From an uncultured Myxococcales bacterium (GTDB lineage Bacteria > Myxococcota_A > Bradymonadia > UBA4248): a stretch of DNA of 64,000 nucleotides. Positions within the stretch are counted from its first letter, which is position 1; each line of letters opens with the position of its first letter. Below the pieces are notes generated by a model. The model worked only from the letters and a program-made list of their open reading frames with translations. It was not told the origin of the DNA and ran no database searches. Where the stretch lies: contig CAYVQF010000008.1 of the NCBI GenBank assembly GCA_964454015.1, positions 99,258-163,257 of the forward strand, written 5' to 3'. The position numbers were made by a program, and so were the translations under genes. This document shows positions 1 to 64,000 of the stretch, one piece after another.

Positions 1-373
1 TTGAGCCAGGGCTTGCTTTGACCTCTGCGGCGAGTTTACCGCGCAGGCCGATCTCGAGACGCAGGAGCTTGGGGTCTGGCGTTCTTCCTAGGTAGGTGAT
101 GACCAGCTCCGAGTTGTCGTTGTCGGGCAACTTCAGAGAGCGTTGGCTTTGCTGCGGGGCTTTCAACTCGTGCCGCCCGAGGAGGTGAAAGACCTGGTAG
201 CCTGGAAAGCCGGAGCGCAGCTCGTTCTGCAGGGATTCGATGTCAGGATCGACGAAAGGCTCTCCGGCGCTGGCGTGAATGGTTTGGATGTGAACGAGCA
301 CCTCGTTGGCTGCGGCCGTCGTGGCGAACGCAAGCAGTGAGCACAAGCAGATGAGGCTAATGGCGATTCGCAT
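1..373 (-). CDS. Secreted hypothetical protein, partial (3' end runs off the window start)
   Basis: Reverse strand ATG at 371-373 gives MRIAISLICLCSLLAFATTAAANEV..., a typical signal peptide. The frame stays open to position 1. It is not in the ORF track because it is truncated. It lies directly downstream of the anti-sigma-like gene on the same strand. Confidence 0.5.
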   Translation of the reverse strand, partial: MRIAISLICLCSLLAFATTAAANEVLVHIQTIHASAGEPFVDPDIESLQNELRSGFPGYQVFHLLGRHELKAPQQSQRSLKLPDNDNSELVITYLGRTPDPKLLRLEIGLRGKLAAEVKASPGS

Positions 374-383
374 GGTGCGGGTC

Positions 384-1181
384 TCAGATGGGGCCTTGGC
401 TGCGGTGACGCTGGAACCACTCGGCCTCTTTGATGATGTCAATGTTGTAGCGGCGCTGTGAATCGGTTGGCGTCTCCCAGTCATTCAGGAGGCTGCCGTT
501 GTTCTTCTCGAGTTTCTCGAGGCGCTGTAAAATGTTGTGAATGGCGATGCGGAGGGGCGCCGCATCGAGGGTGGGGCTGCTGGTCTCGGGACTCTGCGAG
601 CCGAGATACCAGATCACCGGGGTATTGGAGTGTGGGGTATAGGAGACTGAGCCGGAGGCTCCCCCTTCGAGATGCAGTGGTTCGACGATGACGATGGTGC
701 GCTCTTTTTCTACCAGGGTGGTTGGCGCCTGTGGGCTGAGGAGCATGGGCAACATGACCAAGGCTGCCATGGCCAGTAAGACTGTGGCAGGGATGAAGAT
801 CTTGCGGTGTGCAGCGAAGTAGGCCCCGAGGCTCTGCATCACACGGTCGAGCCAAGTGCCAGGGTCATTCGGTGTGGCTGTGGCGGCCTTGGCGGGGTGG
901 CTGGGAAGGGCAGCGGTCGCCGCGATAATTCTGGCGGTGAAGGCCGAGGAATCGAGAAGCTCTAGGGCCTGCTCGTTGTCGAAGCGCACCAAGTCGCCCA
1001 TCTCCTGGAGGGCGGCCAAGCGTGCCTGATCGTCTGTGCCGTGGACCAGGTGCGCGGCGAGCTCGTGCGCTTCGTCCTCAGGCAACTCGCCATCGTAGTA
1101 GGCCTGCAGGCGAAGAGGTTCGAGAGCTTGGGCCGAGCTGACGGGATCACGTGGCGCTGGGTGGGAGGGTTGCTTAGCCAT
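384..1181 (-). CDS. Membrane-anchored anti-sigma-factor-like protein (N-terminal anti-sigma domain without Cys, one TM helix)
   Basis: ORF 384-1247 with internal start MAKQPSHP. The N-terminal region LRLQAYYDGELPEDEAHELAAHLVH resembles the sigma-binding N-domain of RsdA/ChrR-like anti-sigma factors. One hydrophobic helix IFIPATVLLAMAALVMLPMLL is present. No adjacent ECF sigma gene is seen, so the functional call is weak. Confidence 0.45.
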   Translation of the reverse strand: MAKQPSHPAPRDPVSSAQALEPLRLQAYYDGELPEDEAHELAAHLVHGTDDQARLAALQEMGDLVRFDNEQALELLDSSAFTARIIAATAALPSHPAKAATATPNDPGTWLDRVMQSLGAYFAAHRKIFIPATVLLAMAALVMLPMLLSPQAPTTLVEKERTIVIVEPLHLEGGASGSVSYTPHSNTPVIWYLGSQSPETSSPTLDAAPLRIAIHNILQRLEKLEKNNGSLLNDWETPTDSQRRYNIDIIKEAEWFQRHRSQGPI

Positions 1182-1447
1182 GGGATGGGGTGTCTCTTTT
1201 GGCGGATGACGGCAGAGCAAAAGGTTCACACGGGAGGTGTGAACCACGTGGAGAAAACGCTACAGGCAGAGCGATTATTCAAAGGGATGTGTGGGGAGAA
1301 ACGCATGTTCGAGGCAAGGGGAGGGCGAACGTCAATTGGTGTTGGTCTGGTAAGCCTGGTGTCAGCTTGATATATTGGTGCAGCCGTTGCGCTCCTGCAA
1401 AGGGTTGTGTGTTGGTAATGGCGTTCATTCTGTAGACCGAGGGACTC

Positions 1448-2698
1448 ATGTTGGAGGATCGGCAGCTCTCGCGAATGTTTTTACGTAAGGGCATCGTGGA
1501 CGAAGCGACTTTGGAGCGCGCGCAAGCGCTGTGCACCTCGTCACGCCGATCGTTGTACGATGTGCTTCTGCAAGAGGGCTGGGTAGATGAAGAGCGCGCT
1601 ATCGTCGTGGTGAGCAAGCAGCTCAACCTTCCTTGTGTATCCCTGAAGGAATTCGAGGCGGACCCGCGCATTCTCGAACTGGTGCCGGGAGAGGCCGCCG
1701 AGCGTTTGTCTCTCATGCCCCTAGGGCTCACCAACGACGAGGGTGAGAAGAAGCTCTTTGTGGCCATGATGAATCCTCTTGATCTCAATGCCATAGAGGA
1801 GGTGGGCAAGTTATCGGGCTTTCCTGTCAAACCGTTGTTGGCGGGTCCGCTTGATATCGCCCAGGCGGTCAAGCGCACTTATTCGCAGAGTAGTCCCAAG
1901 GGCGAGGTCGATTTGAGCTTCGTCTTGGACGATTTCCTCGAGGACTCCGTGTCGAAGCTCATGGATGACTATTCTGCGCTTCCCCCATCGGAGACACCGT
2001 CACCCTCTCCGAGTAAAGCCGCAGCGGGGGCCTCGATGGATCTGAGCGATCTCTCGCCGAGCGCGCTGCTGCGAGGTGCGAAGCGCGCCTCGTCGGCGGG
2101 CAAGTCACACCCTGAGACGCGTCCCGTCATCGCGATCAAGGCCAAGGCGGGCGAGAGTGATGGCGGTGCCTTCTCCCTGGATTTTGGTGATTTGGACTTG
2201 AGCGTCAAGCGCGAGAATGGTGCTGACGTGTACAACCGCATGACCCTGCCGGCGGGGACGGAGTTGCCTCCGGCGCTCCAGGAGGAGGTGCCCAAAGCGG
2301 CAGATGGGGGTGGTTTTACCCGGGTGCCTACGGTGGTGCGAGAGGGGGGGGCACTCAAGGAGGCACGACAGGGGGGAGAAGAAAAGCAGGCCCTCTTTGA
2401 TCTGGGAGACGACTGGGGTGATCTCAATGAGGAGGAGAGTGCCGAGGTCTTTACCGGAGCCGCTGGCGCGACGAGTCAGCCCATCAGTGGACGGACGGAA
2501 AACTCTGGCATCCGTTACGTTGCCGATCCGAACCTACAGAGCCGTGCCCAGGGCGCAGACTACCTCGCCGATATCGGAACCTCTGACCTTCTGCGTGCCG
2601 TGGTCCGAGTGCTTGTTCGCAAGGGTGTCATGACTGAGGAACAGATCCGCGAAGAGGTGCGCCGTAGTCGGGGGATTGGCGGGCGTCGGGGGAGCTGA
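1448..2698 (+). CDS. Standalone MshEN (T2SSE_N, GspE N-terminal) domain protein with a long low-complexity linker; putative c-di-GMP-binding module
   Basis: The N-terminal ~140 aa carry both MshEN motifs (SRMFLRKGIVDEATLERAQAL and LVPGEAAERLSLMPLGLTNDEGEKKLFVAMMNPLD). The remainder is an Ala/Ser/Pro/Asp/Glu-rich low-complexity region and a short conserved C-terminal tail. ATG at 1448. Confidence 0.8.
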   Translation: MLEDRQLSRMFLRKGIVDEATLERAQALCTSSRRSLYDVLLQEGWVDEERAIVVVSKQLNLPCVSLKEFEADPRILELVPGEAAERLSLMPLGLTNDEGEKKLFVAMMNPLDLNAIEEVGKLSGFPVKPLLAGPLDIAQAVKRTYSQSSPKGEVDLSFVLDDFLEDSVSKLMDDYSALPPSETPSPSPSKAAAGASMDLSDLSPSALLRGAKRASSAGKSHPETRPVIAIKAKAGESDGGAFSLDFGDLDLSVKRENGADVYNRMTLPAGTELPPALQEEVPKAADGGGFTRVPTVVREGGALKEARQGGEEKQALFDLGDDWGDLNEEESAEVFTGAAGATSQPISGRTENSGIRYVADPNLQSRAQGADYLADIGTSDLLRAVVRVLVRKGVMTEEQIREEVRRSRGIGGRRGS

Positions 2699-2851
2699 CG
2701 CGAGGGCATTCCCCCGCGTCGGATCAGGGGAGAGAAGGTGCGCTTTGGCCTAGGCTTGCGTTGACCACCTGGCCCGGGGTTGGTAAATTGCCGAAGCGCA
2801 TGTCAGTGCGAAATGTGCGCGACTTCTCAGCAGCAACGGGGTGAAAAAGCG

Positions 2852-4567
2852 ATGTCGAATGGTGATGCGCGTCTGGGTGAATTACTTCTGCGTAGTCAGC
2901 TCATAACGCAGGGCCAGTTGGAGCATGCCAAGGGGCAACAACGCAAAGCAGGTGGGCGCCTGGCCGGCCATTTGGCAACCCTTGGCTACATCAAGGAGTC
3001 TGAGCTCACCAACTTTTTGAGTCGTCAGTTTGGAGTCCCCTCGGTTCAGTTGGCCGACATGGGGGAGATCAGCCAGGAGATTTTGAACCTGGTCCCCAAA
3101 GAAGTCGCAGAGCGACACCTGTGCCTCCCCATTAACCGCGCAGGCCAGTCGTTGATCGTGGCGATGGTCGACCCGATGAACATCTTCGCCATTGACGATT
3201 TGAAGTTTTTGACGGGCTACAACATCGAGGTCGTGGTTGCTGGGGAACAGGCGATCCGCGCGGCCATCGAAAAGTACTATCAGGAAGAAGAGTCGGGGAT
3301 CGATTACGACGAGTTTTTCGATGGCTTCGATGCCGATGACATCTCCTTTGGCGAAGATGCAGACTCCGTTGACATCATGGATCTGCAGAGCGCGGCTGAG
3401 GAGGCGCCGGTCGTTCGCTTGGTGAATGCCATTTTGCTCGATGCGATTCGTCGTCAGGCGAGTGACATTCACGTAGAGCCCTATGAGCGGATCATGCGCG
3501 TGCGTTACCGCATTGATGGGGTTCTGCACGAGGTGATGACACCGCCAGCGAAGCTGCGCAACGCCTTGACCAGTCGCCTAAAGATTATGTCGAACTTGGA
3601 CATTGCCGAGCGACGTCTGCCCCAGGACGGGCGGATCAAGCTGCGTATCGGTAAAGGCAAGGAGATGGATTTTCGCGTCTCTGTCTTGCCGACCCTCTTT
3701 GGTGAGAAAGTCGTTTTGCGTCTGCTCGACAAGAGCAACCTCCAGCTCGACATGACCAAGCTGGGCTTCGAGGCCGAGCCTCTGGCGCACTTCAAAGAGC
3801 AGATTCATCGCCCTTATGGGATGGTTCTGGTTACGGGCCCAACGGGTAGCGGTAAAACCACGACGCTCTACTCGGCGCTGAGCGAGTTGAACAAGACCAG
3901 TGAAAACATCTCTACCTGTGAAGACCCGGTTGAGTTCAACTTGATGGGGATCAATCAGGTACAGATTCACGATGGTATCGGGCTCAACTTTGCCGCGGCG
4001 CTGCGCTCCTTTTTGCGCCAAGATCCTGACATCATCATGGTCGGCGAGATTCGCGACTTCGAGACGGCTGAGATTGCAGTCAAGGCGGCACTCACGGGCC
4101 ATATGGTGCTTTCGACTCTGCACACCAATGATGCGCCGAGCACGATCTCGCGCCTGCTCAACATGGGTATCGAGCCTTTCTTGGTGACGGCATCGGTCAA
4201 TCTGGTGTTGGCTCAGCGCCTCGCGCGCCGGCTCTGCGCTGAATGCAGGCGCCCGGCCAAGCTGGATATGGAAGCGTTGCGCAAGTTGCAGGTGAGCGAG
4301 GAGTTGATCGGGACAGGGACCGTCTTTGAACCTGCTGGCTGCGCCTCATGCTCCAATACGGGCTACCGCGGGCGATTGGCCCTGTATGAAGTCATGGTTC
4401 TGAACGATGACTTGCGCCAGTACATCCTCCAAGGCTACTCCACGGCCGAGTTGAAGGCAGAGGCCATTCGACTTGGCATGAAGACCCTGCGTCAAGCGGG
4501 TATTTCCAAGATGTTGGAGGGGGTGACGTCCTTGGCAGAGATCATGCGCGTGACGGCACCCGACTAG
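2852..4567 (+). CDS. pilB: Type IV pilus assembly ATPase PilB (GspE family)
   Basis: N-terminal MshEN domain (ARLGELLLRSQLITQGQLEHA; LVPKEVAERHLCLPINRAGQSLIVAMVDPMN). Walker A GPTGSGKTTTLYSAL, Asp box, His box and the tetracysteine motif CAECRRP...CASCSNTGYRGR are present. Start chosen at MSNGD, an internal ATG of ORF 2780-4567. Confidence 0.9.
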   Translation: MSNGDARLGELLLRSQLITQGQLEHAKGQQRKAGGRLAGHLATLGYIKESELTNFLSRQFGVPSVQLADMGEISQEILNLVPKEVAERHLCLPINRAGQSLIVAMVDPMNIFAIDDLKFLTGYNIEVVVAGEQAIRAAIEKYYQEEESGIDYDEFFDGFDADDISFGEDADSVDIMDLQSAAEEAPVVRLVNAILLDAIRRQASDIHVEPYERIMRVRYRIDGVLHEVMTPPAKLRNALTSRLKIMSNLDIAERRLPQDGRIKLRIGKGKEMDFRVSVLPTLFGEKVVLRLLDKSNLQLDMTKLGFEAEPLAHFKEQIHRPYGMVLVTGPTGSGKTTTLYSALSELNKTSENISTCEDPVEFNLMGINQVQIHDGIGLNFAAALRSFLRQDPDIIMVGEIRDFETAEIAVKAALTGHMVLSTLHTNDAPSTISRLLNMGIEPFLVTASVNLVLAQRLARRLCAECRRPAKLDMEALRKLQVSEELIGTGTVFEPAGCASCSNTGYRGRLALYEVMVLNDDLRQYILQGYSTAELKAEAIRLGMKTLRQAGISKMLEGVTSLAEIMRVTAPD

Positions 4568-7500
4568 TGGTCGTTTAGCTTCGAAAGCCTTATAAAATTT
4601 AGCTCGGCGCTGTTTTTGTTGGCCGTGTCGGCCAAGATGGCGAAGGCAGCGGCGGCGTAGCGATAGAGCTTGGCCGCCACTTCGAAGGCGCCGTTGTTTT
4701 CGGCACAGGATGCCGCCTGCGCGAAGGCGCTCGCCATGTCGCGATCGGCTGGAAGGACTTCTAGTTGGAGGTTGCGGATGCGCTGGAGGATGTGGTCGAC
4801 TTCCTTGAACGCGAGCTTCTCTGCAAAGACCCGGGTGAGGATGCCGCAGACCACAGCCAGATAGGAGCGGGCGCCGAGTTGTTGGAAGAGCTCGGCGGCG
4901 CGGTGGAGCGAATGGCTCGCGTCGTCGAGATGGCCGCGTCCCAGTTGCACCAGTCCCATATTGGTGTAGAGGGCAGCCATGTCCTCGTCGGCATCTTGGT
5001 TTTCAATGAGGTCGATGGCCTGTGCATAGTAGTTTTCAGCCGCTTCGGTTTGCAATTTGGCGCGAGCCACTTCGCCGAGCCCATTGAGGATGGCCACCAG
5101 GCGCCGGCGATCCCCGAGCAGATTCAACGTTGCTTTGGCGGCTTCAAAGCGCACCTCGGCGTGGGTAAGCTGGCCAGAGAGAATCTCAGCCTTACCGAGC
5201 GTGACCAGGGTGTCTCCGAGTCCGTAGGGGTTGGACGCTTTCTGGAAGCGTGCCAAGGCTTCGTTGAGGTAGGTGGCCCCGAGTTGATGATTTCCCGCGA
5301 GTCCTTGCACGATACCAGAACTCAAACAGACCTCAGCCATGAGGTTCTGGTCGCCGCTTTCGCGGGCGAGGCCTTCGGCTTCTTCAATGGCGGTGACAGC
5401 GCTCTGGACCTGCCCGAGGCGCGCAGACATGAGGGCGAATCCCTTGAGGGCCTTGGCGCGAAGGTGGTCATAGCCTGGGGCTGGGCACATGGTGAGGGCC
5501 AGGCGGTATTGTTCCACCGCTAAAGTTACCAGACCTCTCCTGGCGTGGAGTTCAGCGCGTAAGAGGGGGACCCAGAGCTGATGTTTGTGACGCGACGCGG
5601 GAAACTCGTCGAGCGTCAAGATGTGTTCTTCCGCCTCATCGAGGCGGTTCAGTAGCAGCGACGCCTCGATGTAGACCCTGCGGGCGTCGAAGATCTCCCC
5701 GTCCTCAGGAACGCAGCTCTTCTCTTCGCTGCCGTCGTGGAGCTCGAAGGCCCGTAGAAGACGTTGCCGCGCCAGGCGAGGTTGGTTGGTGTCGAGGCAG
5801 TAGCGGGCACTCAGCACGAGATGTCGCCAGGCGTCGGTGTGTTCACGGGCTTCGAGGAGATGGGTGCTCACCTCTAAGTGCAACAGGGAAGGTTCTTTGT
5901 TGCTGGCCGAGAGCTTGGCGTTGGCGCACGCGATTTGGCGCTTGCCGTAATCGCCAGCAGAACGCGCCCATTCGCGGAGCTGATCGCCGATCACCCGATT
6001 GCCAAAGCGAAGGCTCTCATCGGCGGCGTCTTCGATGCAGAGGCCATCGACCAGGGCGGCTTCCCAGACGAGGTCGATTTGGCTGGTGACGATGGCGTCG
6101 AGCCGCGCGAGTTTGGCGAGCAAATCAAAGCGGATGGGTTCATTGATGATGGCGGCCCATTCGAGGACGCGACGCACTGTGGTGACTTCGATCTCGGGGT
6201 GACTGGTGAAGCTATCGAGGAAGCTGCCCAGGCGCCGATCGACCACCTCGTTGATGCGGGTGGGGGGAGAGGAGAGGGCCGTGCGGCGGTAGTAGTTTTC
6301 TTGGGGGACGAAGTGCATCTCGTTGGCGGCCAGCCATTGAGTCAGAAGCTGAATGGCGAAGAGGGGATGACCATTGGCGTGCTCGACCAAGAGCGCGCAA
6401 GTCTCGGGGTGGAGGGGTACGAGGGCGTTGCAGAGCTTGGCGACATGCTCCTTATCCAAGGGGGCGAGGCTGATGCGAGAGACTTCGGCATATTGCGTCA
6501 GGCTTTCGAGCTGATGCCGGAAGGCGGTGTGGAGTAGCTGTTCCGAGCGAAGCGTCGCGATAATGAGTGCCGAGCTAGGTACGATGCGGTTTCTAGCGAT
6601 GAGGTGGTGGAGCAGCTCAATACACTCGTCGGGGGCGTTGTGAATATCGTCGAGGTGGAGCAAGACCGTGCGCGAAGCAGAGTGGTGGCGGAGCACGGCG
6701 TCTGTGAGCAGATGACCCGCCTGGACATGCGTCGCAGGCGGGACGGGGCTGTCTTGTGCGTCAGTCAGCAAGTCGGGCTGAAGGTAGCGAACGAAAGCCG
6801 GCAGGAGCCATGGGTCCGAGAGATCCGCATGGAAAAGCTGGTGCCGGATGCTTTTTCGCAACGAGGCTTCATCGTTCCCCTGACAACCGATGATGCGTTG
6901 CAAAGCGTTGCGCAGGCTCGTGCCGCCGCTGGTCGCGTCAAATGTGATGGTCAAAGCGTGGACGACGCCCAGCTCCGACGCCCGTTCGCGCAGCCACCTC
7001 GCGAAGCGGGTCTTGCCAATGCCGGCTTCACCGTCGACGAGGACGATACGCAATGAGGAAAACTCATGCGCTTCTACGAGCTTAGCGCTTGCAGCGTAAC
7101 GCTCGGGGGCGCGCCCGCAGAAGGGGGCTTCGCGGAAGCGCAGCAAACCCAGGCCAAGAGATTGAGGTGCGGTGGTGGGAGTGGGGCTAAAGCGGCGCGC
7201 CGATCGATAGCCGAGATTGGAGGCGCTGGACGAAGGTGTGTGCACCGTGAGCAGATCGGGCGAAAGCGAGTCCAGGACGGGGACGACTGGTGGGACGAAG
7301 TCCCGGCCCGACTGTATGGCTTTCAAGGTTCGTTTCACGTCGGCGGCGCTGTGTGGCCGAGCGGCGGGCTCTTTGGCCAAAAGCTGCTTGATCAGATCGG
7401 CGAGACCTTTGGGTAGGGTCTTGTCGCTGGTGATCTCCGGGATTGGCGCCAATAAGTGCAGTTTTAGTAATTCCTGCGGGGTCTTGGCCAAGAACGGGCG

Positions 7501-8358
7501 TCGGCCACAGACCAACTCGTAGAGCATGACACCGCAGGCGTAGAGGTCTGCAGCCGGGCCGATTTCCCCGCGCCGCGTTCGGATTTGCTCTGGGGCGAGG
7601 TAGGCCGGGGTTCCGACACACTGGTTGTGGTGAGTGACCCGAGTCCCCGTGCCGGCAGGCATAAAAAAGTCGGCGACAGTCGGTACATCGTCGGAGCTAA
7701 AGAGTACACCCCGGTTTTTCTCAGCGAAATCAGTCGGCTCGCTGCCGACCTCGAGGGTCGTCATGTCGTCGATGGCATGATTGGGAAAGGCATGGGTGGC
7801 AGAGAGGTCGAGCTCGAGCTGGGCGACGATGGCTTCGTCGTGGACGTCGTCATCGGTCATGCGGGCGATGCCAAAGTCCAAAATCCGGGGAAGAAGCTGC
7901 GAACTTTGCTGTGGCTCGAGGAGAACGTTTTCCGGTTTGAGATCGCGATGGATGATGCCGCGGGCGTGGGCGTAGGCCAGCGCCGAGAGGATGAAGTCGA
8001 AGAGCGCCAGGGCTTCATCGAGCTTGGGGCGGGTATTGAGATAATTTCTGAGGCTGGGACCGAGCACATGGGGCATGACGAAGTAGGGGCGACGCAGGCC
8101 TTGCTCGTCGATGTGTACCCCGTAGTCGAGGACGGGGACGATGCAAGGGTGGTTGAGCCTCGCCATGGCCCGGACCTCACGGGTGAAGCGGCGCAGGGCG
8201 CGGATGCGACGGGCACGGTCGGGCCGGATGAGCTTCAGGGCGACGGGTTGTTGGCTCTTGGGGTCTGTGGTGAGGAAAACTTCACCCATGCCACCGCTGC
8301 CGATCATGGAGTGGCAGGTGTATCCCGGACCAATGGGTGCAAGGGGGAGGGTGCTCAT
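4564..8358 (-). CDS. Ser/Thr protein kinase fused to a STAND/AAA NTPase domain and C-terminal TPR repeats
   Basis: Hanks kinase motifs are present: [31 protein letters not shown], and GTPAYLAPE after a ~90-aa activation-segment insertion. A P-loop [17 protein letters not shown] follows, then a long TPR/SEL1-like C-terminus. Start at MSTLPL, codon 8356-8358. The track ORF extends to 8466. The 3' end overlaps the pilB stop convergently. Confidence 0.85.
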
Positions 8359-8365
8359 GTCGCCT

Positions 8366-8875
8366 TCAGTCGCATAGCGGCAGTTGATTGAGGGCGCATT
8401 GCCAAGCTTCCAAGACCTCTGGGTCGTTGGCGGGGCCCTCCCCAAAGATGAAGCGGACGAACTCACAGCGCGGATTGCCGACCTCAGCGCAGGCAGCGGC
8501 GGGGGGAAGCGCGAGGATCATACCGTAGCGATCTTGATAGTGGATGATGAGCAAGCTGCCGGCGCGCGAAGCGCAGTAGCCTGTAGCGTCGCTGAGGACG
8601 ACGGCCTGGGGGATGCTGAGAAAGCGCTGCCACCAGACTTCAATCAGCGTGTCGATGGAGAGGGAGCCCTTTGCTTTGTCTTCTCGCCATAGGCGGCACT
8701 TCGTAGCGGGGTGCCAGAACGCATCGGGGCCGCTTGGCTCCCAGCCAGCACATGGTGCACTTTGTGAAGCGTGCACGTCGGGGGGGGGCTGCCCCTGGAC
8801 CGGCATACCAAGCCATGTTGATGTGCTGGCCGTTATCAGGGCGATGCAGATGCGGGCGATCTTGGTAGAGAGCAT
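8366..8875 (-). CDS. Hypothetical secreted Cys-rich protein
   Basis: Internal start MLSTKIARICIALITASTSTWLG is signal-peptide-like. There are 8 Cys residues. Its stop lies 8 nt from the kinase start on the same strand. No recognisable domain. Confidence 0.4.
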   Translation of the reverse strand: MLSTKIARICIALITASTSTWLGMPVQGQPPPDVHASQSAPCAGWEPSGPDAFWHPATKCRLWREDKAKGSLSIDTLIEVWWQRFLSIPQAVVLSDATGYCASRAGSLLIIHYQDRYGMILALPPAAACAEVGNPRCEFVRFIFGEGPANDPEVLEAWQCALNQLPLCD

Positions 8876-9418
8876 GGGGTATTCACGTGCGTTGGTGCCC
8901 ATCCACGAAAGGATGGGAAGCAGTGTAGCCTCAAGACAGCTAGAGTCTAGCTTGCTGCGGCGTGTTGCGAGGTCGGTGGGGGTGCGATTGGGAGTGGATT
9001 TCGTTTCGCCGGTAATCCTGTTGACACTCGTGCGGTAAAGGTGTGACATTGAGCCTCGTGGAGCTGTGCTTCGTGGGAGTTGCCATGTCTATGCATGGTG
9101 CGCTTCTCCAATGCCCACTGCGGCAAGGTGATAACGATGCACCTCTACGTCAGACGCGCGCGCCGAGGGCGCGGGTGTATTCACGCGAAAAGTTGACTGT
9201 GCGACGAGGATGTCGAGCCCCCGGGCGACTCGGGACGACGCTGAGCAGCGAGTGAGGTAATCTGATGCTCCTTTTGTGGATGTTGGTGCTGAGCAGCCTC
9301 ATGGTAGTCGTTGGCCGGTGGCAAGGTTCTAAGTGCTGCAATGTAGTGTTGCAGGCGCGACCTTTTGCTCCATCTGATTGGACGCACAGACGCCTATACC
9401 AAACGAGGCAGGACCACC

Positions 9419-10855
9419 ATGGCATGGCTCCCCAACTTGGCCTCTTGGGTCAGTTGGTTGTGCATAACCGCGCTATCTTGCGTGCTTTTTTGTGTGTCTT
9501 CTGGGGTCGGCGATCCACGCTTACCGATGCAGGCACAGGATTCGAATCCGGACGCCGAAGCGATTCTCTCACGTGTGTTGGATGGACGTGGCTTACGAGC
9601 TTTCCAGTACACGATGGGCGACTTGGATGGCGATGGCTCTGCTGAGATCATTGCGCATGTGATCAAGTCTCCACGGGGAGAGGATGCGTCCGAATTACCC
9701 GAGGCGGACTACAGCGCTTTGATGGTGGTCAGCCAGGGGCGCATGCCACAGGTGCGTCTGGAGATTCCCGATGGGATGCTCTGCCCGCATTGCCCCATTG
9801 GAACACGCGATGGTGGGGCAGTGCTTCCCCGACAAGAGATGGCCGTTCGTGATGGGCGGCTCCATCTTTGTGAGGCATGGGGTGGGGCGTGGTATGCCCG
9901 GGAATGCGTTCGGGCGGTCTTGGATGACGCCGGCGTGTTGCGCGTGGAAAACCATGAAGAGACCGCGGGTTGGTTGGATGGCCCCAGCGAGCACAGGCTG
10001 CGATTCGACTTTTTGTCTCAACACGGTGAGCGTTCCTACACGGCCGTGCCTATCCGCTCTGGTTTCCCGCTGCTGAAGCGCGAGGTGCGTTTCGCCTGGT
10101 TTGTGGCAGAGTACGTTGCGGCTGCGCCAGATCTGGACGAAGGCTTGGACGAAGGCTTGTGGGCGACGGGGTCAAAACGTTATTTTGTTGAGGGTTTACG
10201 AGAGGTGACGGCGCAGGAATTCGTGGCCAGTGAGGTAGGCTTTTCCATCCAAGCCATGTGGCGGGATGATGGTCTGTGGCTGGGTGTCGTCGTGCGTGAT
10301 CCCGATGTGGTCGAGACTTCGGGCTGTGCAGAGGATCTTTCTGCTTATGCCTTTGATCATATGCAGTTATGGCTTGATCTCGGCGCCGGAATGCGTCGGC
10401 CGGGGGTGGACAGCGCTGGGGACATGTATCGCGCTGCTTACCAGGAAGACCCGGTGCGCCACAGCCCTGACGGCAACGTCCATGCTTTTGCCGTACTGCC
10501 GGGACAGGCTGAGGCCTGTGTTCAGCGGATGTTGCGGCTTCCAGATGGGGAGCAGACGCTGCCTATCATGGGTAAGAGCCGCCGCACTGCGCAGGGCTAT
10601 GATGTCAAGATGTTCATTCCTGCAGTGTTTTTCGGGGTCGACTCCCTTTCTGGCTACGAAGGGCGACGTATGGGTGTGGGCTTCAGTGTTTGGGTGCACA
10701 ATGTGAGCAGCGGCGGTGATGTGTTGGCCCACCGCGGATATGGAACGAGTGAGCTTCTGTGGGGTGACCCATTTACCTTTGGGCAACTGCTCATGCCGTC
10801 CTTGCCTCCGGGCTTGCCGGGCTATCCCCTGGACTGGGCGCGTTGGCTGGATTGA
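9419..10855 (+). CDS. Hypothetical membrane-anchored/secreted protein, possibly with a C-terminal carbohydrate-binding (CBM9/DOMON-like) fold
   Basis: Start MAWLPNLASWVSWLCITALSCVLFC is a hydrophobic N-terminus. The C-terminal half has a W/D-rich pattern (AMWRDDGLWLGVVVRDPDVVE...DHMQLWLDLG) reminiscent of CBM9-like domains. It contains an in-frame tandem LDEGLDEGL. The domain call is low confidence. Confidence 0.55.
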   Translation: MAWLPNLASWVSWLCITALSCVLFCVSSGVGDPRLPMQAQDSNPDAEAILSRVLDGRGLRAFQYTMGDLDGDGSAEIIAHVIKSPRGEDASELPEADYSALMVVSQGRMPQVRLEIPDGMLCPHCPIGTRDGGAVLPRQEMAVRDGRLHLCEAWGGAWYARECVRAVLDDAGVLRVENHEETAGWLDGPSEHRLRFDFLSQHGERSYTAVPIRSGFPLLKREVRFAWFVAEYVAAAPDLDEGLDEGLWATGSKRYFVEGLREVTAQEFVASEVGFSIQAMWRDDGLWLGVVVRDPDVVETSGCAEDLSAYAFDHMQLWLDLGAGMRRPGVDSAGDMYRAAYQEDPVRHSPDGNVHAFAVLPGQAEACVQRMLRLPDGEQTLPIMGKSRRTAQGYDVKMFIPAVFFGVDSLSGYEGRRMGVGFSVWVHNVSSGGDVLAHRGYGTSELLWGDPFTFGQLLMPSLPPGLPGYPLDWARWLD

Positions 10856-10956
10856 TTGCCGTGGCGATGGAGTGCGCTGGTCTTGTTCTGCTGCCGGGCC
10901 TGAGCTACAAACGAGAGGCCTCGATTCGTTGCGAAGAGGCCCTGGTATAGGAGGCT

Positions 10957-13188
10957 TTGGTGTCACGTGTGCCCCCGCCCTCGAAAAAGTCTACTTCGCA
11001 GGAGCGCATGCAGCGCATTCGGGAACTGTTGGCCCAGGGAAAGGGTGAGGAAGCGGAGCAACTACTGACGGAGCTCTACGCCCAAGGCCGGCGTGGTTTT
11101 GGCGTGCTCATCGAGTTGGTGTTGGCCAACCTTCTTTGCAACGACTACAAGAGGGCCCAGTTTTTTTTACGTAAGGCCGAGCACTTGCGGGGCAATGATG
11201 CCAGGGTGCTTTGCTACAAAGGTTTTTTTGCGATCCGCGAAGGCTGTGTCGATGCAGGGCTCACTTGGTTTCAACAGAGTTTGGAGCAAGATCCGACCAA
11301 TGTGGATGCCTATCGCTGGCGGGGCTATTGCTCGCTAGAGATGGGTGAACACGGGCGTGCTTTGGCCGATTTTGATCGTGCCATGGGGCAGCGGCGTGAC
11401 GATGTGCAGCTCTATGTGCATCGCGGACTTACCTATCTGGAGCTTGGGCGTCTCCAGGAAGCCCTTTGCGATTTCGAGGCTGCCGTCGAGATTGCACCGG
11501 ACAATGAGAGCGCCCACCTTTATCTCGGCCAGGTCCTCCTCGAGTTGAACGACCCGAGCTCAGCAGAGGAGCATCTCCATGTGGCCGTCGCTTTGGAGCC
11601 ACGTGACTGGGTTGGCTGGGAGGCGCTGGGTTCCCTTTACGCGCAAAGTGGCCGTCTCGGTAACGCGTTGCGGTCTTTGTCGGCAGGCCTTGCCGTGGCG
11701 GGTGATATGCCGGAGCTGTTGCTGCGCATTGGCGAGCTGCTTCTGCAACTTGGTGAGTCAGCTCGGGTGCCAGCGTTGTTGCGGCGGGTGAGCCCCACTT
11801 TAGGCGAATCTGCTAGGGATGGGGATGCCACTGCGCTGGGACAACGGGTGGTCTTGCAGGCTCTGGCTTTGACTATGGAGAAGGATTTCGAGGGTGCTGC
11901 GGTGGAGCTGGCATCGATCCCCGACTTCCTCGCCGATGATCCACATGTGCTGGCACTGCATGCGCTGATAGGTTTCGCGCGAGGTGTCGTTGGGGGAAGG
12001 CATCTCGTGCAAATGATGGGCCTTTTGGCTGCTGACGAGACTTGGACGCGACTCCTGGTGGGCGCGGTCTTGGCCAGTGGCCTTTGTTCACCGGGCGAAT
12101 TGGAGGCATTGCAGGTGCTTTTTCCAATGGCTTCGGATGCCAGAGAGGGCCCAGGGACGCCACTTGGCGCGACCTGGGTGCTGTTGGATGAGGCAGAGAA
12201 GAGGCTGAGCGAAGGTGATAGTGAGGCTTGTTTTGTCAGGATTGCTGCGGTTCTGAAGGACAATCCGACAATGGCGCGGGCATTCAAGTTGCGTGGGACT
12301 TGTCACGTTCTGACTGGAGATGGTGATCGGGCGCTGGCCGATTTCGATCGGGCCATCATGCTGGATGGGCAGGACGGAGAGGCCTTTCGTCTACGGGCAG
12401 AGCTCCGCGCTGGCCGTGAGGAGGGCGCTGAGGCCCTGCGTGACTTTGAGCAGGCCGTGAGTGTCCAACGCGATGCTGTCAACTTGGTGGCTTGGGGGCG
12501 TGCGTTGCTCAAGTCGGAACGCTTTGACGAGGCGCTGTTGGCCTTTGAGGAGGCAATTGAGCGCGAGCCTCGCTATCTACTCGCCTACCAGAGCCTTGGG
12601 GAGCTCGCCATGGATGCGCTCGATCTGTCGGGCGCGTTGAGTCATTTTGCGGCGCTTTGCGTGTTGGGGCCTGGTGAGCCCCAGCATTGGGTGTGGCTGG
12701 CCAATGTGTTTTACGAACTTGCCGAGTTCGATCAGGCTGAACACTATTATCAAAGGGCGCTGAGCCTTGATGCCACCGTGGCAGAGGCTTGGATGAGTCT
12801 CGGCTGTGTGTCTATCGAGCGTGGAAAAATCGAAGAAGCCATCGAGAGCCTCTCAGAAGCCATACGTCACCAGCCAGACTATGGTCGTGCCTATCTCAAC
12901 CGTGGCATCGCCTATATGGACACTTCGCTCTGGGCCTTGGCCGAAGAAGACTTGCAGCAATCGCTGCGCTTGGACCACTTCGAGGCGGATGCGCGCTTTG
13001 CTTTGGCGCGTCTTTGTGCGCGTATGGGTCGTTTTCGTGAAGGCAGTGAGCATCTCTGCCATGCCCTAGCGGGAGTTCCAGACTATGCACGGGATGTTGT
13101 CGCAGAGCCGGATTTCGAGAATCTACGCCGCCTTAAAGAAGTGCGCCGTGCTCTTGCGATGGCCGAGGAGCGCTTAGGATATGAATGA
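10957..13188 (+). CDS. Tetratricopeptide-repeat protein (743 aa)
   Basis: More than 12 TPR-like units with canonical W/LG/Y/A/F/AP spacing throughout (for example AYRWRGYCSLEMGEHGRALADFDRAM). TTG/GTG start next to a TAGGAGG Shine-Dalgarno. Confidence 0.8.
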   Translation: MVSRVPPPSKKSTSQERMQRIRELLAQGKGEEAEQLLTELYAQGRRGFGVLIELVLANLLCNDYKRAQFFLRKAEHLRGNDARVLCYKGFFAIREGCVDAGLTWFQQSLEQDPTNVDAYRWRGYCSLEMGEHGRALADFDRAMGQRRDDVQLYVHRGLTYLELGRLQEALCDFEAAVEIAPDNESAHLYLGQVLLELNDPSSAEEHLHVAVALEPRDWVGWEALGSLYAQSGRLGNALRSLSAGLAVAGDMPELLLRIGELLLQLGESARVPALLRRVSPTLGESARDGDATALGQRVVLQALALTMEKDFEGAAVELASIPDFLADDPHVLALHALIGFARGVVGGRHLVQMMGLLAADETWTRLLVGAVLASGLCSPGELEALQVLFPMASDAREGPGTPLGATWVLLDEAEKRLSEGDSEACFVRIAAVLKDNPTMARAFKLRGTCHVLTGDGDRALADFDRAIMLDGQDGEAFRLRAELRAGREEGAEALRDFEQAVSVQRDAVNLVAWGRALLKSERFDEALLAFEEAIEREPRYLLAYQSLGELAMDALDLSGALSHFAALCVLGPGEPQHWVWLANVFYELAEFDQAEHYYQRALSLDATVAEAWMSLGCVSIERGKIEEAIESLSEAIRHQPDYGRAYLNRGIAYMDTSLWALAEEDLQQSLRLDHFEADARFALARLCARMGRFREGSEHLCHALAGVPDYARDVVAEPDFENLRRLKEVRRALAMAEERLGYE

Positions 13189-13237
13189 CTTCGTTAGGGG
13201 TGGTGGCTGCCCCCCTGTCGTGTGGTGAGTTTGTCTG

Positions 13238-14065
13238 ATGGGCACGAGGATTGGCAGAAGGGCAAAGGTAGACTGGCGAGCGTTGTGGCAGGTTGTGCTG
13301 CTGGGCTTGGTCTTGGTGGTTTGGGTGGGTTCGCTGCGGGCTGAGCTTGCCGCTCGCCAGCAGCGGCCGGTGTTGGTGACTGGAGAAGAGTACACCATGG
13401 TCCCCGGGCACGATGCGTTACGGGTCATGTGCCTGGGTTATGCAACTTTTTGTGCCGATCTCATCTGGCTGCGCGCTTTGCAGTATCGCGGCCGCAGTGG
13501 CGAGCAGCGCCTGGCTCCATTTCTCGCTGACGCCATTCTCTATCTGGACCCTGATTTTGAAGCCGCCTATCGTTGGGCGGCGCTGGCGTTGATTTTTTCG
13601 GGTGGCATCACGCAAGAGGGGGTGACGGCTGCGGCTGGTTATTACGAGCGCGCCATGGAGCGTTTTCCTGACGATGCGCAGTATCCCTATGCTTTGGGTT
13701 TGGCCTGGGCGATGTGGTACCCAGTCTCTTCTCGTGAAGAGCGGGCCGTGGTTCGGGCCAAGGGCATCAAGTACCTTCAAGTGGCCATGCAGAAACGCAA
13801 TGCACCTCCCGGCATTCCGTTGTTGATTTCTGGCTTGCTGTCCTATGACGATGCCGACACGAAGCTGGCCTTCTTAGAGCAGGCGCTGCTGTCGGAGGGA
13901 GATGAGAAGGTGCGGAGGGTCTTGGAAGGTCGTTTGCGTACCATGGCCCATACGGATCGGCTTGCGGCCTTTGAACGTCTTCGTCTTCAGCGTCATCTAT
14001 GGTTAGAGCAGAACTATCCTTATTTGCCGCCGGGTTTGGCATTTCTGTTGGGTGAAGCCGATTGA
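13238..14065 (+). CDS. Hypothetical membrane-anchored protein
   Basis: ATG start and an N-terminal TM helix ALWQVVLLGLVLVVWVGSL. An aromatic-rich periplasmic domain. No recognised family. Confidence 0.55.
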   Translation: MGTRIGRRAKVDWRALWQVVLLGLVLVVWVGSLRAELAARQQRPVLVTGEEYTMVPGHDALRVMCLGYATFCADLIWLRALQYRGRSGEQRLAPFLADAILYLDPDFEAAYRWAALALIFSGGITQEGVTAAAGYYERAMERFPDDAQYPYALGLAWAMWYPVSSREERAVVRAKGIKYLQVAMQKRNAPPGIPLLISGLLSYDDADTKLAFLEQALLSEGDEKVRRVLEGRLRTMAHTDRLAAFERLRLQRHLWLEQNYPYLPPGLAFLLGEAD

Positions 14066-14239
14066 GTCGTCAGCGGCCTTGGTTTGCTGTCTCGGGGGGG
14101 GGGGGATGGTGGTCGGTTGCAAAGGTTGATTTGCCGCTCATCGGGTGATCTGCTATAGACGTTTGGCTGTTGAGGTGCCGACGCCATCTAGTGTCCCTCT
14201 GCGGTGCAGGGCCTTCGTTGACAGAGACGTTGCTTGGGA

Positions 14240-15001
14240 ATGATCATGCATGAATCACCACAGGTGGCTGTAAACTATCAGGCACCAGAGAAACCGGATG
14301 TGTCGATTGTGATCCCCGTGTACAACGAGGGGGCCATTTTATATGCGGCGGTTGCCGGTTTGACCGAGCGGCTGGATAACGAGTTTTCTTTTAGTTACGA
14401 GTTGATTCTATGTGAGAACGGCTCGCGGGACGACACGGTGACATTGGCCCGGAAGCTTCAGGCTCGGCACCCGCAGTTGCGGATTTTGCACTGTGATGAG
14501 CCGAACTACGGCAAGGCCCTGCGCAAGGGGATTGAGGAGGCGCGGGGTGACATCGTTATCTGCGACGAGATCGATCTCTGTAACACAGATTTCTACCGGC
14601 GTGCTTTGATCGAGATCGTGGACAACAACTACGATTTCGTCGTGGGTTCGAAGGCAATGGAGGGAGCGCGAGACAAACGGCCTCCTTTGCGGCGTTTTGC
14701 CACAGGGGTGATTAACACCCTGCTGCGGATCGGATTGGGCTTCCAGGGGACGGACACCCACGGCCTCAAGGCTTTCAAGCGAGAACGGATTCTACCAGTG
14801 AGTCGCCGCTGTGTGGTCGACAAGGACCTCTTTGCGAGTGAGCTGGTGATCCGGGCGCAGCGAGAACGTCATCGGATGATTGAGATTCCTGTCGAGTTGG
14901 AGGAGTTGCGCGCACCCTCGGTGAAGCTCATCAAGCGTGTGCCCGCTGTTTTGAAGGGAGTTGCGCGGTTGGTATGGGTGATTCGGGTGCGCAACCGTTG
15001 A
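14240..15001 (+). CDS. Family 2 glycosyltransferase (dolichyl/polyprenyl-phosphate sugar transferase-like)
   Basis: The GT-A signature VSIVIPVYNEG is present, along with a DxD motif (CDEIDL) and a typical ~250-aa DPM1/GtrB-like length. The ORF track starts at TTG 14234. ATG at 14240 was chosen. Confidence 0.8.
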   Translation: MIMHESPQVAVNYQAPEKPDVSIVIPVYNEGAILYAAVAGLTERLDNEFSFSYELILCENGSRDDTVTLARKLQARHPQLRILHCDEPNYGKALRKGIEEARGDIVICDEIDLCNTDFYRRALIEIVDNNYDFVVGSKAMEGARDKRPPLRRFATGVINTLLRIGLGFQGTDTHGLKAFKRERILPVSRRCVVDKDLFASELVIRAQRERHRMIEIPVELEELRAPSVKLIKRVPAVLKGVARLVWVIRVRNR

Positions 15002-15010
15002 GAGGCCGTC

Positions 15011-15964
15011 ATGGGTGATGCAGTATGTGCCATCAGCGTGGATATGGACGCGGTGGGGTGCTACACCAAGATCCATGGCTTGGCCGCGCATCGCGGCGAT
15101 GATCCGATTTATCATGCAGCCTTGGAGCGGCTCTTGAGCCTTTTTCGCTCCTTTGGCGTGCGGGCGACGTTCTTTGTGGTCGGCGATGATGTCGAGGACC
15201 CTCAGCATGCTGCGCTGCTGAGAGGTGTGGTGGCGCAGGGGCACGAAGTGGCCAATCACAGTCGGCGCCATGTGTACGATTTGCCCCGCTTGGGTTGGGC
15301 CGGCATCCACGAAGAGATTGCGGGAGCGCAAGACCAGATTGAGCGCGCCTGTGGCATCCGCCCCGTTGGTTTTCGCGCGCCTGGGTACAATGTCAGTGAT
15401 GAGGTCCTCGACTGTCTCGAGGCGCTGAACTTTGCGTATGACTCGTCGGTGTTTCCTAGCCCGCCTTATTACGTCGCCAAAGCCTTGGCGATGGCTCTCA
15501 TTCGGCTGCGCGGCAGAAAGAGTGGCTCGGCGATGGTTGATGCGCGAACGCAGTTGACCCCACTGCGTCCCTATTTGCCGCGTGCTGGGGCGATCTTCCG
15601 CCGAGGCAGAGGTCAGACGAGGCGGGCTCTGGTCGAGTTACCCATTTGCGTTTTGCCTTGCTCGCGCTTTCCGGTGATCGGCACCTCTTTGATTCTCGCG
15701 GGTCCCCGCTGGGCGCCCTTTCTCTTACAGAGAGCCATGTCTTTTCACCGTAGTTTTTTGGGGCTGGAGCTGCATGGGATTGACCTGGCCGATCCGGCCA
15801 AAGATGGCTACACCGAGGCGCTGTGCCAGGCGCAGCCAGACTTGCGCCACAGCATCGAGCGCAAGGAAGAGACCATGAAGAGGTCCTTGGAAATGTTGGC
15901 TCGGCACTATCGTTTCGTTACCTGCAGAGAGGCCGCACTCCAGGTGAGCCAGCAAATGCTCTGA
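15011..15964 (+). CDS. Polysaccharide deacetylase (carbohydrate esterase family 4)
   Basis: NodB-homology motifs are present: TFFVVGDD, HEVANHSRRH, RAPGYN. A 9-nt gap after the GT2 gene indicates an operon. Confidence 0.8.
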   Translation: MGDAVCAISVDMDAVGCYTKIHGLAAHRGDDPIYHAALERLLSLFRSFGVRATFFVVGDDVEDPQHAALLRGVVAQGHEVANHSRRHVYDLPRLGWAGIHEEIAGAQDQIERACGIRPVGFRAPGYNVSDEVLDCLEALNFAYDSSVFPSPPYYVAKALAMALIRLRGRKSGSAMVDARTQLTPLRPYLPRAGAIFRRGRGQTRRALVELPICVLPCSRFPVIGTSLILAGPRWAPFLLQRAMSFHRSFLGLELHGIDLADPAKDGYTEALCQAQPDLRHSIERKEETMKRSLEMLARHYRFVTCREAALQVSQQML

Positions 15965-15971
15965 GGGCGCA

Positions 15972-18617
15972 TCAGTCGTTGGAGGGGTCTTCGGCTCCCG
16001 AAGGTGCGGCGGCTAGCACTTTGGGACGCGGGCTGCTCGAGATATTGGCGCGATTGATGGCATGGAGTTCTTGTTCATAGGTTTGCCGATCGACGTGCCC
16101 GCGACTGTGCAAGACGAAGAGGACGGAGCGCATTTTGTTGAGACGATCCGACTGAATGTAGCCCTCGGCGTAGTGTCGGCCGAAGCGAACTGGGTTAGGC
16201 AGAATCGACGCGAGGAATAGACACTCGCGGAGGCTCAGTCGGCTGGCTCTTTTGCGGAAAAAATACTCTGCCGCGCTTTTGATGCCGTAGACATTTGGTC
16301 CCCAGTGCGCCAAGTTGATGTAGAGTTCGATGATCCTCTGTTTGTCGATGTGTTCTTCGAGTTGCCAAGTCAGGAAGGCTTCCTGAAATTTTCGCGATAG
16401 GGTTTTATCTTGGTTGAGGAAGAGGTTCTTGGCGACCTGTTGGCTGATGGTGGAGCCGCCACGCACGATGCGACCTGCCTGGAGGTTAGAGATGAGCGAA
16501 GATTGGATCGCGCGCTGATCGAAGCCGTCGTGATGATAAAAAGCCCCGTCCTCTGCGGCTATGAGCGCTGCAGGTAAGAACTTGGGGACACGAAAGTAGG
16601 GGGTCCAGCCCGCTTCTTGTGGACCAATGAGGGTCGCGCTCGAGGCTGCGTTGACCCGCACGGCGAAGGCATTGGTTTTGAGGAGGGGGATGTCGGCCTT
16701 GGGTCCGTGGTGAACCACGGTCAGCTTGGACATGTCAAAGTGGTGCCTGAGGCGCATGCTCTCGGGCGCGCGGGTGTCGAGGTCGAGGTCAAAGGCCAAG
16801 CCAAACTCACCTTCGAGCACATAGCCCTCTAAAGCGGGGGCGAAGCCTGTGGGCAAGCTGTCAAGGGCTCGCTCGGCTCGCAGGTTCTCTCCAGAGAGCG
16901 TGGTCTTGATGAGCACGTGCCGTCCCTCCCCGGTCTGCTCTACCGTACCCGACAGCACAAACATCAGCTCACCGATGGCGAGGGTTGCGTCTTCGATGTT
17001 GAGTCGACGCTCATGGAGGTCGACCAGGGATTTGATGTCGAGGGTGAGATCGAGGTTCTCGAGGGGCAAGGAAGAGACCCAAGGGATGGTGGTATCTACA
17101 CGGCTGAAGTTGAGGAATCCGTCGAAGTAGAGCAAGCCTTCACTGAGGGGGAAGCGCAACATGGCGCTGCCGTCGATGATGCCTGCGTGAAAGTCTACGG
17201 GACCCGTGTAAGGAATGAAGGACAGCATGGGCCCGGCATCGAAGTGGTCGGCGTCGATTTTCACGGCGAGGTCGAAAGCGATGAGATCGAGGGCGGCGTT
17301 GAGGGTGAGGCTGCCCCGTTCCGCGTTGCCAACGGTGAAGGCGGCTCCGATGCGTTTTTTTCCGTAGTCCAGGCCGATGGCCAGTTGGGGCAGACGAATG
17401 GGAATGGAGGCGGCGAGGCGCTCCATCCAGCCGACGCGTACGGCGACCTCCAGGTCTTCGATGCTGACGTCTGCTTGCTTGTCGATAATCGTGACCACAA
17501 TCTGCGAGGCTTGCAGCGACTCAATGTAGGCCGCGTCTTGTCCAGGCACGCCGATGTGGGTGTCGGTCAATTTGAGATCGTGCAAGACCAAGGCGGGTGG
17601 CCAGCGAAAGGCGACACCGCCGAGCTCGAGGCGGCTGTTTTCGCCAACGAGTTCGCGAATGCGTTTCTGCTGCGGGGCCATGCCGAGGAGATCAGGTGCG
17701 TCGACGAGCTTAACGACAACGCCGGCACGGCGAACGCGGTTGCTGGCGTCGCCAGAGAGCAGTGCGTAGCCCAGCCCATCCACATGAATCGCGCCATCGA
17801 CTTCGAGCTGTTGTTGCTGGCGCCGCACCCAGAGGTCGTCGACCCGCAGGCCCAAGTGGGGCATGGTCCCGTTAGGAGCGCGCAGATCGAGGCGCCCGCC
17901 CATGATATGGATGTCAGGGAAGCGCGAAGGTGCTGAAGATGTGCCTCCGCCGGATGACGTGCCCGTGGAGCTATTCCAGGCTTCGGCAATGCTCTCTAGC
18001 CATGGCCAGTGTCCCCGGTTGTCAGGTCCACCGTCGAGCCAGAGCTCTGCGTGAATACCGTAAACTTCAAGGAGCTTCGCTTGGAGATCTCCCGTGAGCA
18101 TGGCGGCGATGTCGGGATAGATGACGAGCTTCTGAATGCGGATTGGTCCCGGCATCTGTTCAGGGTCTTCGAAGGCTGGCGTGAAAGCGACGCCTTCGAG
18201 GATGATGCCCGTGAGTCCGGCTGGCCGGATGGCATCGTAGTGAAAGGTCCCGTGGAGCTTGTCGCCCATGGATTCGAGCTTGGGATCGATCCTTTTGCGC
18301 AGGAACCACTCGGAACGTACCAAGAGGCTGAGAGCGGCGACGGTCGCTCCGAGCAGCGCGATGACAACAATCAAGCGCAGCAAGACCGTGAGCCATCGCG
18401 TCTTCGCCCGGGCGTCGTGAGGGCGTTCTGGGCACAGCTCGGGAAGCTTATTAGGCCGAGCTCGGCGAACTTTCTGGGGGTGACTAACCCAGGATGAGCT
18501 TGGTTCAAGCCATGGTGATGCGCTCAGTATCTCTGTGGCATCCGTGCCGATAAGTGAACGCTGGGAATTGCGGATCGCCATGGTCTCATCCATGCGTGTT
18601 CTCTGAGGCGCGGACAA
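15972..18617 (-). CDS. Large membrane protein with a C-terminal GT51 peptidoglycan glycosyltransferase (transglycosylase) domain
   Basis: The C-terminal ~200 aa carry GT51 motifs: EDGAFYHHDGFD, GGSTISQQVAKNL, SRKFQEAFLTWQLEEH. There is an N-terminal TM helix (LTVLLRLIVVIALLGATVAAL) and ~550 aa of unassigned periplasmic sequence. Confidence 0.75.
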   Translation of the reverse strand: MSAPQRTRMDETMAIRNSQRSLIGTDATEILSASPWLEPSSSWVSHPQKVRRARPNKLPELCPERPHDARAKTRWLTVLLRLIVVIALLGATVAALSLLVRSEWFLRKRIDPKLESMGDKLHGTFHYDAIRPAGLTGIILEGVAFTPAFEDPEQMPGPIRIQKLVIYPDIAAMLTGDLQAKLLEVYGIHAELWLDGGPDNRGHWPWLESIAEAWNSSTGTSSGGGTSSAPSRFPDIHIMGGRLDLRAPNGTMPHLGLRVDDLWVRRQQQQLEVDGAIHVDGLGYALLSGDASNRVRRAGVVVKLVDAPDLLGMAPQQKRIRELVGENSRLELGGVAFRWPPALVLHDLKLTDTHIGVPGQDAAYIESLQASQIVVTIIDKQADVSIEDLEVAVRVGWMERLAASIPIRLPQLAIGLDYGKKRIGAAFTVGNAERGSLTLNAALDLIAFDLAVKIDADHFDAGPMLSFIPYTGPVDFHAGIIDGSAMLRFPLSEGLLYFDGFLNFSRVDTTIPWVSSLPLENLDLTLDIKSLVDLHERRLNIEDATLAIGELMFVLSGTVEQTGEGRHVLIKTTLSGENLRAERALDSLPTGFAPALEGYVLEGEFGLAFDLDLDTRAPESMRLRHHFDMSKLTVVHHGPKADIPLLKTNAFAVRVNAASSATLIGPQEAGWTPYFRVPKFLPAALIAAEDGAFYHHDGFDQRAIQSSLISNLQAGRIVRGGSTISQQVAKNLFLNQDKTLSRKFQEAFLTWQLEEHIDKQRIIELYINLAHWGPNVYGIKSAAEYFFRKRASRLSLRECLFLASILPNPVRFGRHYAEGYIQSDRLNKMRSVLFVLHSRGHVDRQTYEQELHAINRANISSSPRPKVLAAAPSGAEDPSND

Positions 18618-18803
18618 AAACTCGTCCGTTCAGGATGCGCGTCCATCCATAGACGCACAGCGATTGAAGTTGGCTAACACGGTGCGCAGGGTGGGGCAAA
18701 TTTTGTGGTCCCCTGTGATTGACGCGTGCTAAGTTGCGAGGATTGGATTGGGCCTCTTCGCCGGCGGCGGTTCGGCTGCGAGAGTGCGCGAAGGACGAAC
18801 GAC

Positions 18804-19355
18804 ATGGAGCGAGAAGCCTTTCAATATCAAGCGCAGTACTGCGAGGAAAACATCTGGCATCTTTGCCAATCACCGCACGTAGCAGGGGAGCTGGCGCATG
18901 TGGCCTTCGTGTCGAATCGAGAGGCGTGTGTCGCCCTCCGCCGGCAGCGTTTATCGCAGCGCGAAGACGGGGTGGTCGTCTGGGACTATCACGTCATTTT
19001 AATCGCTGGGTCTGGGGGGACTGAGTGGATGATTTGGGATCTGGATACGACACTGCCTCTGCCCTGCGAGGCGCATCATTATTTGCGTGAGAGCTTTGAT
19101 TGCCTTGAGGGCTTAGGTGCCCCGCCGGCATTTCGCCTGATCAGCGCCGAGGCCTATGTCGCGGGGTTCTGGTCTGATCGACGGCATATGGCGACGCAAA
19201 GAGGCCCCATTGCGGCGCCACCATCTTGGCCACCGATCATGGCGGGGTCATTGACGCTTGAACGTCTCTTAGACTTTGATGCCGACGCGGACTCGGTGCT
19301 GGATATGGAGTCGTTGCGGCAACGCCTGGGGGGGCGCCCACGTCAGGTGGGCTGA
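18804..19355 (+). CDS. Protein N-terminal glutamine amidohydrolase (NTAQ1/WDYHV family) homologue
   Basis: Hallmark motifs of eukaryotic NTAQ1 are present: YCEENIWHLC (human CYCEENIWKLC), WDYHVILI (WDYHVVLL) and WDLDTTLPLPC (YDLDTVLPFPC). Start at MEREAF, the internal ATG of ORF 18726-19355. Confidence 0.75.
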   Translation: MEREAFQYQAQYCEENIWHLCQSPHVAGELAHVAFVSNREACVALRRQRLSQREDGVVVWDYHVILIAGSGGTEWMIWDLDTTLPLPCEAHHYLRESFDCLEGLGAPPAFRLISAEAYVAGFWSDRRHMATQRGPIAAPPSWPPIMAGSLTLERLLDFDADADSVLDMESLRQRLGGRPRQVG

Positions 19356-20005
19356 CCTACGATGTCGAGCACGGCTTGCCGAGGGTCAGGGGCCAGATAG
19401 ATGGCGCGTCCGATGATGGCGTAGGTTCCTCCTGCCTCTAGGACCTCACGGTAATGACCGCCTTGTGCGCCGACTCCACAGCAGACGAGCACGGGTTCAG
19501 CGCCAACGATGTGTCGGATACGCTGAATCCTCTGGGGCCGATTTCCGGGTGCCTGCATGCCATAGACCCCGAGAGATGCGGCGAGGGCGGCCATGTCATC
19601 GGCGAGTGGTGCGGTGAAGAGACGGCCACCTGGGTTGGTCAACTCGAGCTGTACGATGATGCCGATCTCACCGCGGCTTGCATCCAAGCACGCTTCGAGC
19701 GCGTCTGGGCCGACGAAGCCATGGACCATTGCGGCCGCGCCGCCGTTCTGGCGGACGATATCAATGATGGCGCGATCCGTGTGGGGAACGTCTGCGATTT
19801 TGATGTCAGCGAAAACGGGTTTGGCAAAGGAATCGCGGAGTCTTGCCATGACCTGGGGCCCCTCGCGATAGAGGAGGGGGCAGTTGACCTTGATGACGTC
19901 CACGTGCGAAGCGATTTTCTCCAGGACGGCGGCATTCTCATCGTAAGTGTCGAGGTCGGCTGCGAAAATGATGTGCGATCGAGGCTGACCAAAAAAAGCT
20001 GGCAT
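19343..20005 (-). CDS. pyrF: Orotidine 5'-phosphate decarboxylase
   Basis: Short-form OMPDC motifs are present: ADLDT, FADIKIADVPHT, and a C-terminal GxxG phosphate-binding region. 220 aa. Confidence 0.85.
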   Translation of the reverse strand: MPAFFGQPRSHIIFAADLDTYDENAAVLEKIASHVDVIKVNCPLLYREGPQVMARLRDSFAKPVFADIKIADVPHTDRAIIDIVRQNGGAAAMVHGFVGPDALEACLDASRGEIGIIVQLELTNPGGRLFTAPLADDMAALAASLGVYGMQAPGNRPQRIQRIRHIVGAEPVLVCCGVGAQGGHYREVLEAGGTYAIIGRAIYLAPDPRQAVLDIVGQPT

Positions 20006-20008
20006 GGG

Positions 20009-21502
20009 CTATTTTCCTTTGTGACCGTTGATCCAGGCGCAGAGCTCATCGAGGGCCTGACGCGCATCGTGTTCTGTCTGGGCCCGACTCAGGGTAAAGG
20101 CCCCGGCTGTGTCCAGGTAGAGGTGGAGGGGGGGACGACGGGCAAAGAGGTTATGAGGGCCAATGGGCTGAAGCTGCCACCCAAGGGCCTCGAGGGCGGC
20201 CCTGCGCATGCTCGCCGTGCTTCCCGCAAGGCTCCCTTCCACCTGCGTTGCTCCAGCAGCCTCGGCGCAGGGCCGCACGGCGTTGAAGATGAGACGACAC
20301 TCGGCGCTGGTGGCGCCTGGTTCTGGGGCGATGGTTGGCCCGTGGTCATGAACTGGGCCGCCAATCATGACCGTGCTTTGGCTCCAGGACGTGGTAAAGG
20401 ATGCGAGGACACGGGCGACCTGGTCGAGCTCTTCCGTTGTACTAAAGCGGCTGGGGCTCAAACGCAGCGTACCCTGAGGCAGTCCGAGCTGCAGGTGTTG
20501 ATGTGGCGCGCAGTGGAGGCCCGCGCGCGCGACGATGTGATGGGCTCGCAGGTAAGGGAGGAGGTCGAGCTCAGGGTGCGCGTCCAAGCATTGGAGGGCC
20601 AGCGCGGCGCCTCTGTTTGCGCTCGGGGGGGGGCCCAGGCGGCGGAAGGAAGCGCAAGGGCTGAGGGCTTCCCAGAGGTAGGCGATGATGCACTGTAGCT
20701 CGGCAGCGTATTGCTCGCGATGGGCAAGGTCGTCTTCGAGGGCAGCGACTAGGCCGGCGATGGCCGGCAAATTGGGGGTGCCTACTTCGGCGAAGTGACG
20801 TCCGTGAGTGGGGGTGACGAGGTCTGCCGAGTGAGTTCCCGTGCCACCAAAGACGATGGGTTCAAGTGGACGCCGTGCGATCAGCACGGCCGCACCCGGT
20901 GGGGCGTGCAAAAACTTGTGGCCTGAGAAAACGATGAAGTCTGCCTCTAGGGCTTCCTTCAAGTCGAGGACGCCTGCGCTCTGACAGGCGTCGATACAGA
21001 TGGCAGAGGCTGGGCTGTGGGCGCGCACTGTAGCGATGAGGGTCGCAACGGGGTAAGCGGCTCCGCTCACATTCGACACGTGGGTGAAACAGAACATCTG
21101 TGGCTTGCTGTGGCAAGCATTCATGAGGATTGGGAGATCGAGGTCGAGGTCGTCGGCGCTATGTAGAGGGAGGTAGTGCGTCGCCACTGCAGGGAGCGCA
21201 TGGAGGGTTCGCGTGATGGCGTTATGCGCTCGGTTGTCGACAAAGCAAGTATCGCCCGCGCGCAAGGCGCCCCGCAGTACCGCGTTGAGGGCGAAGGTGG
21301 CATCGTGGGTGAAGAAGATCAGCTCCTGGGCAATGCCTAGGGCTGAGGCCGTGCGTTGTCGATAGGCCGTGATCTCCGCTTGGTCGTTGCTGCTATGGCG
21401 GACATCGCGGGGGGGCAGGTCGAGGGCACTGAGCATGGCCCTGAGCGCCTCTGGTGAGCGTGGAAATGCAGTGGTCGCGTTGTTGAGGTAGATGATTGAC
21501 AC
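20009..21502 (-). CDS. Cysteine desulfurase family protein (aminotransferase class V, SufS/CsdA-like) with a ~110-aa C-terminal extension
   Basis: IYLNNATTAF N-terminus. The PLP lysine lies in FSGHKFLHAPPG. The group-II motif RAGLHCAPH carries the catalytic Cys. Confidence 0.8.
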   Translation of the reverse strand: MSIIYLNNATTAFPRSPEALRAMLSALDLPPRDVRHSSNDQAEITAYRQRTASALGIAQELIFFTHDATFALNAVLRGALRAGDTCFVDNRAHNAITRTLHALPAVATHYLPLHSADDLDLDLPILMNACHSKPQMFCFTHVSNVSGAAYPVATLIATVRAHSPASAICIDACQSAGVLDLKEALEADFIVFSGHKFLHAPPGAAVLIARRPLEPIVFGGTGTHSADLVTPTHGRHFAEVGTPNLPAIAGLVAALEDDLAHREQYAAELQCIIAYLWEALSPCASFRRLGPPPSANRGAALALQCLDAHPELDLLPYLRAHHIVARAGLHCAPHQHLQLGLPQGTLRLSPSRFSTTEELDQVARVLASFTTSWSQSTVMIGGPVHDHGPTIAPEPGATSAECRLIFNAVRPCAEAAGATQVEGSLAGSTASMRRAALEALGWQLQPIGPHNLFARRPPLHLYLDTAGAFTLSRAQTEHDARQALDELCAWINGHKGK

Positions 21503-21710
21503 GGCTTTTGTTAGTCTACTGCGCGCTTTGGCCGATACGCGGCCATACGTCGCAAAGCGGCAAAAGAGCTTGCTTAGGGCGTCGCATTCATACAGGATGT
21601 CCGGGCTTGATGGCCGACCTTGGTTGATTACGCATCAAAGACCTCGTTGGCAAGTGAGCAAACTAACAGATGTCGAAGTGTGTGGAGAGGGGAACGTGAA
21701 AGACTATGCG

Positions 21711-24200
21711 ATGATGACAGATGCCCAGTTTCGATGTGAGGCGGCGCGGTGTGAGTTCTGCGAAGAGAAGCCTTGCCAAGTGGGCTGCCCAGCCAACTGT
21801 TCGCCTGCCGACTTCATAATGGCAGCCAAAGGTGGAGCGCCTGAAGACTTTCAGCGCGCTGCAGCAGAGATTATGACCCTGAATCCGCTCGGTGGCATTT
21901 GTGGGGTCGTCTGCCCCGACACCTACTGCCAAGCCAAGTGCACGCACAGAACCTTTGGCGATGGACCGCTGGAGATCCCTCGCCTCCAGGCCTATGTCGT
22001 GGCCAAGGCCAAAGCCCTGGGCGTGATGCCCAAGCTGAGTGCGGCGGAGAAACGTCCAGAGCGCGTGGCCGTAATCGGTGGTGGCCCGGCGGGCTTGGCG
22101 ACGGCGGCGTTCCTAGTGCAGCGCGGTTACAACGTGACGCTCTTCGAGCGTGGCGCTCGTTTAGGTGGTGCGGCCGCTCTGATCCCACCTGCCCGTTTGC
22201 CTGCTGAGGTGCTGGACTCAGATATCGCATGGTTAATGAGCCACGCTGAAATCGATCTTCGTTTGGAGACGCGCGTCGAAGACCCGCGCTCCTTGTTGAG
22301 TGAGGGCTTTGCCGCAGTGGCGGTGACTGCAGGCCTGCATGCGCCCATGGCGCTCGGTATCAGCGGTGAAGAACGCGCGGTCTATGGCAATGCCTATCTG
22401 AGCGATCCCGCGGCCTTTGCGTTCAAGGGGCGCGTCGCCATCATCGGCGGCGGGGCCATTGCCGTGGATTGTGCCGTCAGCGCCCTACAGCATGGTGCGG
22501 AAGCGGTGGAGATCATCGCGCTCGAGAAATGGAGCGAGCTACCCTTGACGCCTAACGAGAGGGGGCACCTCGAAGCAAGTGGCGTCGAGATCACTGGCCG
22601 CACCAAGGTTGTCGCCATCGATGTCGAGGGCGAGGCTATCGCTGGCTTGCGCACCATGCGGGTTGGGCTGGCCAAAGATCAGAAGTTCCATCCGCGTTTC
22701 GTGACGGAGATCGCGGGTACGGAGCAGGTCCGCGCGGACATTCAGCACGTGATCATCGCGATTGGAAACCGTGCCGAACTACCCCTGACCGAGGAGAAAG
22801 GGCTCTTCTATGCCGGTGATGGCTGGGCGGGCCCTTCTTCGGTGGTCGAAGCTTCTGCTTCCGGCAAGAACCTGGCCACGCAGATCGACACATTCTTGCG
22901 CGGTGGTGAGGTCGTTGCGTTGTCGAAGGCGCATCCGCTCAAGAGCACCGAGGTGCTACCGGGTTATGCCATGTTGCCGGTCTCTCTCGAGACAGACTTC
23001 TTCGGACGCAAGATCCCCTCGCCCTTCATCTTGTCTGCGGCACCGCCCAGCGATGGCTATGAGCAGATGAAACGGGCCTTGGACGCCGGGTGGGCTGGCG
23101 GCATCATGAAAACGGCCTTTGATGGTGTGGAGATTCACATTCCGGCCGGCTACATGTTCACCATCGATGCTGCCACCTACGGGAACTGCGACAACGTCTC
23201 GGAGCATCCGCTGAGCCGGGTCTGCGACGAGATCCGTCGCCTCTGTGCGGAGTATCCAGATCGCCTCATCGGTGCCTCTACCGGGGGTCCTTTGAGCGGC
23301 AACGACGCGGCTGACAAGTTGGTTTGGCAGGACAACATGCGCAAGCTGGAAGAAGCTGGCGCGGGTGTGGTCGAGTTCAGCCTGTCTTGCCCCCAGGGCG
23401 GAGATGGAACAGAGGGGGACATCGTCTCCCAGAGCGCCAACATGACCGCGAAGATCATTGGCTGGCTCATGGAAACCAGTCGCGCCGACGTCCCCAAGCT
23501 TTTCAAGTTGACGGCGGCCGTGACCTCTGTGGCGACCATCGTCACGGCGGTTGCCGAGGTGTTGGCGAAGTATCCTGGCAAGAAAGCGGGCGTCACTTTG
23601 GCCAACACCTTCCCGAGCCTGGCCTTCCGACCCCGTCGGGATGGGGCTCAGGGCAAGTGGGATGAGGGCGTGGTGGTCGGCTTGAGTGGCTTTGGCGTGA
23701 CCGCCATCAGCAACCTTACCTTGGCCTCTGTCGCTGGCTTGGGGGTCCCCGTCTCGGGCAACGGCGGCCCGATGAACTACCGCGCCGCAGCGGATTTCCT
23801 GGCCCTTGGCTGCAACAGCGTGCAGTTCTGCACTGTGGCCATGAAGGAGGGCGTGCACATCATCAGCCATCTGGAGAGCGGTCTGAGCCACATGATGGCG
23901 CGTTTGGGGATGAAGTCGATGGCAGACCTCATCGGTTGTGCCCTCCCGGCACCGATTACCGACTTCATGGATCTTAGCGCTGACAAGCAAATCCCCGAGG
24001 TCAACCTGGACGCCTGCGTCTCCTGCGGCAACTGCACCCGTTGTTCCTACTTTGGTGTGACCCTGGAGGGAGAGGACCGCAAACCTCAGTTCCACCCAGA
24101 GAAATGCGTTGGTTGCTCCCTGTGCACCAAGAAATGCTTTGCCGGGGCTCTTTCCATGCGCGATCGCACCCCCGAAGAGGCGGCCGCCTACCAGGGCTAA
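21711..24200 (+). CDS. Fused dihydropyrimidine dehydrogenase-like protein: Fe-S domain + GltD-like FAD/NAD(P) domain + DHOD-like TIM barrel + C-terminal 2x[4Fe-4S] ferredoxin
   Basis: N-terminal Cys clusters (CEFCEEKPCQVGCP..C). The dinucleotide fold VAVIGGGPAGLATAAFL. A DHOD/DPD-like FMN barrel (GVVEFSLSCPQGGDG). Terminal CVSCGNCTRC...CVGCSLCTKKC motifs. Start chosen at MMTDAQF (21711). The track ORF begins at 21492. Confidence 0.8.
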   Translation: MMTDAQFRCEAARCEFCEEKPCQVGCPANCSPADFIMAAKGGAPEDFQRAAAEIMTLNPLGGICGVVCPDTYCQAKCTHRTFGDGPLEIPRLQAYVVAKAKALGVMPKLSAAEKRPERVAVIGGGPAGLATAAFLVQRGYNVTLFERGARLGGAAALIPPARLPAEVLDSDIAWLMSHAEIDLRLETRVEDPRSLLSEGFAAVAVTAGLHAPMALGISGEERAVYGNAYLSDPAAFAFKGRVAIIGGGAIAVDCAVSALQHGAEAVEIIALEKWSELPLTPNERGHLEASGVEITGRTKVVAIDVEGEAIAGLRTMRVGLAKDQKFHPRFVTEIAGTEQVRADIQHVIIAIGNRAELPLTEEKGLFYAGDGWAGPSSVVEASASGKNLATQIDTFLRGGEVVALSKAHPLKSTEVLPGYAMLPVSLETDFFGRKIPSPFILSAAPPSDGYEQMKRALDAGWAGGIMKTAFDGVEIHIPAGYMFTIDAATYGNCDNVSEHPLSRVCDEIRRLCAEYPDRLIGASTGGPLSGNDAADKLVWQDNMRKLEEAGAGVVEFSLSCPQGGDGTEGDIVSQSANMTAKIIGWLMETSRADVPKLFKLTAAVTSVATIVTAVAEVLAKYPGKKAGVTLANTFPSLAFRPRRDGAQGKWDEGVVVGLSGFGVTAISNLTLASVAGLGVPVSGNGGPMNYRAAADFLALGCNSVQFCTVAMKEGVHIISHLESGLSHMMARLGMKSMADLIGCALPAPITDFMDLSADKQIPEVNLDACVSCGNCTRCSYFGVTLEGEDRKPQFHPEKCVGCSLCTKKCFAGALSMRDRTPEEAAAYQG

Positions 24201-24224
24201 GCCCTGATGAGTGCCTCCACTCCT

Positions 24225-24263
24225 CAGCGCCGAGCTACAAATAGTAGCTCGGCGCTGTTTTTC
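24225..24263 (+). terminator. Rho-independent terminator after the DPD-like gene
   Basis: A perfect 14-bp stem cagcgccgagctac / gtagctcggcgctg with a 5-nt loop aaata, followed by TTTTTC. It lies 25 nt after the stop. Confidence 0.8.
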
Positions 24264-24587
24264 TATGGCGACGGGCTTGCCTTGGGCTAGAGACCTGCTG
24301 CGAAGTGTCATCTTCCAAGGCGGTCCGGGCGTCGAGAGCGACGTCCCCGACCCCAAGCCCTTAGCCCGTGGTCTGAGGGGATGGCCTCACTTGCCCACGC
24401 CGCTTCGGTGGCCATGAGTGGGAACGGGGGGCAAGCCTTGGGTGCGAGGTGCGACCTGGTGGGAAGGACGTTGAAAAAATGCGCTCTCGGTAAATTTCTA
24501 CCTTGGAAGTGCCGATAAAGAGATCACACCGCTGTGTAGTGCGAGGCGCTGGCAGACCTCATGGCGACGCCGAAGCAATGCTCAGAG

Positions 24588-24593
24588 AAGGAG
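24588..24593 (+). promoter_or_regulatory. Shine-Dalgarno (AAGGAG) for the 24601 CDS
   Basis: AAGGAG lies 7 nt upstream of ATG 24601. Confidence 0.6.
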
Positions 24594-24600
24594 TGGGCTC

Positions 24601-25200
24601 ATGAAAGACCGACATTTTGAGTTGCTCAAACGCCAAGCACAACGAGCAGGTGTGCGTGTCGTCTTCCACGACGACCCCCGTTGTCCCTTCCTCGCGGTCG
24701 TTGCCCGCCGTGAGGTTTGCCTCTACGAGGGGTTGAGTATGCCAGAACGCTTTCGCTTGCTATGTGAGGCCATGCAAGCCTTCGGCTTGGAGCAGTGGCT
24801 GGCGACACCCGAGCCTATCCCAATTCCTCCCTCGGGGGAGATCTGGCCCCAGGATCTCTGTGACGCCACACGGACCGTGCCGAACCGCCCCCTTGCCAAG
24901 CCATTGGTGCGTGGACGGGACGAAAAGTCCACGCCCACGGTTAGCGCGGAAGAGCCCTTTCTTGGTAGGAAGTTTCCGGCGACGGTGGCTAGCGGCGCTT
25001 GCGAGATCTGTGGCGAGAGCGCTTACGCCGTGGTTCTTGGGCTGACCTATTGTCGGCACCATCTGCGCCTCTCGGTCCAAGGGCAGTTGCGTCCCGAAGA
25101 AGTGCGCCGCTTGCGAACCCGGCATGGGACCCACCCAGAGATTTCCTTCGAGCAATACGACGACAACGGATGTGGCCGCGGCGCGCTGGCTACCGGTTGA
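24601..25200 (+). CDS. Hypothetical protein
   Basis: Good SD and ATG. 199 aa with a possible Cys/His cluster (CEICGES...CRHH). No family recognised. Confidence 0.55.
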   Translation: MKDRHFELLKRQAQRAGVRVVFHDDPRCPFLAVVARREVCLYEGLSMPERFRLLCEAMQAFGLEQWLATPEPIPIPPSGEIWPQDLCDATRTVPNRPLAKPLVRGRDEKSTPTVSAEEPFLGRKFPATVASGACEICGESAYAVVLGLTYCRHHLRLSVQGQLRPEEVRRLRTRHGTHPEISFEQYDDNGCGRGALATG

Positions 25201-26061
25201 TCAACACCCGTCGAAGCGCAGGGAGATGTCCGCGCCTTTGACGGAGTGAGTCAGCGCACCACAGGAGACGACATCCACGGCCAGATCGCGTAAAGCAGGT
25301 GCCGTGGCGAGGTTGACATTGCCAGAGACCTCGACGCAGGCACGGTGGTCGATCAAAGTGAGCGCCTGGCGCATGGTCTCGACGTCCATGTTGTCGAGCA
25401 TGATGATGTCGGCGCCTGCTTGGAGCGCTTGCTCTACTTCGGCCAAGTTTTGCACTTCCACTTCGACACGCAACGTGTGGGGTGACGCGAGGCGCACTTT
25501 GGCAACGGCTGCTGCGATGCTGCCCGCGGCGTGGATGTGGTTGTCCTTAATCATCACGCCGGCGCCCAGGTTGAAACGGTGGTTGAATCCGCCCCCCATC
25601 CGCACGGCATAGCGCTGCATCTCCCGCATCCCAGGGAGGGTTTTGCGCGTGTCCACCAAGCGAATCCCGGGTCCAAGAAGGGTGGCCAGGCGATGGGTGG
25701 CCGTCGCCACCCCCGAGAGGTGCTGCAGGAAGTTCAGCGCCACTCTCTCTCCGCGCAGGAGGACGCTGGTCGGGCCGTGCATGGACGCCAAGGTGGTGCC
25801 TGTCTTGACCGCGCTCCCTTCGGCGCAGTGGAATTCCAGGTGTGGCGCGCTAAGCCCGACGAGCTCTGCGACGCGGCGCATGACCCGATCGAAGACGGGA
25901 GCACCAGCCAGGACCAGGTCTTCCTTGGCGAGGAGTCGGGCCCGGCTGTGGTCTTTGCTGGAAAAGATGGCCGCTGTGCTGACATCACCCGCGCCGAGGT
26001 CTTCCTGCAAAGCCAGGTCGATGAGCTGCAGACTGAGGGGTGAGAGGACGAGTTCGGTCAT
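25201..26061 (-). CDS. nadC: Nicotinate-nucleotide pyrophosphorylase [carboxylating] (quinolinate phosphoribosyltransferase)
   Basis: Conserved QAPRT regions are present: LALQEDLGAGDVST, RVALNFLQHLSGVAT, DTRKTLPGMR, IMLDNM, EVSGNVN. Start MTELVL overlaps the bamD stop (ATGA). Confidence 0.85.
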   Translation of the reverse strand: MTELVLSPLSLQLIDLALQEDLGAGDVSTAAIFSSKDHSRARLLAKEDLVLAGAPVFDRVMRRVAELVGLSAPHLEFHCAEGSAVKTGTTLASMHGPTSVLLRGERVALNFLQHLSGVATATHRLATLLGPGIRLVDTRKTLPGMREMQRYAVRMGGGFNHRFNLGAGVMIKDNHIHAAGSIAAAVAKVRLASPHTLRVEVEVQNLAEVEQALQAGADIIMLDNMDVETMRQALTLIDHRACVEVSGNVNLATAPALRDLAVDVVSCGALTHSVKGADISLRFDGC

Positions 26062-26903
26062 GGGTTTGGCGTTTCCACAGCGTTCTCCCGGAGCCATTGT
26101 GCGGCTTTGGAGTGGTAAGAGGAGTCTGGGTGGGCCGCGACAATGTGTTGCAACTGCTCGGCGGCGCTCACGGCGTCGTTCTCTTGGAGGTAGGCATGGG
26201 CCAGCAAGAAGCGCGCTTGCGGGATGACCTCTGCCTCGGGAAAATCTTTGAGCAGCGTGGTCAGACGCAGGATGGCGCCATGGTAGGCCTTGCGTCGGAA
26301 GTTGAACTCGGCGACATAGAGGTGGTGCATGGCGAGGCGGGTACGAATCTCGAGCGTCTTCTCACGCGCGTCGTCGGCCAAAGGGTGATCCGGGTGACGG
26401 CTGAAGAAGCGCCGGAAAGCGGTCTCGGCTTGCTGGGCACTGATCAGCTCCCGCTGCCAGGGGCGGGGCAGCAAGAAAATGTCGCTCGGCATCTGCTCAT
26501 AGTAGCAGAGGCCGATCTGGTACATGGCATAGGCCGCCTCCTCATGGCTGGGGTGACCATTGATAAACTCTTGATAGGCCACGGCAGCGACGGCGTGGCG
26601 CCCCTGTTGAAAGAGAATGTCTGCCAGGCGCAGCTCAGCCAAGGTGCTCCAGCGGCTCGAGTAAGGGTACTTCAGGCGCATCTCGCTGAAGACTTTGGTC
26701 GACTCGATGAACTGACCGCGCTCCATTCGCGACAGACCCTCGCGATAGGCGGCTTCAGCTTCAGATGATGGCGGCCCATCCCATACGGTCTTGCCACCTG
26801 TAGAGCAAGCCATGAGGGTCAATGAGACCATGACGGCGATGAGAAAGAGACAGCGTTTGGTCGCGCAGCGGAGCGTAAAGAGCAGCGTTTGCATAAGAGG
26901 CAC
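26058..26903 (-). CDS. bamD: Outer membrane protein assembly factor BamD (TPR lipoprotein)
   Basis: Lipoprotein signal ...VMVSLTLMACS. BamD/YfiO-like TPR core (YREGLSRMERGQFIESTKVFSEMRLKYPYS...). The start may be MQTLLF (26894). Confidence 0.8.
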   Translation of the reverse strand: MPLMQTLLFTLRCATKRCLFLIAVMVSLTLMACSTGGKTVWDGPPSSEAEAAYREGLSRMERGQFIESTKVFSEMRLKYPYSSRWSTLAELRLADILFQQGRHAVAAVAYQEFINGHPSHEEAAYAMYQIGLCYYEQMPSDIFLLPRPWQRELISAQQAETAFRRFFSRHPDHPLADDAREKTLEIRTRLAMHHLYVAEFNFRRKAYHGAILRLTTLLKDFPEAEVIPQARFLLAHAYLQENDAVSAAEQLQHIVAAHPDSSYHSKAAQWLRENAVETPNP

Positions 26904-27160
26904 ACTTCAAGGCGGAGTTCAACAAAAGCGACAAGGCGCGGGCGATGGACGTGGCATGCCGTCACGCCACCTTTGTCGGCTATGTATCATCTGGGCAGCG
27001 ACGCGTCCATGCAGCGGGTGGGGCGGTCTGCGGGGCGCCACCATTTCCACTTGCCTGAGGCGTTGCGTCGCGGCTAATGCGGTGGCTAAAGTAGGCGCGG
27101 CAGATTGTGGACCCGTGGACATCGGGCGCCGCGACTGCCACTGAGTTGCACACCCATGGC

Positions 27161-27166
27161 AAGGAG
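27161..27166 (+). promoter_or_regulatory. Shine-Dalgarno (AAGGAG) for the SEC-C gene
   Basis: AAGGAG lies 7 nt upstream of ATG 27174. Confidence 0.55.
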
Positions 27167-27173
27167 CCAGATC

Positions 27174-27833
27174 ATGACATTGCAGCGCAATGACCCCTGT
27201 CCCTGTGGCAGCGGCGCGAAGTACAAAGCTTGTTGCTTGAAAATGGACAAAGCGCGGGCCCATTTGGCCCGCTCGAGCGTGGATGTGGGCAGTGCCGTGA
27301 GTGCCGACACCTTGCCCTATGCCTTCTGGAAACGGTGGTCGTCAGCCTGTGTGCGCAGTGAGCACGGTCTTCTCTACGAGTTGATGTGGCCCGAAGGCGA
27401 GATGAGGCAACGCGTGGGGAGCTGGGAGTCCTTCTTTGACGCCCTGTCTGGGACCTTTTTGCCGGCCGAACCGAGTTGGCGCCTGGTCAAAATCAAGCTC
27501 GATGAGATGAACGCCTGGCTGTTGCTCGAGCAGGAAGTCGAGAAATCGCGTCAGCACCACTGCGATCTCGCCTTGCTGCATCTCTATCGCACCGTTGATG
27601 GCTATCGGGTTCGCAATATCCTGCGCCAGGAACAGTGTGAGCGGCTCTCCTTTGCGGCTTTTGGCATGGACACTGTCGAGGACGCAGTGAACGCGCGCAT
27701 AGCCAGCGGCTGGCAACGACCCGATTTGGCGGATCGTCAGGAAGAGGAAGAAGCTGCGGGCGAGGACGAGAAGCTCGACAGCGAAGACCGCGCCAACGAG
27801 GCGACCCTCGTTTCGGAAACAGAGGCGCTCTGA
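27174..27833 (+). CDS. SEC-C metal-binding motif protein (YchJ/UPF0225-like) with an acidic C-terminal tail
   Basis: N-terminal NDPCPCGSGAKYKACC SEC-C motif. Start MTLQRN, the internal ATG of ORF 27105-27833, with an SD. Confidence 0.7.
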   Translation: MTLQRNDPCPCGSGAKYKACCLKMDKARAHLARSSVDVGSAVSADTLPYAFWKRWSSACVRSEHGLLYELMWPEGEMRQRVGSWESFFDALSGTFLPAEPSWRLVKIKLDEMNAWLLLEQEVEKSRQHHCDLALLHLYRTVDGYRVRNILRQEQCERLSFAAFGMDTVEDAVNARIASGWQRPDLADRQEEEEAAGEDEKLDSEDRANEATLVSETEAL

Positions 27834-27872
27834 AGCGAGGTACGTTAGGTGTGGCGAGCTTGAGGAGGACCT

Positions 27873-28370
27873 GTGCGACGCAACGAGATGGACGTCAGGA
27901 TGGTGGCGGGGACCCTGCGCCGTTGTCCTCTTTTTGAGCGGCTCGAGAACAACGACTTGGGCAAGCTGGCGCAGATTGTCGAGGCCCATGTCTTCGACCC
28001 GAGAGATCTCGTCTTCAGGCCTGGAGAAGTGGGAGGCTCCCTCTTCATCTTGGCCCTGGGACATATTGAGTTCTTCACGCTCATCGATGGGCGGGAGCGT
28101 GCCCTCGCCATGCTGGGACCGGTTGCGTCCTTCGGTGAGTTGTCCCTGCTTTTGCCCGGGCCGCGGATGATTGGCGCTCGCGCCAAGGAAGAGGCAACGG
28201 TTTACGAACTGACCCACGGCTTGCTGAAAATGCTCGAGACCTCGGACCCAGAGCTTGCGCTCAAACTCATCGATGCCTTGCGCAGCACGGCTGCAAAAAC
28301 ATTCGCTCCCATGCGCAGCCTCCTCGAGCAACTCTTCATTGGCGCTGTGCGCGAGGCGACGCCCACCTGA
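27873..28370 (+). CDS. Cyclic nucleotide-binding domain protein
   Basis: cNMP-binding beta-roll signature ...FRPGEVGGSLFILALGHIEF...FGELSLL. 165 aa, single domain. Confidence 0.7.
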   Translation: MRRNEMDVRMVAGTLRRCPLFERLENNDLGKLAQIVEAHVFDPRDLVFRPGEVGGSLFILALGHIEFFTLIDGRERALAMLGPVASFGELSLLLPGPRMIGARAKEEATVYELTHGLLKMLETSDPELALKLIDALRSTAAKTFAPMRSLLEQLFIGAVREATPT

Positions 28371-28517
28371 GCCCTGGCGCTGACCCTTGCGGGAGGTGAG
28401 CACGGGTTGCCCTCTCTGACGCGCGCTCACAATAGCGGTGCCGTTGCAATGGGTGTAAGTTAATCGACCCTGACGCGATGTCATCAGTGGTTGGTTGTGG
28501 AACGAATGGAGGAAGCG

Positions 28518-30917
28518 ATGCGATCCAAACTCAGCGTGATTGGGTTGATGGTCTTTGTGGCGGGGTGCGCCGGGCCGGCCTCGAGTGTCGAGGACTCATC
28601 CGTAACGTTAGGCGACAAAGGGGGCAATCAGGATCCCGTTCCCGTTGAACAGGAGCACAGGGTGGCTGCCCACGACCGGGACCTAGGTCGTCGAGACGGT
28701 GATGGAAAAGCCATCGTTTTCATCGAGGACGCCGGCGTCTTCGAGGAAAACAGGGAGAGAGTGGCAGGAGAGAGCAGGGACGAGACATTCCGCGCCAAGT
28801 CGCCGTCGCGTGCCGTGGGGGCCAGCGATAAGGTGGGCACCAAGCGTGGCGAGGGTGTGGCAACGGGGCGCGTGGACGCCGACAGTCGCCGCACCAGCCG
28901 TGGGGGGACTGGCGCTGCAGTGTCACCGCCAAGTCCGACGTCGACGAAAGATGACGCGGAAGCGGTGGCCGTGCCCGAGGATGGCTTGGGGGTCGCTGCG
29001 GCTGGGCTTCGCTACGAGTCGTGGCCTGAGCTGCAAGGGGAGTGGGAAAATTTGGGCCCGGTCTACACTGAACCCGGCCACCTGCCCCACCTAGAGGTCG
29101 CTTTCCTGAGCGAGAGCGATCGCCAGCGCCATCAAGAATTGCTCGAGGGCGGGCGCCTCAGGGTTCCCCTGGAGCATACCCACGTCGACGTCAAGATCTC
29201 TGGTCCCGTGGCGCGCGTCGAGGTGCAGCAGCGCTACAAAAACCCATTCGCCAATGTGATTGAGGCGGTCTACGTCTTTCCGTTGCCAGAAAACGCCGCC
29301 GTGGATGGCATGCGCATGCACATTGGCGATCGTGTCATTCGCGGGGTCATCAAAGAGAGGGCCGTGGCGCAAGCCATGTACCAAGAGGCCAAGGCGGCTG
29401 GCAAAGTGGCGGCCCTTCTCGAGCAAGAGCGGCCCAACATCTTCACCCAGTCGGTGGCCAATATCGCCCCGCAGACAGAAATCCGCATCGATGTGCAGTA
29501 CGTGCAGGATCTCAGTTATGACAATGGCGACTACGAGTTCGTCTTTCCCATGGTCGTCGGGCCGCGCTACGTGCCCTCTTCTGGACCCAGCCGCACCCGG
29601 CCGCCGGTCCTCGGCCAGGGCACCCGCAGTGGTCATGACATCTCACTCTCGCTCGTCGCCGACGCTGGTGTGCCCATTCTGTCGCACCAAGCGCTGACCC
29701 ACGATATCGAAAGCCAAGTCGATGGGAGTGGCAAAGTCTCCCTGCGCTTGGCAGAGCATGAGACGCTGCCCAACCGCGACTTCGTGTGGCGCTATCGTGT
29801 CGCTGCGCCTGAGACTCAGGCAGCCGTGCTCAGCGAGATGAAAGGCAAGGAGGGCTTCTTCACGCTCATCATCCAGCCGCCAGACCGCGATGTGAACGCT
29901 TTGGTGGGGACCAGGGAGATGGTCTTCGTCATCGATGTCTCCGGGTCCATGCGTGGTGTGCCCTTGCAGCTCTGCCAGGAAGCGCTGGCCGACGCCCTGC
30001 GCCGCCTCCGTCCCGTGGATACCTTCAACATCGTGACCTTTGCCTCGGGGTCGACCCGACTCTTTGATGAGGCGATGCCGGCCAACCAGCATTACTTGGC
30101 TCAGGCCATGGACTTCGTCGAGAACATGCGCGGTGGCGGGGGTACCAATCTCATGGCTGCCGTCATGGAGGCGGTCAACGCTCCTATCGACGCCAACGTC
30201 TCGCGGGTCATCGTCTTCATGACCGATGGTTTCATCGGCAACGAAGCGGAGGTGCTCCAGAGCCTCGCCGATGGTGTGGCCGCCATCGAGAAGCAGCACG
30301 CCCGGGCGCGGGTCTTTGCCTTTGGTGTGGGTTCCAGCGTCAACCGCTACCTCATCGATGAGCTGGCAAAAATCGGCCAGGGGACCAACTTCTACGCCAA
30401 CAACAGGGAAGACCCGAGCAAAGCCGTCGACGCCTTCTTCCAGATCGTGGACTACCCCATTTGGTCTCAAGTCGAACTCGATTTTGGTGCCCTCGAGGTG
30501 GAGCGCGTCTATCCAGCGCGCTTGCCAGACCTCATGGTGACGCGGCCCATCGTGGTCCACGGCCGCTTCAAGCGCGCCGGCAGCGGGCAAGTGACGCTGC
30601 GCGCCCGCGCCCAAGGCCAGACGGTGGAGCTTCCTGTGCAGGTCAGCTTGGCCAAAGGGCAAGAGCACGGCGGAGTCCTGGGAACCTTGTGGGCGCGTTC
30701 GGCGGTGGAGTCACTGGAGCGCGACATGTTCTACGTCTCGAGTTATGAGCAAGACAAGCTTCGCAACGAGATCACTCGCCTGGGCATGGATCACGGCATC
30801 GTGACGCACTACACCAGCTTCGTCGCTGTGGATCACAGCACCATCATCGAGGGCGGTGGTGACACCACCCAGGTGGTTCAGCCAATCCACCAGCCCGAAG
30901 GCGTGGGCAGAGAATAG
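28518..30917 (+). CDS. VIT + von Willebrand factor A domain lipoprotein
   Basis: Lipoprotein signal MRSKLSVIGLMVFVAGC. VIT domain (KISGPVARVEVQQRYKNP...FPMVVGPRY). VWA MIDAS motif in MVFVIDVSGSM. A Gly/Asp/Arg-rich low-complexity N-region. Confidence 0.8.
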   Translation: MRSKLSVIGLMVFVAGCAGPASSVEDSSVTLGDKGGNQDPVPVEQEHRVAAHDRDLGRRDGDGKAIVFIEDAGVFEENRERVAGESRDETFRAKSPSRAVGASDKVGTKRGEGVATGRVDADSRRTSRGGTGAAVSPPSPTSTKDDAEAVAVPEDGLGVAAAGLRYESWPELQGEWENLGPVYTEPGHLPHLEVAFLSESDRQRHQELLEGGRLRVPLEHTHVDVKISGPVARVEVQQRYKNPFANVIEAVYVFPLPENAAVDGMRMHIGDRVIRGVIKERAVAQAMYQEAKAAGKVAALLEQERPNIFTQSVANIAPQTEIRIDVQYVQDLSYDNGDYEFVFPMVVGPRYVPSSGPSRTRPPVLGQGTRSGHDISLSLVADAGVPILSHQALTHDIESQVDGSGKVSLRLAEHETLPNRDFVWRYRVAAPETQAAVLSEMKGKEGFFTLIIQPPDRDVNALVGTREMVFVIDVSGSMRGVPLQLCQEALADALRRLRPVDTFNIVTFASGSTRLFDEAMPANQHYLAQAMDFVENMRGGGGTNLMAAVMEAVNAPIDANVSRVIVFMTDGFIGNEAEVLQSLADGVAAIEKQHARARVFAFGVGSSVNRYLIDELAKIGQGTNFYANNREDPSKAVDAFFQIVDYPIWSQVELDFGALEVERVYPARLPDLMVTRPIVVHGRFKRAGSGQVTLRARAQGQTVELPVQVSLAKGQEHGGVLGTLWARSAVESLERDMFYVSSYEQDKLRNEITRLGMDHGIVTHYTSFVAVDHSTIIEGGGDTTQVVQPIHQPEGVGRE

Positions 30918-30965
30918 CGCCGGGCTGCCTAATATAAGCCTCGGAATTGTTTTTCTGGATCCACG

Positions 30966-31454
30966 TCAGGGGAAGCTTGCGCTCAATTCCCATTGGCCAC
31001 CTCCAAGAGCGAGGCGCTCCCATGACGTGGCGCCGATCAAGGCGACCGCGTTCCCTGTCGCTAAGGTGACCGTGCGACCGCTCAACCAGGAGGCCAACCA
31101 CTCCAGGCCTGGATTGTGTCCGACCACGGCCGCCCCACGGCATTGCTGGGGTGTCTCCCGGAGAATGGAGACTATCTCTTCCGGCGAGGCACCATATAGG
31201 GGGTTGCGTACGCTCGCGTTGATGCCGAAAACGTGGGCCACGTTTTGCCAGGTGGCGAAGGCGCGCGGTGCAGGGCTGACATAGGCACAGTGGACAGACA
31301 AGGCGTGGGCCTGAAAGCGATCCGCCAGGCGCTGCGCCTCAGCGACCCCCGTCGGGCTCAGGACACGCTCGCGGTCACTCATCCCGCGCATGGTCGGCAG
31401 GGCGTGGCCGTGGCGAATGAGGAGCAGTTGAATGGACGGCGTCACGTCAGGCAA
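30966..31454 (-). CDS. SixA-like phosphohistidine phosphatase (histidine phosphatase/PGAM superfamily)
   Basis: The RHG motif LLLIRHGHA lies at residues 10-18. There is a SPxxRA segment and a late catalytic His (VVGHNPG). 162 aa like E. coli SixA. The start overlaps the preceding ORF by 8 nt. Confidence 0.75.
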   Translation of the reverse strand: MPDVTPSIQLLLIRHGHALPTMRGMSDRERVLSPTGVAEAQRLADRFQAHALSVHCAYVSPAPRAFATWQNVAHVFGINASVRNPLYGASPEEIVSILRETPQQCRGAAVVGHNPGLEWLASWLSGRTVTLATGNAVALIGATSWERLALGGGQWELSASFP

Positions 31455-32037
31455 CTCCCAAGTCGAGGTAGGCCATGAGCACGATGCGGTAACGCGGATC
31501 GTGATTGAGGGAGAGGTCGTCGAGCGGCAGCACCAGTAGCGGAGCGGATTGCGCCAGGACGGTCGAGGTATCGATGAGGGCGCGCAAGCGCGCCAAGAGT
31601 CGGGCCAGCTCGCCTCGCACCTCTGCGCAGCCTCTGCCGTTGAGCCGGGTCACTTGGCGTTGGAGCTGGCGCAGGTGGTTGATGACGGCGCGGAGAAAGT
31701 GGCGGACGAAGCGGTTGGGGGGCGTGTCATAGGAGATCTGGTTCTGCTCGTCATAGACCTTGAGAAAGCGCCACTTTTCGCCCCGGGCGACAAAGTCGCG
31801 GCGCCGATGGGTGATGGCGATGCCATCGGGTTCGAGGGTGGAGTTGGCCAATAACTCGGAAGAGATGGCCGTGGCCTCGCCTGGAGCGACGAGCAAGGTG
31901 TGCGGCATCAAGACCTTGTGTGGCGCGTCTTGGATGGCTTCGAGGGCGCGCCAGAGCCGGCCGCCGTCAGCGTTGAAGACCGCATGGATGCGGGCAACTT
32001 CGTCTCTTATCGCTGTGAGAGAGTGGGGACTCGGCAT
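31447..32037 (-). CDS. Hypothetical protein resembling the N-terminal (McrB-interacting) half of McrC; no nuclease domain
   Basis: 196 aa. The motif SYDTPPNRFVRHFLRAVINHL resembles, from my recollection of E. coli McrC, a McrC N-domain segment DTLANRIIKSTLAIL. No PD-(D/E)xK motif is seen. It is translationally coupled to both neighbours. Confidence 0.55.
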   Translation of the reverse strand: MPSPHSLTAIRDEVARIHAVFNADGGRLWRALEAIQDAPHKVLMPHTLLVAPGEATAISSELLANSTLEPDGIAITHRRRDFVARGEKWRFLKVYDEQNQISYDTPPNRFVRHFLRAVINHLRQLQRQVTRLNGRGCAEVRGELARLLARLRALIDTSTVLAQSAPLLVLPLDDLSLNHDPRYRIVLMAYLDLGVA

Positions 32038-32044
32038 GGTTGGG

Positions 32045-33466
32045 TCAGAAGAAAGAGGCGAGTCCGCTGTCGAGGAGCTGGCGGTTCATGCGATAGACTT
32101 TGTCAGCGCTGAGGGGGTAGGTGGGGTGAGTACGCTGAGTGTGGGCGAGCAATTGGGCGAAGGGTTGGCCGGCGGCGATCAGGTCCAGGAGCTCCGTGGC
32201 GAGTTGATGGAGCTGGCTCAAGTCCTGAGGACCGACCAGGGCGTAGGCCAGGAGGGGGGGTAAAACAGTGCCGAGCTTGTCCTCCCCTCCCCGCAGCTTG
32301 GGAAGCACCTTGGCCGAGATGAGGAAGTCACCGTGGACGTCCCAGCCGCCAGCGCTGTTGCTCAAGTAGCGCAAGATTTCGTTGACCACACGGTAGCCGA
32401 AGTGAAGGTTGGCCGAGCGCAGGATGGCAGCCATACAGAGCAGATCCTGGCGTACCGCGTCGTAGCCTGCCCAGGTGCTGCAGACGGCGTCATAATCGAT
32501 GTCGTTGAACTCCAGGACGAAGGCGCGGTCCAGGACCTTGGGAGCGAAACTGAAGGTGGTCTCGTCGACATTGACCGTGCCAATGATCGAGAGGTTGGGC
32601 GTGAAGGTCAGCCGTGGCGGGACGATGCGCGCCCAATCTGCGCCATGGCAGACCTTATCGATAGTGATCTTGTGGCGCGGCAAGACCATGCCCGATGATC
32701 CCAGGCCCAGGTAGTGATAGGCCAGGGGCCAGTCGCTGTCCATTCTGCCGATGAAGAGCTGCTCGTGGCTCGAGGTCTCCGAACCCATATCGATCTGAGG
32801 CGCGCTTTGGGTCCACAAGGGGCGCGTAAAGGGGTGCACGGGCGCCAACTCACCCAATCTGAACTGCTGATCGATGATCTCGCAGGGGCACTCCATGAGA
32901 CTGAGGAGGTCGGACAGGTAATACTCGACCCGGGCGAGGTTGAGCTCATCGAGGATGATGAAGTGGCGGGGCGCGGCGTGGCCGAAAGCGATGAACTCGA
33001 GGTAGGCGTGGATAGCGACCCGCAGGGCGTCCGTCGGGTAATAGAGGCCCGTGAGGGGGTTGTAATAGCCCCAAACCTTGCGGGAGTCAGACCACTCCGG
33101 GCGGACGGGGAGAAAGGCGACCCGGTCACGTACCACCTGGGCGATCCCCGCTTCCTTGATGGCTGCGGCGCTCATGTCATCGCCCAGGGCACGGACGTCG
33201 ACATAGGTGTTGCCGTCCTCGCCTTCGAGGTCAGGGACGATGCCGTTTTGCACCAAGGTGCTGCGATAGGTAGGGCCCGTAGCGACGCCACCAAAGGGTC
33301 GGCCTTGATAGCGCCCTTCTTCCAAGACTCCGGCGGCGAGGCCAGCGGCCAGACGCCGAGCGAGCTGGGTTTTCCCGGAGCCGCTGATGCCCGCTAGGAG
33401 AACGAAAGGCTTGGTCGCAAGCGCTGTGATGAGGCTGTTAATGACACCACGGCGTTCCCGGATCAT
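32045..33466 (-). CDS. McrB-family AAA+ GTPase-like protein (no N-terminal DNA-binding domain)
   Basis: Walker A LLAGISGSGKTQLARRL. The McrB-type Walker B/signature is HFIILDELNLARVEYYLSDLLSLME (compare IDEINR...FGEL..LLE). The McrB motif NLSIIGTVNVDETTFSFAPKVLDRAF (compare IGTMNTADRS...ALRRRF) is present. Confidence 0.8.
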   Translation of the reverse strand: MIRERRGVINSLITALATKPFVLLAGISGSGKTQLARRLAAGLAAGVLEEGRYQGRPFGGVATGPTYRSTLVQNGIVPDLEGEDGNTYVDVRALGDDMSAAAIKEAGIAQVVRDRVAFLPVRPEWSDSRKVWGYYNPLTGLYYPTDALRVAIHAYLEFIAFGHAAPRHFIILDELNLARVEYYLSDLLSLMECPCEIIDQQFRLGELAPVHPFTRPLWTQSAPQIDMGSETSSHEQLFIGRMDSDWPLAYHYLGLGSSGMVLPRHKITIDKVCHGADWARIVPPRLTFTPNLSIIGTVNVDETTFSFAPKVLDRAFVLEFNDIDYDAVCSTWAGYDAVRQDLLCMAAILRSANLHFGYRVVNEILRYLSNSAGGWDVHGDFLISAKVLPKLRGGEDKLGTVLPPLLAYALVGPQDLSQLHQLATELLDLIAAGQPFAQLLAHTQRTHPTYPLSADKVYRMNRQLLDSGLASFF

Positions 33467-33678
33467 GAGCGACTCCTCTCTGCTGGCCTCGATGGTGCAC
33501 CTTGCACCGCGATCATTGTGTAGCCGTCCATCCTCTCAGGCGTCAATCTCCCAGCTCCAAGTGCAGCGTGCGCGATGGCTATCTTGGCTGCGAGGGGCGT
33601 GATGGCACGGGAATTTGACGAAAGGCCGCGTGTTTGTTATGCAAGGCCTGGCAAATGCGCGACAGCGCGGGCTTGAAT

Positions 33679-34539
33679 ATGCATTTTATCGATGAGGAAG
33701 AAACAGTGACTTTGGATAGCATTTATGACCAATCTCAGCGCGCTGCCGCAGCGGTGCTGGAGCGGGTTCGTTATCGTCCGACCATGGGCGTGGTGCTGGG
33801 CTCTGGTTTGGGAGCTTTCGTGGAGGGTCTGGCTGACAAGACGGTCATCCCCTATCAGGAGATTCCGGGCTTTCCCGTCTCTAAGGTGCATGGCCATGCA
33901 GGCAATCTCGTCTTCGGTCACATTGGTGGCAAGGAGATGGTGGTCATGCAGGGGCGGGTACACTTCTACGAGAGCGGCGACATGCACCGCACCACCTTTC
34001 CCATCCGGGTTCTGCGCCAATTGGGCTGCACCAAGATGGTGGTGACCAACGCAGCAGGGGCGGTGAATCGCACTTTTGCGCCAGGGGATCTGATGTTGAT
34101 CACGGATCACATCAACCTGATGATGGGGGGAGGTCCTCTCATTGGTGAGAACGATGACCGTTTTGGGCCGCGCTTCCCTGACATGAGCGAAGCCTATGAT
34201 CGGGAGTTGTCCGACGTTTTGCGGCAGACGGCCCAGCGCATGGCGTTGACCTTACGCGAAGGGGTCTACTGTGCTTTCCACGGGCCTGAGTACGAGACGC
34301 CAGCGGAGATCAGGATGGCGGAAGTCCTCGGCGCCGATGCGGTGGGGATGTCCACGGTGCCCGAGGTGGTGGTCGCCAATCACATGGGGATCCGCTGCGC
34401 GGGGGTCTCCTGCCTCTCGAACATGGCGGCCGGCATCAACGTGGGGCGTCTCTCCCACGATGATGTGATGGAAGTCAGCGCCACGGTGGCCCGGAACTTC
34501 GTCGAGCTCCTGTCCAAGGCTATCGTCGAGATGTTCTAA
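33679..34539 (+). CDS. punA: Purine nucleoside phosphorylase (trimeric PNP-I/PunA type)
   Basis: Near-identity of core motifs to mammalian/B. subtilis PNP: VHGHAGNLVFG, MQGRVHFYEGY-like, MVVTNAAGAVN, VGMSTVPEVVVA. Confidence 0.85.
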   Translation: MHFIDEEETVTLDSIYDQSQRAAAAVLERVRYRPTMGVVLGSGLGAFVEGLADKTVIPYQEIPGFPVSKVHGHAGNLVFGHIGGKEMVVMQGRVHFYESGDMHRTTFPIRVLRQLGCTKMVVTNAAGAVNRTFAPGDLMLITDHINLMMGGGPLIGENDDRFGPRFPDMSEAYDRELSDVLRQTAQRMALTLREGVYCAFHGPEYETPAEIRMAEVLGADAVGMSTVPEVVVANHMGIRCAGVSCLSNMAAGINVGRLSHDDVMEVSATVARNFVELLSKAIVEMF

Positions 34540-34589
34540 GCGCTCCTCTGATTGCCCTTTGCGCTTACCCCTCGAGGAGGGGGCGAAAG

Positions 34590-35495
34590 ATGCCGGGACC
34601 TAACAACCCTCGCCCAGGAGGGAGCAACAGGTCGCTCGAACGGGTCGTCATCGTCAGTGGTATGGGCGGCAGCGGCAAGACCACGGCCTTGCATGCCCTC
34701 GAGGACATCGGTTTCTACTGTATCGACAATTTGCCCCTCGTGCTCTTCAAGGCGCTCCTTGACCGCCTCGAGCCGCACCCGGAGATCAGCCGGGTCGCTC
34801 TGGTGGTCGATATCCGGGACCGGCTCTTTCTCGAGGAAGCACCGCAAGCGCTGCTGGAGATCATCGCTGCCGGTATTCCGACGGAGCTGCTCTTCTTGGA
34901 TGCCGAAGACGACGTGCTGTTGCGGCGCTACAAAGAGACCCGACGGCGTCACCCGCTGGAGAGCCATCGCCCCCTGCGCAACGCCATCGAGGAAGAGCGG
35001 CGCATGCTCGAAGCGCTCCTCCATTTGGCCAACCTGGTCATCGACACTTCCTCGATGAGTCCACACGCGCTGCGGCGTTGTTTGGATGATCGCTTCGAGG
35101 GAGGTGGACTCGCCCTGCGAGTCAGCGTCATGAGCTTTGGTTTCAAGTATGGCGTTCCGGCCGAGGCCGATCTGGTCTTTGACGTTCGATTCTTGGCCAA
35201 CCCCTTCTTCGTGCCCCACCTGCGCACGCTCTGCGGCCTCGATCCACCGCTGCGGGACTACGTCTTTGCTGATCCCAAGGCCCAGATCTTCGTCGACAAG
35301 GCGCAAGATTTCGTGGGCTTTCTGCTGCCGAATTTCGCGGCAGAGGGCAAGCGCTACGTGACCATCGCCATCGGCTGCACGGGGGGCCAGCACCGAAGCG
35401 TCGCGATCGCCGAAGCTTGTGCCGATGTTTTGGAGCGCGGCGCCTACACGGTGCGGCGGGTTCACCGCGACATGCGGCCGAGCAACCAGCTCTAA
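34590..35495 (+). CDS. rapZ: RNase adapter protein RapZ (YhbJ)
   Basis: N-terminal P-loop VIVSGMGGSGKTTAL and the C-terminal conserved IAIGCTGGQHRSV motif. 301 aa. Confidence 0.85.
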   Translation: MPGPNNPRPGGSNRSLERVVIVSGMGGSGKTTALHALEDIGFYCIDNLPLVLFKALLDRLEPHPEISRVALVVDIRDRLFLEEAPQALLEIIAAGIPTELLFLDAEDDVLLRRYKETRRRHPLESHRPLRNAIEEERRMLEALLHLANLVIDTSSMSPHALRRCLDDRFEGGGLALRVSVMSFGFKYGVPAEADLVFDVRFLANPFFVPHLRTLCGLDPPLRDYVFADPKAQIFVDKAQDFVGFLLPNFAAEGKRYVTIAIGCTGGQHRSVAIAEACADVLERGAYTVRRVHRDMRPSNQL

Positions 35496-36685
35496 GCACA
35501 GAGATCCGTGACGCGCGTCATGAAGCGGCGCGTGTTGTCCGCCAGATCTGGGCCATGCCGATGGAGATCACCGCCGATGAGCAGCACCGTGTCGTTGCCG
35601 TAAAAAGCGAGCAGCTCTGGCACCTTGGCCAGGGTCATCCCCCCGGCAGGTGCTGGCCATGTACGGTGGCCATGCGAGGGCCTGCGACAGGCGGCGCTGA
35701 TGGCTGCACATTCGCCAGGGCTAAAGGAGAAGCGCCCGCCGAAGCTCGGGAAGATGCTGACATCGGCACCGGCGAGGCGCGGCAAGAGTCCGTAAACCAA
35801 GGCATGGGAGAGGCCATGGTGGGGAGCGGCAGAGAAAGCGCCGAGAAAGGCCGGGTGGCAGAGGAGGGGGAGCTCGAGCCCTGGCGCGTCGCGCAGCATG
35901 CGGAGGGCATCGAAACCGCTCAGCCCCGGTGCGACCATGAGCGCGCCAGCGCCGGCAGTGGCGGCTAGGTGCGCTCGTTCCAGGAGTGTCTCCAGGGGGC
36001 CGCTGACATTGGGGCAGTAGATGGTGTGGCTCCCATGCTGGGCGTTGGCCGCAGCGATCGCTTCTGCGCATCGCGCGACGCGCTCGGCAAAGGGCGAAAA
36101 GCGCTGGTCGGCGAGACCATGGTCGTCTTTGACCATATCGAGGCCGCCCGCGGCGAGGGCGGAGGCCATGGTGGCCAGCTCACGTGGCGCGAGGCCCATG
36201 GGCTTGATGGCGGAGCAGAAGAGGGGGCGCTGGGCGACACCTACTTTGTTGCGCAAACCGCCGACGCCGAAACGCGGGCCTCCAAAGGCTTCTTGGAGGG
36301 ATCGGGGGAGGCCGAGGTCGAGGAGGCGGATGCCGGGTTTGAGGCTGATGTTGCCGTAGACGACGTTCAGAAACTGGGTCAACTCGAAACCCGTGACGCT
36401 CGGGTTGAAGGCGATGCGCACGCGATGCGTGCCCTCGCCAGTGTCGTCTATGCTGAGAATGCGGCCCAGGATGTGTTCACGTATGGCTGTGGAGGTGATG
36501 AGATCTTCGGGGAACTCCACGGTCTGCTCGACGCAGATGTCCCTGGCGCGGGCGTGGGCCTGCTCCGGGCTGGTGGTGGCGATGAGATAGGTGGCCACCA
36601 GGGCCTGCTCTTCACTGGCAGGGAAGGCCGCGAGGAGCTGCTCGGCGCTGTTTGCACCGGGCTGAGGTGAGGGTTGCGTGGCCAT
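35492..36685 (-). CDS. RuBisCO-like protein (form IV RuBisCO large-subunit homologue)
   Basis: RuBisCO large-chain core motifs are present: GGLDMVKDDHG (compare GGLDFTKDDE, retaining the carbamylation Lys) and PLFCSAIKPMGL (compare PLLGCTIKPKLGL). Active-site substitutions (E204->H, K177->M) and a ~400-aa length are typical of RLPs. Start MATQPS. The last gene of the transketolase operon. Confidence 0.8.
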   Translation of the reverse strand: MATQPSPQPGANSAEQLLAAFPASEEQALVATYLIATTSPEQAHARARDICVEQTVEFPEDLITSTAIREHILGRILSIDDTGEGTHRVRIAFNPSVTGFELTQFLNVVYGNISLKPGIRLLDLGLPRSLQEAFGGPRFGVGGLRNKVGVAQRPLFCSAIKPMGLAPRELATMASALAAGGLDMVKDDHGLADQRFSPFAERVARCAEAIAAANAQHGSHTIYCPNVSGPLETLLERAHLAATAGAGALMVAPGLSGFDALRMLRDAPGLELPLLCHPAFLGAFSAAPHHGLSHALVYGLLPRLAGADVSIFPSFGGRFSFSPGECAAISAACRRPSHGHRTWPAPAGGMTLAKVPELLAFYGNDTVLLIGGDLHRHGPDLADNTRRFMTRVTDLCA

Positions 36686-37692
36686 CAGAGCGCCTCTGGT
36701 TTGGCGTCGAAACTCGCGGCGGGAACCGCGTCCGTGTCGCAGCAAGGGTTCGCGTCGGAAAAGTCGACGCCCAGGCGCGCCCCTGCCGCCGCAAGGATAC
36801 CTGCCGTGTCGATGCCCAGCTTGGCCATGAGGTAAGGGGTGCTGGCGCCGTGGGCGTAGGTATCGCGCAGACCGAGACGCACCAGGGGGCGCGCTAGGGC
36901 GGCCTCGGCCATGACTTCAGCCAACGCCGAGCCCAAGCCACCAATGATGCTGTGGTTTTCGATAGAGAGCACTGGGCCGCGGTGCGGGCGGAGGGCTGCG
37001 CAGAGGATGTCCGCCGGGAAAGGTTTGAGGGTGGAGACGTGCAGGTGTTGCACCGTGAGGCCTGCCGCTCGCATGACCTTGGCGGCGGCCATCGCTTCTT
37101 GGGTGCAGATGCCACTGCTCACCAGCGTGATGTCGTCACCGTCGCCGAGGTCGCGGACGCCGTTCGCCTGCAGGGGGTGATGGGGGGGAAAGAGGCGAGG
37201 CACTTCGCCGCGGAGCATGCGTAGGTAGACGGGACCATCGATGGCGTCAGCCACATCCAAGGCCGACTCGACCTCGGTGGCGTCGCCGACTTCGATGATA
37301 TGCATGTTGGGGATGGCCCGCATCAGGGCAATGTCATCGATGGCCTGGTGGGTGACGCCGCCAGGGGTGGTGATCCCCGGGAGGAAGCCAAAGAGTCGCA
37401 CCCGCAGGTTGGGGTAGGCGATGGCCATGGCAACTTGATCGAAGGCGCGGCGGGTGATGAAGACGGCAAAGGTGTGTACGCATGGGGTGTAGCCCTCCCG
37501 CGCCAAGCCGGCGGCGACACCGATCATGTTTTGCTCCGCCATCCCCATTGAAAAGAAGCGGTCTGGGTAGGCGTCGCGAAAGAGATCGGCTTCACAGGAA
37601 GCGGTGAGGTCCGCCGAGAGGACGACGACATCGGGGCGATCCTTGGCCCAGGCGACGAGGTTGTGGGCGTGAGGGCGTGGTACCATGATCAT
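36685..37692 (-). CDS. Transketolase, C-terminal (pyrimidine-binding) subunit of a split transketolase
   Basis: Transketolase Pyr/C-terminal domain with FSMGMAEQNMIGVAAGLA and HTFAVFITRRAFDQV. Start MIMVPR. The start overlaps the upstream gene's stop (ATGA). Confidence 0.8.
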   Translation of the reverse strand: MIMVPRPHAHNLVAWAKDRPDVVVLSADLTASCEADLFRDAYPDRFFSMGMAEQNMIGVAAGLAREGYTPCVHTFAVFITRRAFDQVAMAIAYPNLRVRLFGFLPGITTPGGVTHQAIDDIALMRAIPNMHIIEVGDATEVESALDVADAIDGPVYLRMLRGEVPRLFPPHHPLQANGVRDLGDGDDITLVSSGICTQEAMAAAKVMRAAGLTVQHLHVSTLKPFPADILCAALRPHRGPVLSIENHSIIGGLGSALAEVMAEAALARPLVRLGLRDTYAHGASTPYLMAKLGIDTAGILAAAGARLGVDFSDANPCCDTDAVPAASFDAKPEAL

Positions 37693-38612
37693 GACGGCAG
37701 CTCCTCGTTCAACTGGGCCAGGCGTTCGATGTAAGGTTGGCGTTCGGCGTCGTTTTTGAAGCGCACGTAGTGGAGCTTGGGAGCGCGTTGCCGTAGGGCG
37801 TCGATGCCGCGGCAGGGATCGGTGCGCAACAGCAGCGCGACGGGGCGTCCTTGGGAAGGTTGGGCCGCTGCGGCGATCAAAGCCGCCGGATCGTGGCCGT
37901 CGAGCTCGTGGGCCAGGCCGCCAAAGGCCGTGATGCGCGCGGCGAGAGGCTCGATGTTCATGACCTGCTGCATCGCACCATCGCACTGCTGCCCGTTGCA
38001 GTCGACCACCATGGTCAGGTTGTCAATCTCGTGGAAGGCCATGGCGGCGATGGCTTCCCAGGTCTGACCCTCTTGGAACTCGCCGTCGGACATGAAGACC
38101 CACACCCGACCGCTGGCGCGGCGTATTTTGCGGGCGAGGGCGATCCCTGCGGCTTGGCTCAAGGCTTGGGCCAATGAGCCTGCGGTGACTTCGTGGCCAG
38201 GGGAGTGCTCCGCGCCGATGAGCTCGACCGTGCTGCCGTCGGTGTTGAAGAGGTCGAGGGCCTCAGGGCCCATGCGCCCGCATTCGATGAGGGTAGCGTA
38301 GAGGACGAGGGCATAGTGCACGGGTGAGAAGATGAAGCGATCCAAGTGGTCCTCACGCGGTCCGTTGTAGAGGGCGCCACTGAAGTAAGGTCGCCCAGGG
38401 CCGGGGACGTGGGCAAAGGGAAGAGGGAGGCTCGGCGCGAGGGATGGGCCGAGGCGCATCAGGCCGGAGTAGAGGGTCGCGAGGGCCTCACTGGTGGAGC
38501 AGGCTTGGCTGAGATAGCCGCCGTTATTGCTGAGGGTGTGGGCCAGAACCCGGCGACGGATGCGCTGGGCGGTGTTGGCGATGCGCGTGGGGGAGAGCTC
38601 AGGTGCAGACAT
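37689..38612 (-). CDS. Transketolase, N-terminal (thiamine-diphosphate-binding) subunit
   Basis: TPP-binding motif VFMSDGEFQEGQTWEAIAAMAFHEIDNLTMVVDCNGQQ (GDG...N). 307 aa, typical of the TktA-N small subunit. Confidence 0.8.
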   Translation of the reverse strand: MSAPELSPTRIANTAQRIRRRVLAHTLSNNGGYLSQACSTSEALATLYSGLMRLGPSLAPSLPLPFAHVPGPGRPYFSGALYNGPREDHLDRFIFSPVHYALVLYATLIECGRMGPEALDLFNTDGSTVELIGAEHSPGHEVTAGSLAQALSQAAGIALARKIRRASGRVWVFMSDGEFQEGQTWEAIAAMAFHEIDNLTMVVDCNGQQCDGAMQQVMNIEPLAARITAFGGLAHELDGHDPAALIAAAAQPSQGRPVALLLRTDPCRGIDALRQRAPKLHYVRFKNDAERQPYIERLAQLNEELPS

Positions 38613-38979
38613 GGGGCGACCTTGGGGACGTGGAGAGGCGATGCAGGTGGTGCGCTACGCGGCCACTGCGGAGGCCTATTGGCTAAACCGAAATGGGACG
38701 CTTGTCGAGTCTAGAGGCAGCGAGGTCATGGGGTGCTTGGGCTGGTCCGAAGCCTATCGGTGGCCCATAGGCACGCCATTGCTTGTTTACTTAGGGCCCA
38801 TCCCCTATGCTGCCGGGAGCTTTGCGCCAGGGTGAGGCGCGCAGAAGAGTTGGCGTTGGCCGAGGTGCAAGGGGACCGCGCCAGTAAAAATTTCGTGGTT
38901 ACAAGAGCAGAACCGGCGCCAGGCCGAGCTGGGCGGCGGGCAGCGCAACGATGGGCGCCAGCGGGCGCGAGGAGGAGAG

Positions 38980-40167
38980 ATGGCGGGTCCTTTGGAAGGT
39001 TTGGTGGTCTTGGACATGACCCGAGTGTTGGCGGGGCCGTTTTGCACGATGCTCTTGGCGGACATGGGCGCCGAGGTCATCAAGGTGGAGCGACCCAAGA
39101 CGGGAGACGACAGCCGCGCCTTTGGGCCCTTCGTGGGCGGCGAGAGCGCGTATTTCATGAGCATCAACAGAGGCAAGAAGTCCGTGACTCTGGATCTGAA
39201 GCATCCCGAGGGCAAGGCGCTGTTGCGCAGCTTGGTGCAGAAGGCGGATGTGCTGGTGGAGAACTTCAAGCCTGGGGTCTTGGCCAAGCTGGGCTTCTCC
39301 CATGAGGCGCTGCGTGCACTCAACCCACGACTGATCTATGCGGCGTCGTCGGGATTTGGCCACTCCGGTCCTTATAGCGAGCGGCCGGCTTATGACCTGA
39401 TCATTCAGGGTATGGGCGGCATGATGAGCATCACCGGACCCGACGCGACGCAGCCCACCAAGGTGGGGTCATCGATTGCCGACATCTTTGCGGGGGTCTT
39501 TTGTGCCATCGGCATTTTGGCAGCTTTGCATCGGCGTCAGGTCAGCGGCGAGGGGCAGATGGTCGATGTGGCCATGTTGGACTGTATGGTGGCGATCCTG
39601 GAGAACGCCATCTCGCGCTATGTGGCGGCCGGTGAGAGCCCTGTGCCGATAGGCAATAGGCATCCCTCCATTGCGCCTTTTGCGACGGTGAAGACTGCCG
39701 ATGGGCTCATCAATATCGCCTGTGGCAATGACGAATTGTGGCGCCGTTTTTGTGCCGTGGCGGGCTTGGAGGCGCTCGTGGCGGATGCCCGTTTCGCAAC
39801 GAACCCGGCGCGGGTCGAGCATTGGGAGGCGCTAGAGCCTTTGATCAACGCGGCGACCGTGAGCAGGACATCCCAAGCGTGGTTGACGGCGTTGCAGGGG
39901 GCGGGGGTGCCCAGCGGTCCGCTGAACGATGTGCAGGCGGTCATGGTCGATCCGCAGGTTTTGGCGCGCAAGATGTTGGTGGAGGTGATTCATCCCGTGG
40001 CTGGCAAGATGCTGGTCCCTGGCGTGCCGATCAAGTTCTCCGAGATGGACGACGGGGTGTTGCGTCCGGCACCGCTGCTGGGGCAGGACAACGCTGCGAT
40101 CTATGGCGGGCTCCTGGGTTTGAGCGATGAGGCGCTGGCGGCGTTGCAGGCTCAGGGTGTGATGTAG
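38980..40167 (+). CDS. Family III CoA-transferase (CaiB/BaiF family)
   Basis: N-terminal LEGLVVLDMTRVLAGPFCTMLLADMGAEVIKVE is typical of class III CoA transferases. The catalytic Asp region is present. 395 aa. Confidence 0.8.
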   Translation: MAGPLEGLVVLDMTRVLAGPFCTMLLADMGAEVIKVERPKTGDDSRAFGPFVGGESAYFMSINRGKKSVTLDLKHPEGKALLRSLVQKADVLVENFKPGVLAKLGFSHEALRALNPRLIYAASSGFGHSGPYSERPAYDLIIQGMGGMMSITGPDATQPTKVGSSIADIFAGVFCAIGILAALHRRQVSGEGQMVDVAMLDCMVAILENAISRYVAAGESPVPIGNRHPSIAPFATVKTADGLINIACGNDELWRRFCAVAGLEALVADARFATNPARVEHWEALEPLINAATVSRTSQAWLTALQGAGVPSGPLNDVQAVMVDPQVLARKMLVEVIHPVAGKMLVPGVPIKFSEMDDGVLRPAPLLGQDNAAIYGGLLGLSDEALAALQAQGVM

Positions 40168-40216
40168 GCGTGCCCCCCTCGGGGTAGAGAATGACGGGTC
40201 TTTTGGGAGAAGGCGG

Positions 40217-41749
40217 GTGACGGCCATGTCCAGCAAGGAGTTCGAGTCGGCGCTGGAGGCGCTGGCGCGCGGTGGCGGAGAGGCGGCGCAAGCCAAGCAA
40301 ACCAAGGCGGGCAAGTCCCTGGTACGGGCGCGCATCGAGGCGCTGGCTGATCCGGGGAGCTTCTGCGAGATGGATCGTTTCGTGACGTCACGGGCCGTCG
40401 ACTTTGGCATGGACCAGAAGCGCTTCTACGGTGACGGCGTGGTGACCGGGGCGTGCACCATCGATGGGCAACGGGTGATGCTCGCGGCGGAGGATTTCAC
40501 CGTTCTCGGCGGATCCTTGGGTGAGATGCATGCGGCCAAGATCGCGCGCGCGGCGGAGCTGGCCGCCGAGACGGGGGTGCCCTTCATTCAACTCAACGAC
40601 TCAGGAGGGGCGCGCATCCAAGAAGGCGTGGCGGCGCTGGATGGTTATGGGCGCATTTTTCGCGCCAACGTGCGGGCCTCGGGGGTGGTGCCCCAGTTGT
40701 CGCTGATTCTCGGACCGTGTGCCGGCGGCGCCGCCTACTCGCCGGGCTTGACGGACTTTGTTTTCATGGTCGAGGGGATGAGCCGGATGTTCATCACCGG
40801 GCCTGATGTGATCAGCGCCGTGACCGGTGAGGTGGTGGACTTCGAGGGTCTTGGCGGGGCGGCGGTGCACTGCGCGCGCAGTGGCAATGCCCATTTTTCA
40901 GCACCGAGCGAGGCGGCCCTCTTTGCTCAGGTGCGGCGCTTGTTGCGGTTTTTGCCGGCGAACAATTTGGCTGAACCACCGCAGGCAGCGGCGGCACCAC
41001 CGGCGGTGGATGAGGTCGCTGTACCTGAGGATCTGCGCCAGTCTTACGACGTTCGTGCGGTGCTGCGGGGGGTGCTGGACGCAGGCGAACTCATGGAGGT
41101 GCAAGCGGACTTTGCGCCGAACGCAGTGGTTGGTTTTGCGCGCATCGGTGGTCGGGGGATCGGCGTGGTGGCCAACCAGCCGGCCCATTTGGCAGGGGTT
41201 CTGGACATCGACGCAGCGGACAAGATCGCCCGTTTCGTTCGTTTCTGTGATGCCTTCAACTTCCCTGTGGTCAATTTCGTGGACGTTCCGGGTTTCCTAC
41301 CCGGTGTGGACCAGGAGCATGCGGGGATCATTCGCCATGGGGCCAAGTTGCTCTATGCCTATGCCGAGGCGTCGGTGCCAAAGATCGCCGTGGTTTTGCG
41401 CAAGGCCTATGGGGGGGCCTATATAGGTCTGTGCAGTCGCTCCTTGGGCTACGATCGCATTTTGGCGTTGCCGACAGCGCGGATCGCCGTGATGGGTCCG
41501 GAAGGTGCGGTGAACATCTTGTATAGGCGCGAGATTGCTGAAGCTGCGGATGGGGCGGCGGCGCGTCGGGCGCATGTGGCGTCCTTCGAAGAAGGTTTTG
41601 CGACACCCTTTGCGGCAGCGGCGCTGGGTTTGGTTGACAACGTGGTGGCCCCGGAGTGCTTGCGGTGTGAGCTGGAGGGCGCGTTGGCGATGACGGCAGG
41701 TAAGCGTTTATCTGCAGCACCGCGGCGCCACGGCAACATTCCGCTCTAG
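40217..41749 (+). CDS. Acyl-CoA carboxyltransferase subunit (methylmalonyl-CoA decarboxylase alpha / propionyl-CoA carboxylase beta family)
   Basis: Carboxyltransferase N- and C-halves are present: GKSLVRARIEALADPGSF, QLNDSGGARIQEG, ILGPCAGGAAYSP, FARIGGRGIGVVANQP. 510 aa. Confidence 0.85.
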   Translation: MTAMSSKEFESALEALARGGGEAAQAKQTKAGKSLVRARIEALADPGSFCEMDRFVTSRAVDFGMDQKRFYGDGVVTGACTIDGQRVMLAAEDFTVLGGSLGEMHAAKIARAAELAAETGVPFIQLNDSGGARIQEGVAALDGYGRIFRANVRASGVVPQLSLILGPCAGGAAYSPGLTDFVFMVEGMSRMFITGPDVISAVTGEVVDFEGLGGAAVHCARSGNAHFSAPSEAALFAQVRRLLRFLPANNLAEPPQAAAAPPAVDEVAVPEDLRQSYDVRAVLRGVLDAGELMEVQADFAPNAVVGFARIGGRGIGVVANQPAHLAGVLDIDAADKIARFVRFCDAFNFPVVNFVDVPGFLPGVDQEHAGIIRHGAKLLYAYAEASVPKIAVVLRKAYGGAYIGLCSRSLGYDRILALPTARIAVMGPEGAVNILYRREIAEAADGAAARRAHVASFEEGFATPFAAAALGLVDNVVAPECLRCELEGALAMTAGKRLSAAPRRHGNIPL

Positions 41750-41782
41750 GCTGGGCAGGGCTTGGGCGAGAGAGGGAGTGCC

Positions 41783-42070
41783 ATGTCAGATGGTTTGGTA
41801 TTGGCGGTCGCCGGTGTCATTGCGGTCTTTGTGGTGATGCTGGTGTTGATGGGGGTGGTGGCGTTGCTGCGGTGGCTTGGCCAGGCACGGGCGGAGGTGG
41901 CGTCGTCAGCGGCGGCGTCCTTGCCAGCGCCGGCGGACCGTGACGAAGTGGGTGGCGCAGAGGTGGCGTTGCTGGCGGTGGCCCTCTATTGCAGTGGACC
42001 AGGTTCGCTGGTGGTGTTGCCTGAGGTGTCGCGGCGTGAGCTGTCGCTATGGCGCCGGGGAGGCAAATGA
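41783..42070 (+). CDS. Small membrane subunit, OadG-like (decarboxylase gamma chain)
   Basis: MSDGLVLAVAGVIAVFVVMLVLMGVVALL is a single N-terminal TM helix. The position between the carboxyltransferase and the biotin carrier matches oad/mmd operons. Its stop overlaps the next start. Confidence 0.55.
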   Translation: MSDGLVLAVAGVIAVFVVMLVLMGVVALLRWLGQARAEVASSAAASLPAPADRDEVGGAEVALLAVALYCSGPGSLVVLPEVSRRELSLWRRGGK

Positions 42071-42071
42071 G

Positions 42072-42506
42072 ATGAGTGAGTTGATGCGGTTACGTGTGGG
42101 AGGGCGCGACTACGACGTGGAGGTACGTCCGCAGGGTGGTGGGCGCTTCGAGGTGGTGGTGGAGGGGACGCTACACGTGGTGGAGTGGGACGGTGGCGGA
42201 GGCGGTGGCGGAGGTGGTGGGAGCGCCCCACCCCGCCGGGACGAACGCCCACCGCCCGCCAGCCGCCGTGGCCCAGCCACGGCGGCTGGCGGGCACGTCT
42301 TGGCCCCCATGCCGGGTCAGGTCGTGGCCATCCATGTCGCGCCGGGCCAAGACGTGGGCGCCAACACGGCGCTCGTGACCCTGGAATCCATGAAAATGGA
42401 GAGCGCCGTGGTGGCGCCCGTGGGCGGTCGGGTCATACGGGTGGCCGTCGCCCACCAACAGAAAGTCAGCACCGGCGATCTCCTCGTCGAAATCGAATCC
42501 CCATAA
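42072..42506 (+). CDS. Biotin carboxyl carrier protein of the decarboxylase (biotinyl domain)
   Basis: C-terminal biotinyl domain with an ESMKME-type motif (LESMKMESAV). The N-terminal part is separated by a Gly10/Pro-rich linker. Confidence 0.8.
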   Translation: MSELMRLRVGGRDYDVEVRPQGGGRFEVVVEGTLHVVEWDGGGGGGGGGGSAPPRRDERPPPASRRGPATAAGGHVLAPMPGQVVAIHVAPGQDVGANTALVTLESMKMESAVVAPVGGRVIRVAVAHQQKVSTGDLLVEIESP

Positions 42507-42541
42507 AATAACAGCGCTTCAAACAATAAGGACCCCTCTGC

Positions 42542-43669
42542 ATGGCCAGCATCGATTTCGAAAGCATCACCCAAGCCCTCATGCATGGAAGTGGCATCGG
42601 ACAACTCGCCTGGGGCAACGTCCTGATGCTCATCATCGCCGGGATTTTGCTCTTCCTCGCCATTCGACACCGCTTCGAGCCCCTGCTCTTAGTCCCCATC
42701 GGCTTCGGCGCCATCCTCTGCAACCTCCCCGGGACCGGACTGACCGAGCCCGGTGGACTCCTCGACGTCTTCTACTGGGGCGTCAAATCCGGCGTCTTTC
42801 CGCCCCTCATCTTCCTCGGCGTCGGCGCCTTGACCGACTTTGGACCCCTCCTCGCCAATCCCAAGCTCATTCTCCTCGGCGCGGCGGCCCAGGTCGGCAT
42901 TTTCGGCACCCTCCTCGGTGCCATCGCCCTCGGCTTCGATCTGCACGAGGCGGCCGCCATCGGCATCATCGGCGGCGCCGACGGCCCAACCTCCATCTAT
43001 GTCGCCAGTGCCCTGGCGCCACACCTGCTCGGCGCCGTCGCCGTCGCGGCCTACTCCTACATGGCCCTGGTGCCCCTCATCCAACCGCCCATCATGCGCG
43101 TCTTGACCTCCGCCAAAGAACGGCGCGTGCGCATGCCCAAGGGGCGCGAGGTCTCCCAGCGCGAGAAAATTCTCTTCCCCACCACGGTGACCATCCTCTG
43201 CGCCTTGCTCCTGCCCTCGGCGGCGCCCCTGGTCGGTATGCTCATGCTGGGCAACCTCCTGCGCGAAGCCAAGGTCGTCGACCGCCTGCACGACGCCGCC
43301 CAAGGCGCCTTACTCAATATCGTCACCCTCTTGCTCGGACTCGCCGTGGGGTCGCAAATGGGGGCCCAACAGTTTCTGGCCGTCGATACCCTGCTCATCC
43401 TCGGGCTCGGGGCGGTGGCCTTCTCCATGGGGACCGCGAGCGGGGTGATCTTTGGCAAGATCATGTGTCGCCTCTCGGGCTGGAAGGTCAACCCATTGTT
43501 GGGGGCGGCTGGCGTCTCGGCCGTACCCATGGCCGCGCGGGTGGTGCACCGCGTCGGACAGGAGGAAGATCCGCAGAACTTCCTCCTCATGCACGCCATG
43601 GGTCCCAACGTGGCCGGCGTGATCGGCTCGGCCGTGGCCGCCGGGGTCCTCATGGCGGTCTTTGGCTAA
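42542..43669 (+). CDS. Na+-translocating decarboxylase beta subunit (OadB/MmdB/GcdB family)
   Basis: A polytopic membrane protein with the conserved beta-subunit regions [17 protein letters not shown] and [12 protein letters not shown]. 375 aa. Confidence 0.85.
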
Positions 43670-43739
43670 AGACAGCCCGCGGCCGGCGCGGCCGCCCTCA
43701 CCCTAGCGGGCCCGCGGCCTGCGATCTCCGAAGGCGCGC

Positions 43740-44228
43740 TCAATGCTTGACGGGGCCCGCCTTGGGCACCTGCGGACCGGAGGTGGCCAGCGGCTCGAGG
43801 AGGGCGTAGATGGTGGCAGGGATCTTCATCCCTTTGTCACTGAAGAACAGGGCGTTGCGATCCTTCTCCAATTCGGGAAAGAAGAGAATCGCTTCGCCGT
43901 GCGCGTTGTACCCGAGCTGCACCAGTTGGCGCTGCGGGACCACCTCTTGCTGATTGGGATGAAAGTGTTCCCGGAGAAAGTACCAGCCCTCTGCTTTGAG
44001 CGCCTCGAGGGAGCTCATGAACGCCGCGTCTTCGACGAGGAAGCCACGCTCATGGAAGGACCAACGATTGTGGCGGTTGTGCTGCGGCAGGAGCAAAATG
44101 GGCGGCCCTTGGTCCGAATGGTTGTGAAACATGACCAGCCGGCCGGCGGGCACCGCCTCGGGCTCCGTTGGCAAAGGGCGCGTGGTCCGGTAGAGGCCAC
44201 ATGGGGGAGTGATGGTGGTCGCAGACAT
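43740..44228 (-). CDS. Hypothetical protein
   Basis: Internal ATG MSATTITPP of ORF 43740-44285. 162 aa. No recognised domain. Convergent with mmdB. Confidence 0.45.
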   Translation of the reverse strand: MSATTITPPCGLYRTTRPLPTEPEAVPAGRLVMFHNHSDQGPPILLLPQHNRHNRWSFHERGFLVEDAAFMSSLEALKAEGWYFLREHFHPNQQEVVPQRQLVQLGYNAHGEAILFFPELEKDRNALFFSDKGMKIPATIYALLEPLATSGPQVPKAGPVKH

Positions 44229-44378
44229 GCCTTCCTCTCTGCGGACTGGCTGACGCAGCCGCGGTCTTGGATGCCAACACGGCACCCAATGCTCCTGATG
44301 TGGGTATCATCCCGCAAAATGAAAGTCCAACCCTGACCGCTACTGGCGCCGTCGACTGCGGCGCTATGGGAGCCCGCT

Positions 44379-45815
44379 TTGCCACGAGACGATCTTGACC
44401 ACGCTTTTGTCGCCTACCTGGAACAACAATTTGGGGAGGAGCTCGCGGCCTTCCTCGAGCACCCGCCGGTGCTGCCTTTCATCCGCGTCAACACCCTGCG
44501 AGCCTCAGTGCCCCAGGTGCTGGCGACCCTAGAGACCTACGGCTACCGACCTCGCGTTCACCCGGGCCTACCGCTGGCCATCGCCGTCGACCCCAGCCAG
44601 CCCGATCCCACCTGCTGCCTGCACCATTTTGCTGGGCACTTCATCAAGCAATCCTTGGCCTCCATGCTGCCCGTCACCCTGCTCGATCCCCAGCCGGGAG
44701 AGCGGGTGCTGGATCTCTGTGCCTCGCCGGGCTCAAAAACCACCCAGATCGCGGCGGCCATGGCGGGGCAAGGCGAAGTCTGGGCCAATGACCTGGCGGG
44801 GACGCGGATGAACGCGCTGGCTTCACGCATCGATGGCTGTGGCGTACCCCAGGTCATCCTGACCAATCAGCCCGGTGAGCGCTTGCCAGGCTTTATTCGG
44901 GGAGGCTTCGACCGGATCTTGGCTGATGTGCCCTGCTCTGGCCTCGGGCGCAACGATCTTCTCGGTGAGATCGGCCATCGCTTCCAACGCCGGCGCTCTG
45001 CTGCGGCCATGCCCGGTTTGCAGTACCGGCTGTTGTTGGCGGCCTGCCGCCTGCTCAAAGTCGGTGGGCAGCTCGTCTACAGCACCTGCTCTCTCACTGT
45101 GGACGAGAATGAGGCCGTGGTCGACCAGGTCTTGCAGCGGCTGCCCATGCGGGTCGTCTCCGTGGCGCCGCCGCCGGGTCTCATCGTAGAGCCCGGTCGC
45201 AGCGCCTGGAACGGGGTGACTTATCACCCGGACATGGTCCATGCCTGGCGGCTTCGCCCCTGGGAGAACCCTACTGAGGGCTTTTTTGCCGTGCGCTTGG
45301 AGAAAACCGACGCCTTGGGGCCGCGCTGGCCCGACGAGACGCCTGAGATGGAGGAGACACCAACCCTCTCGTGGCAAGACCCAGCGATGGAAGAAGTCCT
45401 GGCGGCCATCGCCGAGGACTACGGCGTGCCACCTGAGCGCTTCTCAGGACAACGCTTCGTTTACAAACGCAAAGGGATCTCCATCGTACCCGGCGCCTGG
45501 GAGACCTTGTGGTCGGGACTGCATCGGGCCGGTTTGCCCTTCGCGCGCCGACGCGGCGCCATGTGGCGCCTGAGCCACGCCATGATCCAGCACTTGGCAA
45601 CCCTCGGCGAACTGCGCCACAACGTGGTGACCTTGACCCACGCGCAGATGCACCTCTTGGCCGCTGAGGGGCGTTGCGCCATGCCTCCAGGCTGGGAGGC
45701 ACCGAGCCCCTACCCGGTGGTGGCCTATGGCGACCTAGGGCCGCTGGCGTCCACCTACTGGGAAGAGGGGGCGCTGCGATGGAAGAGGGCCCGCTCCTAT
45801 CTCGTGCTGCCGTGA
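44379..45815 (+). CDS. 16S rRNA m5C methyltransferase, RsmB/RsmF (NOL1/NOP2/Sun) family
   Basis: SAM-binding motif VLDLCASPGSKTT and catalytic DVPCSGLG. There is no NusB-like N-domain, so it is probably RsmF-like. A C-terminal extension follows. Confidence 0.8.
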   Translation: MPRDDLDHAFVAYLEQQFGEELAAFLEHPPVLPFIRVNTLRASVPQVLATLETYGYRPRVHPGLPLAIAVDPSQPDPTCCLHHFAGHFIKQSLASMLPVTLLDPQPGERVLDLCASPGSKTTQIAAAMAGQGEVWANDLAGTRMNALASRIDGCGVPQVILTNQPGERLPGFIRGGFDRILADVPCSGLGRNDLLGEIGHRFQRRRSAAAMPGLQYRLLLAACRLLKVGGQLVYSTCSLTVDENEAVVDQVLQRLPMRVVSVAPPPGLIVEPGRSAWNGVTYHPDMVHAWRLRPWENPTEGFFAVRLEKTDALGPRWPDETPEMEETPTLSWQDPAMEEVLAAIAEDYGVPPERFSGQRFVYKRKGISIVPGAWETLWSGLHRAGLPFARRRGAMWRLSHAMIQHLATLGELRHNVVTLTHAQMHLLAAEGRCAMPPGWEAPSPYPVVAYGDLGPLASTYWEEGALRWKRARSYLVLP

Positions 45816-45837
45816 GACCGCGTCACGGCACCAACGC

Positions 45838-46596
45838 TCAGGGCTGAGCGGCGCGGATGATCTCCAAAAAGCCTTCGGCTTTGAGGCTCGCGCCACCGAC
45901 CAAGGCACCGTCGATGTCGGGTTGGGAGAGCAACTCGCGAGCGTTGGCGGGCGTCACTGAGCCGCCATACTGGATGCGGATGGCCTGCGCGATCGCCGCG
46001 CCAAAGCGCTCCACCAGCTTGCCCCGCAAGGCCTGATGGACCTCCTGGGCTTGTTCTGGGCTCGCCGTGCGTCCCGTACCAATGGCCCACACCGGCTCGT
46101 AGGCGACGACCACTTGCGCGGCGTCTTCGTTCTGCACGGCTTCGAGACCGCCCAGGAGTTGGCGGAAGACCACCTCCAAGGTTTTGCCCGCTTCGCGTTC
46201 TTCCAGTGTCTCGCCGACGCACATGATGGGCACCAGGCCCTGGTCGAGGGTGGCGCGCACTTTCTTGGCCACGGTCGCGTCGGTCTCACCGAAGTAGGCG
46301 CGGCGCTCCGAGTGCCCGATGATGATGTGGGAGCAGCCCACGTCCTTGAGCATGGCCACGGAGACCTCGCCCGTGTAGGCGCCTTGGGCTTCCCAATAGA
46401 CGTTCTGGGCCGCGACCTTGACGTTCGAGTCATCCACGCGGCGCACCACGTGGGCCAAACACGCCATGGCGGGCGCGATGGCGATCTCCACGTTGCGGAT
46501 CGAGGCCACCAGCCGCCGGACGTCGCCCGCCAACTGCTCCGCCTCTTTCGGCGTCTTGTTCATCTTCCAGTTGCCCGCAATGAAGGGTACTCGCAT
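45838..46596 (-). CDS. tpiA: Triosephosphate isomerase
   Basis: Motifs FIAGNWKMN, IIGHSERR, AYEPVWAIGTG, QYGGSV. Start MRVPF. Confidence 0.9.
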   Translation of the reverse strand: MRVPFIAGNWKMNKTPKEAEQLAGDVRRLVASIRNVEIAIAPAMACLAHVVRRVDDSNVKVAAQNVYWEAQGAYTGEVSVAMLKDVGCSHIIIGHSERRAYFGETDATVAKKVRATLDQGLVPIMCVGETLEEREAGKTLEVVFRQLLGGLEAVQNEDAAQVVVAYEPVWAIGTGRTASPEQAQEVHQALRGKLVERFGAAIAQAIRIQYGGSVTPANARELLSQPDIDGALVGGASLKAEGFLEIIRAAQP

Positions 46597-46611
46597 GGGC
46601 TCATTCATCCT

Positions 46612-47808
46612 TTAGGTGTTGCGTAGAATCTCAATGCCTGGCAGCGGTTTGCCCTCGACGAGCTCGAGGCTGGCTCCGCCGCCCGTGGAGACGTGGGTGA
46701 CCTGCTCGTCGAGACCAAAGCTGCGGATGGCTGCCGCGCTGTCGCCGCCGCCGACGACGGTGACCGCCTTGGATTTGGCCATCGCCTCGGCCACAGCCAA
46801 GGTGCCTGCCGCATAGCGCGGGTTCTCGAAGACGCCCAGAGGGCCGTTCCAGAACACGGCACCCGCCGTGCCGATGACTTCGGCGAATTGGGCGATGGTC
46901 GCCGGTCCGATGTCGAATCCGGCCATCCCATCAGGGAAGACCGTGACCGTCTGGGCCGCTTCCGTGGCATCGAGGGATGTGTTGACCACGTGGTCCGTAG
47001 GGAGCAGCAACTCGCAGGACGCAGACGCGGCTTTGTCCATGAGGTAGGAAGCCAAGCCCATGGCGTCGGCTTCGACACGGCTCGCGGCGACGTTCTCACC
47101 CCGCGCTGCCAAGAAGGTGTACGCCATGGCGCCGCCAATGCAGATGCGGTCGCAGCGCGTCAGGAGCGACTCGATGACGGTGATTTTGTCGCTGACCTTG
47201 GCGCCACCGAGGATGGCCACGAAGGGTCTTTGGGGTTCGTAGACCACGCCGCCCAAGAAGGCGATCTCTTTCATCAGCAGGAAGCCAGCGCCCTTCTTGG
47301 CCCCGAAATGCGTCACCATGCCCGCCATGGAGGCGTGGGCGCGGTGAGATGTCCCAAAGGCATCATTGATATAGACATCGGCGTTCTCGGCGAGGGCCTT
47401 GGCGAAGTCCTCTTCACCCTTCTTCTCGCCGGCGTGAAAACGCAGATTCTCCAAGAGCAGGATCTGTCCAGGCTCCAGACGTTTGCTCTGGGCCACGATG
47501 CCATCGCCGACACAGTCGTCAGCGAAAATGACCTCGCGCTCTGGCAGCAACTCGTTGAGGCGCTCGGCCACGACGCGCATGGAGTACTCAGGCTGGACTT
47601 TGTCTTTGGGGCGTCCCAAGTGGCTGGCAACCACCGGCAGACCACCATTGCGGATGATGTGCTGAATCGTCGGTAAGGCCTGACGTATGCGAAAGTCATC
47701 GGTGATGCGCTGGCCATCGAGGGGGACGTTGAAGTCCACCCGCACAAAGACTCGCTGACCATCAACGTCCAGATCGGCGATACTCTTGATCCCGTCTAGG
47801 TATGCCAT
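46612..47808 (-). CDS. pgk: Phosphoglycerate kinase
   Basis: Motifs [49 protein letters not shown]. Start MAYLDG. Confidence 0.9.
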
Positions 47809-47885
47809 GGGGCAACTCCCTCTGAATAGGATTTTTAAGCGCGCGCCCTTGTCAACGCGCGCCTGGGGTCCGCGACGTGCGGGCG

Positions 47886-48896
47886 CTAGCCAACTTTCTT
47901 GGCAATATAGTTCATGACATCCAGCATGCGGTAGCTGAAGCCTACCTCGTTGTCGTACCAAGACAAGACCTTGACCAGTTTGCCCTGGCTGCGGGTCTGA
48001 TCGGCAACGAAGATGCTGCTGTGCGGGTTGCCGTTCATGTCGATCGAGACCAGAGGCTCCGTGCTGTAGAGCAAAACGCCCTTGAGCGGACCTTCGGCAG
48101 CCGCCTGCATCGCCGCGTTGATCTCAGCCACACTCGCCTCGCGCTCGAGCAGCGCCGTCAGGTCCGTCAGAGAGACGTTCGGCGTGGGGACGCGCACGGC
48201 CAGACCATCGAGCTTGCCCTTGAGCTCGGGTAGCACCAAACCCACGGCTTTGGCTGCGCCCGTGGAGGTGGGGATCATGGACAGGGCCGCAGCCCGTCCG
48301 CGCCGCGGGTCTTTCTTGTGCGGCGTGTCGAGGATGACCTGGTCATTGGTGTAGGCGTGGATCGTGGTCATCAGACCGCGTTCGATCTTGAAGGTGTCGT
48401 TGAGCACCTTGGCGATGGGCGCCAAGCAGTTCGTCGTGCACGAAGCGTTGGAGATGACCTTGTGGGTCTCGGGGTTCAGCAGCGTGTGGTTGACCCCATA
48501 GACCACGGTGATGTCCTCGTCACCCTTGCCAGGCGCGCTGAGCAACACCCACTTGGCGCCACCGGCGAGGTGGGCGCTCGCCTTCTCTTTGCTCAAAAAG
48601 AGGCCGGTGCACTCCAGCACCATGTCAGCGCCCCACTGGGCCCAGGGGATCTCGGCCGGGTTGCGCTGCGCCGAAACGGGGATGTGCTTGCCGTTGACGA
48701 CAATCGCTTCGCCTTCCACCTTGACCTCGCCGTCAAAGCGGCCGTGCACCGAGTCGTACTTCAGCAAGAACGCCAACTGCTCGGCACCCGTCAGATCGTT
48801 GATGCCCACGAAATCGAACGCGGGGTTGTTGATCCCGGCGCGCAAAACCGTCCTGCCAATACGCCCAAAACCATTGATACCAATCTTGATAGACAT
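47886..48896 (-). CDS. gap: Glyceraldehyde-3-phosphate dehydrogenase
   Basis: Motifs [30 protein letters not shown]. Start MSIKIG. First gene of the gap-pgk-tpiA operon. Confidence 0.9.
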
Positions 48897-49222
48897 CTGC
48901 TCTCCTCGTTCTGGTAGCGGAACCGTCATGCCGACGTGCGGCGTCTCCGCCTGTCGAAGCATCAGGTGTGCACGCGCGTTTTAAGGCCGCAGCGAGGCCC
49001 TGTCAACGTGGCGGGACACGAAAACGTCGTTTTTGCCTCGGCAAGCCCAGGGCGATGGCCCGCGCGATTCTGGCGCGATGGCGTGGCCTTTAAACTCAGG
49101 GGGTGATCCTTGGTGGGAACCACCTGCATGGCTTCAGCGCTGCGCTAGCAACCCGTCACCTGTCGGCGGCACCGAATGAGGACCCGTATCCTTGGGGTCG
49201 GCGACCCGCGCGGCGCGCAGCC

Positions 49223-49254
49223 AAAAAAAAACGGCAGCTCGTGAAAGCTGCCGT
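49223..49254 (-). terminator. Rho-independent terminator (minus strand) downstream of the lipoprotein gene
   Basis: On the minus strand the hairpin is cggcagct-ttcacg-agctgccg, followed by T10. It appears as A10 + hairpin on the plus strand. Confidence 0.7.
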
Positions 49255-49294
49255 GCGGGCTGCCCGCAAGCAGCCCAAGAACGCGCGTGCGCGA

Positions 49295-49990
49295 TTAGGG
49301 CATCGGCACGAAGGGAACGTTGGCGGCGGTGATGGTGAAGGAGATTTCGGGGCCAACGCCACGGCCAAGAACTCGCCACTGGCCAGTGGGCTCACCGGAG
49401 ACGGCGATCTGGACTTCGATTTCGTCGGGGACGGCGTTGTAGGTCTTGCCATCGGAGCCAGGACCGGAGCAGCCGCCCACTTCCAAAACCTTGAGGACGT
49501 CATTGGCTTCGATCTTGTCGCCCATGCGCACGATCAGGTAACCGCCCACGCCGCCGAGGGACACGTAGAGGTTGTCAACGGAGGAGACCCGGCAGTAGTC
49601 CGTAGCGGGGTAGTTGGAGAAGGCCTTCGGGGCGTTGAGGGCGTTCGCAGGATCCAGGGCATCGCCAGCGCCGCCACCGTGCACGAAGCCTTCGACCGAT
49701 TCGGCATAGAAGGTGCCGCCGCCAGCTTTGGCGAGGATGATGGCGTCGATGTCGGCGCCAGCGTCAGCGGAAGTACCCGTGGTGCTCAGGTCGTCGATGC
49801 GGACGTAGCGGTAGGGCTGGCCTTGGGGCTCAGTGGTGTCATTGGTGTCGGGGTCCACCGTGTCGTTCGGGGGGGTGACCGTGTCTGAGGTTTCAGGATC
49901 GTCTTCTTCCAACTCACAAGCGTTGAGGACGAGGGCCATTGAGGCGAGGACTGCGATGAGGGAGACGAGAATGCGCATTCTGCGAAGCAT
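49295..49990 (-). CDS. Hypothetical lipoprotein with an acidic low-complexity linker
   Basis: Signal peptide and lipobox MLRRMRILVSLIAVLASMALVLNAC. An Asp/Thr/Pro-rich linker. A C-terminal Gly-rich domain. Confidence 0.55.
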   Translation of the reverse strand: MLRRMRILVSLIAVLASMALVLNACELEEDDPETSDTVTPPNDTVDPDTNDTTEPQGQPYRYVRIDDLSTTGTSADAGADIDAIILAKAGGGTFYAESVEGFVHGGGAGDALDPANALNAPKAFSNYPATDYCRVSSVDNLYVSLGGVGGYLIVRMGDKIEANDVLKVLEVGGCSGPGSDGKTYNAVPDEIEVQIAVSGEPTGQWRVLGRGVGPEISFTITAANVPFVPMP

Positions 49991-50356
49991 AAGACCTCCA
50001 AAAAGGACGTAGGACACGAGTCGACAACCGACTCCATTTCAAGGATTGGCACTCCAAAATGACAGAGCGCCGCGAACCACCAAAAGACGACAAAGTAGTT
50101 AATTCATTCATGCGGAAGTGTCAACCGCAGGCGCCGATTGAGGGGCCAGCGCCGTTCTGCCGAGGTCCCGCCGACTCTGCAAGAGGTGCGCCACCTTCGA
50201 CAGCGTGGCGCTAGGGAAAGCTCTGGAGCCCAGAGAATTGGCGCGTGGCCAGGCCATGGGGGCGTTGGAATAACGTATTCAGAGTGCGATGGGGTGGGCA
50301 AAACCCGGTGACAAGGCCAAATAACTGGATAAAAATACAGCCACTCAGCGCGAAAA

Positions 50357-51091
50357 CTATGACACGAATGTCTTGGGCGCATCCGTGTCGTCGGCGGTGA
50401 CGGCGGGACGCGCGGCAGGGGCGAAGCGCGTCAAGGGGCGCACGCGTTGCCCTCGGCCGAGGATGAGCCAGTGGACATTAATAATGATAGCGATGCCCGT
50501 GTTGGCGCCAATGGCAATCCAGAGAAAGGGGGCGCTGCCGCCATAGTCCCCGGGTGGCTTGGTGATGAGATCGTAGAGCATCCAGTCGATGAAGGTGACC
50601 AGCAGGGCTAGGAAGATGGCCTGACGTGCGGCCAGGAAGCGGCGCTGGGTGCGGTAACCGACGTGGTAGTACCAGATCTGTATCAGGAAAACCGCTTGGA
50701 GCACGGCAAAGGCGAGCATGTACTGGGGAGCGTAGGTGGTGCAGAAGAGGATGGCCGCGCTGAAACCGATGACGCTGCACAGCATGGCCCCGAGGGTCAA
50801 GGGCATCAGCGAGACCCTGCCGCGCAAGACCAAGGTCCCGTAGGGGTCATCGGGGCTGGGTCGTGGGCGCAGGGGGTCGAGGGCGTCGATGGCGTCGATG
50901 GCGGCTTTCACCCGCCCGCGGGTGGGTGCCTCGGGCTCTGGCAGGGCGAGGAGCACCTCGACCTCAGGTGGCGCCAGGATGACCTCGCATACGGGGACGC
51001 CGTGTCGCTCTGCCGTGGCCGCGCCAGCCGTCACGGCGCCAGGGGCCGCTGGGGCGTCATCTGAATCAGGGTGGTGCTGGGATCCGGACAT
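50357..51091 (-). CDS. Hypothetical integral membrane protein
   Basis: An acidic N-terminus followed by 4-5 predicted TM helices. No family recognised. Confidence 0.45.
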   Translation of the reverse strand: MSGSQHHPDSDDAPAAPGAVTAGAATAERHGVPVCEVILAPPEVEVLLALPEPEAPTRGRVKAAIDAIDALDPLRPRPSPDDPYGTLVLRGRVSLMPLTLGAMLCSVIGFSAAILFCTTYAPQYMLAFAVLQAVFLIQIWYYHVGYRTQRRFLAARQAIFLALLVTFIDWMLYDLITKPPGDYGGSAPFLWIAIGANTGIAIIINVHWLILGRGQRVRPLTRFAPAARPAVTADDTDAPKTFVS

Positions 51092-51290
51092 AGGCGGTTG
51101 CAGACGGCGGGGCGAAGGGGCACGGCGCGCTGCTCAGAAGCTAGTCGAGGGTGGCTGCTGAAGCAACAGGGGGGCGGCCGCTGCTCGCGGACACGAGGCG
51201 GCGCACGCCCAAAGGAGAGGCGCATGATGTGGCGCCAGCCCGTAGGTGCAGGCGCTGGGTGGCAACAAAGCGGGCTCAGTGCAGCCGAGC

Positions 51291-52802
51291 TCAGGGGTTG
51301 GTGCGCGGGGTCGGCGCGGGACGACCTTCAAAGAGGCGGGCGATCCAGCGGTTGCGTTGGAAGATGCTGGCGAGTCCGACGTAGAGGAAGCCCGAGCCGA
51401 AGAGCACGAGGAAGGGCGCGGCGATCCACGATTGGGCGGCCACGGCGTGGAAGACGGCCCAGGTGAAGTAGAGGCCGATGGCCGTCTCGAGCCAGGGTTG
51501 CCAGTTGACGCGGAAGCGGTACTTGACGTGGCGCCAGCCTTGTTTGTTGGAGACGACGCCGTACTTGGGGGTGCGGGCGAATCCCGTGCGGTAGTTGACG
51601 AGGGCTTCGACGACGGCGCGGGCGTTGTTGATGCACATGCCGATGCCGAGGGACATGACGATGGGTAAGAAGACCAGGCGTCGCCACAGGGGCGTGGGGC
51701 GGGCCTCTTTTTGGGCCAACATGTAGAAGGACATGACCGAGAGGGTGGCGGCGGCGAACATGGGGATGTCGAGCCAGAAGCTCTGGTACCAACCGCGATC
51801 GATGCGGAGCATGGCGGCCATGGGCATGAGGAGGCTGAGGGCGACCATGAGCATGAAGGCGATGTTGTTGGTCAGATGCATGAAGGCTTCGAACTTGACC
51901 TTCAGGGGGAGGCGGCTGCGGAGGAGCTGGGGGAGGATTTTCTTGGCGACTTGGATGGAGCCCTTGGCCCAACGGTGTTGTTGGGTCTTGAAGGCGATCA
52001 TCTCGACGGGGACCTCGGCTGGGGCGGTGGAGTCGTTGATGTAGACGAAGTTCCAGCCTTTACACTGGGCGCGGTAGGAGAGGTCGAGGTCTTCCGTGAG
52101 GGTGTCGTGGTGCCAGCCACCGGCGTCGCCGATGGTGCTGCGGCGCCAGATGCCGGCGGTGCCGTTGAAGTTGAAGAAGCGCCCCGAGCGGTTGCGGGCG
52201 GTGTGCTCGATGACGAAGTGGCCGTCGAGGAGGATGGACTGGGCCTGGGTGAGCAGGGAGTAGTCGCGGTTGAGGTGTTCCCAGCGCACCTGGACCATGC
52301 CGACCTTCTCGTCGGTGAAGAAGTGGACCGTTTGCTCGAGGAAGTCCGGGCGGGGGACGAAGTCGGCGTCGAAGACGGCGACGTACTCGCCGCGAGCCTT
52401 GGCCAGGCCTTCTTCCAGGGCGCCGGCCTTGAAGCCTTGGCGGTTGGTGCGGTGGAGGTAGACGATGTCGTAGCCTTCGTCTTGCTTGCGCGCGACGGCG
52501 CGTTCGGCGATGGCGACGGTCTCATCGGTGGAGTCGTCGAGGACTTGGATCTCGAGTTTGTCTTTGGGATAGCGGATCTTGCAGACCGCATCGATGAGGC
52601 GCTCGACGACGTACATCTCGTTGAAGGTGGGCAACTGGATGGTCACCCGAGGCAGCTCCTCGAAGCGGGCAAGGGGATGGGGGATGTCCTTGCGGTGCTT
52701 GCGGTAGAGGTAGGCCATGACATAGCGGTGGGTCCCATAGAAGCCGAGGGAGACCAGGACGCTGAAATAGACGATCAAAAAGGCGATGTCGAAAGCGGAC
52801 AT
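51291..52802 (-). CDS. Processive family 2 glycosyltransferase (cellulose/chitin/hyaluronan-synthase-like)
   Basis: Motifs DDSTDET, FDADF (DxD), TEDLD and QQHRWAKG (QxxRW), plus multiple C-terminal TM helices. Start MSAFDIAFLIVYF. Confidence 0.8.
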   Translation of the reverse strand: MSAFDIAFLIVYFSVLVSLGFYGTHRYVMAYLYRKHRKDIPHPLARFEELPRVTIQLPTFNEMYVVERLIDAVCKIRYPKDKLEIQVLDDSTDETVAIAERAVARKQDEGYDIVYLHRTNRQGFKAGALEEGLAKARGEYVAVFDADFVPRPDFLEQTVHFFTDEKVGMVQVRWEHLNRDYSLLTQAQSILLDGHFVIEHTARNRSGRFFNFNGTAGIWRRSTIGDAGGWHHDTLTEDLDLSYRAQCKGWNFVYINDSTAPAEVPVEMIAFKTQQHRWAKGSIQVAKKILPQLLRSRLPLKVKFEAFMHLTNNIAFMLMVALSLLMPMAAMLRIDRGWYQSFWLDIPMFAAATLSVMSFYMLAQKEARPTPLWRRLVFLPIVMSLGIGMCINNARAVVEALVNYRTGFARTPKYGVVSNKQGWRHVKYRFRVNWQPWLETAIGLYFTWAVFHAVAAQSWIAAPFLVLFGSGFLYVGLASIFQRNRWIARLFEGRPAPTPRTNP

Positions 52803-53185
52803 GAAGCAACCTCGCAGACGGCTGTACCTCTCGCACGTTGCGCAGAGGCGCACCGGGGCCACCCCGGGGCAAAGGCGAAAGCCGCGGGACTATAGAAAGC
52901 TCCAGGGAGCTGTGTCAACGGATGAATGCTTCTCCGATCGCGGAGAAGGGGAGCGACACGGGAAACGGGCGCGGCCATCGTGGGGCGACGTCCCGAGCGG
53001 TCGATGGCTGGGTGGGTGCCCCGGTCTAGGCCCTTTGGGGTGTGGGACCTTGACCTGCGGGCGGCGGCTGGGGTAGAGAGCCAGGTTCCCTTGCCCTTTG
53101 AGGTGATGGGTGCGCCGTTGGCGTCAGGGCCTCGCGCAGGCCCGATGGCTGGTGGCGGCACCGATGTCCCTTGGCGATTGAGCTC

Positions 53186-54103
53186 ATGCAGGAAAGAACA
53201 GCCCCTTCCCAACCCACGGCGCTTAAAATGCTGCGCGGCATCGTTCGCAGCGCGCGACCGCACCAGTGGGTCAAGAACGCCTTTGTTTTGGCCCCGTTGA
53301 TTTTCTCGCTGAACGTGGGTGAGCCGGCGCTGGTGTGGCGCGCGCTGTGGGCCTTCGCCGTCTTCTGCCTGATCTCGTCGTCGGTGTATTACCTCAACGA
53401 TTTGGTGGACATCGAGGCTGATCGTGCGCACCCGCTGAAGCGGCAGCGGCCCATCGCGTCGGGCCAGGTTCCGGTCGCCGTCGCCAGAATCGCTTGTGGC
53501 GTGGCCTTGGCTCTGGCCTTGGGCGGCGCGCTGGTGCTGAACTGGCAAGTCGCCCTGGTGGCCGCCCTCTATTTTGGGCTGAACTTGGCGTATTCCCTGC
53601 GTTTGAAGCACTACGCTTTCGTCGACGTGAGCATCATCGCCACGGGTTTTTTGTTGCGGGTCTTGGCAGGCTCGCTGGCGATCGCTGTGGTGGTTTCGAC
53701 ATTCTTGGTGCTGTGCACCTTCTCGCTGGCCCTGTTCTTGGCGCTGGGCAAACGCATGCATGAGCTGCGAGGCAGCGCGGCGGGCGCCAAGCAGCGAGCC
53801 GTCTTGGGCCGCTACCGCAAAGCCCATGTGCATTGGGCGATGGTCGTCGTGGGCAGCGTGACGCTCCTGGCTTATGTGGCCTACACCTTGGCGCCGCATA
53901 CCCAAGCCTTCTTTGGCTTTGGTTGGCCGCGCCTGGTGCTCACCGTCCCCTTTACCGCTTTTGGTCTCTATCGCTTCCATCGATTGGTCAGCCCAGAACA
54001 CTCTGCCATGAGTCCCACGGAGCAGATGCTTAAAGACAAGCCTTTCTTGTTGAATCTGGTGCTCTGGGGCGCCGTCGTCGTGGCGGCCGTCTATCTCCCC
54101 TAA
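53186..54103 (+). CDS. UbiA-family prenyltransferase, decaprenyl-phosphate phosphoribosyltransferase-like
   Basis: Motifs ARPHQWVKNAFVLAPL and YYLNDLVDIEADRAHPLKRQRPIASG (NDxxDxxxD). 8-9 TM helices. The track ORF begins at TTG 53171. Confidence 0.7.
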   Translation: MQERTAPSQPTALKMLRGIVRSARPHQWVKNAFVLAPLIFSLNVGEPALVWRALWAFAVFCLISSSVYYLNDLVDIEADRAHPLKRQRPIASGQVPVAVARIACGVALALALGGALVLNWQVALVAALYFGLNLAYSLRLKHYAFVDVSIIATGFLLRVLAGSLAIAVVVSTFLVLCTFSLALFLALGKRMHELRGSAAGAKQRAVLGRYRKAHVHWAMVVVGSVTLLAYVAYTLAPHTQAFFGFGWPRLVLTVPFTAFGLYRFHRLVSPEHSAMSPTEQMLKDKPFLLNLVLWGAVVVAAVYLP

Positions 54104-54168
54104 GCGAGGTCGCACCAAGACGCGCGAGGGACGTCGTTAGTTCCCAGAGAAGTCTGGGGCGGTGCAAT

Positions 54169-54495
54169 TCAGGGGCGGATGGCCTGGGTAGTGCGCGTCG
54201 CCGTCCAGTAGCGGTTGAGGTCGGCCCGGCGCCAGCGGTGTCGCTCGAGGGTGTTGAGGAGATCGTGGTAACGCACCACGGCCGCGCTGGGCGGGGGGCT
54301 GGCCAGCGCGGCTGCGGCACCATAATCGCCGCGGGCGGCGAAGTCCTGGACCAAGTGCCAACGCGCGCGCGCTTCGAGGTTGCGCCGCTGTCCAGCGTTG
54401 AGGGTACAGGCGCTGTTGAGGACGAGCCAGGTGGCCAGGCAGGTCAGCGTCAGGGTGAGCCGCGGTGCAGGGACGCTTCCCGCGCCCCGCCTCAT
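54169..54495 (-). CDS. Small hypothetical secreted protein, translationally coupled to the giant surface protein
   Basis: Its ATG overlaps the stop of the upstream 1462-aa gene (ATGA). The N-terminal hydrophobic segment is LTLTLTCLATWLVLNSACTL. 108 aa. Confidence 0.4.
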   Translation of the reverse strand: MRRGAGSVPAPRLTLTLTCLATWLVLNSACTLNAGQRRNLEARARWHLVQDFAARGDYGAAAALASPPPSAAVVRYHDLLNTLERHRWRRADLNRYWTATRTTQAIRP

Positions 54496-57400
54496 GGCGC
54501 CTGACTCACGACTTGCAAGCGGTAGACGTTGGATGACTCGGGCCGGAAACCCACGACACGGACATAGAAGAAGGTCTCCTCGGTGCCATTGTAGACGTAA
54601 GTCACCTCTTCCCAGGGGGTGTGGATTTGGTCGCTGCGGGCGAGCAAGTTGGCGCTGTCGTCGTAGAGGAAGAGGTCGAGATCTCCGAAAGTATAGACCT
54701 CCATCTGATCGATGCGCACGGTGATGGTGTGCCCTGGCGCCACGCCGATGGCGTAGAAATCGACGTCACTCGGGCAGAGCGTGAGGGCGTCGTCGACATG
54801 ATCTTGGCCGGGGAGGGTTAGCAACGTCGCCGTGCCGATGCTGTTGTTGGGCTCCAGGTCATCAGGCAAGCAGTCGTGCAAGAGGGTGAGGGGCTGGAAG
54901 GCGGTGTTGTTGGTCTCATTGATTTCGCTATAGAGGTCATCTGGGTCGACGTGGACCATGAAGTTGAAGTCCCCGAAGACGGAGCGCGGCACGTCGAGGT
55001 AGACCTTCTGGGAGATCGAGGTGCTGGTAAAGCCTGGCAGAGAGGTCTCGATGTAAGTCGCCACGGGCACATCGCTGGCGTGTGGCGTTTCGAATTTGCT
55101 CAACACGTAACTGTAGTGGACCGGGCCGGCGCTGAGCATCCGGTCATTGGCCAGGGTCCACGAGGCGAGGACGGCGTCGTTGCGGGCGACGATGCCCAGG
55201 TCGGTTTGGAAATCCTTCACCACCAGGTCAATGCCTTCGAGGCCTTCGAGTTCGAGCCTATAGGCCGAAGTCGGCTCGGTGCCCGAGCTCTTGTAGACCT
55301 TGAACCAGACCTGGCGTGACGCTGGTGTGGTGGGTACGGTGAAGGCGCGCTCCTTGCCCGGGAGCACCGTGGCGGTGGTGCCGATGTTGACGACATCGAG
55401 GCGGAGACGACTATCGCCGCCATGGAGGCGCGCCGTGAAGGCGGTGCCGGCTTTGAGCTCGACGGTATACCAGTCTTGATCCACGCCCGCGTGGGCGTGC
55501 ACGGCGCCCGCGGCGAGGGTGTTCAGGGCCATCGAGAAGGGGACCGCAGTGTTCTGGACGTCATTCATGGGTTCGCCGAGCTGGTTGGGCTCGACCCGGT
55601 CGAAGACCAGGCTGTAATCGCGGCTGGTGACCGAGGAGACGGCCGAACGGATCTTGACCTGCATGTAGAGGCAGCGATCACCTTGGGTGTCTTGGCAGCG
55701 GTTGTCGATGCAGGTCTCGCCGCCAAAGCAATCGGCGTCACCAGTGCAGGTGTTGGGCGGCACGGCGACGGAGATGATGGCATCGGTCGTACTGAAGGCG
55801 CTGCCAATGGCGCTGCGATCGCGGCGGTAGAGGGCGACCTCGAGGGTGGAGGAGGAGCTCTGATCGATCTGGTAGACCGCGGCGTGGTTGAAGACTTCAT
55901 GGGCTGGCGCGCAGACGAGGTAGAAGTCGTCGCGGCCGGCCGTGCAAACATTGAGGTCATCCCAGCGCTGGAGGGCCGGGGCGACGTCGACGCGGGTGGC
56001 CCGGTCGAAGACGTCGTTGTCGGGATCGCCTTCGAGGTAGTCGACGACGCACGCTGTGTCGACGATGAAGGACGAAGAGACGCGGGTGTTGTTGTTTTCG
56101 TTGGTCTCAGTGACGACTTCGCCGCTGTCGGCCTTGACGATCACGTACTGGGTGCCGGCGACGATCTCATCGGGGAAGGGGACCTCAAAGCGCAAGGTCG
56201 TCGTGGCATAGGGCGCCAATTCGTTGACGAAGAGCGGCGGGATGGGGAGGTCTTGGGCGTCGAGGGTGGTGTTGCGGGAGAACCAAGCGCCGACCTCGAA
56301 GTTGAAAGCGGGATCGAGGCCATTGTTGCGTACCACGGCTTCGAACACGAAGGGCAGGTGATAGGGGGGGTAGGTGCCGCCCTGGAGGGTGACGCTATCG
56401 ACGATGAGATCGGGCTCCCGTGGCGCGGGCGTGATCTGGACGCGAAGCTGGTAGTAGTTTTTGACCCCGGCGATCCGGGGGAGCACCTCGACGTAGAGGC
56501 GGGTGGTGCCAGTGGCGGTTACGACATGGGACAGGGTTTTAGTGCCTGTGCTGCCTGGCGCCGTAAAGGGTGAGGCTGGGTTGGTGGCGTTGTAGAGGCG
56601 CAGGTCGAGCTCACCCAAGGTGCGGTCGAAGGTCAGGGTGACCTGGACCGTGTCGCCCTGACCGGCGTCGAAGGCGTAGAAATCACGCGCGTCGCACAAG
56701 CCGAGGTCATTGATGACGATGAGGTTGTTCTGCAGGGTCAGGAGCGTGGCTTCGCTCTCGCTGTTGTTGCCGCTGCCTTCATAGCTATCCTCGATGCAGG
56801 CGCAGAGCGTGCCGCCGCTGACCACGACGGGGGTGGTGAAGGTGGCGATGTTGTTCGTCTCGTTGGTCTCTGCCACCTGGTTGGTGGGGTCCACGATGAC
56901 GCCGGCGGTGTAGGTGTCGACGAAGGGCAGGCAGTTGATCTTGCCGCTGATTTCGAAGGGCTCGCAGGCGCCGGGTTGGAGCACCATTTGGGTGGTGGCG
57001 CCGGTGGCGACGATGATATCACCGGTGGCGCCGATGGCGTTTCCTGGATTGATCACGCCGCGAATGGCGACGGGGCCCGCGGCGTCAGAGCCCTGGTTAC
57101 AGACGTTGCCGAGGAAGAAGAGCGCGCCGTCTTCGGTGGCAGCCGTGGGTTTGACGAGGAGGTCCTGCACCACGTAGTCCACTTGGGGCAGGGCGTTGAT
57201 GGTGATGGCCGGGCTTGGTCCTGCGATGTTGTTGTCTTTGGTGATTTCCGAGATCTGGTTGCGGTGGTCACAAAAGACGAAGACGTAGTAGGTGCCGGGG
57301 GTGAGGCTGTTGGGGACGAGGAGTTGGCGCTCAAAGGGGAGGCGCAGTCCACCGGGGAGGTTGTCCGTGCCGACTTGAGCGAGGAAGGTCGCTTGGGCCA

Positions 57401-58880
57401 TGTCCAAGGTTTGAGCGGGTGCCAAGTAGACACCGCAGAAGAAGGTGCCCGTGTTGTCCGTGCCCAGGTTGGCCACTTCGAAGCTGATGTCCAGGCGGCC
57501 ACCGAGGAAGGAAACCAAGGGGCTGGCCGTGAGGTCTTGGACGGCGATATCGATCTGTGACGGCGGCTGTCCTTCGACGGTGATGGCTTCTGCCGACGCG
57601 GCGACGTTGTTGAGCTCGTTGCTCTCCTCGACGTCGTTGAAGAGGTCCGTCTTGACCAGGATCCAGTATTGGCCAGGGATGTAGATATCCTGCGGGAGGC
57701 GGAACTTGAGGTTGGCGAGGATCTGCCGTCCACCGGCGCTGATGGGAAGAATGGTCCCTCGGCCGACCTCGATGTCTTCGGGGTCGAGGATTTTGTCGTT
57801 GCGCGAGAGGTAGACGGCGTAGGTCGAAGCGCCAGCATCGCTCTCGCCGGTGTTGTGCACCTCGAAGCCGACATAGACCTCTTTGAGGATGTTGGTGTTG
57901 CGTGGGTTGGCCAGGACCGAGAGGGGCTTGAGGTCCGGTAGTTCACTCACTTGGGCCAAGGTAAATCCAGTGGTGCCGACGCGGAAGTTGTTGCTCTTGC
58001 TTTGCTCGACCACATTGAGATCAGGGCGCGCCTCGTTGGGGGGATCGACGTAGATGGCTGGGTACCAAGTCTTGCCCTGCATCAAGGCCAAGGTTTTGTC
58101 ACACTCGTCGACTTCGGCCCGGGGGTCGCAGACGGCGACCGTGACCGAGCCCTGATGCGAGTCGCCAGCGCTCAGGCCATCGGCGACGCGATACATGGTG
58201 ACCTTGCGGGCCACGGCGCTGTCGACGAGTTGGCTGGCCTGGAGGTCCAAACGGGAGACCAGATACACGTCGACATCGAAGGGGCGGGTGACGCTGGTGC
58301 CGTTGTTGAGGATCTGGAAGGTGATGGGGAAGGTCTCGTCGTGGCCGATTTCCGTTCTGGAGACCGAGGCCTGGACGGCGATGAGATCAGGCAGCGCCAA
58401 GGCCTCGATGTCGATCACCTGCTCGGTCGAGGCGATTTCAATGACGTCGCCTTGGGCGGGGTCGCTGTTGGAGTTGCTGATGTCAACGGCTTTGGCGCGA
58501 ATGGTGTACCGCCCAGGCGTGGTGTAGAGGTGGGTGATGGTGGCGGTGCGCTGTTCGGGGATGAGCTCTGCCTCGAGGTTGTCCGGATCGGGTTCAGCAG
58601 GGAGCAGCGTCTGGGTGAGACGGCTCCCCTGTTGGCCATCGCCGAAATCGAAGTCCGCCGAGACCGTGGCCCGGGGGTCGTTGGTCTCGAAGCGGAAGGT
58701 GATGGTCACGCTCAGGGGCGCGTGACCTTGGCGGGGGGTGGCGTTCAAGGAGAAAGCTCTGACGCCGGCCTCGGCTTTGGGGAGCGGCTCGGCAGACGGC
58801 TTCGACTCATCACAGCCCATCCAAGTGAAGCAAAGGGCCAGCCACAGAACGTAGTGAAGTCTTGGTCGAAGCAGCGCCAT
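54492..58880 (-). CDS. Giant cell-surface lipoprotein with multiple CARDB-like repeats and two PPC (pre-peptidase C-terminal) domains
   Basis: Lipoprotein signal MALLRPRLHYVLWLALCFTWMGC. At least 5 repeats end in the CARDB-type E-x-NE-x-NN motif (ESNELNNVA, ITKDNNIAG, AETNETNNIA, VTETNENNNT, SEINETNNTA). Two PPC-like domains are present (DFYAFDAGQGDTVQVTL...YQLRV and DFYAIGVAPGHTITVRI...YRLQV). The track ORF extends to 59042. Confidence 0.8.
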   Translation of the reverse strand: MALLRPRLHYVLWLALCFTWMGCDESKPSAEPLPKAEAGVRAFSLNATPRQGHAPLSVTITFRFETNDPRATVSADFDFGDGQQGSRLTQTLLPAEPDPDNLEAELIPEQRTATITHLYTTPGRYTIRAKAVDISNSNSDPAQGDVIEIASTEQVIDIEALALPDLIAVQASVSRTEIGHDETFPITFQILNNGTSVTRPFDVDVYLVSRLDLQASQLVDSAVARKVTMYRVADGLSAGDSHQGSVTVAVCDPRAEVDECDKTLALMQGKTWYPAIYVDPPNEARPDLNVVEQSKSNNFRVGTTGFTLAQVSELPDLKPLSVLANPRNTNILKEVYVGFEVHNTGESDAGASTYAVYLSRNDKILDPEDIEVGRGTILPISAGGRQILANLKFRLPQDIYIPGQYWILVKTDLFNDVEESNELNNVAASAEAITVEGQPPSQIDIAVQDLTASPLVSFLGGRLDISFEVANLGTDNTGTFFCGVYLAPAQTLDMAQATFLAQVGTDNLPGGLRLPFERQLLVPNSLTPGTYYVFVFCDHRNQISEITKDNNIAGPSPAITINALPQVDYVVQDLLVKPTAATEDGALFFLGNVCNQGSDAAGPVAIRGVINPGNAIGATGDIIVATGATTQMVLQPGACEPFEISGKINCLPFVDTYTAGVIVDPTNQVAETNETNNIATFTTPVVVSGGTLCACIEDSYEGSGNNSESEATLLTLQNNLIVINDLGLCDARDFYAFDAGQGDTVQVTLTFDRTLGELDLRLYNATNPASPFTAPGSTGTKTLSHVVTATGTTRLYVEVLPRIAGVKNYYQLRVQITPAPREPDLIVDSVTLQGGTYPPYHLPFVFEAVVRNNGLDPAFNFEVGAWFSRNTTLDAQDLPIPPLFVNELAPYATTTLRFEVPFPDEIVAGTQYVIVKADSGEVVTETNENNNTRVSSSFIVDTACVVDYLEGDPDNDVFDRATRVDVAPALQRWDDLNVCTAGRDDFYLVCAPAHEVFNHAAVYQIDQSSSSTLEVALYRRDRSAIGSAFSTTDAIISVAVPPNTCTGDADCFGGETCIDNRCQDTQGDRCLYMQVKIRSAVSSVTSRDYSLVFDRVEPNQLGEPMNDVQNTAVPFSMALNTLAAGAVHAHAGVDQDWYTVELKAGTAFTARLHGGDSRLRLDVVNIGTTATVLPGKERAFTVPTTPASRQVWFKVYKSSGTEPTSAYRLELEGLEGIDLVVKDFQTDLGIVARNDAVLASWTLANDRMLSAGPVHYSYVLSKFETPHASDVPVATYIETSLPGFTSTSISQKVYLDVPRSVFGDFNFMVHVDPDDLYSEINETNNTAFQPLTLLHDCLPDDLEPNNSIGTATLLTLPGQDHVDDALTLCPSDVDFYAIGVAPGHTITVRIDQMEVYTFGDLDLFLYDDSANLLARSDQIHTPWEEVTYVYNGTEETFFYVRVVGFRPESSNVYRLQVVSQAP

Positions 58881-59140
58881 TGTTTGGCCTCCTGATAGGC
58901 ATCCCAGAGTCATCTGCCCCCAAGCCCCGGTCATGTCCGGTACTCCACGCGTTCGAGGCATGGGCACATGAGGCTCCACTATAGCGTTCGCCGCTGCAAT
59001 TTCAATCAGGTCATGGCCTTTGCATTTTTCGGTGTCGGCCATAGCGGCGAATGGCGACCAGCGGCTGGCTTTTCAGACGGGGCGCGTTCGCATAAAAGCA
59101 ATGACCTGGTTCCTCGGAGGAGGAGCCGCGGACGCGTGCC

Positions 59141-60121
59141 GTGAGGAGGAGCGAATCGTTGGCGGTGACAGACGTGGCAGAGACCGAGCTGAATCAGCTA
59201 CAGCGGCTTTGTAAGAACATTGGCTTGGCCGTACGCGGCAAGGATGAGGTCATCCGCCTGGCGGTGACGGGGTTGTTGGCTGAGGGGCACTTGCTGATCG
59301 AGGATATTCCCGGCGTAGGCAAGACCACATTGGCGCGCGCCATTGCGCGCTCCCTCGACCTACCCATGCGGCGCATTCAATTCACGGCAGACCTGCTGCC
59401 GAGTGATATCATTGGGGTGTCCATCTACGACGAGGCCCAAGGAAGCTTTGTCTTTCACCGCGGTCCAGTCTTTCACGCCGTGGTGCTGGCAGACGAGATC
59501 AACCGCGCGGGGCCGCGCACGCAGTCGGCCCTGCTCGAGGCCATGGATGAGCGCCAGGTGACAGTGGACAACGCGACCTATCCCTTGCCGCGTCCCTTCA
59601 TCGTGTTGGCGACTCAGAACCCGCTGGAGGTGCACGGCACCTTTCCGCTGCCCGAAAGTCAGCTCGATCGTTTTCTGTTGCGCCTGGGACTGGGCTACCC
59701 CGACGCCGACACGGAGCGCGCGCTTCTGGCGGCGCGCGGGCGCAAGGAACCCGTCGAATCGCTAGAGCCGGTCATGCGTGCGCAGGACCTAGAAGTGTTG
59801 ATGGATGCTGTCGATGAGGTGCATGTCGAGCCATCCTTGGTGGATGCCCTGCTGGCCATCGCCGAGGCGACTCGGCGTCACCCACGGATCGAGGTGGGCA
59901 TCTCGACCCGGGCGGCGCTGACGACGCTGCGTGCCACAAGGGCCCATGCCCTCGTCGAGGGGCGGCGCTTTGCCCTGCCCGACGATCTGCTCAGCGTGGT
60001 GGTCCCGGCCCTGGCGCACCGGATGCGCTTGGCGGGATCCACCTCCTTCAGCGGCGCCCTGCGCATGGAGGCAGAGCGCCTGCTGCGAGAGATCGTCGCC
60101 AAGACACCGATGCCACAGTGA
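59141..60121 (+). CDS. MoxR-family AAA+ ATPase
   Basis: Motifs GHLLIEDIPGVGKTTLARAIA, VVLADEINRAGPRTQSALLEAM and VLATQNP. GTG start. An alternative TTG lies at 59159. Confidence 0.85.
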   Translation: MRRSESLAVTDVAETELNQLQRLCKNIGLAVRGKDEVIRLAVTGLLAEGHLLIEDIPGVGKTTLARAIARSLDLPMRRIQFTADLLPSDIIGVSIYDEAQGSFVFHRGPVFHAVVLADEINRAGPRTQSALLEAMDERQVTVDNATYPLPRPFIVLATQNPLEVHGTFPLPESQLDRFLLRLGLGYPDADTERALLAARGRKEPVESLEPVMRAQDLEVLMDAVDEVHVEPSLVDALLAIAEATRRHPRIEVGISTRAALTTLRATRAHALVEGRRFALPDDLLSVVVPALAHRMRLAGSTSFSGALRMEAERLLREIVAKTPMPQ

Positions 60122-60185
60122 TGACCTTGTTTTGCCGGATGCGGCACGTCTTCCTACACAGGAGTGCAATGGAGATGAAGAAGTC

Positions 60186-61625
60186 ATGAGTGACGTTGCT
60201 GATTTCGACCACTGGTTGGCGCGTATTCGTCCGTGCATAGGCCCAGTGGTACTCGAGCGCTTGCGCATGGACATCACGCCGGTCGAGCTGGCGGCGCGCC
60301 TGTGCCAAGTGCCTGGCTTCGCGTATCTCGATGGCGGAGACGGGGCCCTAGGTGAGCCCATGTCGGTGCTGGCGTGGCGGCCGCGCTGGACGTTGCAGGG
60401 GTGGGGCAAGGCGCTGCGGCTGCGCGACCATCGCGATGACCGGGCCCTTGACTGGGAGGATGATCCCCTCAGGGTGCTCGACGCGCTGTCACAGCGCTGT
60501 ACCCGGGCGCAGCCGCTCTATGCCCATGGCGCCATCGGTTGCGTAGCATTCGAGGCCCTCCATGACGCGACCCATGGGCGCAGCCCTGAGGGCGCCGTCA
60601 ATGTGGAGGGCATGGATCTTCCCGATCTACATCTGTCTTTTTACGAATCCTTTTTGGTCTTTTGCCATGCGACACGGGTTTGGCGCCTCTACATCACGCC
60701 TCTCGGTGATGGACTGGACAGCCGGCGCATCGTGCCAGAGGTGGACGCCGAGATCGCGGCGGCCCTCCAGCGCGAAGGCACTTGGCCTGTGGTGGGGGGG
60801 CGCGGCCACTGGACCTGTGCCTTGCCCTATGCCTCGTTTCTCGAGCGGGTGCGCGCCATCTCCGATCGTTTGGCCGAAGGTGAAGCGGAGCAGATTCAGT
60901 TCGCCGTGCCCTTTGGCGTCGACCTCGCGGGCGAGCCTTTTGCCTTTTATCGCGCCCTGCGTCGTGGTGTTGGTGGACGCTATGGTGCCTACTTGCGCGT
61001 CGGGGATGCCCATATCCTCTGCGCGTCACCGGCATCGCTGCTTCGCCGCTGCGGCAAGAGTCTGGCGCTCATGCCCTTCGACGATCTTCGCCCCCGGGCC
61101 AATGACCTCCGGGCGGACGAGGCGCGAGATCTGGCGGTGTGGCAGTGTGAGCGCGAGGCCGGACTCTTGACAGGGAGAGTCGAGGAAGCACGACGGGCGA
61201 TGGCCCAACTCTGCGCGCCGGGCACGGTGCAAGTTGCCAGTAGCCGGCGCCTGGTGAAGGTGGCCTGCCAGAGCTTCATCGAGGCCGAGCTCAGTGGGAA
61301 AGTCACGACGAGGACGGGGGCAGGCACCATCCTGGGCGCGGCTTTTCCCAGTGGGGCTGGTTGTGGGCTGCCGCGGGAGGCGGCCCTGGGGATCATCGCC
61401 GCGGAAGAAGGCTACCGACGCCACTTCTATGCTGGCGCCGTGGGGTGGCTGGGTTTCAACGGCGACCTTGCCATGAACACGGCTCTGAACCTCGGTGTGG
61501 TGCAGGGTCAGCGGCTGCGCTTTCACGCCGACGTCACGGTGCGAGCCGATACCGACGAGGAAGAGGCCTACCGGGAGTGTCTGGCGCGAGCCGTCGCTTG
61601 GCGCATCGCCCTCGGGGACATGTGA
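60186..61625 (+). CDS. Chorismate-binding-enzyme homologue (PabB/TrpE fold) with a degenerate catalytic motif
   Basis: The C-terminal region aligns with ADC/anthranilate synthase component I: FPSGAGCGLPREAALGIIAAEE, RRHFYAGAVGWLGFNGDLAMNTALN and the terminal E-E-E-A-Y. The canonical GAPK reads GLPR. Start MSDVADF, the internal ATG of ORF 59931-61625. Confidence 0.65.
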   Translation: MSDVADFDHWLARIRPCIGPVVLERLRMDITPVELAARLCQVPGFAYLDGGDGALGEPMSVLAWRPRWTLQGWGKALRLRDHRDDRALDWEDDPLRVLDALSQRCTRAQPLYAHGAIGCVAFEALHDATHGRSPEGAVNVEGMDLPDLHLSFYESFLVFCHATRVWRLYITPLGDGLDSRRIVPEVDAEIAAALQREGTWPVVGGRGHWTCALPYASFLERVRAISDRLAEGEAEQIQFAVPFGVDLAGEPFAFYRALRRGVGGRYGAYLRVGDAHILCASPASLLRRCGKSLALMPFDDLRPRANDLRADEARDLAVWQCEREAGLLTGRVEEARRAMAQLCAPGTVQVASSRRLVKVACQSFIEAELSGKVTTRTGAGTILGAAFPSGAGCGLPREAALGIIAAEEGYRRHFYAGAVGWLGFNGDLAMNTALNLGVVQGQRLRFHADVTVRADTDEEEAYRECLARAVAWRIALGDM

Positions 61626-61708
61626 ATTGAGGCAGGTGGATCCAGAGCGTGAGATCGTCGGCCGATGCTGAGGCAGGTGGCGGCGCAACACGCGGGGAGG
61701 GGAAGAAG

Positions 61709-62377
61709 GTGACAACAGTGACGGTGGAAGTGGTGAAGAGTTTGCTGTCGGCGAATGACGCCGTTGCGCTGCGCAACCGCGCTCGCCTTGATCAGGCTGG
61801 CCTGCTGGGCGTGAACCTCATGAGTGCCCCAGGGAGCGGCAAGACCACGCTCCTGGCTCGGACCATGAACTCGCTTGGGGCGGCGGCGCCGTGTGGGGTC
61901 TTGGTCGGCGACCTCCAGACCTCGCGCGATGCCGAGAGGTTGGCCGATCACGCGGCGGTGGTGCACCAGATCAACACGGGCAAAGGCTGCCACTTGACGG
62001 CGACTCAGGTCGAGAACGCGCTGGGGCAGATCGCCATACAAGGTCTGGCTTTCCTGTTCATCGAGAACGTGGGCAACATGGTCTGCCCGGCGACCTATGC
62101 CCTCGGGGAGCGCCGGCGGGTGGCGCTGCTGAGCGTGACCGAAGGGGACGACAAGGTGCTCAAGTATCCGACCTTGTTTCAGGCGGTCGATGCGGTGTTG
62201 TTGACCAAGATCGATCTACTCCAGGTGTTGGATTTCGATGTGCAGCGCGTGGAGGACGATCTGCGACAGCTCAACGCCCACGTCCCCCTCTTGCAACTTT
62301 CGACGCGCTCTGGTGAGGGTTTCGCGCGCTGGTTGACGTGGCTGCACGATATGCGCGCTGAGATCCAATTTTCTTGA
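61709..62377 (+). CDS. hypB: Hydrogenase nickel incorporation GTPase HypB (G3E family)
   Basis: Motifs NLMSAPGSGKTTLL, VGDLQTSRDAERL, CHLTA, ENVGNMVCPATYALGE and KYPTLF closely match HypB. GTG 61709 is preceded by GGGAGGGG. The track ORF starts at GTG 61649. Confidence 0.8.
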   Translation: MTTVTVEVVKSLLSANDAVALRNRARLDQAGLLGVNLMSAPGSGKTTLLARTMNSLGAAAPCGVLVGDLQTSRDAERLADHAAVVHQINTGKGCHLTATQVENALGQIAIQGLAFLFIENVGNMVCPATYALGERRRVALLSVTEGDDKVLKYPTLFQAVDAVLLTKIDLLQVLDFDVQRVEDDLRQLNAHVPLLQLSTRSGEGFARWLTWLHDMRAEIQFS

Positions 62378-63112
62378 CAGGGCTGACCTCCTGTCAGATA
62401 AGGATGGTTGTTCGATGCGTCTAACAGCATCGTGGCAGGGTTGAAGTGCAACATGTGGCGTCCTTCCGTTGTAAAAGTCATCGCTTGCTTGGCCTGCGCC
62501 CTCCTACTGCAAGGGTGGGTGGAGGTGTTGGCCGATGCGTTGACCCAAAGTCACCAGTGGAATGCGGCGCAGCAGCGCTTTGATCATGTGGTGCTAGTCG
62601 GCACGGCGACAGGGCCGCAGTTGCCGAGTCCGCGTGCCGCCCTCGACGCCGAGGGGCGCGATTTCGAGCTCCATGCGGTGCCTTGTTTGGCATTGGCACA
62701 TTTCAACCTGTGCCACACGAGCCTGCTGAGCGCGCCAGGGATGCTGACGGTGCTGCAGGCGCCGCCCGTGCTGACATCGCCGCATCGCACGCCGGTACGC
62801 TATCCCATACAGCGAACCTTGGCGTTGGCGCCCAAGACCTCGCCGCCCAGCGCTTGAGGCAGCGTTGCTGAGGGCCATCTGCTCTGGCTGCGCGACAGAC
62901 TAGGGTTGCGCGACGTGTTTGAGCACCGTCCGGACTTGTGCGGGGCGCTTGTGTTCTCCGAAAGCCCAGGTGCCTAGCGCCAGCAAGGCGGCCCTGCTGA
63001 GGTGATGGCCGAGGAATGGCTGTGCAGGCGTGCGCGGGAGGCGTGATGAGCGCTGGACCTGGGCGCGTCCGCTGAGAGATCGATCCCGAGTTGGGTAGAG
63101 GAGTTAGGCGAG

Positions 63113-63823
63113 ATGATGGAGTTGATGGAAAAGGGCGGGGTGATGATGCTGCCCATCATGGTGTCGTCGGTGTTGGCCCTGGCGGTGATCGTCGAGCGCG
63201 CACTGGCCTTCAGCAGAAATCGCTCCTTTGGTGAGGCTGCGTGGCGACGTCTGCTCGACAAGGTGCGCGCCGGAGACTCGGCGGGCGCCGTGGCGGATCT
63301 CAGCGATAAACGTCGTCCGACGGCGGTGTTGCTCAAGGCCGTGTTGATGGTCGATGGGGACGCCGAGGGGCGGGCCAAGCGCGCCTCCTTGGAGGGAGAT
63401 GAGATCCTGCGGCGGATGAGCCAGAGGGTCGAGTGGCTGGCCATTATTGGGGCCCTCACCCCGCTGATGGGTTTGCTGGGGACAGTGGTGGGGATGATTC
63501 GCGTGTTTTCGAATGTGGCTGCCGTGGGTGATGTCAACGACATCTCGCTGTTGGCGGGTGGGATCTGGGAGGCGTTGTTGACCACGGCCGCGGGTTTGGC
63601 CGTGGCCTTGCCGGTGTTGATTACTTACCACGCGCTCCAGGGAAAAATAGACGCCTACGCTTTCGAAATGCGGAAGTATGGCGAAGAGCTGATTCTGTTG
63701 CTCCAGGGCCTGCCGAGTCGCTCCGTGGTAGCGCTGCGGCGGGAGGCCGGTGGTGCAGATGACGCGCCGCAGACCTTGGTGCGGTCCGGTGTGGGTGCGG
63801 ACGCCACTGCCGAGGGGGCATAA
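63113..63823 (+). CDS. MotA/TolQ/ExbB proton-channel family protein
   Basis: Three TM helices with the conserved C-terminal GLLGTVVGMIRVF...AAGLAVALPVLITYHAL region. Confidence 0.8.
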   Translation: MMELMEKGGVMMLPIMVSSVLALAVIVERALAFSRNRSFGEAAWRRLLDKVRAGDSAGAVADLSDKRRPTAVLLKAVLMVDGDAEGRAKRASLEGDEILRRMSQRVEWLAIIGALTPLMGLLGTVVGMIRVFSNVAAVGDVNDISLLAGGIWEALLTTAAGLAVALPVLITYHALQGKIDAYAFEMRKYGEELILLLQGLPSRSVVALRREAGGADDAPQTLVRSGVGADATAEGA

Positions 63824-63825
63824 CG

Positions 63826-64000
63826 ATGATCGCCTTTAGCAGCCGTCGCGCTCGGGCGCGTGGGGAGGTCAACCTCACGCCTATGATAGATATCATCTTC
63901 AACCTGCTGGTGTTTTTTTTGATTATCGCCGTGGTGTCTCAGCGCGGCATGGCCATCACCCTGCCCAAAGCCGACACGGCTGAGGCGCGCTCCGACGCGC
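63826..64000 (+). CDS. ExbD/TolR biopolymer transport protein, partial (runs off the window end)
   Basis: MIAFSSRRARARGEVNLTPMIDIIFNLLVFFLI is the characteristic N-terminus. It begins 3 nt after the ExbB-like stop. Confidence 0.7.
   Translation, partial: MIAFSSRRARARGEVNLTPMIDIIFNLLVFFLIIAVVSQRGMAITLPKADTAEARSDA

Follow-up and report, generated by a model that had tools for sequence, protein, structure and literature searches.

McrBC is the textbook example of a nucleotide-dependent Type IV restriction enzyme. To our knowledge, some nuclease is encoded in cis in every described McrBC variant. In a census of the family, the NxD branch was described as having an N-x-D signature that is strictly conserved and precedes a glutamate, as taking in the methyltransferase-associated and the CoCoNuT/CoCoPALM groups, and as having no biochemically or genetically characterised McrB member (Bell, Makarova, Koonin et al., eLife 2024; PMC11090510). 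It was also stated that nuclease-less McrC homologues "always" adjoin another nuclease (PMC11090510).

The locus described here lies in a window of 64,000 nucleotides, i.e., the whole stretch of DNA analysed, from an uncultured Myxococcales bacterium. It comprises three minus-strand genes, which the initial annotation had described as coupled with spacings of 8 nt or less, and the open reading frames bear this out. The first gene (32045-33466) encodes a 473-residue ATPase with more than 5000 homologues, many of them of about 473 residues, and its stop codon is followed after 7 nt by the ATG of the second gene (31447-32037), encoding a protein of 196 residues. The third gene (30966-31445) encodes a SixA-like histidine phosphatase of 159 residues when read from a GTG at 31445, which is the start used in public gene calls and which lies 1 nt past the TGA of the second gene; an alternative TTG start at 31454 would give 162 residues (30966-31454) and an overlap of 8 nt. 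A Shine-Dalgarno-like GGGAG is located 9 nt upstream of the GTG, inside the upstream gene, and the phosphatase is probably translationally coupled to the other two genes in this genome. Scans of the locus for promoters and terminators gave matches at chance level only, and its GC content matches that of the flanks. The housekeeping surroundings noted earlier (punA, rapZ) were found again: the flanking genes in the window encode the purine nucleoside phosphorylase PNP/PunA, RapZ, a RuBisCO-like protein, a VIT-VWA protein, a cNMP-binding protein and a SEC-C protein, with no mobile-element or defence gene among them. The ATPase gene is separated by 167 nt from the divergent punA, and at the other end an 808-residue VIT+VWA gene is convergent and ends 49 nt from the operon.

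An McrB-like ATPase and a stand-alone McrC finger domain

Judged by its sequence, the 473-residue protein is an McrB-like AAA+ NTPase of the NxD branch. In an alignment of 40 homologues the Walker A motif GISGSGKT (residues 26-33; 33368-33391, minus strand) and the Walker B motif IILDELNL (D173 and E174; 32936-32959, minus strand) are invariant, the latter confirming the McrB-type Walker B assigned before. A helix-2-insert beta-hairpin, WGYYNPLTGLYYP (residues 132-144; 33035-33073, minus strand), is near-invariant, is formed in the AlphaFold2 model by strands 133-136 and 141-144 and is predicted to be a pore loop. The sensor-1 signature was misread initially as MNxxDRS-like; the actual sequence is TVNVDETT (32555-32578, minus strand), i.e., N-x-D-E and not the canonical MNxxDRS/NxxD, located at the end of strand beta-4 (residues 292-299 in the model). 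Its residues N299, D301, E302, T303 and T304 are invariant in the 40 sequences, and NxD[E/D], the usual form in this branch (PMC11090510), is present in 160 of 172 relatives. The segment PKVLDRAF (32519-32542, minus strand), likewise invariant, aligns with the arginine-finger region of McrB (ALRRR).

The assignment to McrB rather than to the MoxR or dynein type is favoured by the sequence profile and the N-x-D-E signature, and this part of the original proposal is supported; the structural comparison ranks other AAA+ modules higher. The top PDB sequence matches of the family profile are McrB chains (6hz4, 6ut6 and 6ut3; E=5e-4 to 6e-3), with no MoxR or RavA chain at E<=1, and the blocks of Walker A, Walker B and the consensus loop follow the same linear order as in E. 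coli McrB. An hhalign comparison with the single E. coli McrB sequence gave a short local match covering the Walker A region only (E=2.9e-5). The AlphaFold2 model (mean pLDDT 87.5) shows an AAA+ alpha/beta core and a lid, and Foldseek ranked NorQ hexamers first (E=1e-4) and dynein AAA domains also above McrB (rank 14), with TM-scores that are low throughout; the search does not tell McrB from MoxR or dynein.

Since Walker A begins at residue 26, there is no N-terminal reader domain, as had been stated from the start, and only 167 nt remain before punA; long-form relatives carry N-terminal extensions of 200-450 residues. Compared with canonical McrB, the protein thus lacks the DNA-binding N-terminal domain and has NxD instead of NxxD, its AAA+ core is interrupted by large conserved inserts (about residues 46-115 and 195-290), and its C-terminus is extended. 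In PADLOC it matches PDC-M26A, component A of the candidate defence system PDC-M26 (E=8.7e-38), in the middle part of a profile of 724 positions, and no PADLOC match was obtained for the 196-residue protein or the phosphatase.

The 196-residue protein consists of an McrC finger domain on its own. Its earlier reading as a nuclease-less protein of McrC N-terminal type was upheld by profile search, which places it in DUF2357 (Pfam, E=1.5e-12, above cutoff) and not in an unrelated family; the match covers DUF2357 positions 80-220 only, and nothing follows the finger domain in the chain. Its predicted fold (pLDDT 94.9), a helical bundle and a beta-stalk with a loop-helix-loop tip, is structurally closest to McrC finger domains, and its size and order of elements match those described for the finger domain of Thermococcus gammatolerans McrC (PMC7680126). 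The motif DTPPNRF (31708-31728, minus strand), in which N108 is family-invariant, aligns with EDTLANR of E. coli McrC. With hhalign, a short local match to E. coli McrC was found (residues 100-154 against 98-140, E=0.06) that ends before Lys157. A conserved arginine at about position 148, in an "RRL" column, is a candidate equivalent of this Lys157 and of Arg263 in T. gammatolerans McrC, the activating basic residues by which McrC remodels the consensus loop of McrB. Sequence searches of the PDB with the protein and with its family profile gave nothing significant, word-indexed homologue searches with the protein and the family alignment returned essentially the query alone, and an exhaustive search recovered only 34 relatives, about 22 of them short.

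With canonical McrBC (E. coli EcoKMcrBC and the T. gammatolerans complex; PDB 6hz4, 6ut5 and 6ut6) the locus shares the B-then-C gene order, the D-T-x-x-N-R motif and the finger fold of McrC. In contrast to canonical McrC, the 196-residue protein has neither scaffold nor endonuclease domain, so that it would not cleave DNA and would probably not join hexamers into dimers as McrC does.

Conservation of the pair and loss of the nuclease

The ATPase and the finger protein are found together, as intact open reading frames, in about 25 distinct short-form loci with 38-70% ATPase identity, all of them in MAGs assigned to Myxococcota or "Deltaproteobacteria", and every short-form locus that has downstream sequence encodes the DUF2357 partner. 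The neighbours are housekeeping genes, with no integrase or transposase around the related loci, and each clade has its own synteny, with BtpA beside the pair in clade B, SRAP in clade D and SixA, ValRS and MopE in clades A and C. The conserved unit is a two-gene pair of ATPase and finger, reader- and nuclease-less, passed on vertically within a group of Myxococcota-like bacteria.

The absence of the nuclease was examined with an HMM built from the nucleases of 97 relatives and run on six-frame translations at E<=10. It matches 115 long-form loci, and it gave zero matches in the window or in any of 39 short-form loci; pseudogene remnants of a nuclease were not found either. Furthermore, no reader, nuclease, HEPN domain or other effector is encoded within 5-10 kb of the short-form loci. 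As neither a nuclease nor a DNA-recognition module is present in cis, the complex is unable to work as a Type IV restriction enzyme.

With NxD-branch McrBC the pair shares the McrB-like AAA+ core with N-x-D-E and the operonic DUF2357 partner, and its nearest long-form relatives, 25-38% identical, combine N-terminally extended ATPases with DUF2357+PDDEXK_7 partners in the classic arrangement. Unlike these systems, the pair's ATPase is not fused to a coiled-coil, Hsp70, FtsB or reader domain, its partner is the finger domain only, neither HEPN nor PD-(D/E)xK nor any other nuclease lies next to it, and a methyltransferase or TerY-P module is missing in a setting that is chromosomal and housekeeping. 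CoCoNuT systems in particular are characterised by long coiled-coil fusions and tandem or adjacent nucleases such as HEPN, whereas the pair has no extra domains and no nuclease neighbours.

The SixA-like phosphatase and other readings of the locus

We favour the view, to which we give a probability of roughly 60%, that the pair is an McrBC-derived NTPase switch of two genes that is vertically inherited, unable to restrict DNA and probably exapted. The stable, chromosomal and clade-syntenic context suggests exaptation for a function in the cell and not for mobile defence. Against this reading stands the suggestion that the pair still serves in anti-phage or anti-plasmid defence as part of the NxD branch, with effector and sensor encoded elsewhere or with NTP consumption itself as the toxic output. 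The remaining family consists of restriction-type systems, and the match to PDC-M26A points in the same direction. However, the lack of reader, nuclease and effector genes around every short-form locus departs from the rule that a nuclease-less McrC adjoins another nuclease, the loci are syntenic within clades, lie among housekeeping genes and are free of integrases and transposases, and the ATPase sequence is highly conserved for a defence gene. Taken together, a defence function is considered unlikely.

The initial annotation had proposed another system, in which the phosphatase occupies the place of the nuclease effector. In such a three-component system, the finger-activated motor would control, or be controlled by, the dephosphorylation of a phosphohistidine protein or of a phosphorylated small molecule. 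The assignment of the protein (30966-31445, minus strand) as SixA/PGAM-type holds at the level of the family: it matches Pfam His_Phos_1 (PF00300, E=6e-10, above cutoff) and contains the motifs RHG, SPxxRA and GHNPG, and, with the catalytic RHG, R and H residues all present, it is predicted to be catalytically intact. It resembles SixA (TIGR00249) in its size of about 160 residues, the short His_Phos_1 fold, the RHG, the second arginine and the GHxP histidine, but scores 54.5 bits for NCBIfam sixA, below the equivalog cutoff of 74.5, and represents a separate subfamily. E. coli SixA acts on the HPt domain of ArcB, on NPr and on Ndk.

Several observations speak for a tie between the phosphatase and the pair. 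The tight spacing in the window (1-nt gap, Shine-Dalgarno-like element) recurs in L009, where the genes are 3 nt apart and co-oriented as in the window, with both flanks differing between the two loci. Moreover, the SixA homologues beside the pair form one coherent subfamily from two clades (pairwise identity 27-38%, common GHNPG...TGN motif), which abuts the pair in clade C as well. Adjacency in two clades despite changed flanks could reflect a real functional link. On the other hand, SixA adjoins the pair in only one fifth of the distinct short-form loci (5/25), and in three of these (L175/L019, L177 and L178) it is convergent, so that in clade C it is not co-transcribed with the pair. It is not beside the pair in the close relatives L007 and L093 or in L173, nor in any locus of clades B and D, and all eight clade B loci have BtpA at that position, while clade D has neither gene there. 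ValRS also stays nearby, and plain inherited synteny can therefore account for the adjacency. A literature search for McrBC together with SixA returned mentions in strain genotypes only, and SixA occurs widely as a housekeeping enzyme that stands alone (PMC6282199). The triad thus resolves into a conserved pair and a third gene that is largely not conserved with it, the role of the phosphatase as effector in place of the nuclease is not supported in the form first proposed, and the reading that it replaces the nuclease is weakly supported; as the basis of a three-component system it appears improbable. The SixA-like phosphatase is a lineage-specific accessory or a long-standing neighbour of the pair and not a defining subunit.

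Another explanation is that the locus is what remains, decaying and without function, of a canonical McrBC operon, with a housekeeping sixA next to it by chance. Both proteins are indeed shorter than their nearest long-form relatives, and the partial coverage of the Pfam and PADLOC profiles had raised the idea of truncation or of a pseudogene. This idea is effectively refuted by the conservation pattern in the family census: the short architecture and intact open reading frames persist in about 25 lineages with identities as low as 38%, there are dozens of invariant columns, both predicted folds are confident, and remnants of a nuclease gene are lacking in the window and the 39 short-form loci, which makes decay extremely improbable.

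Equally hard to credit is the view of the first gene product as an AAA+ chaperone of MoxR/NorQ type that acts together with the VIT-VWA protein, for although the ATPase shares the broad AAA+ clade with MoxR/NorQ-VWA pairs (helix-2 insert, AAA_5-like), gives NorQ as top Foldseek match and has a VWA gene nearby, the family profile places McrB on top without any MoxR-type chain, the invariant N-x-D-E and a partner that is DUF2357 and not VWA are hallmarks of McrBC, and the VWA gene runs convergently and occurs at none of the other loci, so that it was rejected as a partner.

A proposed nucleotide-driven switch without restriction

For the favoured reading of an exapted two-gene switch, a mechanism can be outlined by analogy to the solved McrBC complexes. 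The ATPase would have lost its N-terminal target-reading domain, and its partner would have been cut down to the McrC finger domain of about 190 residues. [quoted passage not shown] Such a complex would most likely be a switch or a remodelling motor driven by nucleotides, with an output other than restriction, which might be delivered via the exposed top of the finger or via the conserved inserts and the C-terminal tail of the ATPase. More tentatively, and with considerable doubt, the McrB hexamer and the free McrC finger may be seen as a rotary, GAP-like NTPase switch, domesticated in a Myxococcota lineage for a function in the cell, for which the lineage-specific enzymes encoded directly downstream, the SixA-like phosphatase (clades A and C) and BtpA (clade B), would be clients or outputs. 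If true, the McrBC machinery would for the first time have a role outside defence, and the NxD branch would gain a first functional handle.

The conservation and vertical inheritance of the pair despite the loss of reader and nuclease suggest that the engine formed by the McrB hexamer and the McrC finger is useful by itself. With two small soluble proteins of confident predicted fold, the pair represents a minimal system for finger stimulation of an NxD-type McrB, and its recurrent, non-obligate SixA and BtpA neighbours offer concrete, testable hypotheses. In the Myxococcota-like bacteria that have kept it, the pair may exemplify a defence machine that was exapted for a cellular role.

The ATPase and its finger-domain partner

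The initial annotation described three tightly coupled minus-strand genes, which are present as an McrB-like ATPase gene (32045-33466, 473 aa), a McrC finger-domain gene (31447-32037, 196 aa) and a SixA-like phosphatase gene (30966-31454, 162 aa from a TTG start). A gap of 7 nt lies between the ATPase gene and the 196-aa gene. A GTG at 31445, lying 1 nt past the stop codon of the 196-aa gene and 9 nt downstream of a GGGAG element, gives a phosphatase of 159 aa and is the start chosen in public annotations of identical contigs. In all, 12 metagenome/MAG contigs carry the locus in identical form.

The ATPase matches no Pfam or NCBIfam model at its cutoff and has more than 5000 homologues, many of them of ~473 aa and from Myxococcota MAGs. 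In an alignment of 40 ATPase sequences the Walker A motif GISGSGKTQ, the Walker B motif LDExN, the signature G-T-V-N-V-D-E-T-T and PKVLDR are invariant, and a hairpin within the helix-2 insert, WGYYNPLTGLYYP (33035-33073, minus strand), is near-invariant. Walker A starts at residue 26 and the protein therefore has no N-terminal domain, in agreement with the lack of a DNA reader noted initially. The C-terminal tail is also conserved (SGLASFF-COOH in the window; 32048-32068, minus strand) and recalls the docking tails known from other AAA+ rings. The assignment to McrB instead of a MoxR/dynein type is favoured at the level of sequence: the alignment profile retrieves E. coli and T. gammatolerans McrB as best matches among all PDB sequences, with collinear Walker A, Walker B and consensus-loop blocks, and no MoxR, RavA or NorQ chain at E<=1. 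Moreover, Bell et al. (2024; PMC11090510) define a large and uncharacterised branch of the McrB GTPases that has NxxD shortened to NxD, usually with Glu or Asp as the next residue, and exactly this motif is found in the window ATPase and in 160 of 172 collected relatives. In the confident AF2 model (mean pLDDT 87.5) N299 is placed at the end of strand beta-4, i.e., at the sensor-1 position. The structural comparison does not discriminate between these types: Foldseek assigns the model to the AAA+ fold group that comprises MoxR, dynein and McrB, places NorQ and dynein ahead of McrB and gives low TM-scores owing to two large conserved inserts.

The 196-aa protein was proposed to resemble the McrC N-terminus, and its match to Pfam DUF2357, the McrC N-terminal domain (PMC11090510), exceeds the cutoff (E=1.5e-12) and spans profile positions 80-220 of 251. 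When 1.84 billion representative proteins were searched exhaustively with HMMER, only 34 relatives emerged, ~22 of them short (139-216 aa) and the remainder long and McrC-like; the short-family profile aligns inside long partners, e.g., at residues 293-487 of 712. The McrC finger domain comprises ~190 residues forming a helical bundle and a beta-sheet stalk, with a loop-helix-loop tip plugging the McrB pore (PMC7680126). The very confident AF2 model (mean pLDDT 94.9) reproduces this description, running from a long helix through beta-strands, a short helix (60-66) and further beta-strands to a helical bundle.

Conservation and genomic setting of the pair

Scans of species-representative genomes and metagenomes, together with contig look-ups, yielded ~180 loci. 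All ATPases scoring above ~260 bits (38-70% identity, ~25 distinct loci) have 460-490 aa, each followed by a finger-only partner of 156-220 aa, and all these short-form loci come from MAGs labelled Myxococcota or "Deltaproteobacteria". More distant ATPases, like their partners, have 550-900 aa; in the closest of these long forms (35-38% ATPase identity) the ATPases carry N-terminal extensions and the partners combine DUF2357 with PDDEXK_7. An HMM built from 97 sequences of this nuclease domain matches 115 long-form loci. Six-frame translations of 39 short-form loci and of the entire 64-kb window contain no match to it, even at E<=10; the nuclease is therefore absent, as initially claimed, and neither split off nor decayed in place. 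The pair belongs to the NxD-branch McrBC homologues and differs from everything described in their census (PMC11090510): it has no fusions, no nuclease in McrC, no methyltransferase and no adjacent HEPN or other nuclease, whereas nuclease-less McrC homologues are reported there to have an adjacent nuclease always. A literature search found neither a description of such a pair nor an McrBC-SixA link.

Neighbourhood clustering revealed clade-specific synteny among the short-form loci. In clade B (56-61% identity) a BtpA-family TIM-barrel gene (PF03437, E ~1e-78) follows the pair in 8/8 loci at gaps of -34 to +111 nt (L096:5553-6371, L016:9022-9837, L100:9016-9918, L014:2504-3376 and four more), and is followed by DUF3108 and histidine kinase genes. 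In three distinct clade D loci (38-42% identity) an SRAP-family gene lies divergently upstream of the ATPase at 77-87 nt (minus strand; L011:5207-5905, with PF02586 shown, L021:6205-6900, L022:6194-6913). A ValRS gene recurs across clades A and C, no more than a few kb from the pair and on different sides (L007:1-351, L175:8061-10787, L177:8778-11464), which shows that old local synteny persists around the locus; in clade C, a MopE-like gene is a recurrent neighbour.

In the window, the GC content of the region (0.61-0.63) is in line with that of its flanks. The neighbours of the operon encode purine nucleoside phosphorylase, RapZ, a RuBisCO-like protein, a split transketolase, VIT-VWA, cNMP-binding and SEC-C-motif proteins, and include no integrase, transposase or known defence gene, consistent with the setting outside a defence island that was noted at first. 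The genes for the transketolase N- and C-terminal subunits are followed directly by the RuBisCO-like gene (PF00016, E=2.6e-24), and this cluster (35492-38612, minus strand) may serve sugar-phosphate salvage. The gene for the 808-aa VIT+VWA protein (28491-30917, plus strand) and that for the phosphatase are convergent, their ends lying 49 nt apart. VWA proteins are frequent partners of MoxR-type AAA+ proteins; this adjacency looks coincidental, because no VWA gene adjoins the pair at any other collected locus.

The clade-specific neighbourhoods mark a gene pair with a stable chromosomal position, and not a mobile defence island. A defence function with an effector encoded in trans, to which the match of the ATPase to the PADLOC candidate PDC-M26A (E=8.7e-38) might point, is unlikely.

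The SixA-like phosphatase

The phosphatase carries the His_Phos_1 catalytic set (RHG, SPxxRA, GHNPG) of the proposed SixA/PGAM type and resembles SixA, scoring below the NCBIfam equivalog cutoff. A family HMM found homologues adjoining the pair in 5/8 loci of clades A and C, co-oriented at gaps of 1-3 nt in the window and L009 and convergent in L175/L019, L178 and L177, and none elsewhere among the collected loci; the BtpA association of clade B is thus more consistent. The L177 homologue (7059-8030, minus strand) matches only HMM positions 47-163 within a 324-aa open frame, where the gene caller's 129-aa product has no Pfam match. A frameshift or ongoing decay may have affected this copy, suggesting SixA loss in some lineages. 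In an NJ tree the window pairs with L007 and L009 with L093, both partners lacking SixA, and the SixAs adjoining the pair share 27-38% identity. The association is therefore old and recurrent, yet facultative and orientation-independent. A functional link confined to part of the lineage could account for it, and so could inherited synteny alone, as ValRS behaves alike. Co-conservation holds for the pair but largely not for the triad, the data do not support SixA as a general effector in the nuclease's place, and a true three-gene unit, for all its tight spacing in two loci, is improbable.

Proposed role of the complex

By analogy with solved McrBC complexes, the ATPase would form a hexameric NxD-type NTPase ring with its pore filled by one finger subunit, whose helical bundle would promote hydrolysis at a single site at any one time. 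Having neither reader nor nuclease, such a complex could not restrict DNA, and its output would have to come from acting on a different partner by conformational or rotary work. This partner might be contacted by the exposed N- and C-terminal finger helices, which in McrC touch the nuclease, or by the conserved inserts or the C-terminal tail of the ATPase. Context and conservation favour an exapted cellular role, and we give a probability of roughly 60% to the reading as a whole, a non-restricting hexamer-finger complex with such a role.

Follow-up and report, generated by a model that had tools for sequence, protein, structure and literature searches.

Gene organization at the locus

In the window (the whole 64-kb stretch of DNA that was analyzed), three co-directional open reading frames (ORFs) encode, in the order TK-N, TK-C and RLP, the two subunits of a split transketolase-like enzyme and a RuBisCO-like protein. 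The features of the locus are as follows.

37689..38612, minus strand: TK-N, N-terminal (ThDP/PP-domain) subunit of the split transketolase-like enzyme (ORF, 307 aa)
37689..37692, minus strand: ATGA stop/start overlap of TK-N and TK-C, translational coupling (read off the sequence; TK-C ATG at 37692)
36685..37692, minus strand: TK-C, Pyr plus C-terminal domain subunit of the split transketolase-like enzyme (ORF, 335 aa, start MIMVPRPH)
36683..36687, minus strand: TGATG stop/start overlap of TK-C and RLP (read off the sequence; one base shared, 36685)
35492..36685, minus strand: RLP, form IV RuBisCO-like protein of DeepYkr type, predicted 5-methylthioribulose-1-P 1,3-isomerase (ORF, 397 aa, start MATQPS)
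34590-35495: rapZ, between the purine nucleoside phosphorylase (PNP) gene and RLP
33655..34539, plus strand: PunA-type PNP (NF006054, 368 bits; cut-off, 218)

The initial annotation had described a single operon coupled by ATGA overlaps. The ORFs and their overlapping stop and start codons bear out the coupled operon, with Shine-Dalgarno-like GAGGAG and AGAGG upstream of both internal starts (TK-C and RLP). A true ATGA is present only where TK-N meets TK-C; TK-C and RLP meet in TGATG, the A of the RLP start at 36685 being the last base of the TK-C stop TGA, yet they are coupled as well. At related loci, the median spacing from the TK-N stop to the TK-C start was 3 nt (123 loci), and the conserved core of the RLP began a median of 34 nt past the TK-C stop (116 loci).

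The reported lack of a kinase or isomerase partner held for the 64-kb window, where no mtnA, mtnK, mtnP or cupin gene was found, but not for relatives, whose operons carry mtnK and mtnA. The phosphorylase that had been offered as a functional hint is indeed a nearby PunA-type PNP, scoring merely 92 bits against the MTAP model (cut-off, 275). However, it lies on the strand opposite to the RLP and beyond rapZ, whose stop overlaps the RLP stop by 4 nt, and PNP adjacency to the cluster was seen in only about 3 of ~160 loci, being otherwise not conserved. The link of this PNP to the operon is therefore weak, and its role as a supplier of pentose-1-phosphate is possible but unproven.

The RuBisCO-like protein and its clade

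The RLP matched PF00016 and scored below every NCBIfam equivalog cut-off. Its best PDB match was 3QFW, an RLP of R. palustris (E, 4.5e-81, against 1e-50 for MtnW), with identities of about 47% to that structure and 39% to P0163 of R. palustris. Both the motifs and an alignment with solved chains of the RuBisCO family equated K161-P-M163 with K175-P-K177 of RuBisCO (K177→M) and GGLDMVK186-D-D-H189 with K201-D-D-E204 (carbamylatable Lys retained, E204→H), in agreement with the residues originally described; N112 is also present. Phylogenetic placement, which the initial annotation had called for, put the RLP in the DeepYkr clade as sister to the 3QFW protein. In this neighbor-joining tree, TK-linked and cupin-linked RLPs were mixed within one clade, with MtnW as a distant outgroup. 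Among the columns at least 90% conserved in TK-linked RLPs (n = 100), the five cupin-linked RLPs all shared 87 and 3QFW shared 81, against only 56 for MtnW. The RLP thus does have an assignable context, given its DeepYkr membership, its 3QFW sister and the cupin-linked RLPs mixed in with the TK-linked ones.

In the MTA-isoprenoid shunt, known from Rhodospirillum rubrum and Rhodopseudomonas palustris, characterized DeepYkr members turn 5-methylthioribulose-1-P into 1-methylthioxylulose-5-P; R. palustris RLP1 and its cupin have been shown experimentally to be the MTRu-1-P isomerase and MTXu-5-P methylsulfurylase (PMC5893883). The window RLP has the KDDHG(L/I)ADQ, GN(I/S)S and GGRF motifs in common with the RLPs of this oxygen-independent shunt, and the upstream part is organized alike in its relatives, with MtnP or MtnK ahead of MtnA. 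It differs from the Rhodopseudomonas proteins in overall sequence (39-47% identity) and in a loop after the HPA motif that is 6 residues longer. In Rhodopseudomonas and Rhodomicrobium, a Cupin_2 methylsulfurylase gene follows the RLP gene (that of 3QFW and those of a second R. palustris strain and of R. vannielii), whereas here a coupled split transketolase-like ThDP enzyme lies upstream. The DXP that the shunt yields via glutathione chemistry is an unlikely product here. Because the RLP falls in the DeepYkr clade with cupin-linked RLPs interspersed, its reaction is probably the already known MTRu-1-P 1,3-isomerization, and the novelty is the transketolase-like partner rather than the RLP. One TK-linked homologue bears the JGI label 'S-methyl-5-thioribulose 1-phosphate isomerase', and our literature search found no activity test of the 3QFW protein.

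The split transketolase-like enzyme and its pairing with the RLP

Pfam families, PDB matches and the RLP residues agree with the initial call of a split transketolase beside a non-carboxylating form IV RLP. TK-N matched PF00456 (60 bits) and TK-C matched PF02779 and PF02780, and the scores against NF004559 were 150 and 204 bits, respectively (cut-off, 488). TK-C also matched DXS chains (E around 1e-32), with NCBIfam dxs scores of 147 for TK-C (cut-off, 466) and 18 for TK-N. The closest solved structure is the split transketolase of Carboxydothermus hydrogenoformans (TK-N to the N-chain, 6YAK; TK-C to 6YAJ, 223 bits), which is likewise built of two chains, with matching ThDP/metal-binding residues (PMC7661550). 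That enzyme belongs to the pentose phosphate pathway and has the canonical SGH, GHP and H..GEDG, whereas the version here has GGY, (M/L)I and L..TPGG, and its links are with an RLP and mtn genes.

TK-N retains the ThDP motif SDGE...N but has an invariant GGY[LM]SQACS where canonical transketolase has SGH(26)PGG (H26→Y), together with H100→M/L. TK-C has an invariant GFLPG[IV]TTPGG[AV]THQA instead of (T)H(461)..G-E-D(469)-G-x-x-H(473)Q, with invariant H461→L, E468→P and D469→G, while retaining equivalents of E411, S385, R520, R/K358 and H473. In canonical transketolase, R358, S385 and R520 bind phosphate, and H461 and D469 bind the phosphate and C4-OH of the xylulose-5-P donor. The retained R358, S385 and R520 equivalents would fit a 5-phosphate on the substrate. 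The donor-binding residues of transketolase are H66, H100, G114 and H473; H100 is Phe in DXP synthase, and H100L/F mutations of transketolase raise the use of pyruvate, a non-hydroxylated donor (PMC7661550). The H100→M/L change mimics DXP synthase and so suggests a pocket that accommodates a donor lacking the C1 hydroxyl, one whose C1 may be CH3 or CH2-SCH3. DXS, a ThDP enzyme of the transketolase superfamily, is likewise hydrophobic at this position, takes a donor without a C1 hydroxyl and has glyceraldehyde-3-P as its sugar-phosphate partner, as proposed below for the enzyme here, but it is single-chain rather than two-chain and decarboxylates pyruvate. DXS keeps the H26 and D469 equivalents.

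The adjacency survey suggested by the initial annotation showed a conserved pairing, far beyond chance and not unique to this genome. The order TK-N, TK-C, RLP occurred in 55 of the 80 species-representative genomes carrying a related RLP, across about ten phyla (with members among Planctomycetota, Chloroflexota, Bacillota, Nitrospirota, Spirochaetota, Myxococcota, Chromatiaceae, Calditrichota, Actinomycetota and Alphaproteobacteria). In the reciprocal scan, seeded on the TK-C signature and confined to metagenome loci with enough downstream DNA, an RLP followed TK-C in 55/68. We found no description of this pairing in the literature, and it appears to be undescribed. The R. palustris-type cupin adjoined five RLPs without a transketolase and was found in none of the TK-RLP loci. 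The sole trace of this cupin beside a transketolase was a short cupin fragment in L092/L093, a single lineage encoding mtnA, the transketolase and cupins together, in which no RLP was found within the fetched DNA; six loci had the transketolase and a Cupin_3 gene without an RLP. The transketolase is therefore not always paired with the RLP, nor does it always exclude cupins.

The guess of an MTA or 5-deoxy-pentose sugar-phosphate salvage route gained support from the operons of relatives. Four loci (L008, L055, L111 and L150) have mtnK-mtnA-tkN-tkC-rlp operons, accompanied in L008 (Chloroflexus sp. MS-G) by an ABC sugar transporter and a SorC regulator, and mtnA was adjacent in about 20 loci. 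L072 encodes an MtnA-TK-N fusion, with a PunA-type PNP 4 kb from the cluster; L123 has a PNP (PunA-type)-mtnA-tkN-tkC-rlp operon whose PNP is 43% identical to that of the window; and L081 has MtnP. The MtnK and MtnA of relatives scored above the NCBIfam equivalog cut-offs. Counting against the salvage reading set out below, mtn genes were present in only about 15% of loci within the fetched flanks, the window has no mtnA, mtnK, mtnP or cupin gene, and its RLP shares just 39-47% identity with the Rhodopseudomonas relatives compared. Several clusters include ABC sugar transporters and SorC regulators, and some have Cys/Met-family PLP enzymes or a SAM riboswitch nearby. In L113, a class II aldolase fused to an SDR, which resembles a step of the DHAP shunt, lies between mtnA and the transketolase. 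The class II aldolase genes of L078 and L113 scored far higher against fuculose-phosphate-aldolase and aldolase/SDR models than against MtnB.

A candidate salvage route and competing readings

Our preferred reading, to which we give a probability of about 0.55, is that TK-N, TK-C and RLP form a self-contained module for oxygen-independent salvage of the SAM by-products MTA (5'-methylthioadenosine), MTR (methylthioribose) and probably 5'-deoxyadenosine; the pairing is probably the mark of a new branch of methionine/5'-deoxynucleoside salvage that needs no oxygen. MtnA, preceded by MtnP, by a PNP or by the pair MtnN and MtnK, all encoded elsewhere in the genome, would supply 5-methylthio- (or 5-deoxy-) ribulose-1-phosphate. 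By a 1,3-proton transfer, which we infer from homology to the characterized R. rubrum and R. palustris enzymes, the RLP would shift the carbonyl to give 1-methylthio- (or 1-deoxy-) D-xylulose-5-phosphate. The split transketolase (ThDP), standing in for the glutathione-dependent cupin methylsulfurylase, would take this xylulose-5-P analogue as 'donor' and split C2-C3, freeing glyceraldehyde-3-phosphate and leaving on ThDP a C2 fragment whose former C1 bears SCH3 (or H), not OH. On chemical grounds, this fragment would most likely lose methanethiol by β-elimination to become acetyl-ThDP, which would yield acetate or acetyl-phosphate together with CH3SH from which methionine can be remade; it might instead be released as (methylthio)acetaldehyde or acetaldehyde. 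Phosphoketolase, which belongs to another family with other domain models, offers a mechanistic analogy only: it cleaves a xylulose-5-P-type donor and dehydrates its C2-ThDP intermediate to acetyl-ThDP, the leaving group being water there and methanethiol here, and fluoropyruvate behaves similarly on ThDP enzymes. The new C-C rearrangement pathway of the initial annotation is thus possible in a narrower sense, as a new ThDP-dependent C2-C3 cleavage step.

The predicted route has the entry steps of the DHAP shunt (MtnK/MtnP, MtnA and the class II aldolase Ald2; MTA and 5'-deoxyadenosine) and a similar logic, turning a 5-substituted ribulose-1-P into a triose phosphate and a C2 aldehyde-level fragment; some operons in both are arranged for growth on exogenous nucleosides or sugars. 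The shunt gives DHAP, whereas the split here would take two steps, RLP isomerization and then ThDP-dependent C2-C3 cleavage, and would give glyceraldehyde-3-P, and the TK-RLP module has no such aldolase except in L113, which has both. The loss of the H461/D469 equivalents would be unexpected if glyceraldehyde-3-P were merely the leaving aldehyde, and it counts against the salvage reading.

It is also conceivable, though rather unlikely, that the main task of the module is to dispose of the 5-deoxyribose that radical-SAM enzymes produce. In that case, the RLP would convert 5-deoxyribulose-1-P directly to DXP, and the transketolase, working as a DXP lyase or as DXP synthase in reverse, would cleave it to glyceraldehyde-3-P and hydroxyethyl-ThDP (acetaldehyde or acetyl); in a variant, it would act on DXP from a cupin encoded elsewhere. 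The DXP synthase-like H100→M/L, with H100L/F mutants favoring a methyl-bearing donor, the DXS matches of TK-C, the joint encoding of mtnA, transketolase and cupins in L092/L093 and the aldolase/SDR fusion of L113 are consistent with this, as is the precedent of dual use in the DHAP shunt, which is described as bifunctional for MTA and 5'-deoxyadenosine. Against it, no report of DeepYkr RLPs accepting 5-deoxyribulose-1-P was found in the literature, the Cys/Met-family PLP enzymes and SAM riboswitch near some clusters indicate sulfur salvage, and cleaving DXP seems wasteful in MEP-pathway bacteria, where it is useful. The MtnK and MtnA neighbors cannot tell the two substrates apart.

The usual order mtnA, tkN, tkC, rlp and the MtnA-TK-N fusion mean that the transketolase could instead act directly after MtnA, before or independently of the RLP, which we consider improbable. 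Its substrate might be 5-methylthioribulose-1-P itself, cleaved with elimination of phosphate. Alternatively, free methylthioribose or 5-deoxyribose might serve it as the acceptor aldose, in the manner of 7-deoxysedoheptulose formation, or the entire module might catabolize some other imported pentose or deoxy-sugar. A Synechococcus transketolase reportedly uses 5-deoxyribose promiscuously, the hydrophobic residues at the H461/D469 positions could accommodate a distal end that lacks phosphate and terminates in a methylthio or deoxy group, and the sugar transporters and SorC regulators would fit an imported substrate. The conserved R358, S385 and R520 equivalents nevertheless argue for a phosphorylated substrate, ribulo-configured ketoses are not known to be transketolase donors, the RLP active site is indistinguishable from those of cupin-linked RLPs, and this reading would leave H100→M/L at the C1 site of the donor unexplained.

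That an ordinary split transketolase of the pentose phosphate pathway just happens to adjoin the RLP, with no common function, is very improbable: Pfam and NCBIfam call both subunits just 'transketolase' and the nearest solved structure is an active split transketolase, but the scores fall far below the equivalog cut-off, residues conserved in canonical transketolases are invariantly substituted, and the synteny is two-way across phyla with overlapping stop and start codons. Least credible, and already refuted at the sequence level, is an MtnW-type 2,3-diketo-5-methylthiopentyl-1-P enolase of classical aerobic methionine salvage: MtnW models are the top NCBIfam hits of the RLP (PRK09549, 243 bits), and MtnW/YkrW of B. 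subtilis and G. kaustophilus has the RuBisCO large-subunit fold, a methionine salvage role and a longer post-HPA loop in common with it, but the scores are well under the cut-offs (409 and 514), the catalytic Lys position of MtnW (N123 equivalent) is an invariant Asn, KDDH replaces KDDE, MtnW is the outgroup in the tree, and the genomic partners differ, with no mtnB, mtnX or mtnD recurring in the clusters.

Conservation and gene context of the TK-N/TK-C/RLP module

An operon of three minus-strand genes in the window (35492-38612) encodes the two subunits of a split transketolase-like enzyme (TK-N and TK-C) and a form IV RuBisCO-like protein (RLP). Families were called with Pfam and NCBIfam, and none of the three proteins reached a curated NCBIfam equivalog cut-off.

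Operon genes and nearby nucleoside phosphorylase in the window
37689-38612, minus strand: TK-N, 307 aa (PF00456)
36685-37692, minus strand: TK-C, 335 aa (PF02779 and PF02780)
35492-36685, minus strand: RLP, 397 aa (PF00016, 86 bits)
33655-34539, strand opposite to RLP: PunA-type purine nucleoside phosphorylase (PNP), behind rapZ

The initial annotation had described translational coupling through ATGA overlaps; this held for the TK-N stop and TK-C start but not for the TK-C/RLP junction, where a one-base overlap (TGATG) was found instead, the RLP ATG and the TK-C TGA having the A in common. A Shine-Dalgarno-like purine-rich stretch precedes each internal start (TK-C and RLP). The stop codons of rapZ (plus strand) and RLP overlap convergently by 4 nt (35492-35495), so that a terminator could not fit between these convergent transcription units, and a promoter and terminator scan of 33400-39200 returned nothing informative. 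The window organism is uncultured and occurs in several metagenomes.

Adjacency of the transketolase-like and RLP genes was conserved when surveyed from either side. An alignment of 20 RLP homologues, scanned against one genome per GTDB species, recovered 80 loci, in which gene order was judged by tblastn and inspection of open reading frames (ORFs). TK-N, TK-C, and RLP were found in the same order and on the same strand in 55 of these species-level loci, distributed among Planctomycetota, Chloroflexota, Bacillota, Nitrospirota, Spirochaetota, Myxococcota, Chromatiaceae, Calditrichota, Actinomycetota, and Alphaproteobacteria. In the reciprocal scan, metagenome contigs were searched with TK-C signature peptides, and the RLP was present in 55/68 of the TK-C-seeded loci that had at least 600 nt of downstream DNA. 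The TK subunits (51-68% identity to the window proteins) are more conserved than the RLP (46-55%). Spacing is tight, with a median of 3 nt from the TK-N stop to the TK-C start (n = 123 loci) and the conserved RLP core starting a median of 34 nt past the TK-C stop (n = 116 loci). The module really is minimal, because all-against-all clustering of neighboring ORFs revealed no further gene family that is generally conserved.

The recurrent pathway-specific neighbors of TK-RLP were exclusively genes for the salvage of methylthioadenosine (MTA) and methylthioribose (MTR). These are strongly enriched, since a given single-copy gene is expected in well under 1% of random 16-kb neighborhoods, whereas mtnA adjoins the cluster in about 20 of some 135 TK loci. 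Operons of the order mtnK-mtnA-tkN-tkC-rlp were identified in Chloroflexus sp. MS-G (L008, where an ABC sugar transporter and a SorC regulator accompany it), Anaerosolibacter (L055), and two further loci (L111 and L150), with MtnK and MtnA above their NCBIfam equivalog cut-offs (e.g., 464 versus 275 and 436 versus 279). The earlier statement that the operon lacks a kinase or isomerase partner is thus true of the window, where no mtnA, mtnK, or mtnP lies within 64 kb, but not of its relatives, in which mtnK-mtnA belong to the operon. A search for homologues in the window likewise returned no mtnA, mtnK, cupin, Cys/Met-family PLP enzyme, solute-binding protein (SBP), or SorC. In an alphaproteobacterial MAG, a single 656-aa ORF (L072, 4931-6901) comprises a full MtnA (TIGR00512, 425 bits) and TK-N, a Rosetta-stone fusion that ties the TK-like enzyme to MTR-1-P isomerase.

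Other loci extend this context. One cluster ends in an MtnP gene (L081), and another forms a PNP-mtnA-tkN-tkC-rlp operon (L123, 2059-7162) led by a PunA-type PNP (NF006054, 333 bits; 43% identical to the window PNP), which hints that inosine-type phosphorolysis (perhaps of MTI or 5′-deoxyinosine) may feed the pathway in some organisms. The PNP that the initial annotation placed near the window operon is indeed of the PunA type, but it lies on the other strand behind rapZ, and is only weakly implicated in the pathway. Elsewhere (L113, 1063-7081), a 656-aa class II aldolase/short-chain dehydrogenase fusion is placed inside the operon, between mtnA and tkN-tkC-rlp, so that the TK-RLP branch may share this operon with a branch resembling the DHAP shunt. 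Cys/Met-family PLP enzymes are encoded close to four clusters. No riboswitch was detected 5′ of any TK operon when the window and 14 loci were scanned with Rfam; the only element near one was a SAM-I riboswitch (L061, 9416-9516; 87 bits) about 350 nt downstream of the RLP, preceding a group of genes, among them those for a cystathionine-gamma-synthase-family PLP enzyme and for a cysteine-synthase-like protein.

Affiliation of the RLP and its alternative neighbors

The residues initially read from the RLP were correct: K161-P-M163 corresponds to K175-P-K177 of RuBisCO and K186-D-D-H189, which keeps the carbamylatable Lys, to K201-D-D-E204. A bona fide RuBisCO (forms I-III), with the catalytic set K175, K177, K201, D203, E204, and H294-R295, was rejected on the basis of K177→M, E204→H, R295→P (HPA), and a score of 148 against the rubisco_III cut-off of 497; a carboxylase function was rejected too. 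The function of apiose/erythronate-type RLPs was also rejected (OiaX, 88 versus 700), and no kinase of that pathway is nearby.

The clade placement that the initial annotation had left to phylogeny could be made from PDB matches, a neighbor-joining (NJ) tree, and conserved columns, all of which point to DeepYkr. The best PDB match was 3QFW (E = 4.5e-81; about 47% identity), ahead of YkrW/MtnW chains (1e-43 to 1e-50) and Photo chains (2QYG and 1YKW; about 1e-35 to 1e-38). The NJ tree agreed with this placement, in which R. palustris RLPs (and not the R. rubrum sequence) represented DeepYkr. Among the columns conserved in at least 90% of TK-linked RLPs (n = 100), 81 are identical in 3QFW and 56 in MtnW. 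At the position equivalent to N123 (RuBisCO numbering), the window RLP (VYGN112ISL), 3QFW, and P0163, another R. palustris RLP (39% identical to the window protein), have Asn, whereas MtnW has Lys (VFGKLSL in 2ZVI), which is reportedly the general base of the MtnW/YkrW enolase (Imker et al. 2007). This Asn, together with KDDH in place of the KDDE of MtnW, counted against an enolase, as did the scores: MtnW is the best-scoring NCBIfam model of the RLP, at 243 versus a cut-off of 409 (PRK09549), and TIGR03332 gave 194 versus 514. Because of the 3QFW match, the Asn, and the KDDH motif, we regard the window RLP as DeepYkr-type by sequence and not MtnW. Characterized DeepYkr RLPs convert 5-methylthioribulose-1-P (MTRu-1-P) to 1-methylthioxylulose-5-P and 1-methylthioribulose-5-P. 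By homology and operon context, the window RLP is predicted to turn MTRu-1-P into 1-methylthioxylulose-5-P (EC 5.3.3.23).

The 3QFW protein matches an RLP of Rhodopseudomonas palustris (CP000301.1) at 100% identity. A Cupin_2 gene lies directly 3′ of this RLP gene, and Rhodomicrobium vannielii and another R. palustris genome have the same pair. A cupin of this type, the methylsulfurylase partner of the RLP in the MTA-isoprenoid shunt, adjoins the RLP in 5 of the 80 genome loci (L031, L039, L043, L045, and L078), with 35-47% identity to the Rhodopseudomonas and Rhodomicrobium cupins, and the TK is absent from all five. When the R. palustris and R. vannielii cupins and the five cupin-linked homologues were used as tblastn queries, no match was obtained in the 64-kb window or in any TK-RLP locus. 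The window RLP does not have the adjoining Cupin_2 MTXu-5-P methylsulfurylase gene of the MTA-isoprenoid shunt; a cupin may be encoded elsewhere in the genome. The proteins themselves are hardly separable: cupin-linked and TK-linked RLPs are interspersed in the NJ tree, 87 of the 100 conserved columns are identical in all five cupin-linked proteins, and the two groups can be told apart at just one column, the K177-equivalent (M or L). Exceptions apart, one and the same RLP thus has two neighbors that exclude each other, as would be expected if TK and cupin are alternative handlers of its product.

The exceptions were as follows. In six related metagenome loci (L103, L112, L117, L139, L143, and L154), a gene for a 93-aa EutQ-like Cupin_3 protein (e.g., L139, 1191-1472) lies directly 3′ of TK-C, and the DNA retrieved contained no RLP. 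Acetate kinase activity has been reported for EutQ-family proteins, and, speculatively, such a gene beside the TK would fit an acetyl-phosphate product. L092 and L093 carry mtnA, TK, an IS fragment, and cupins; the IS110-type transposase fragment of L093 (6241-6669) lies between TK-C and two cupin genes, and in this low-GC lineage the site normally occupied by the RLP may have been disrupted. Among the five loci with an R. palustris-type cupin, the TK-less Pelolinea locus (L078) has a class II aldolase/adducin-family gene 3′ of the RLP (6631-7290), whose best matches are L-fuculose-phosphate aldolase models, far ahead of a weak MtnB match, and a zinc-type alcohol dehydrogenase 5′ of it, identified by eye only.

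Active site of the transketolase-like enzyme

The closest structure to TK-N and TK-C is the active split transketolase of Carboxydothermus hydrogenoformans (6YAK/6YAJ), and the ThDP-binding PP and Pyr domains are present (PF00456, PF02779, and PF02780). Residues follow the numbering of E. coli transketolase, to whose sequence the family was aligned. In canonical transketolases (yeast and E. coli), the acceptor/phosphate set consists of R358, S385, H461, D469, and R520, of which H461, R358, and R520 bind phosphate and D469 serves in hydroxyl recognition.

Active-site motifs replaced in the TK-like family (canonical → family)
SGH26PGG → GGY[LM]SQACS: Y in 44/44 aligned sequences
GH100P → (M/L)I: M or L in every sequence displayed, L in the window
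(T)H461..GED469G..H473Q → GFLPG[IV]TTPGG[AV]THQA: H461→L, E468→P, and D469→G invariant in 52

The family retains the ThDP/metal motif (SDGE...CNG), the cofactor Glu (AEQN), G114, H473, and the equivalents of H261 (LHY), R/K358, S385, and R520, with H or Q at the H66 position. A canonical transketolase (EC 2.2.1.1) was rejected: its donor set is incomplete (H100→L here, H26→Y invariant), as is its acceptor/phosphate set (H461→L and D469→G invariant), and NF004559 gave 150 for TK-N and 204 for TK-C against a cut-off of 488. The 1-deoxy-D-xylulose-5-P (DXP) synthase was rejected as well, the enzyme being composed of two chains and not one, with TIGR00204 scores of 147 (TK-C) and 18 (TK-N) versus 466; the hydrophobic H100 position is the sole feature common to DXP synthase and the TK-like family. 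H66, H100, G114, and H473 are donor-binding residues, DXP synthase invariably has Phe at the H100 position, and H100L/F raises transketolase activity with pyruvate, a donor without the C1 hydroxyl (PMC7661550). Judged from these motifs, the TK-like enzyme is different from normal transketolase. With H100 hydrophobic as in DXP synthase, the donor pocket appears to have been rebuilt for a C1 other than CH2OH, with most phosphate binders retained. Such a pocket would match a xylulose-5-P analogue in which C1 is CH2-SCH3 or CH3; the candidates that fit are 1-methylthioxylulose-5-P, the predicted product of the RLP, and DXP, its 5-deoxy counterpart.

In two loci, which are further exceptions to the TK-RLP pairing, TK-N and TK-C are fused into one chain of 662-671 aa that retains the GGYLSQACS signature (L127, 4014-6002; L132, 2785-4800); no RLP lies within 5 kb of this fused, solitary TK.

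Salvage route, rival readings, and flanking genes

In the route that we propose, MtnP, PNP, or MtnK would make MTR-1-P from MTA or MTR, MtnA would isomerize it to MTRu-1-P, and the RLP would convert this to 1-methylthioxylulose-5-P; these three steps draw on homology and operon context, and we infer the two that follow. The TK-like enzyme would cleave the C2-C3 bond in a ThDP-dependent manner, releasing glyceraldehyde-3-P, and the resulting beta-methylthio ThDP enamine would eliminate methanethiol to give acetyl-ThDP and then acetate or acetyl-phosphate, or would be protonated and leave as (methylthio)acetaldehyde. The elimination is expected from the established chemistry of two analogous cases, phosphoketolase and the reaction of ThDP enzymes with fluoropyruvate. 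We give the overall reading, RLP followed by TK-like cleavage, slightly better than even odds (about 0.55). It is a more tentative suggestion that the split enzyme could be a new ThDP-dependent 1-methylthio-D-xylulose-5-phosphate lyase that expels methanethiol through a phosphoketolase-like beta-elimination, yielding glyceraldehyde-3-P and acetyl-phosphate or acetate. With similar reserve, the RLP and this lyase might constitute a glutathione- and oxygen-independent methionine salvage, here named the RLP-transketolase shunt, which would suit the many anaerobes and Gram-positive bacteria carrying the module.

Among the rivals, a 5′-deoxyadenosine/DXP version of the same scheme, for which DXP would be the cleaved sugar, seems rather unlikely. 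That the TK acts directly after MtnA, or on another sugar, is doubtful to a greater degree; gene order and the MtnA-TK-N fusion suggest action after MtnA, and under either variant the loss of H461 and D469 would be easier to explain. The sequence evidence stands strongly against both a PPP transketolase that is a neighbor by chance, which is very improbable, and an MtnW enolase, which is scarcely credible.

The RLP and the pathway entry are already known, and the ThDP partner is conserved and uncharacterized, its downstream chemistry being probably new. A full-text literature search found no paper tying a DeepYkr RLP to transketolase, with an earlier remark in the primary clade papers being possible, and the word "ketolase" is absent from a 2018 review of methionine-salvage variants. 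MTA and 5′-deoxyadenosine are unavoidable, inhibitory by-products of SAM chemistry. To our knowledge, their recycling in strict anaerobes is partly known, the routes described being the DHAP shunt and the MTA-isoprenoid shunt. The proposed shunt, if true, would be a third and apparently very common solution, widespread in anaerobic and phototrophic bacteria of many phyla and more frequent than the cupin-based MTA-isoprenoid shunt in the sampled RLP relatives (55 TK versus 5 cupin partners in the 80 closest species-level loci). A large group of "transketolases" and "RuBisCO large subunits", uniformly mis-annotated across genomes and metagenomes, would then receive a function, and the transketolase superfamily would gain a new reaction type, its donor site remodeled to take a C1 without a hydroxyl. 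The shunt would also have a bearing on environmental methanethiol production.

The genes flanking the window operon, namely the CoA-transferase/methylmalonyl-CoA-decarboxylase operon, rapZ, sixA, and the AAA/DUF2357 pair, were rejected as parts of the system because other genomes do not keep them beside TK-RLP.

Further flanking genes in the window
38980-43669, plus strand: family III CoA-transferase, MmdA-like carboxyltransferase, small gamma-like ORF, biotin carrier, and OAD_beta membrane subunit
30966-33466, minus strand: 473-aa AAA-type NTPase (weak Pfam matches), DUF2357 protein, and SixA-like phosphohistidine phosphatase

The former, divergent from the TK operon, looks like an operon for a Na+-pumping decarboxylase of methylmalonyl-CoA or a related acyl-CoA, and in the latter the AAA-type NTPase and the DUF2357 protein may be an McrBC-like restriction or defense pair.
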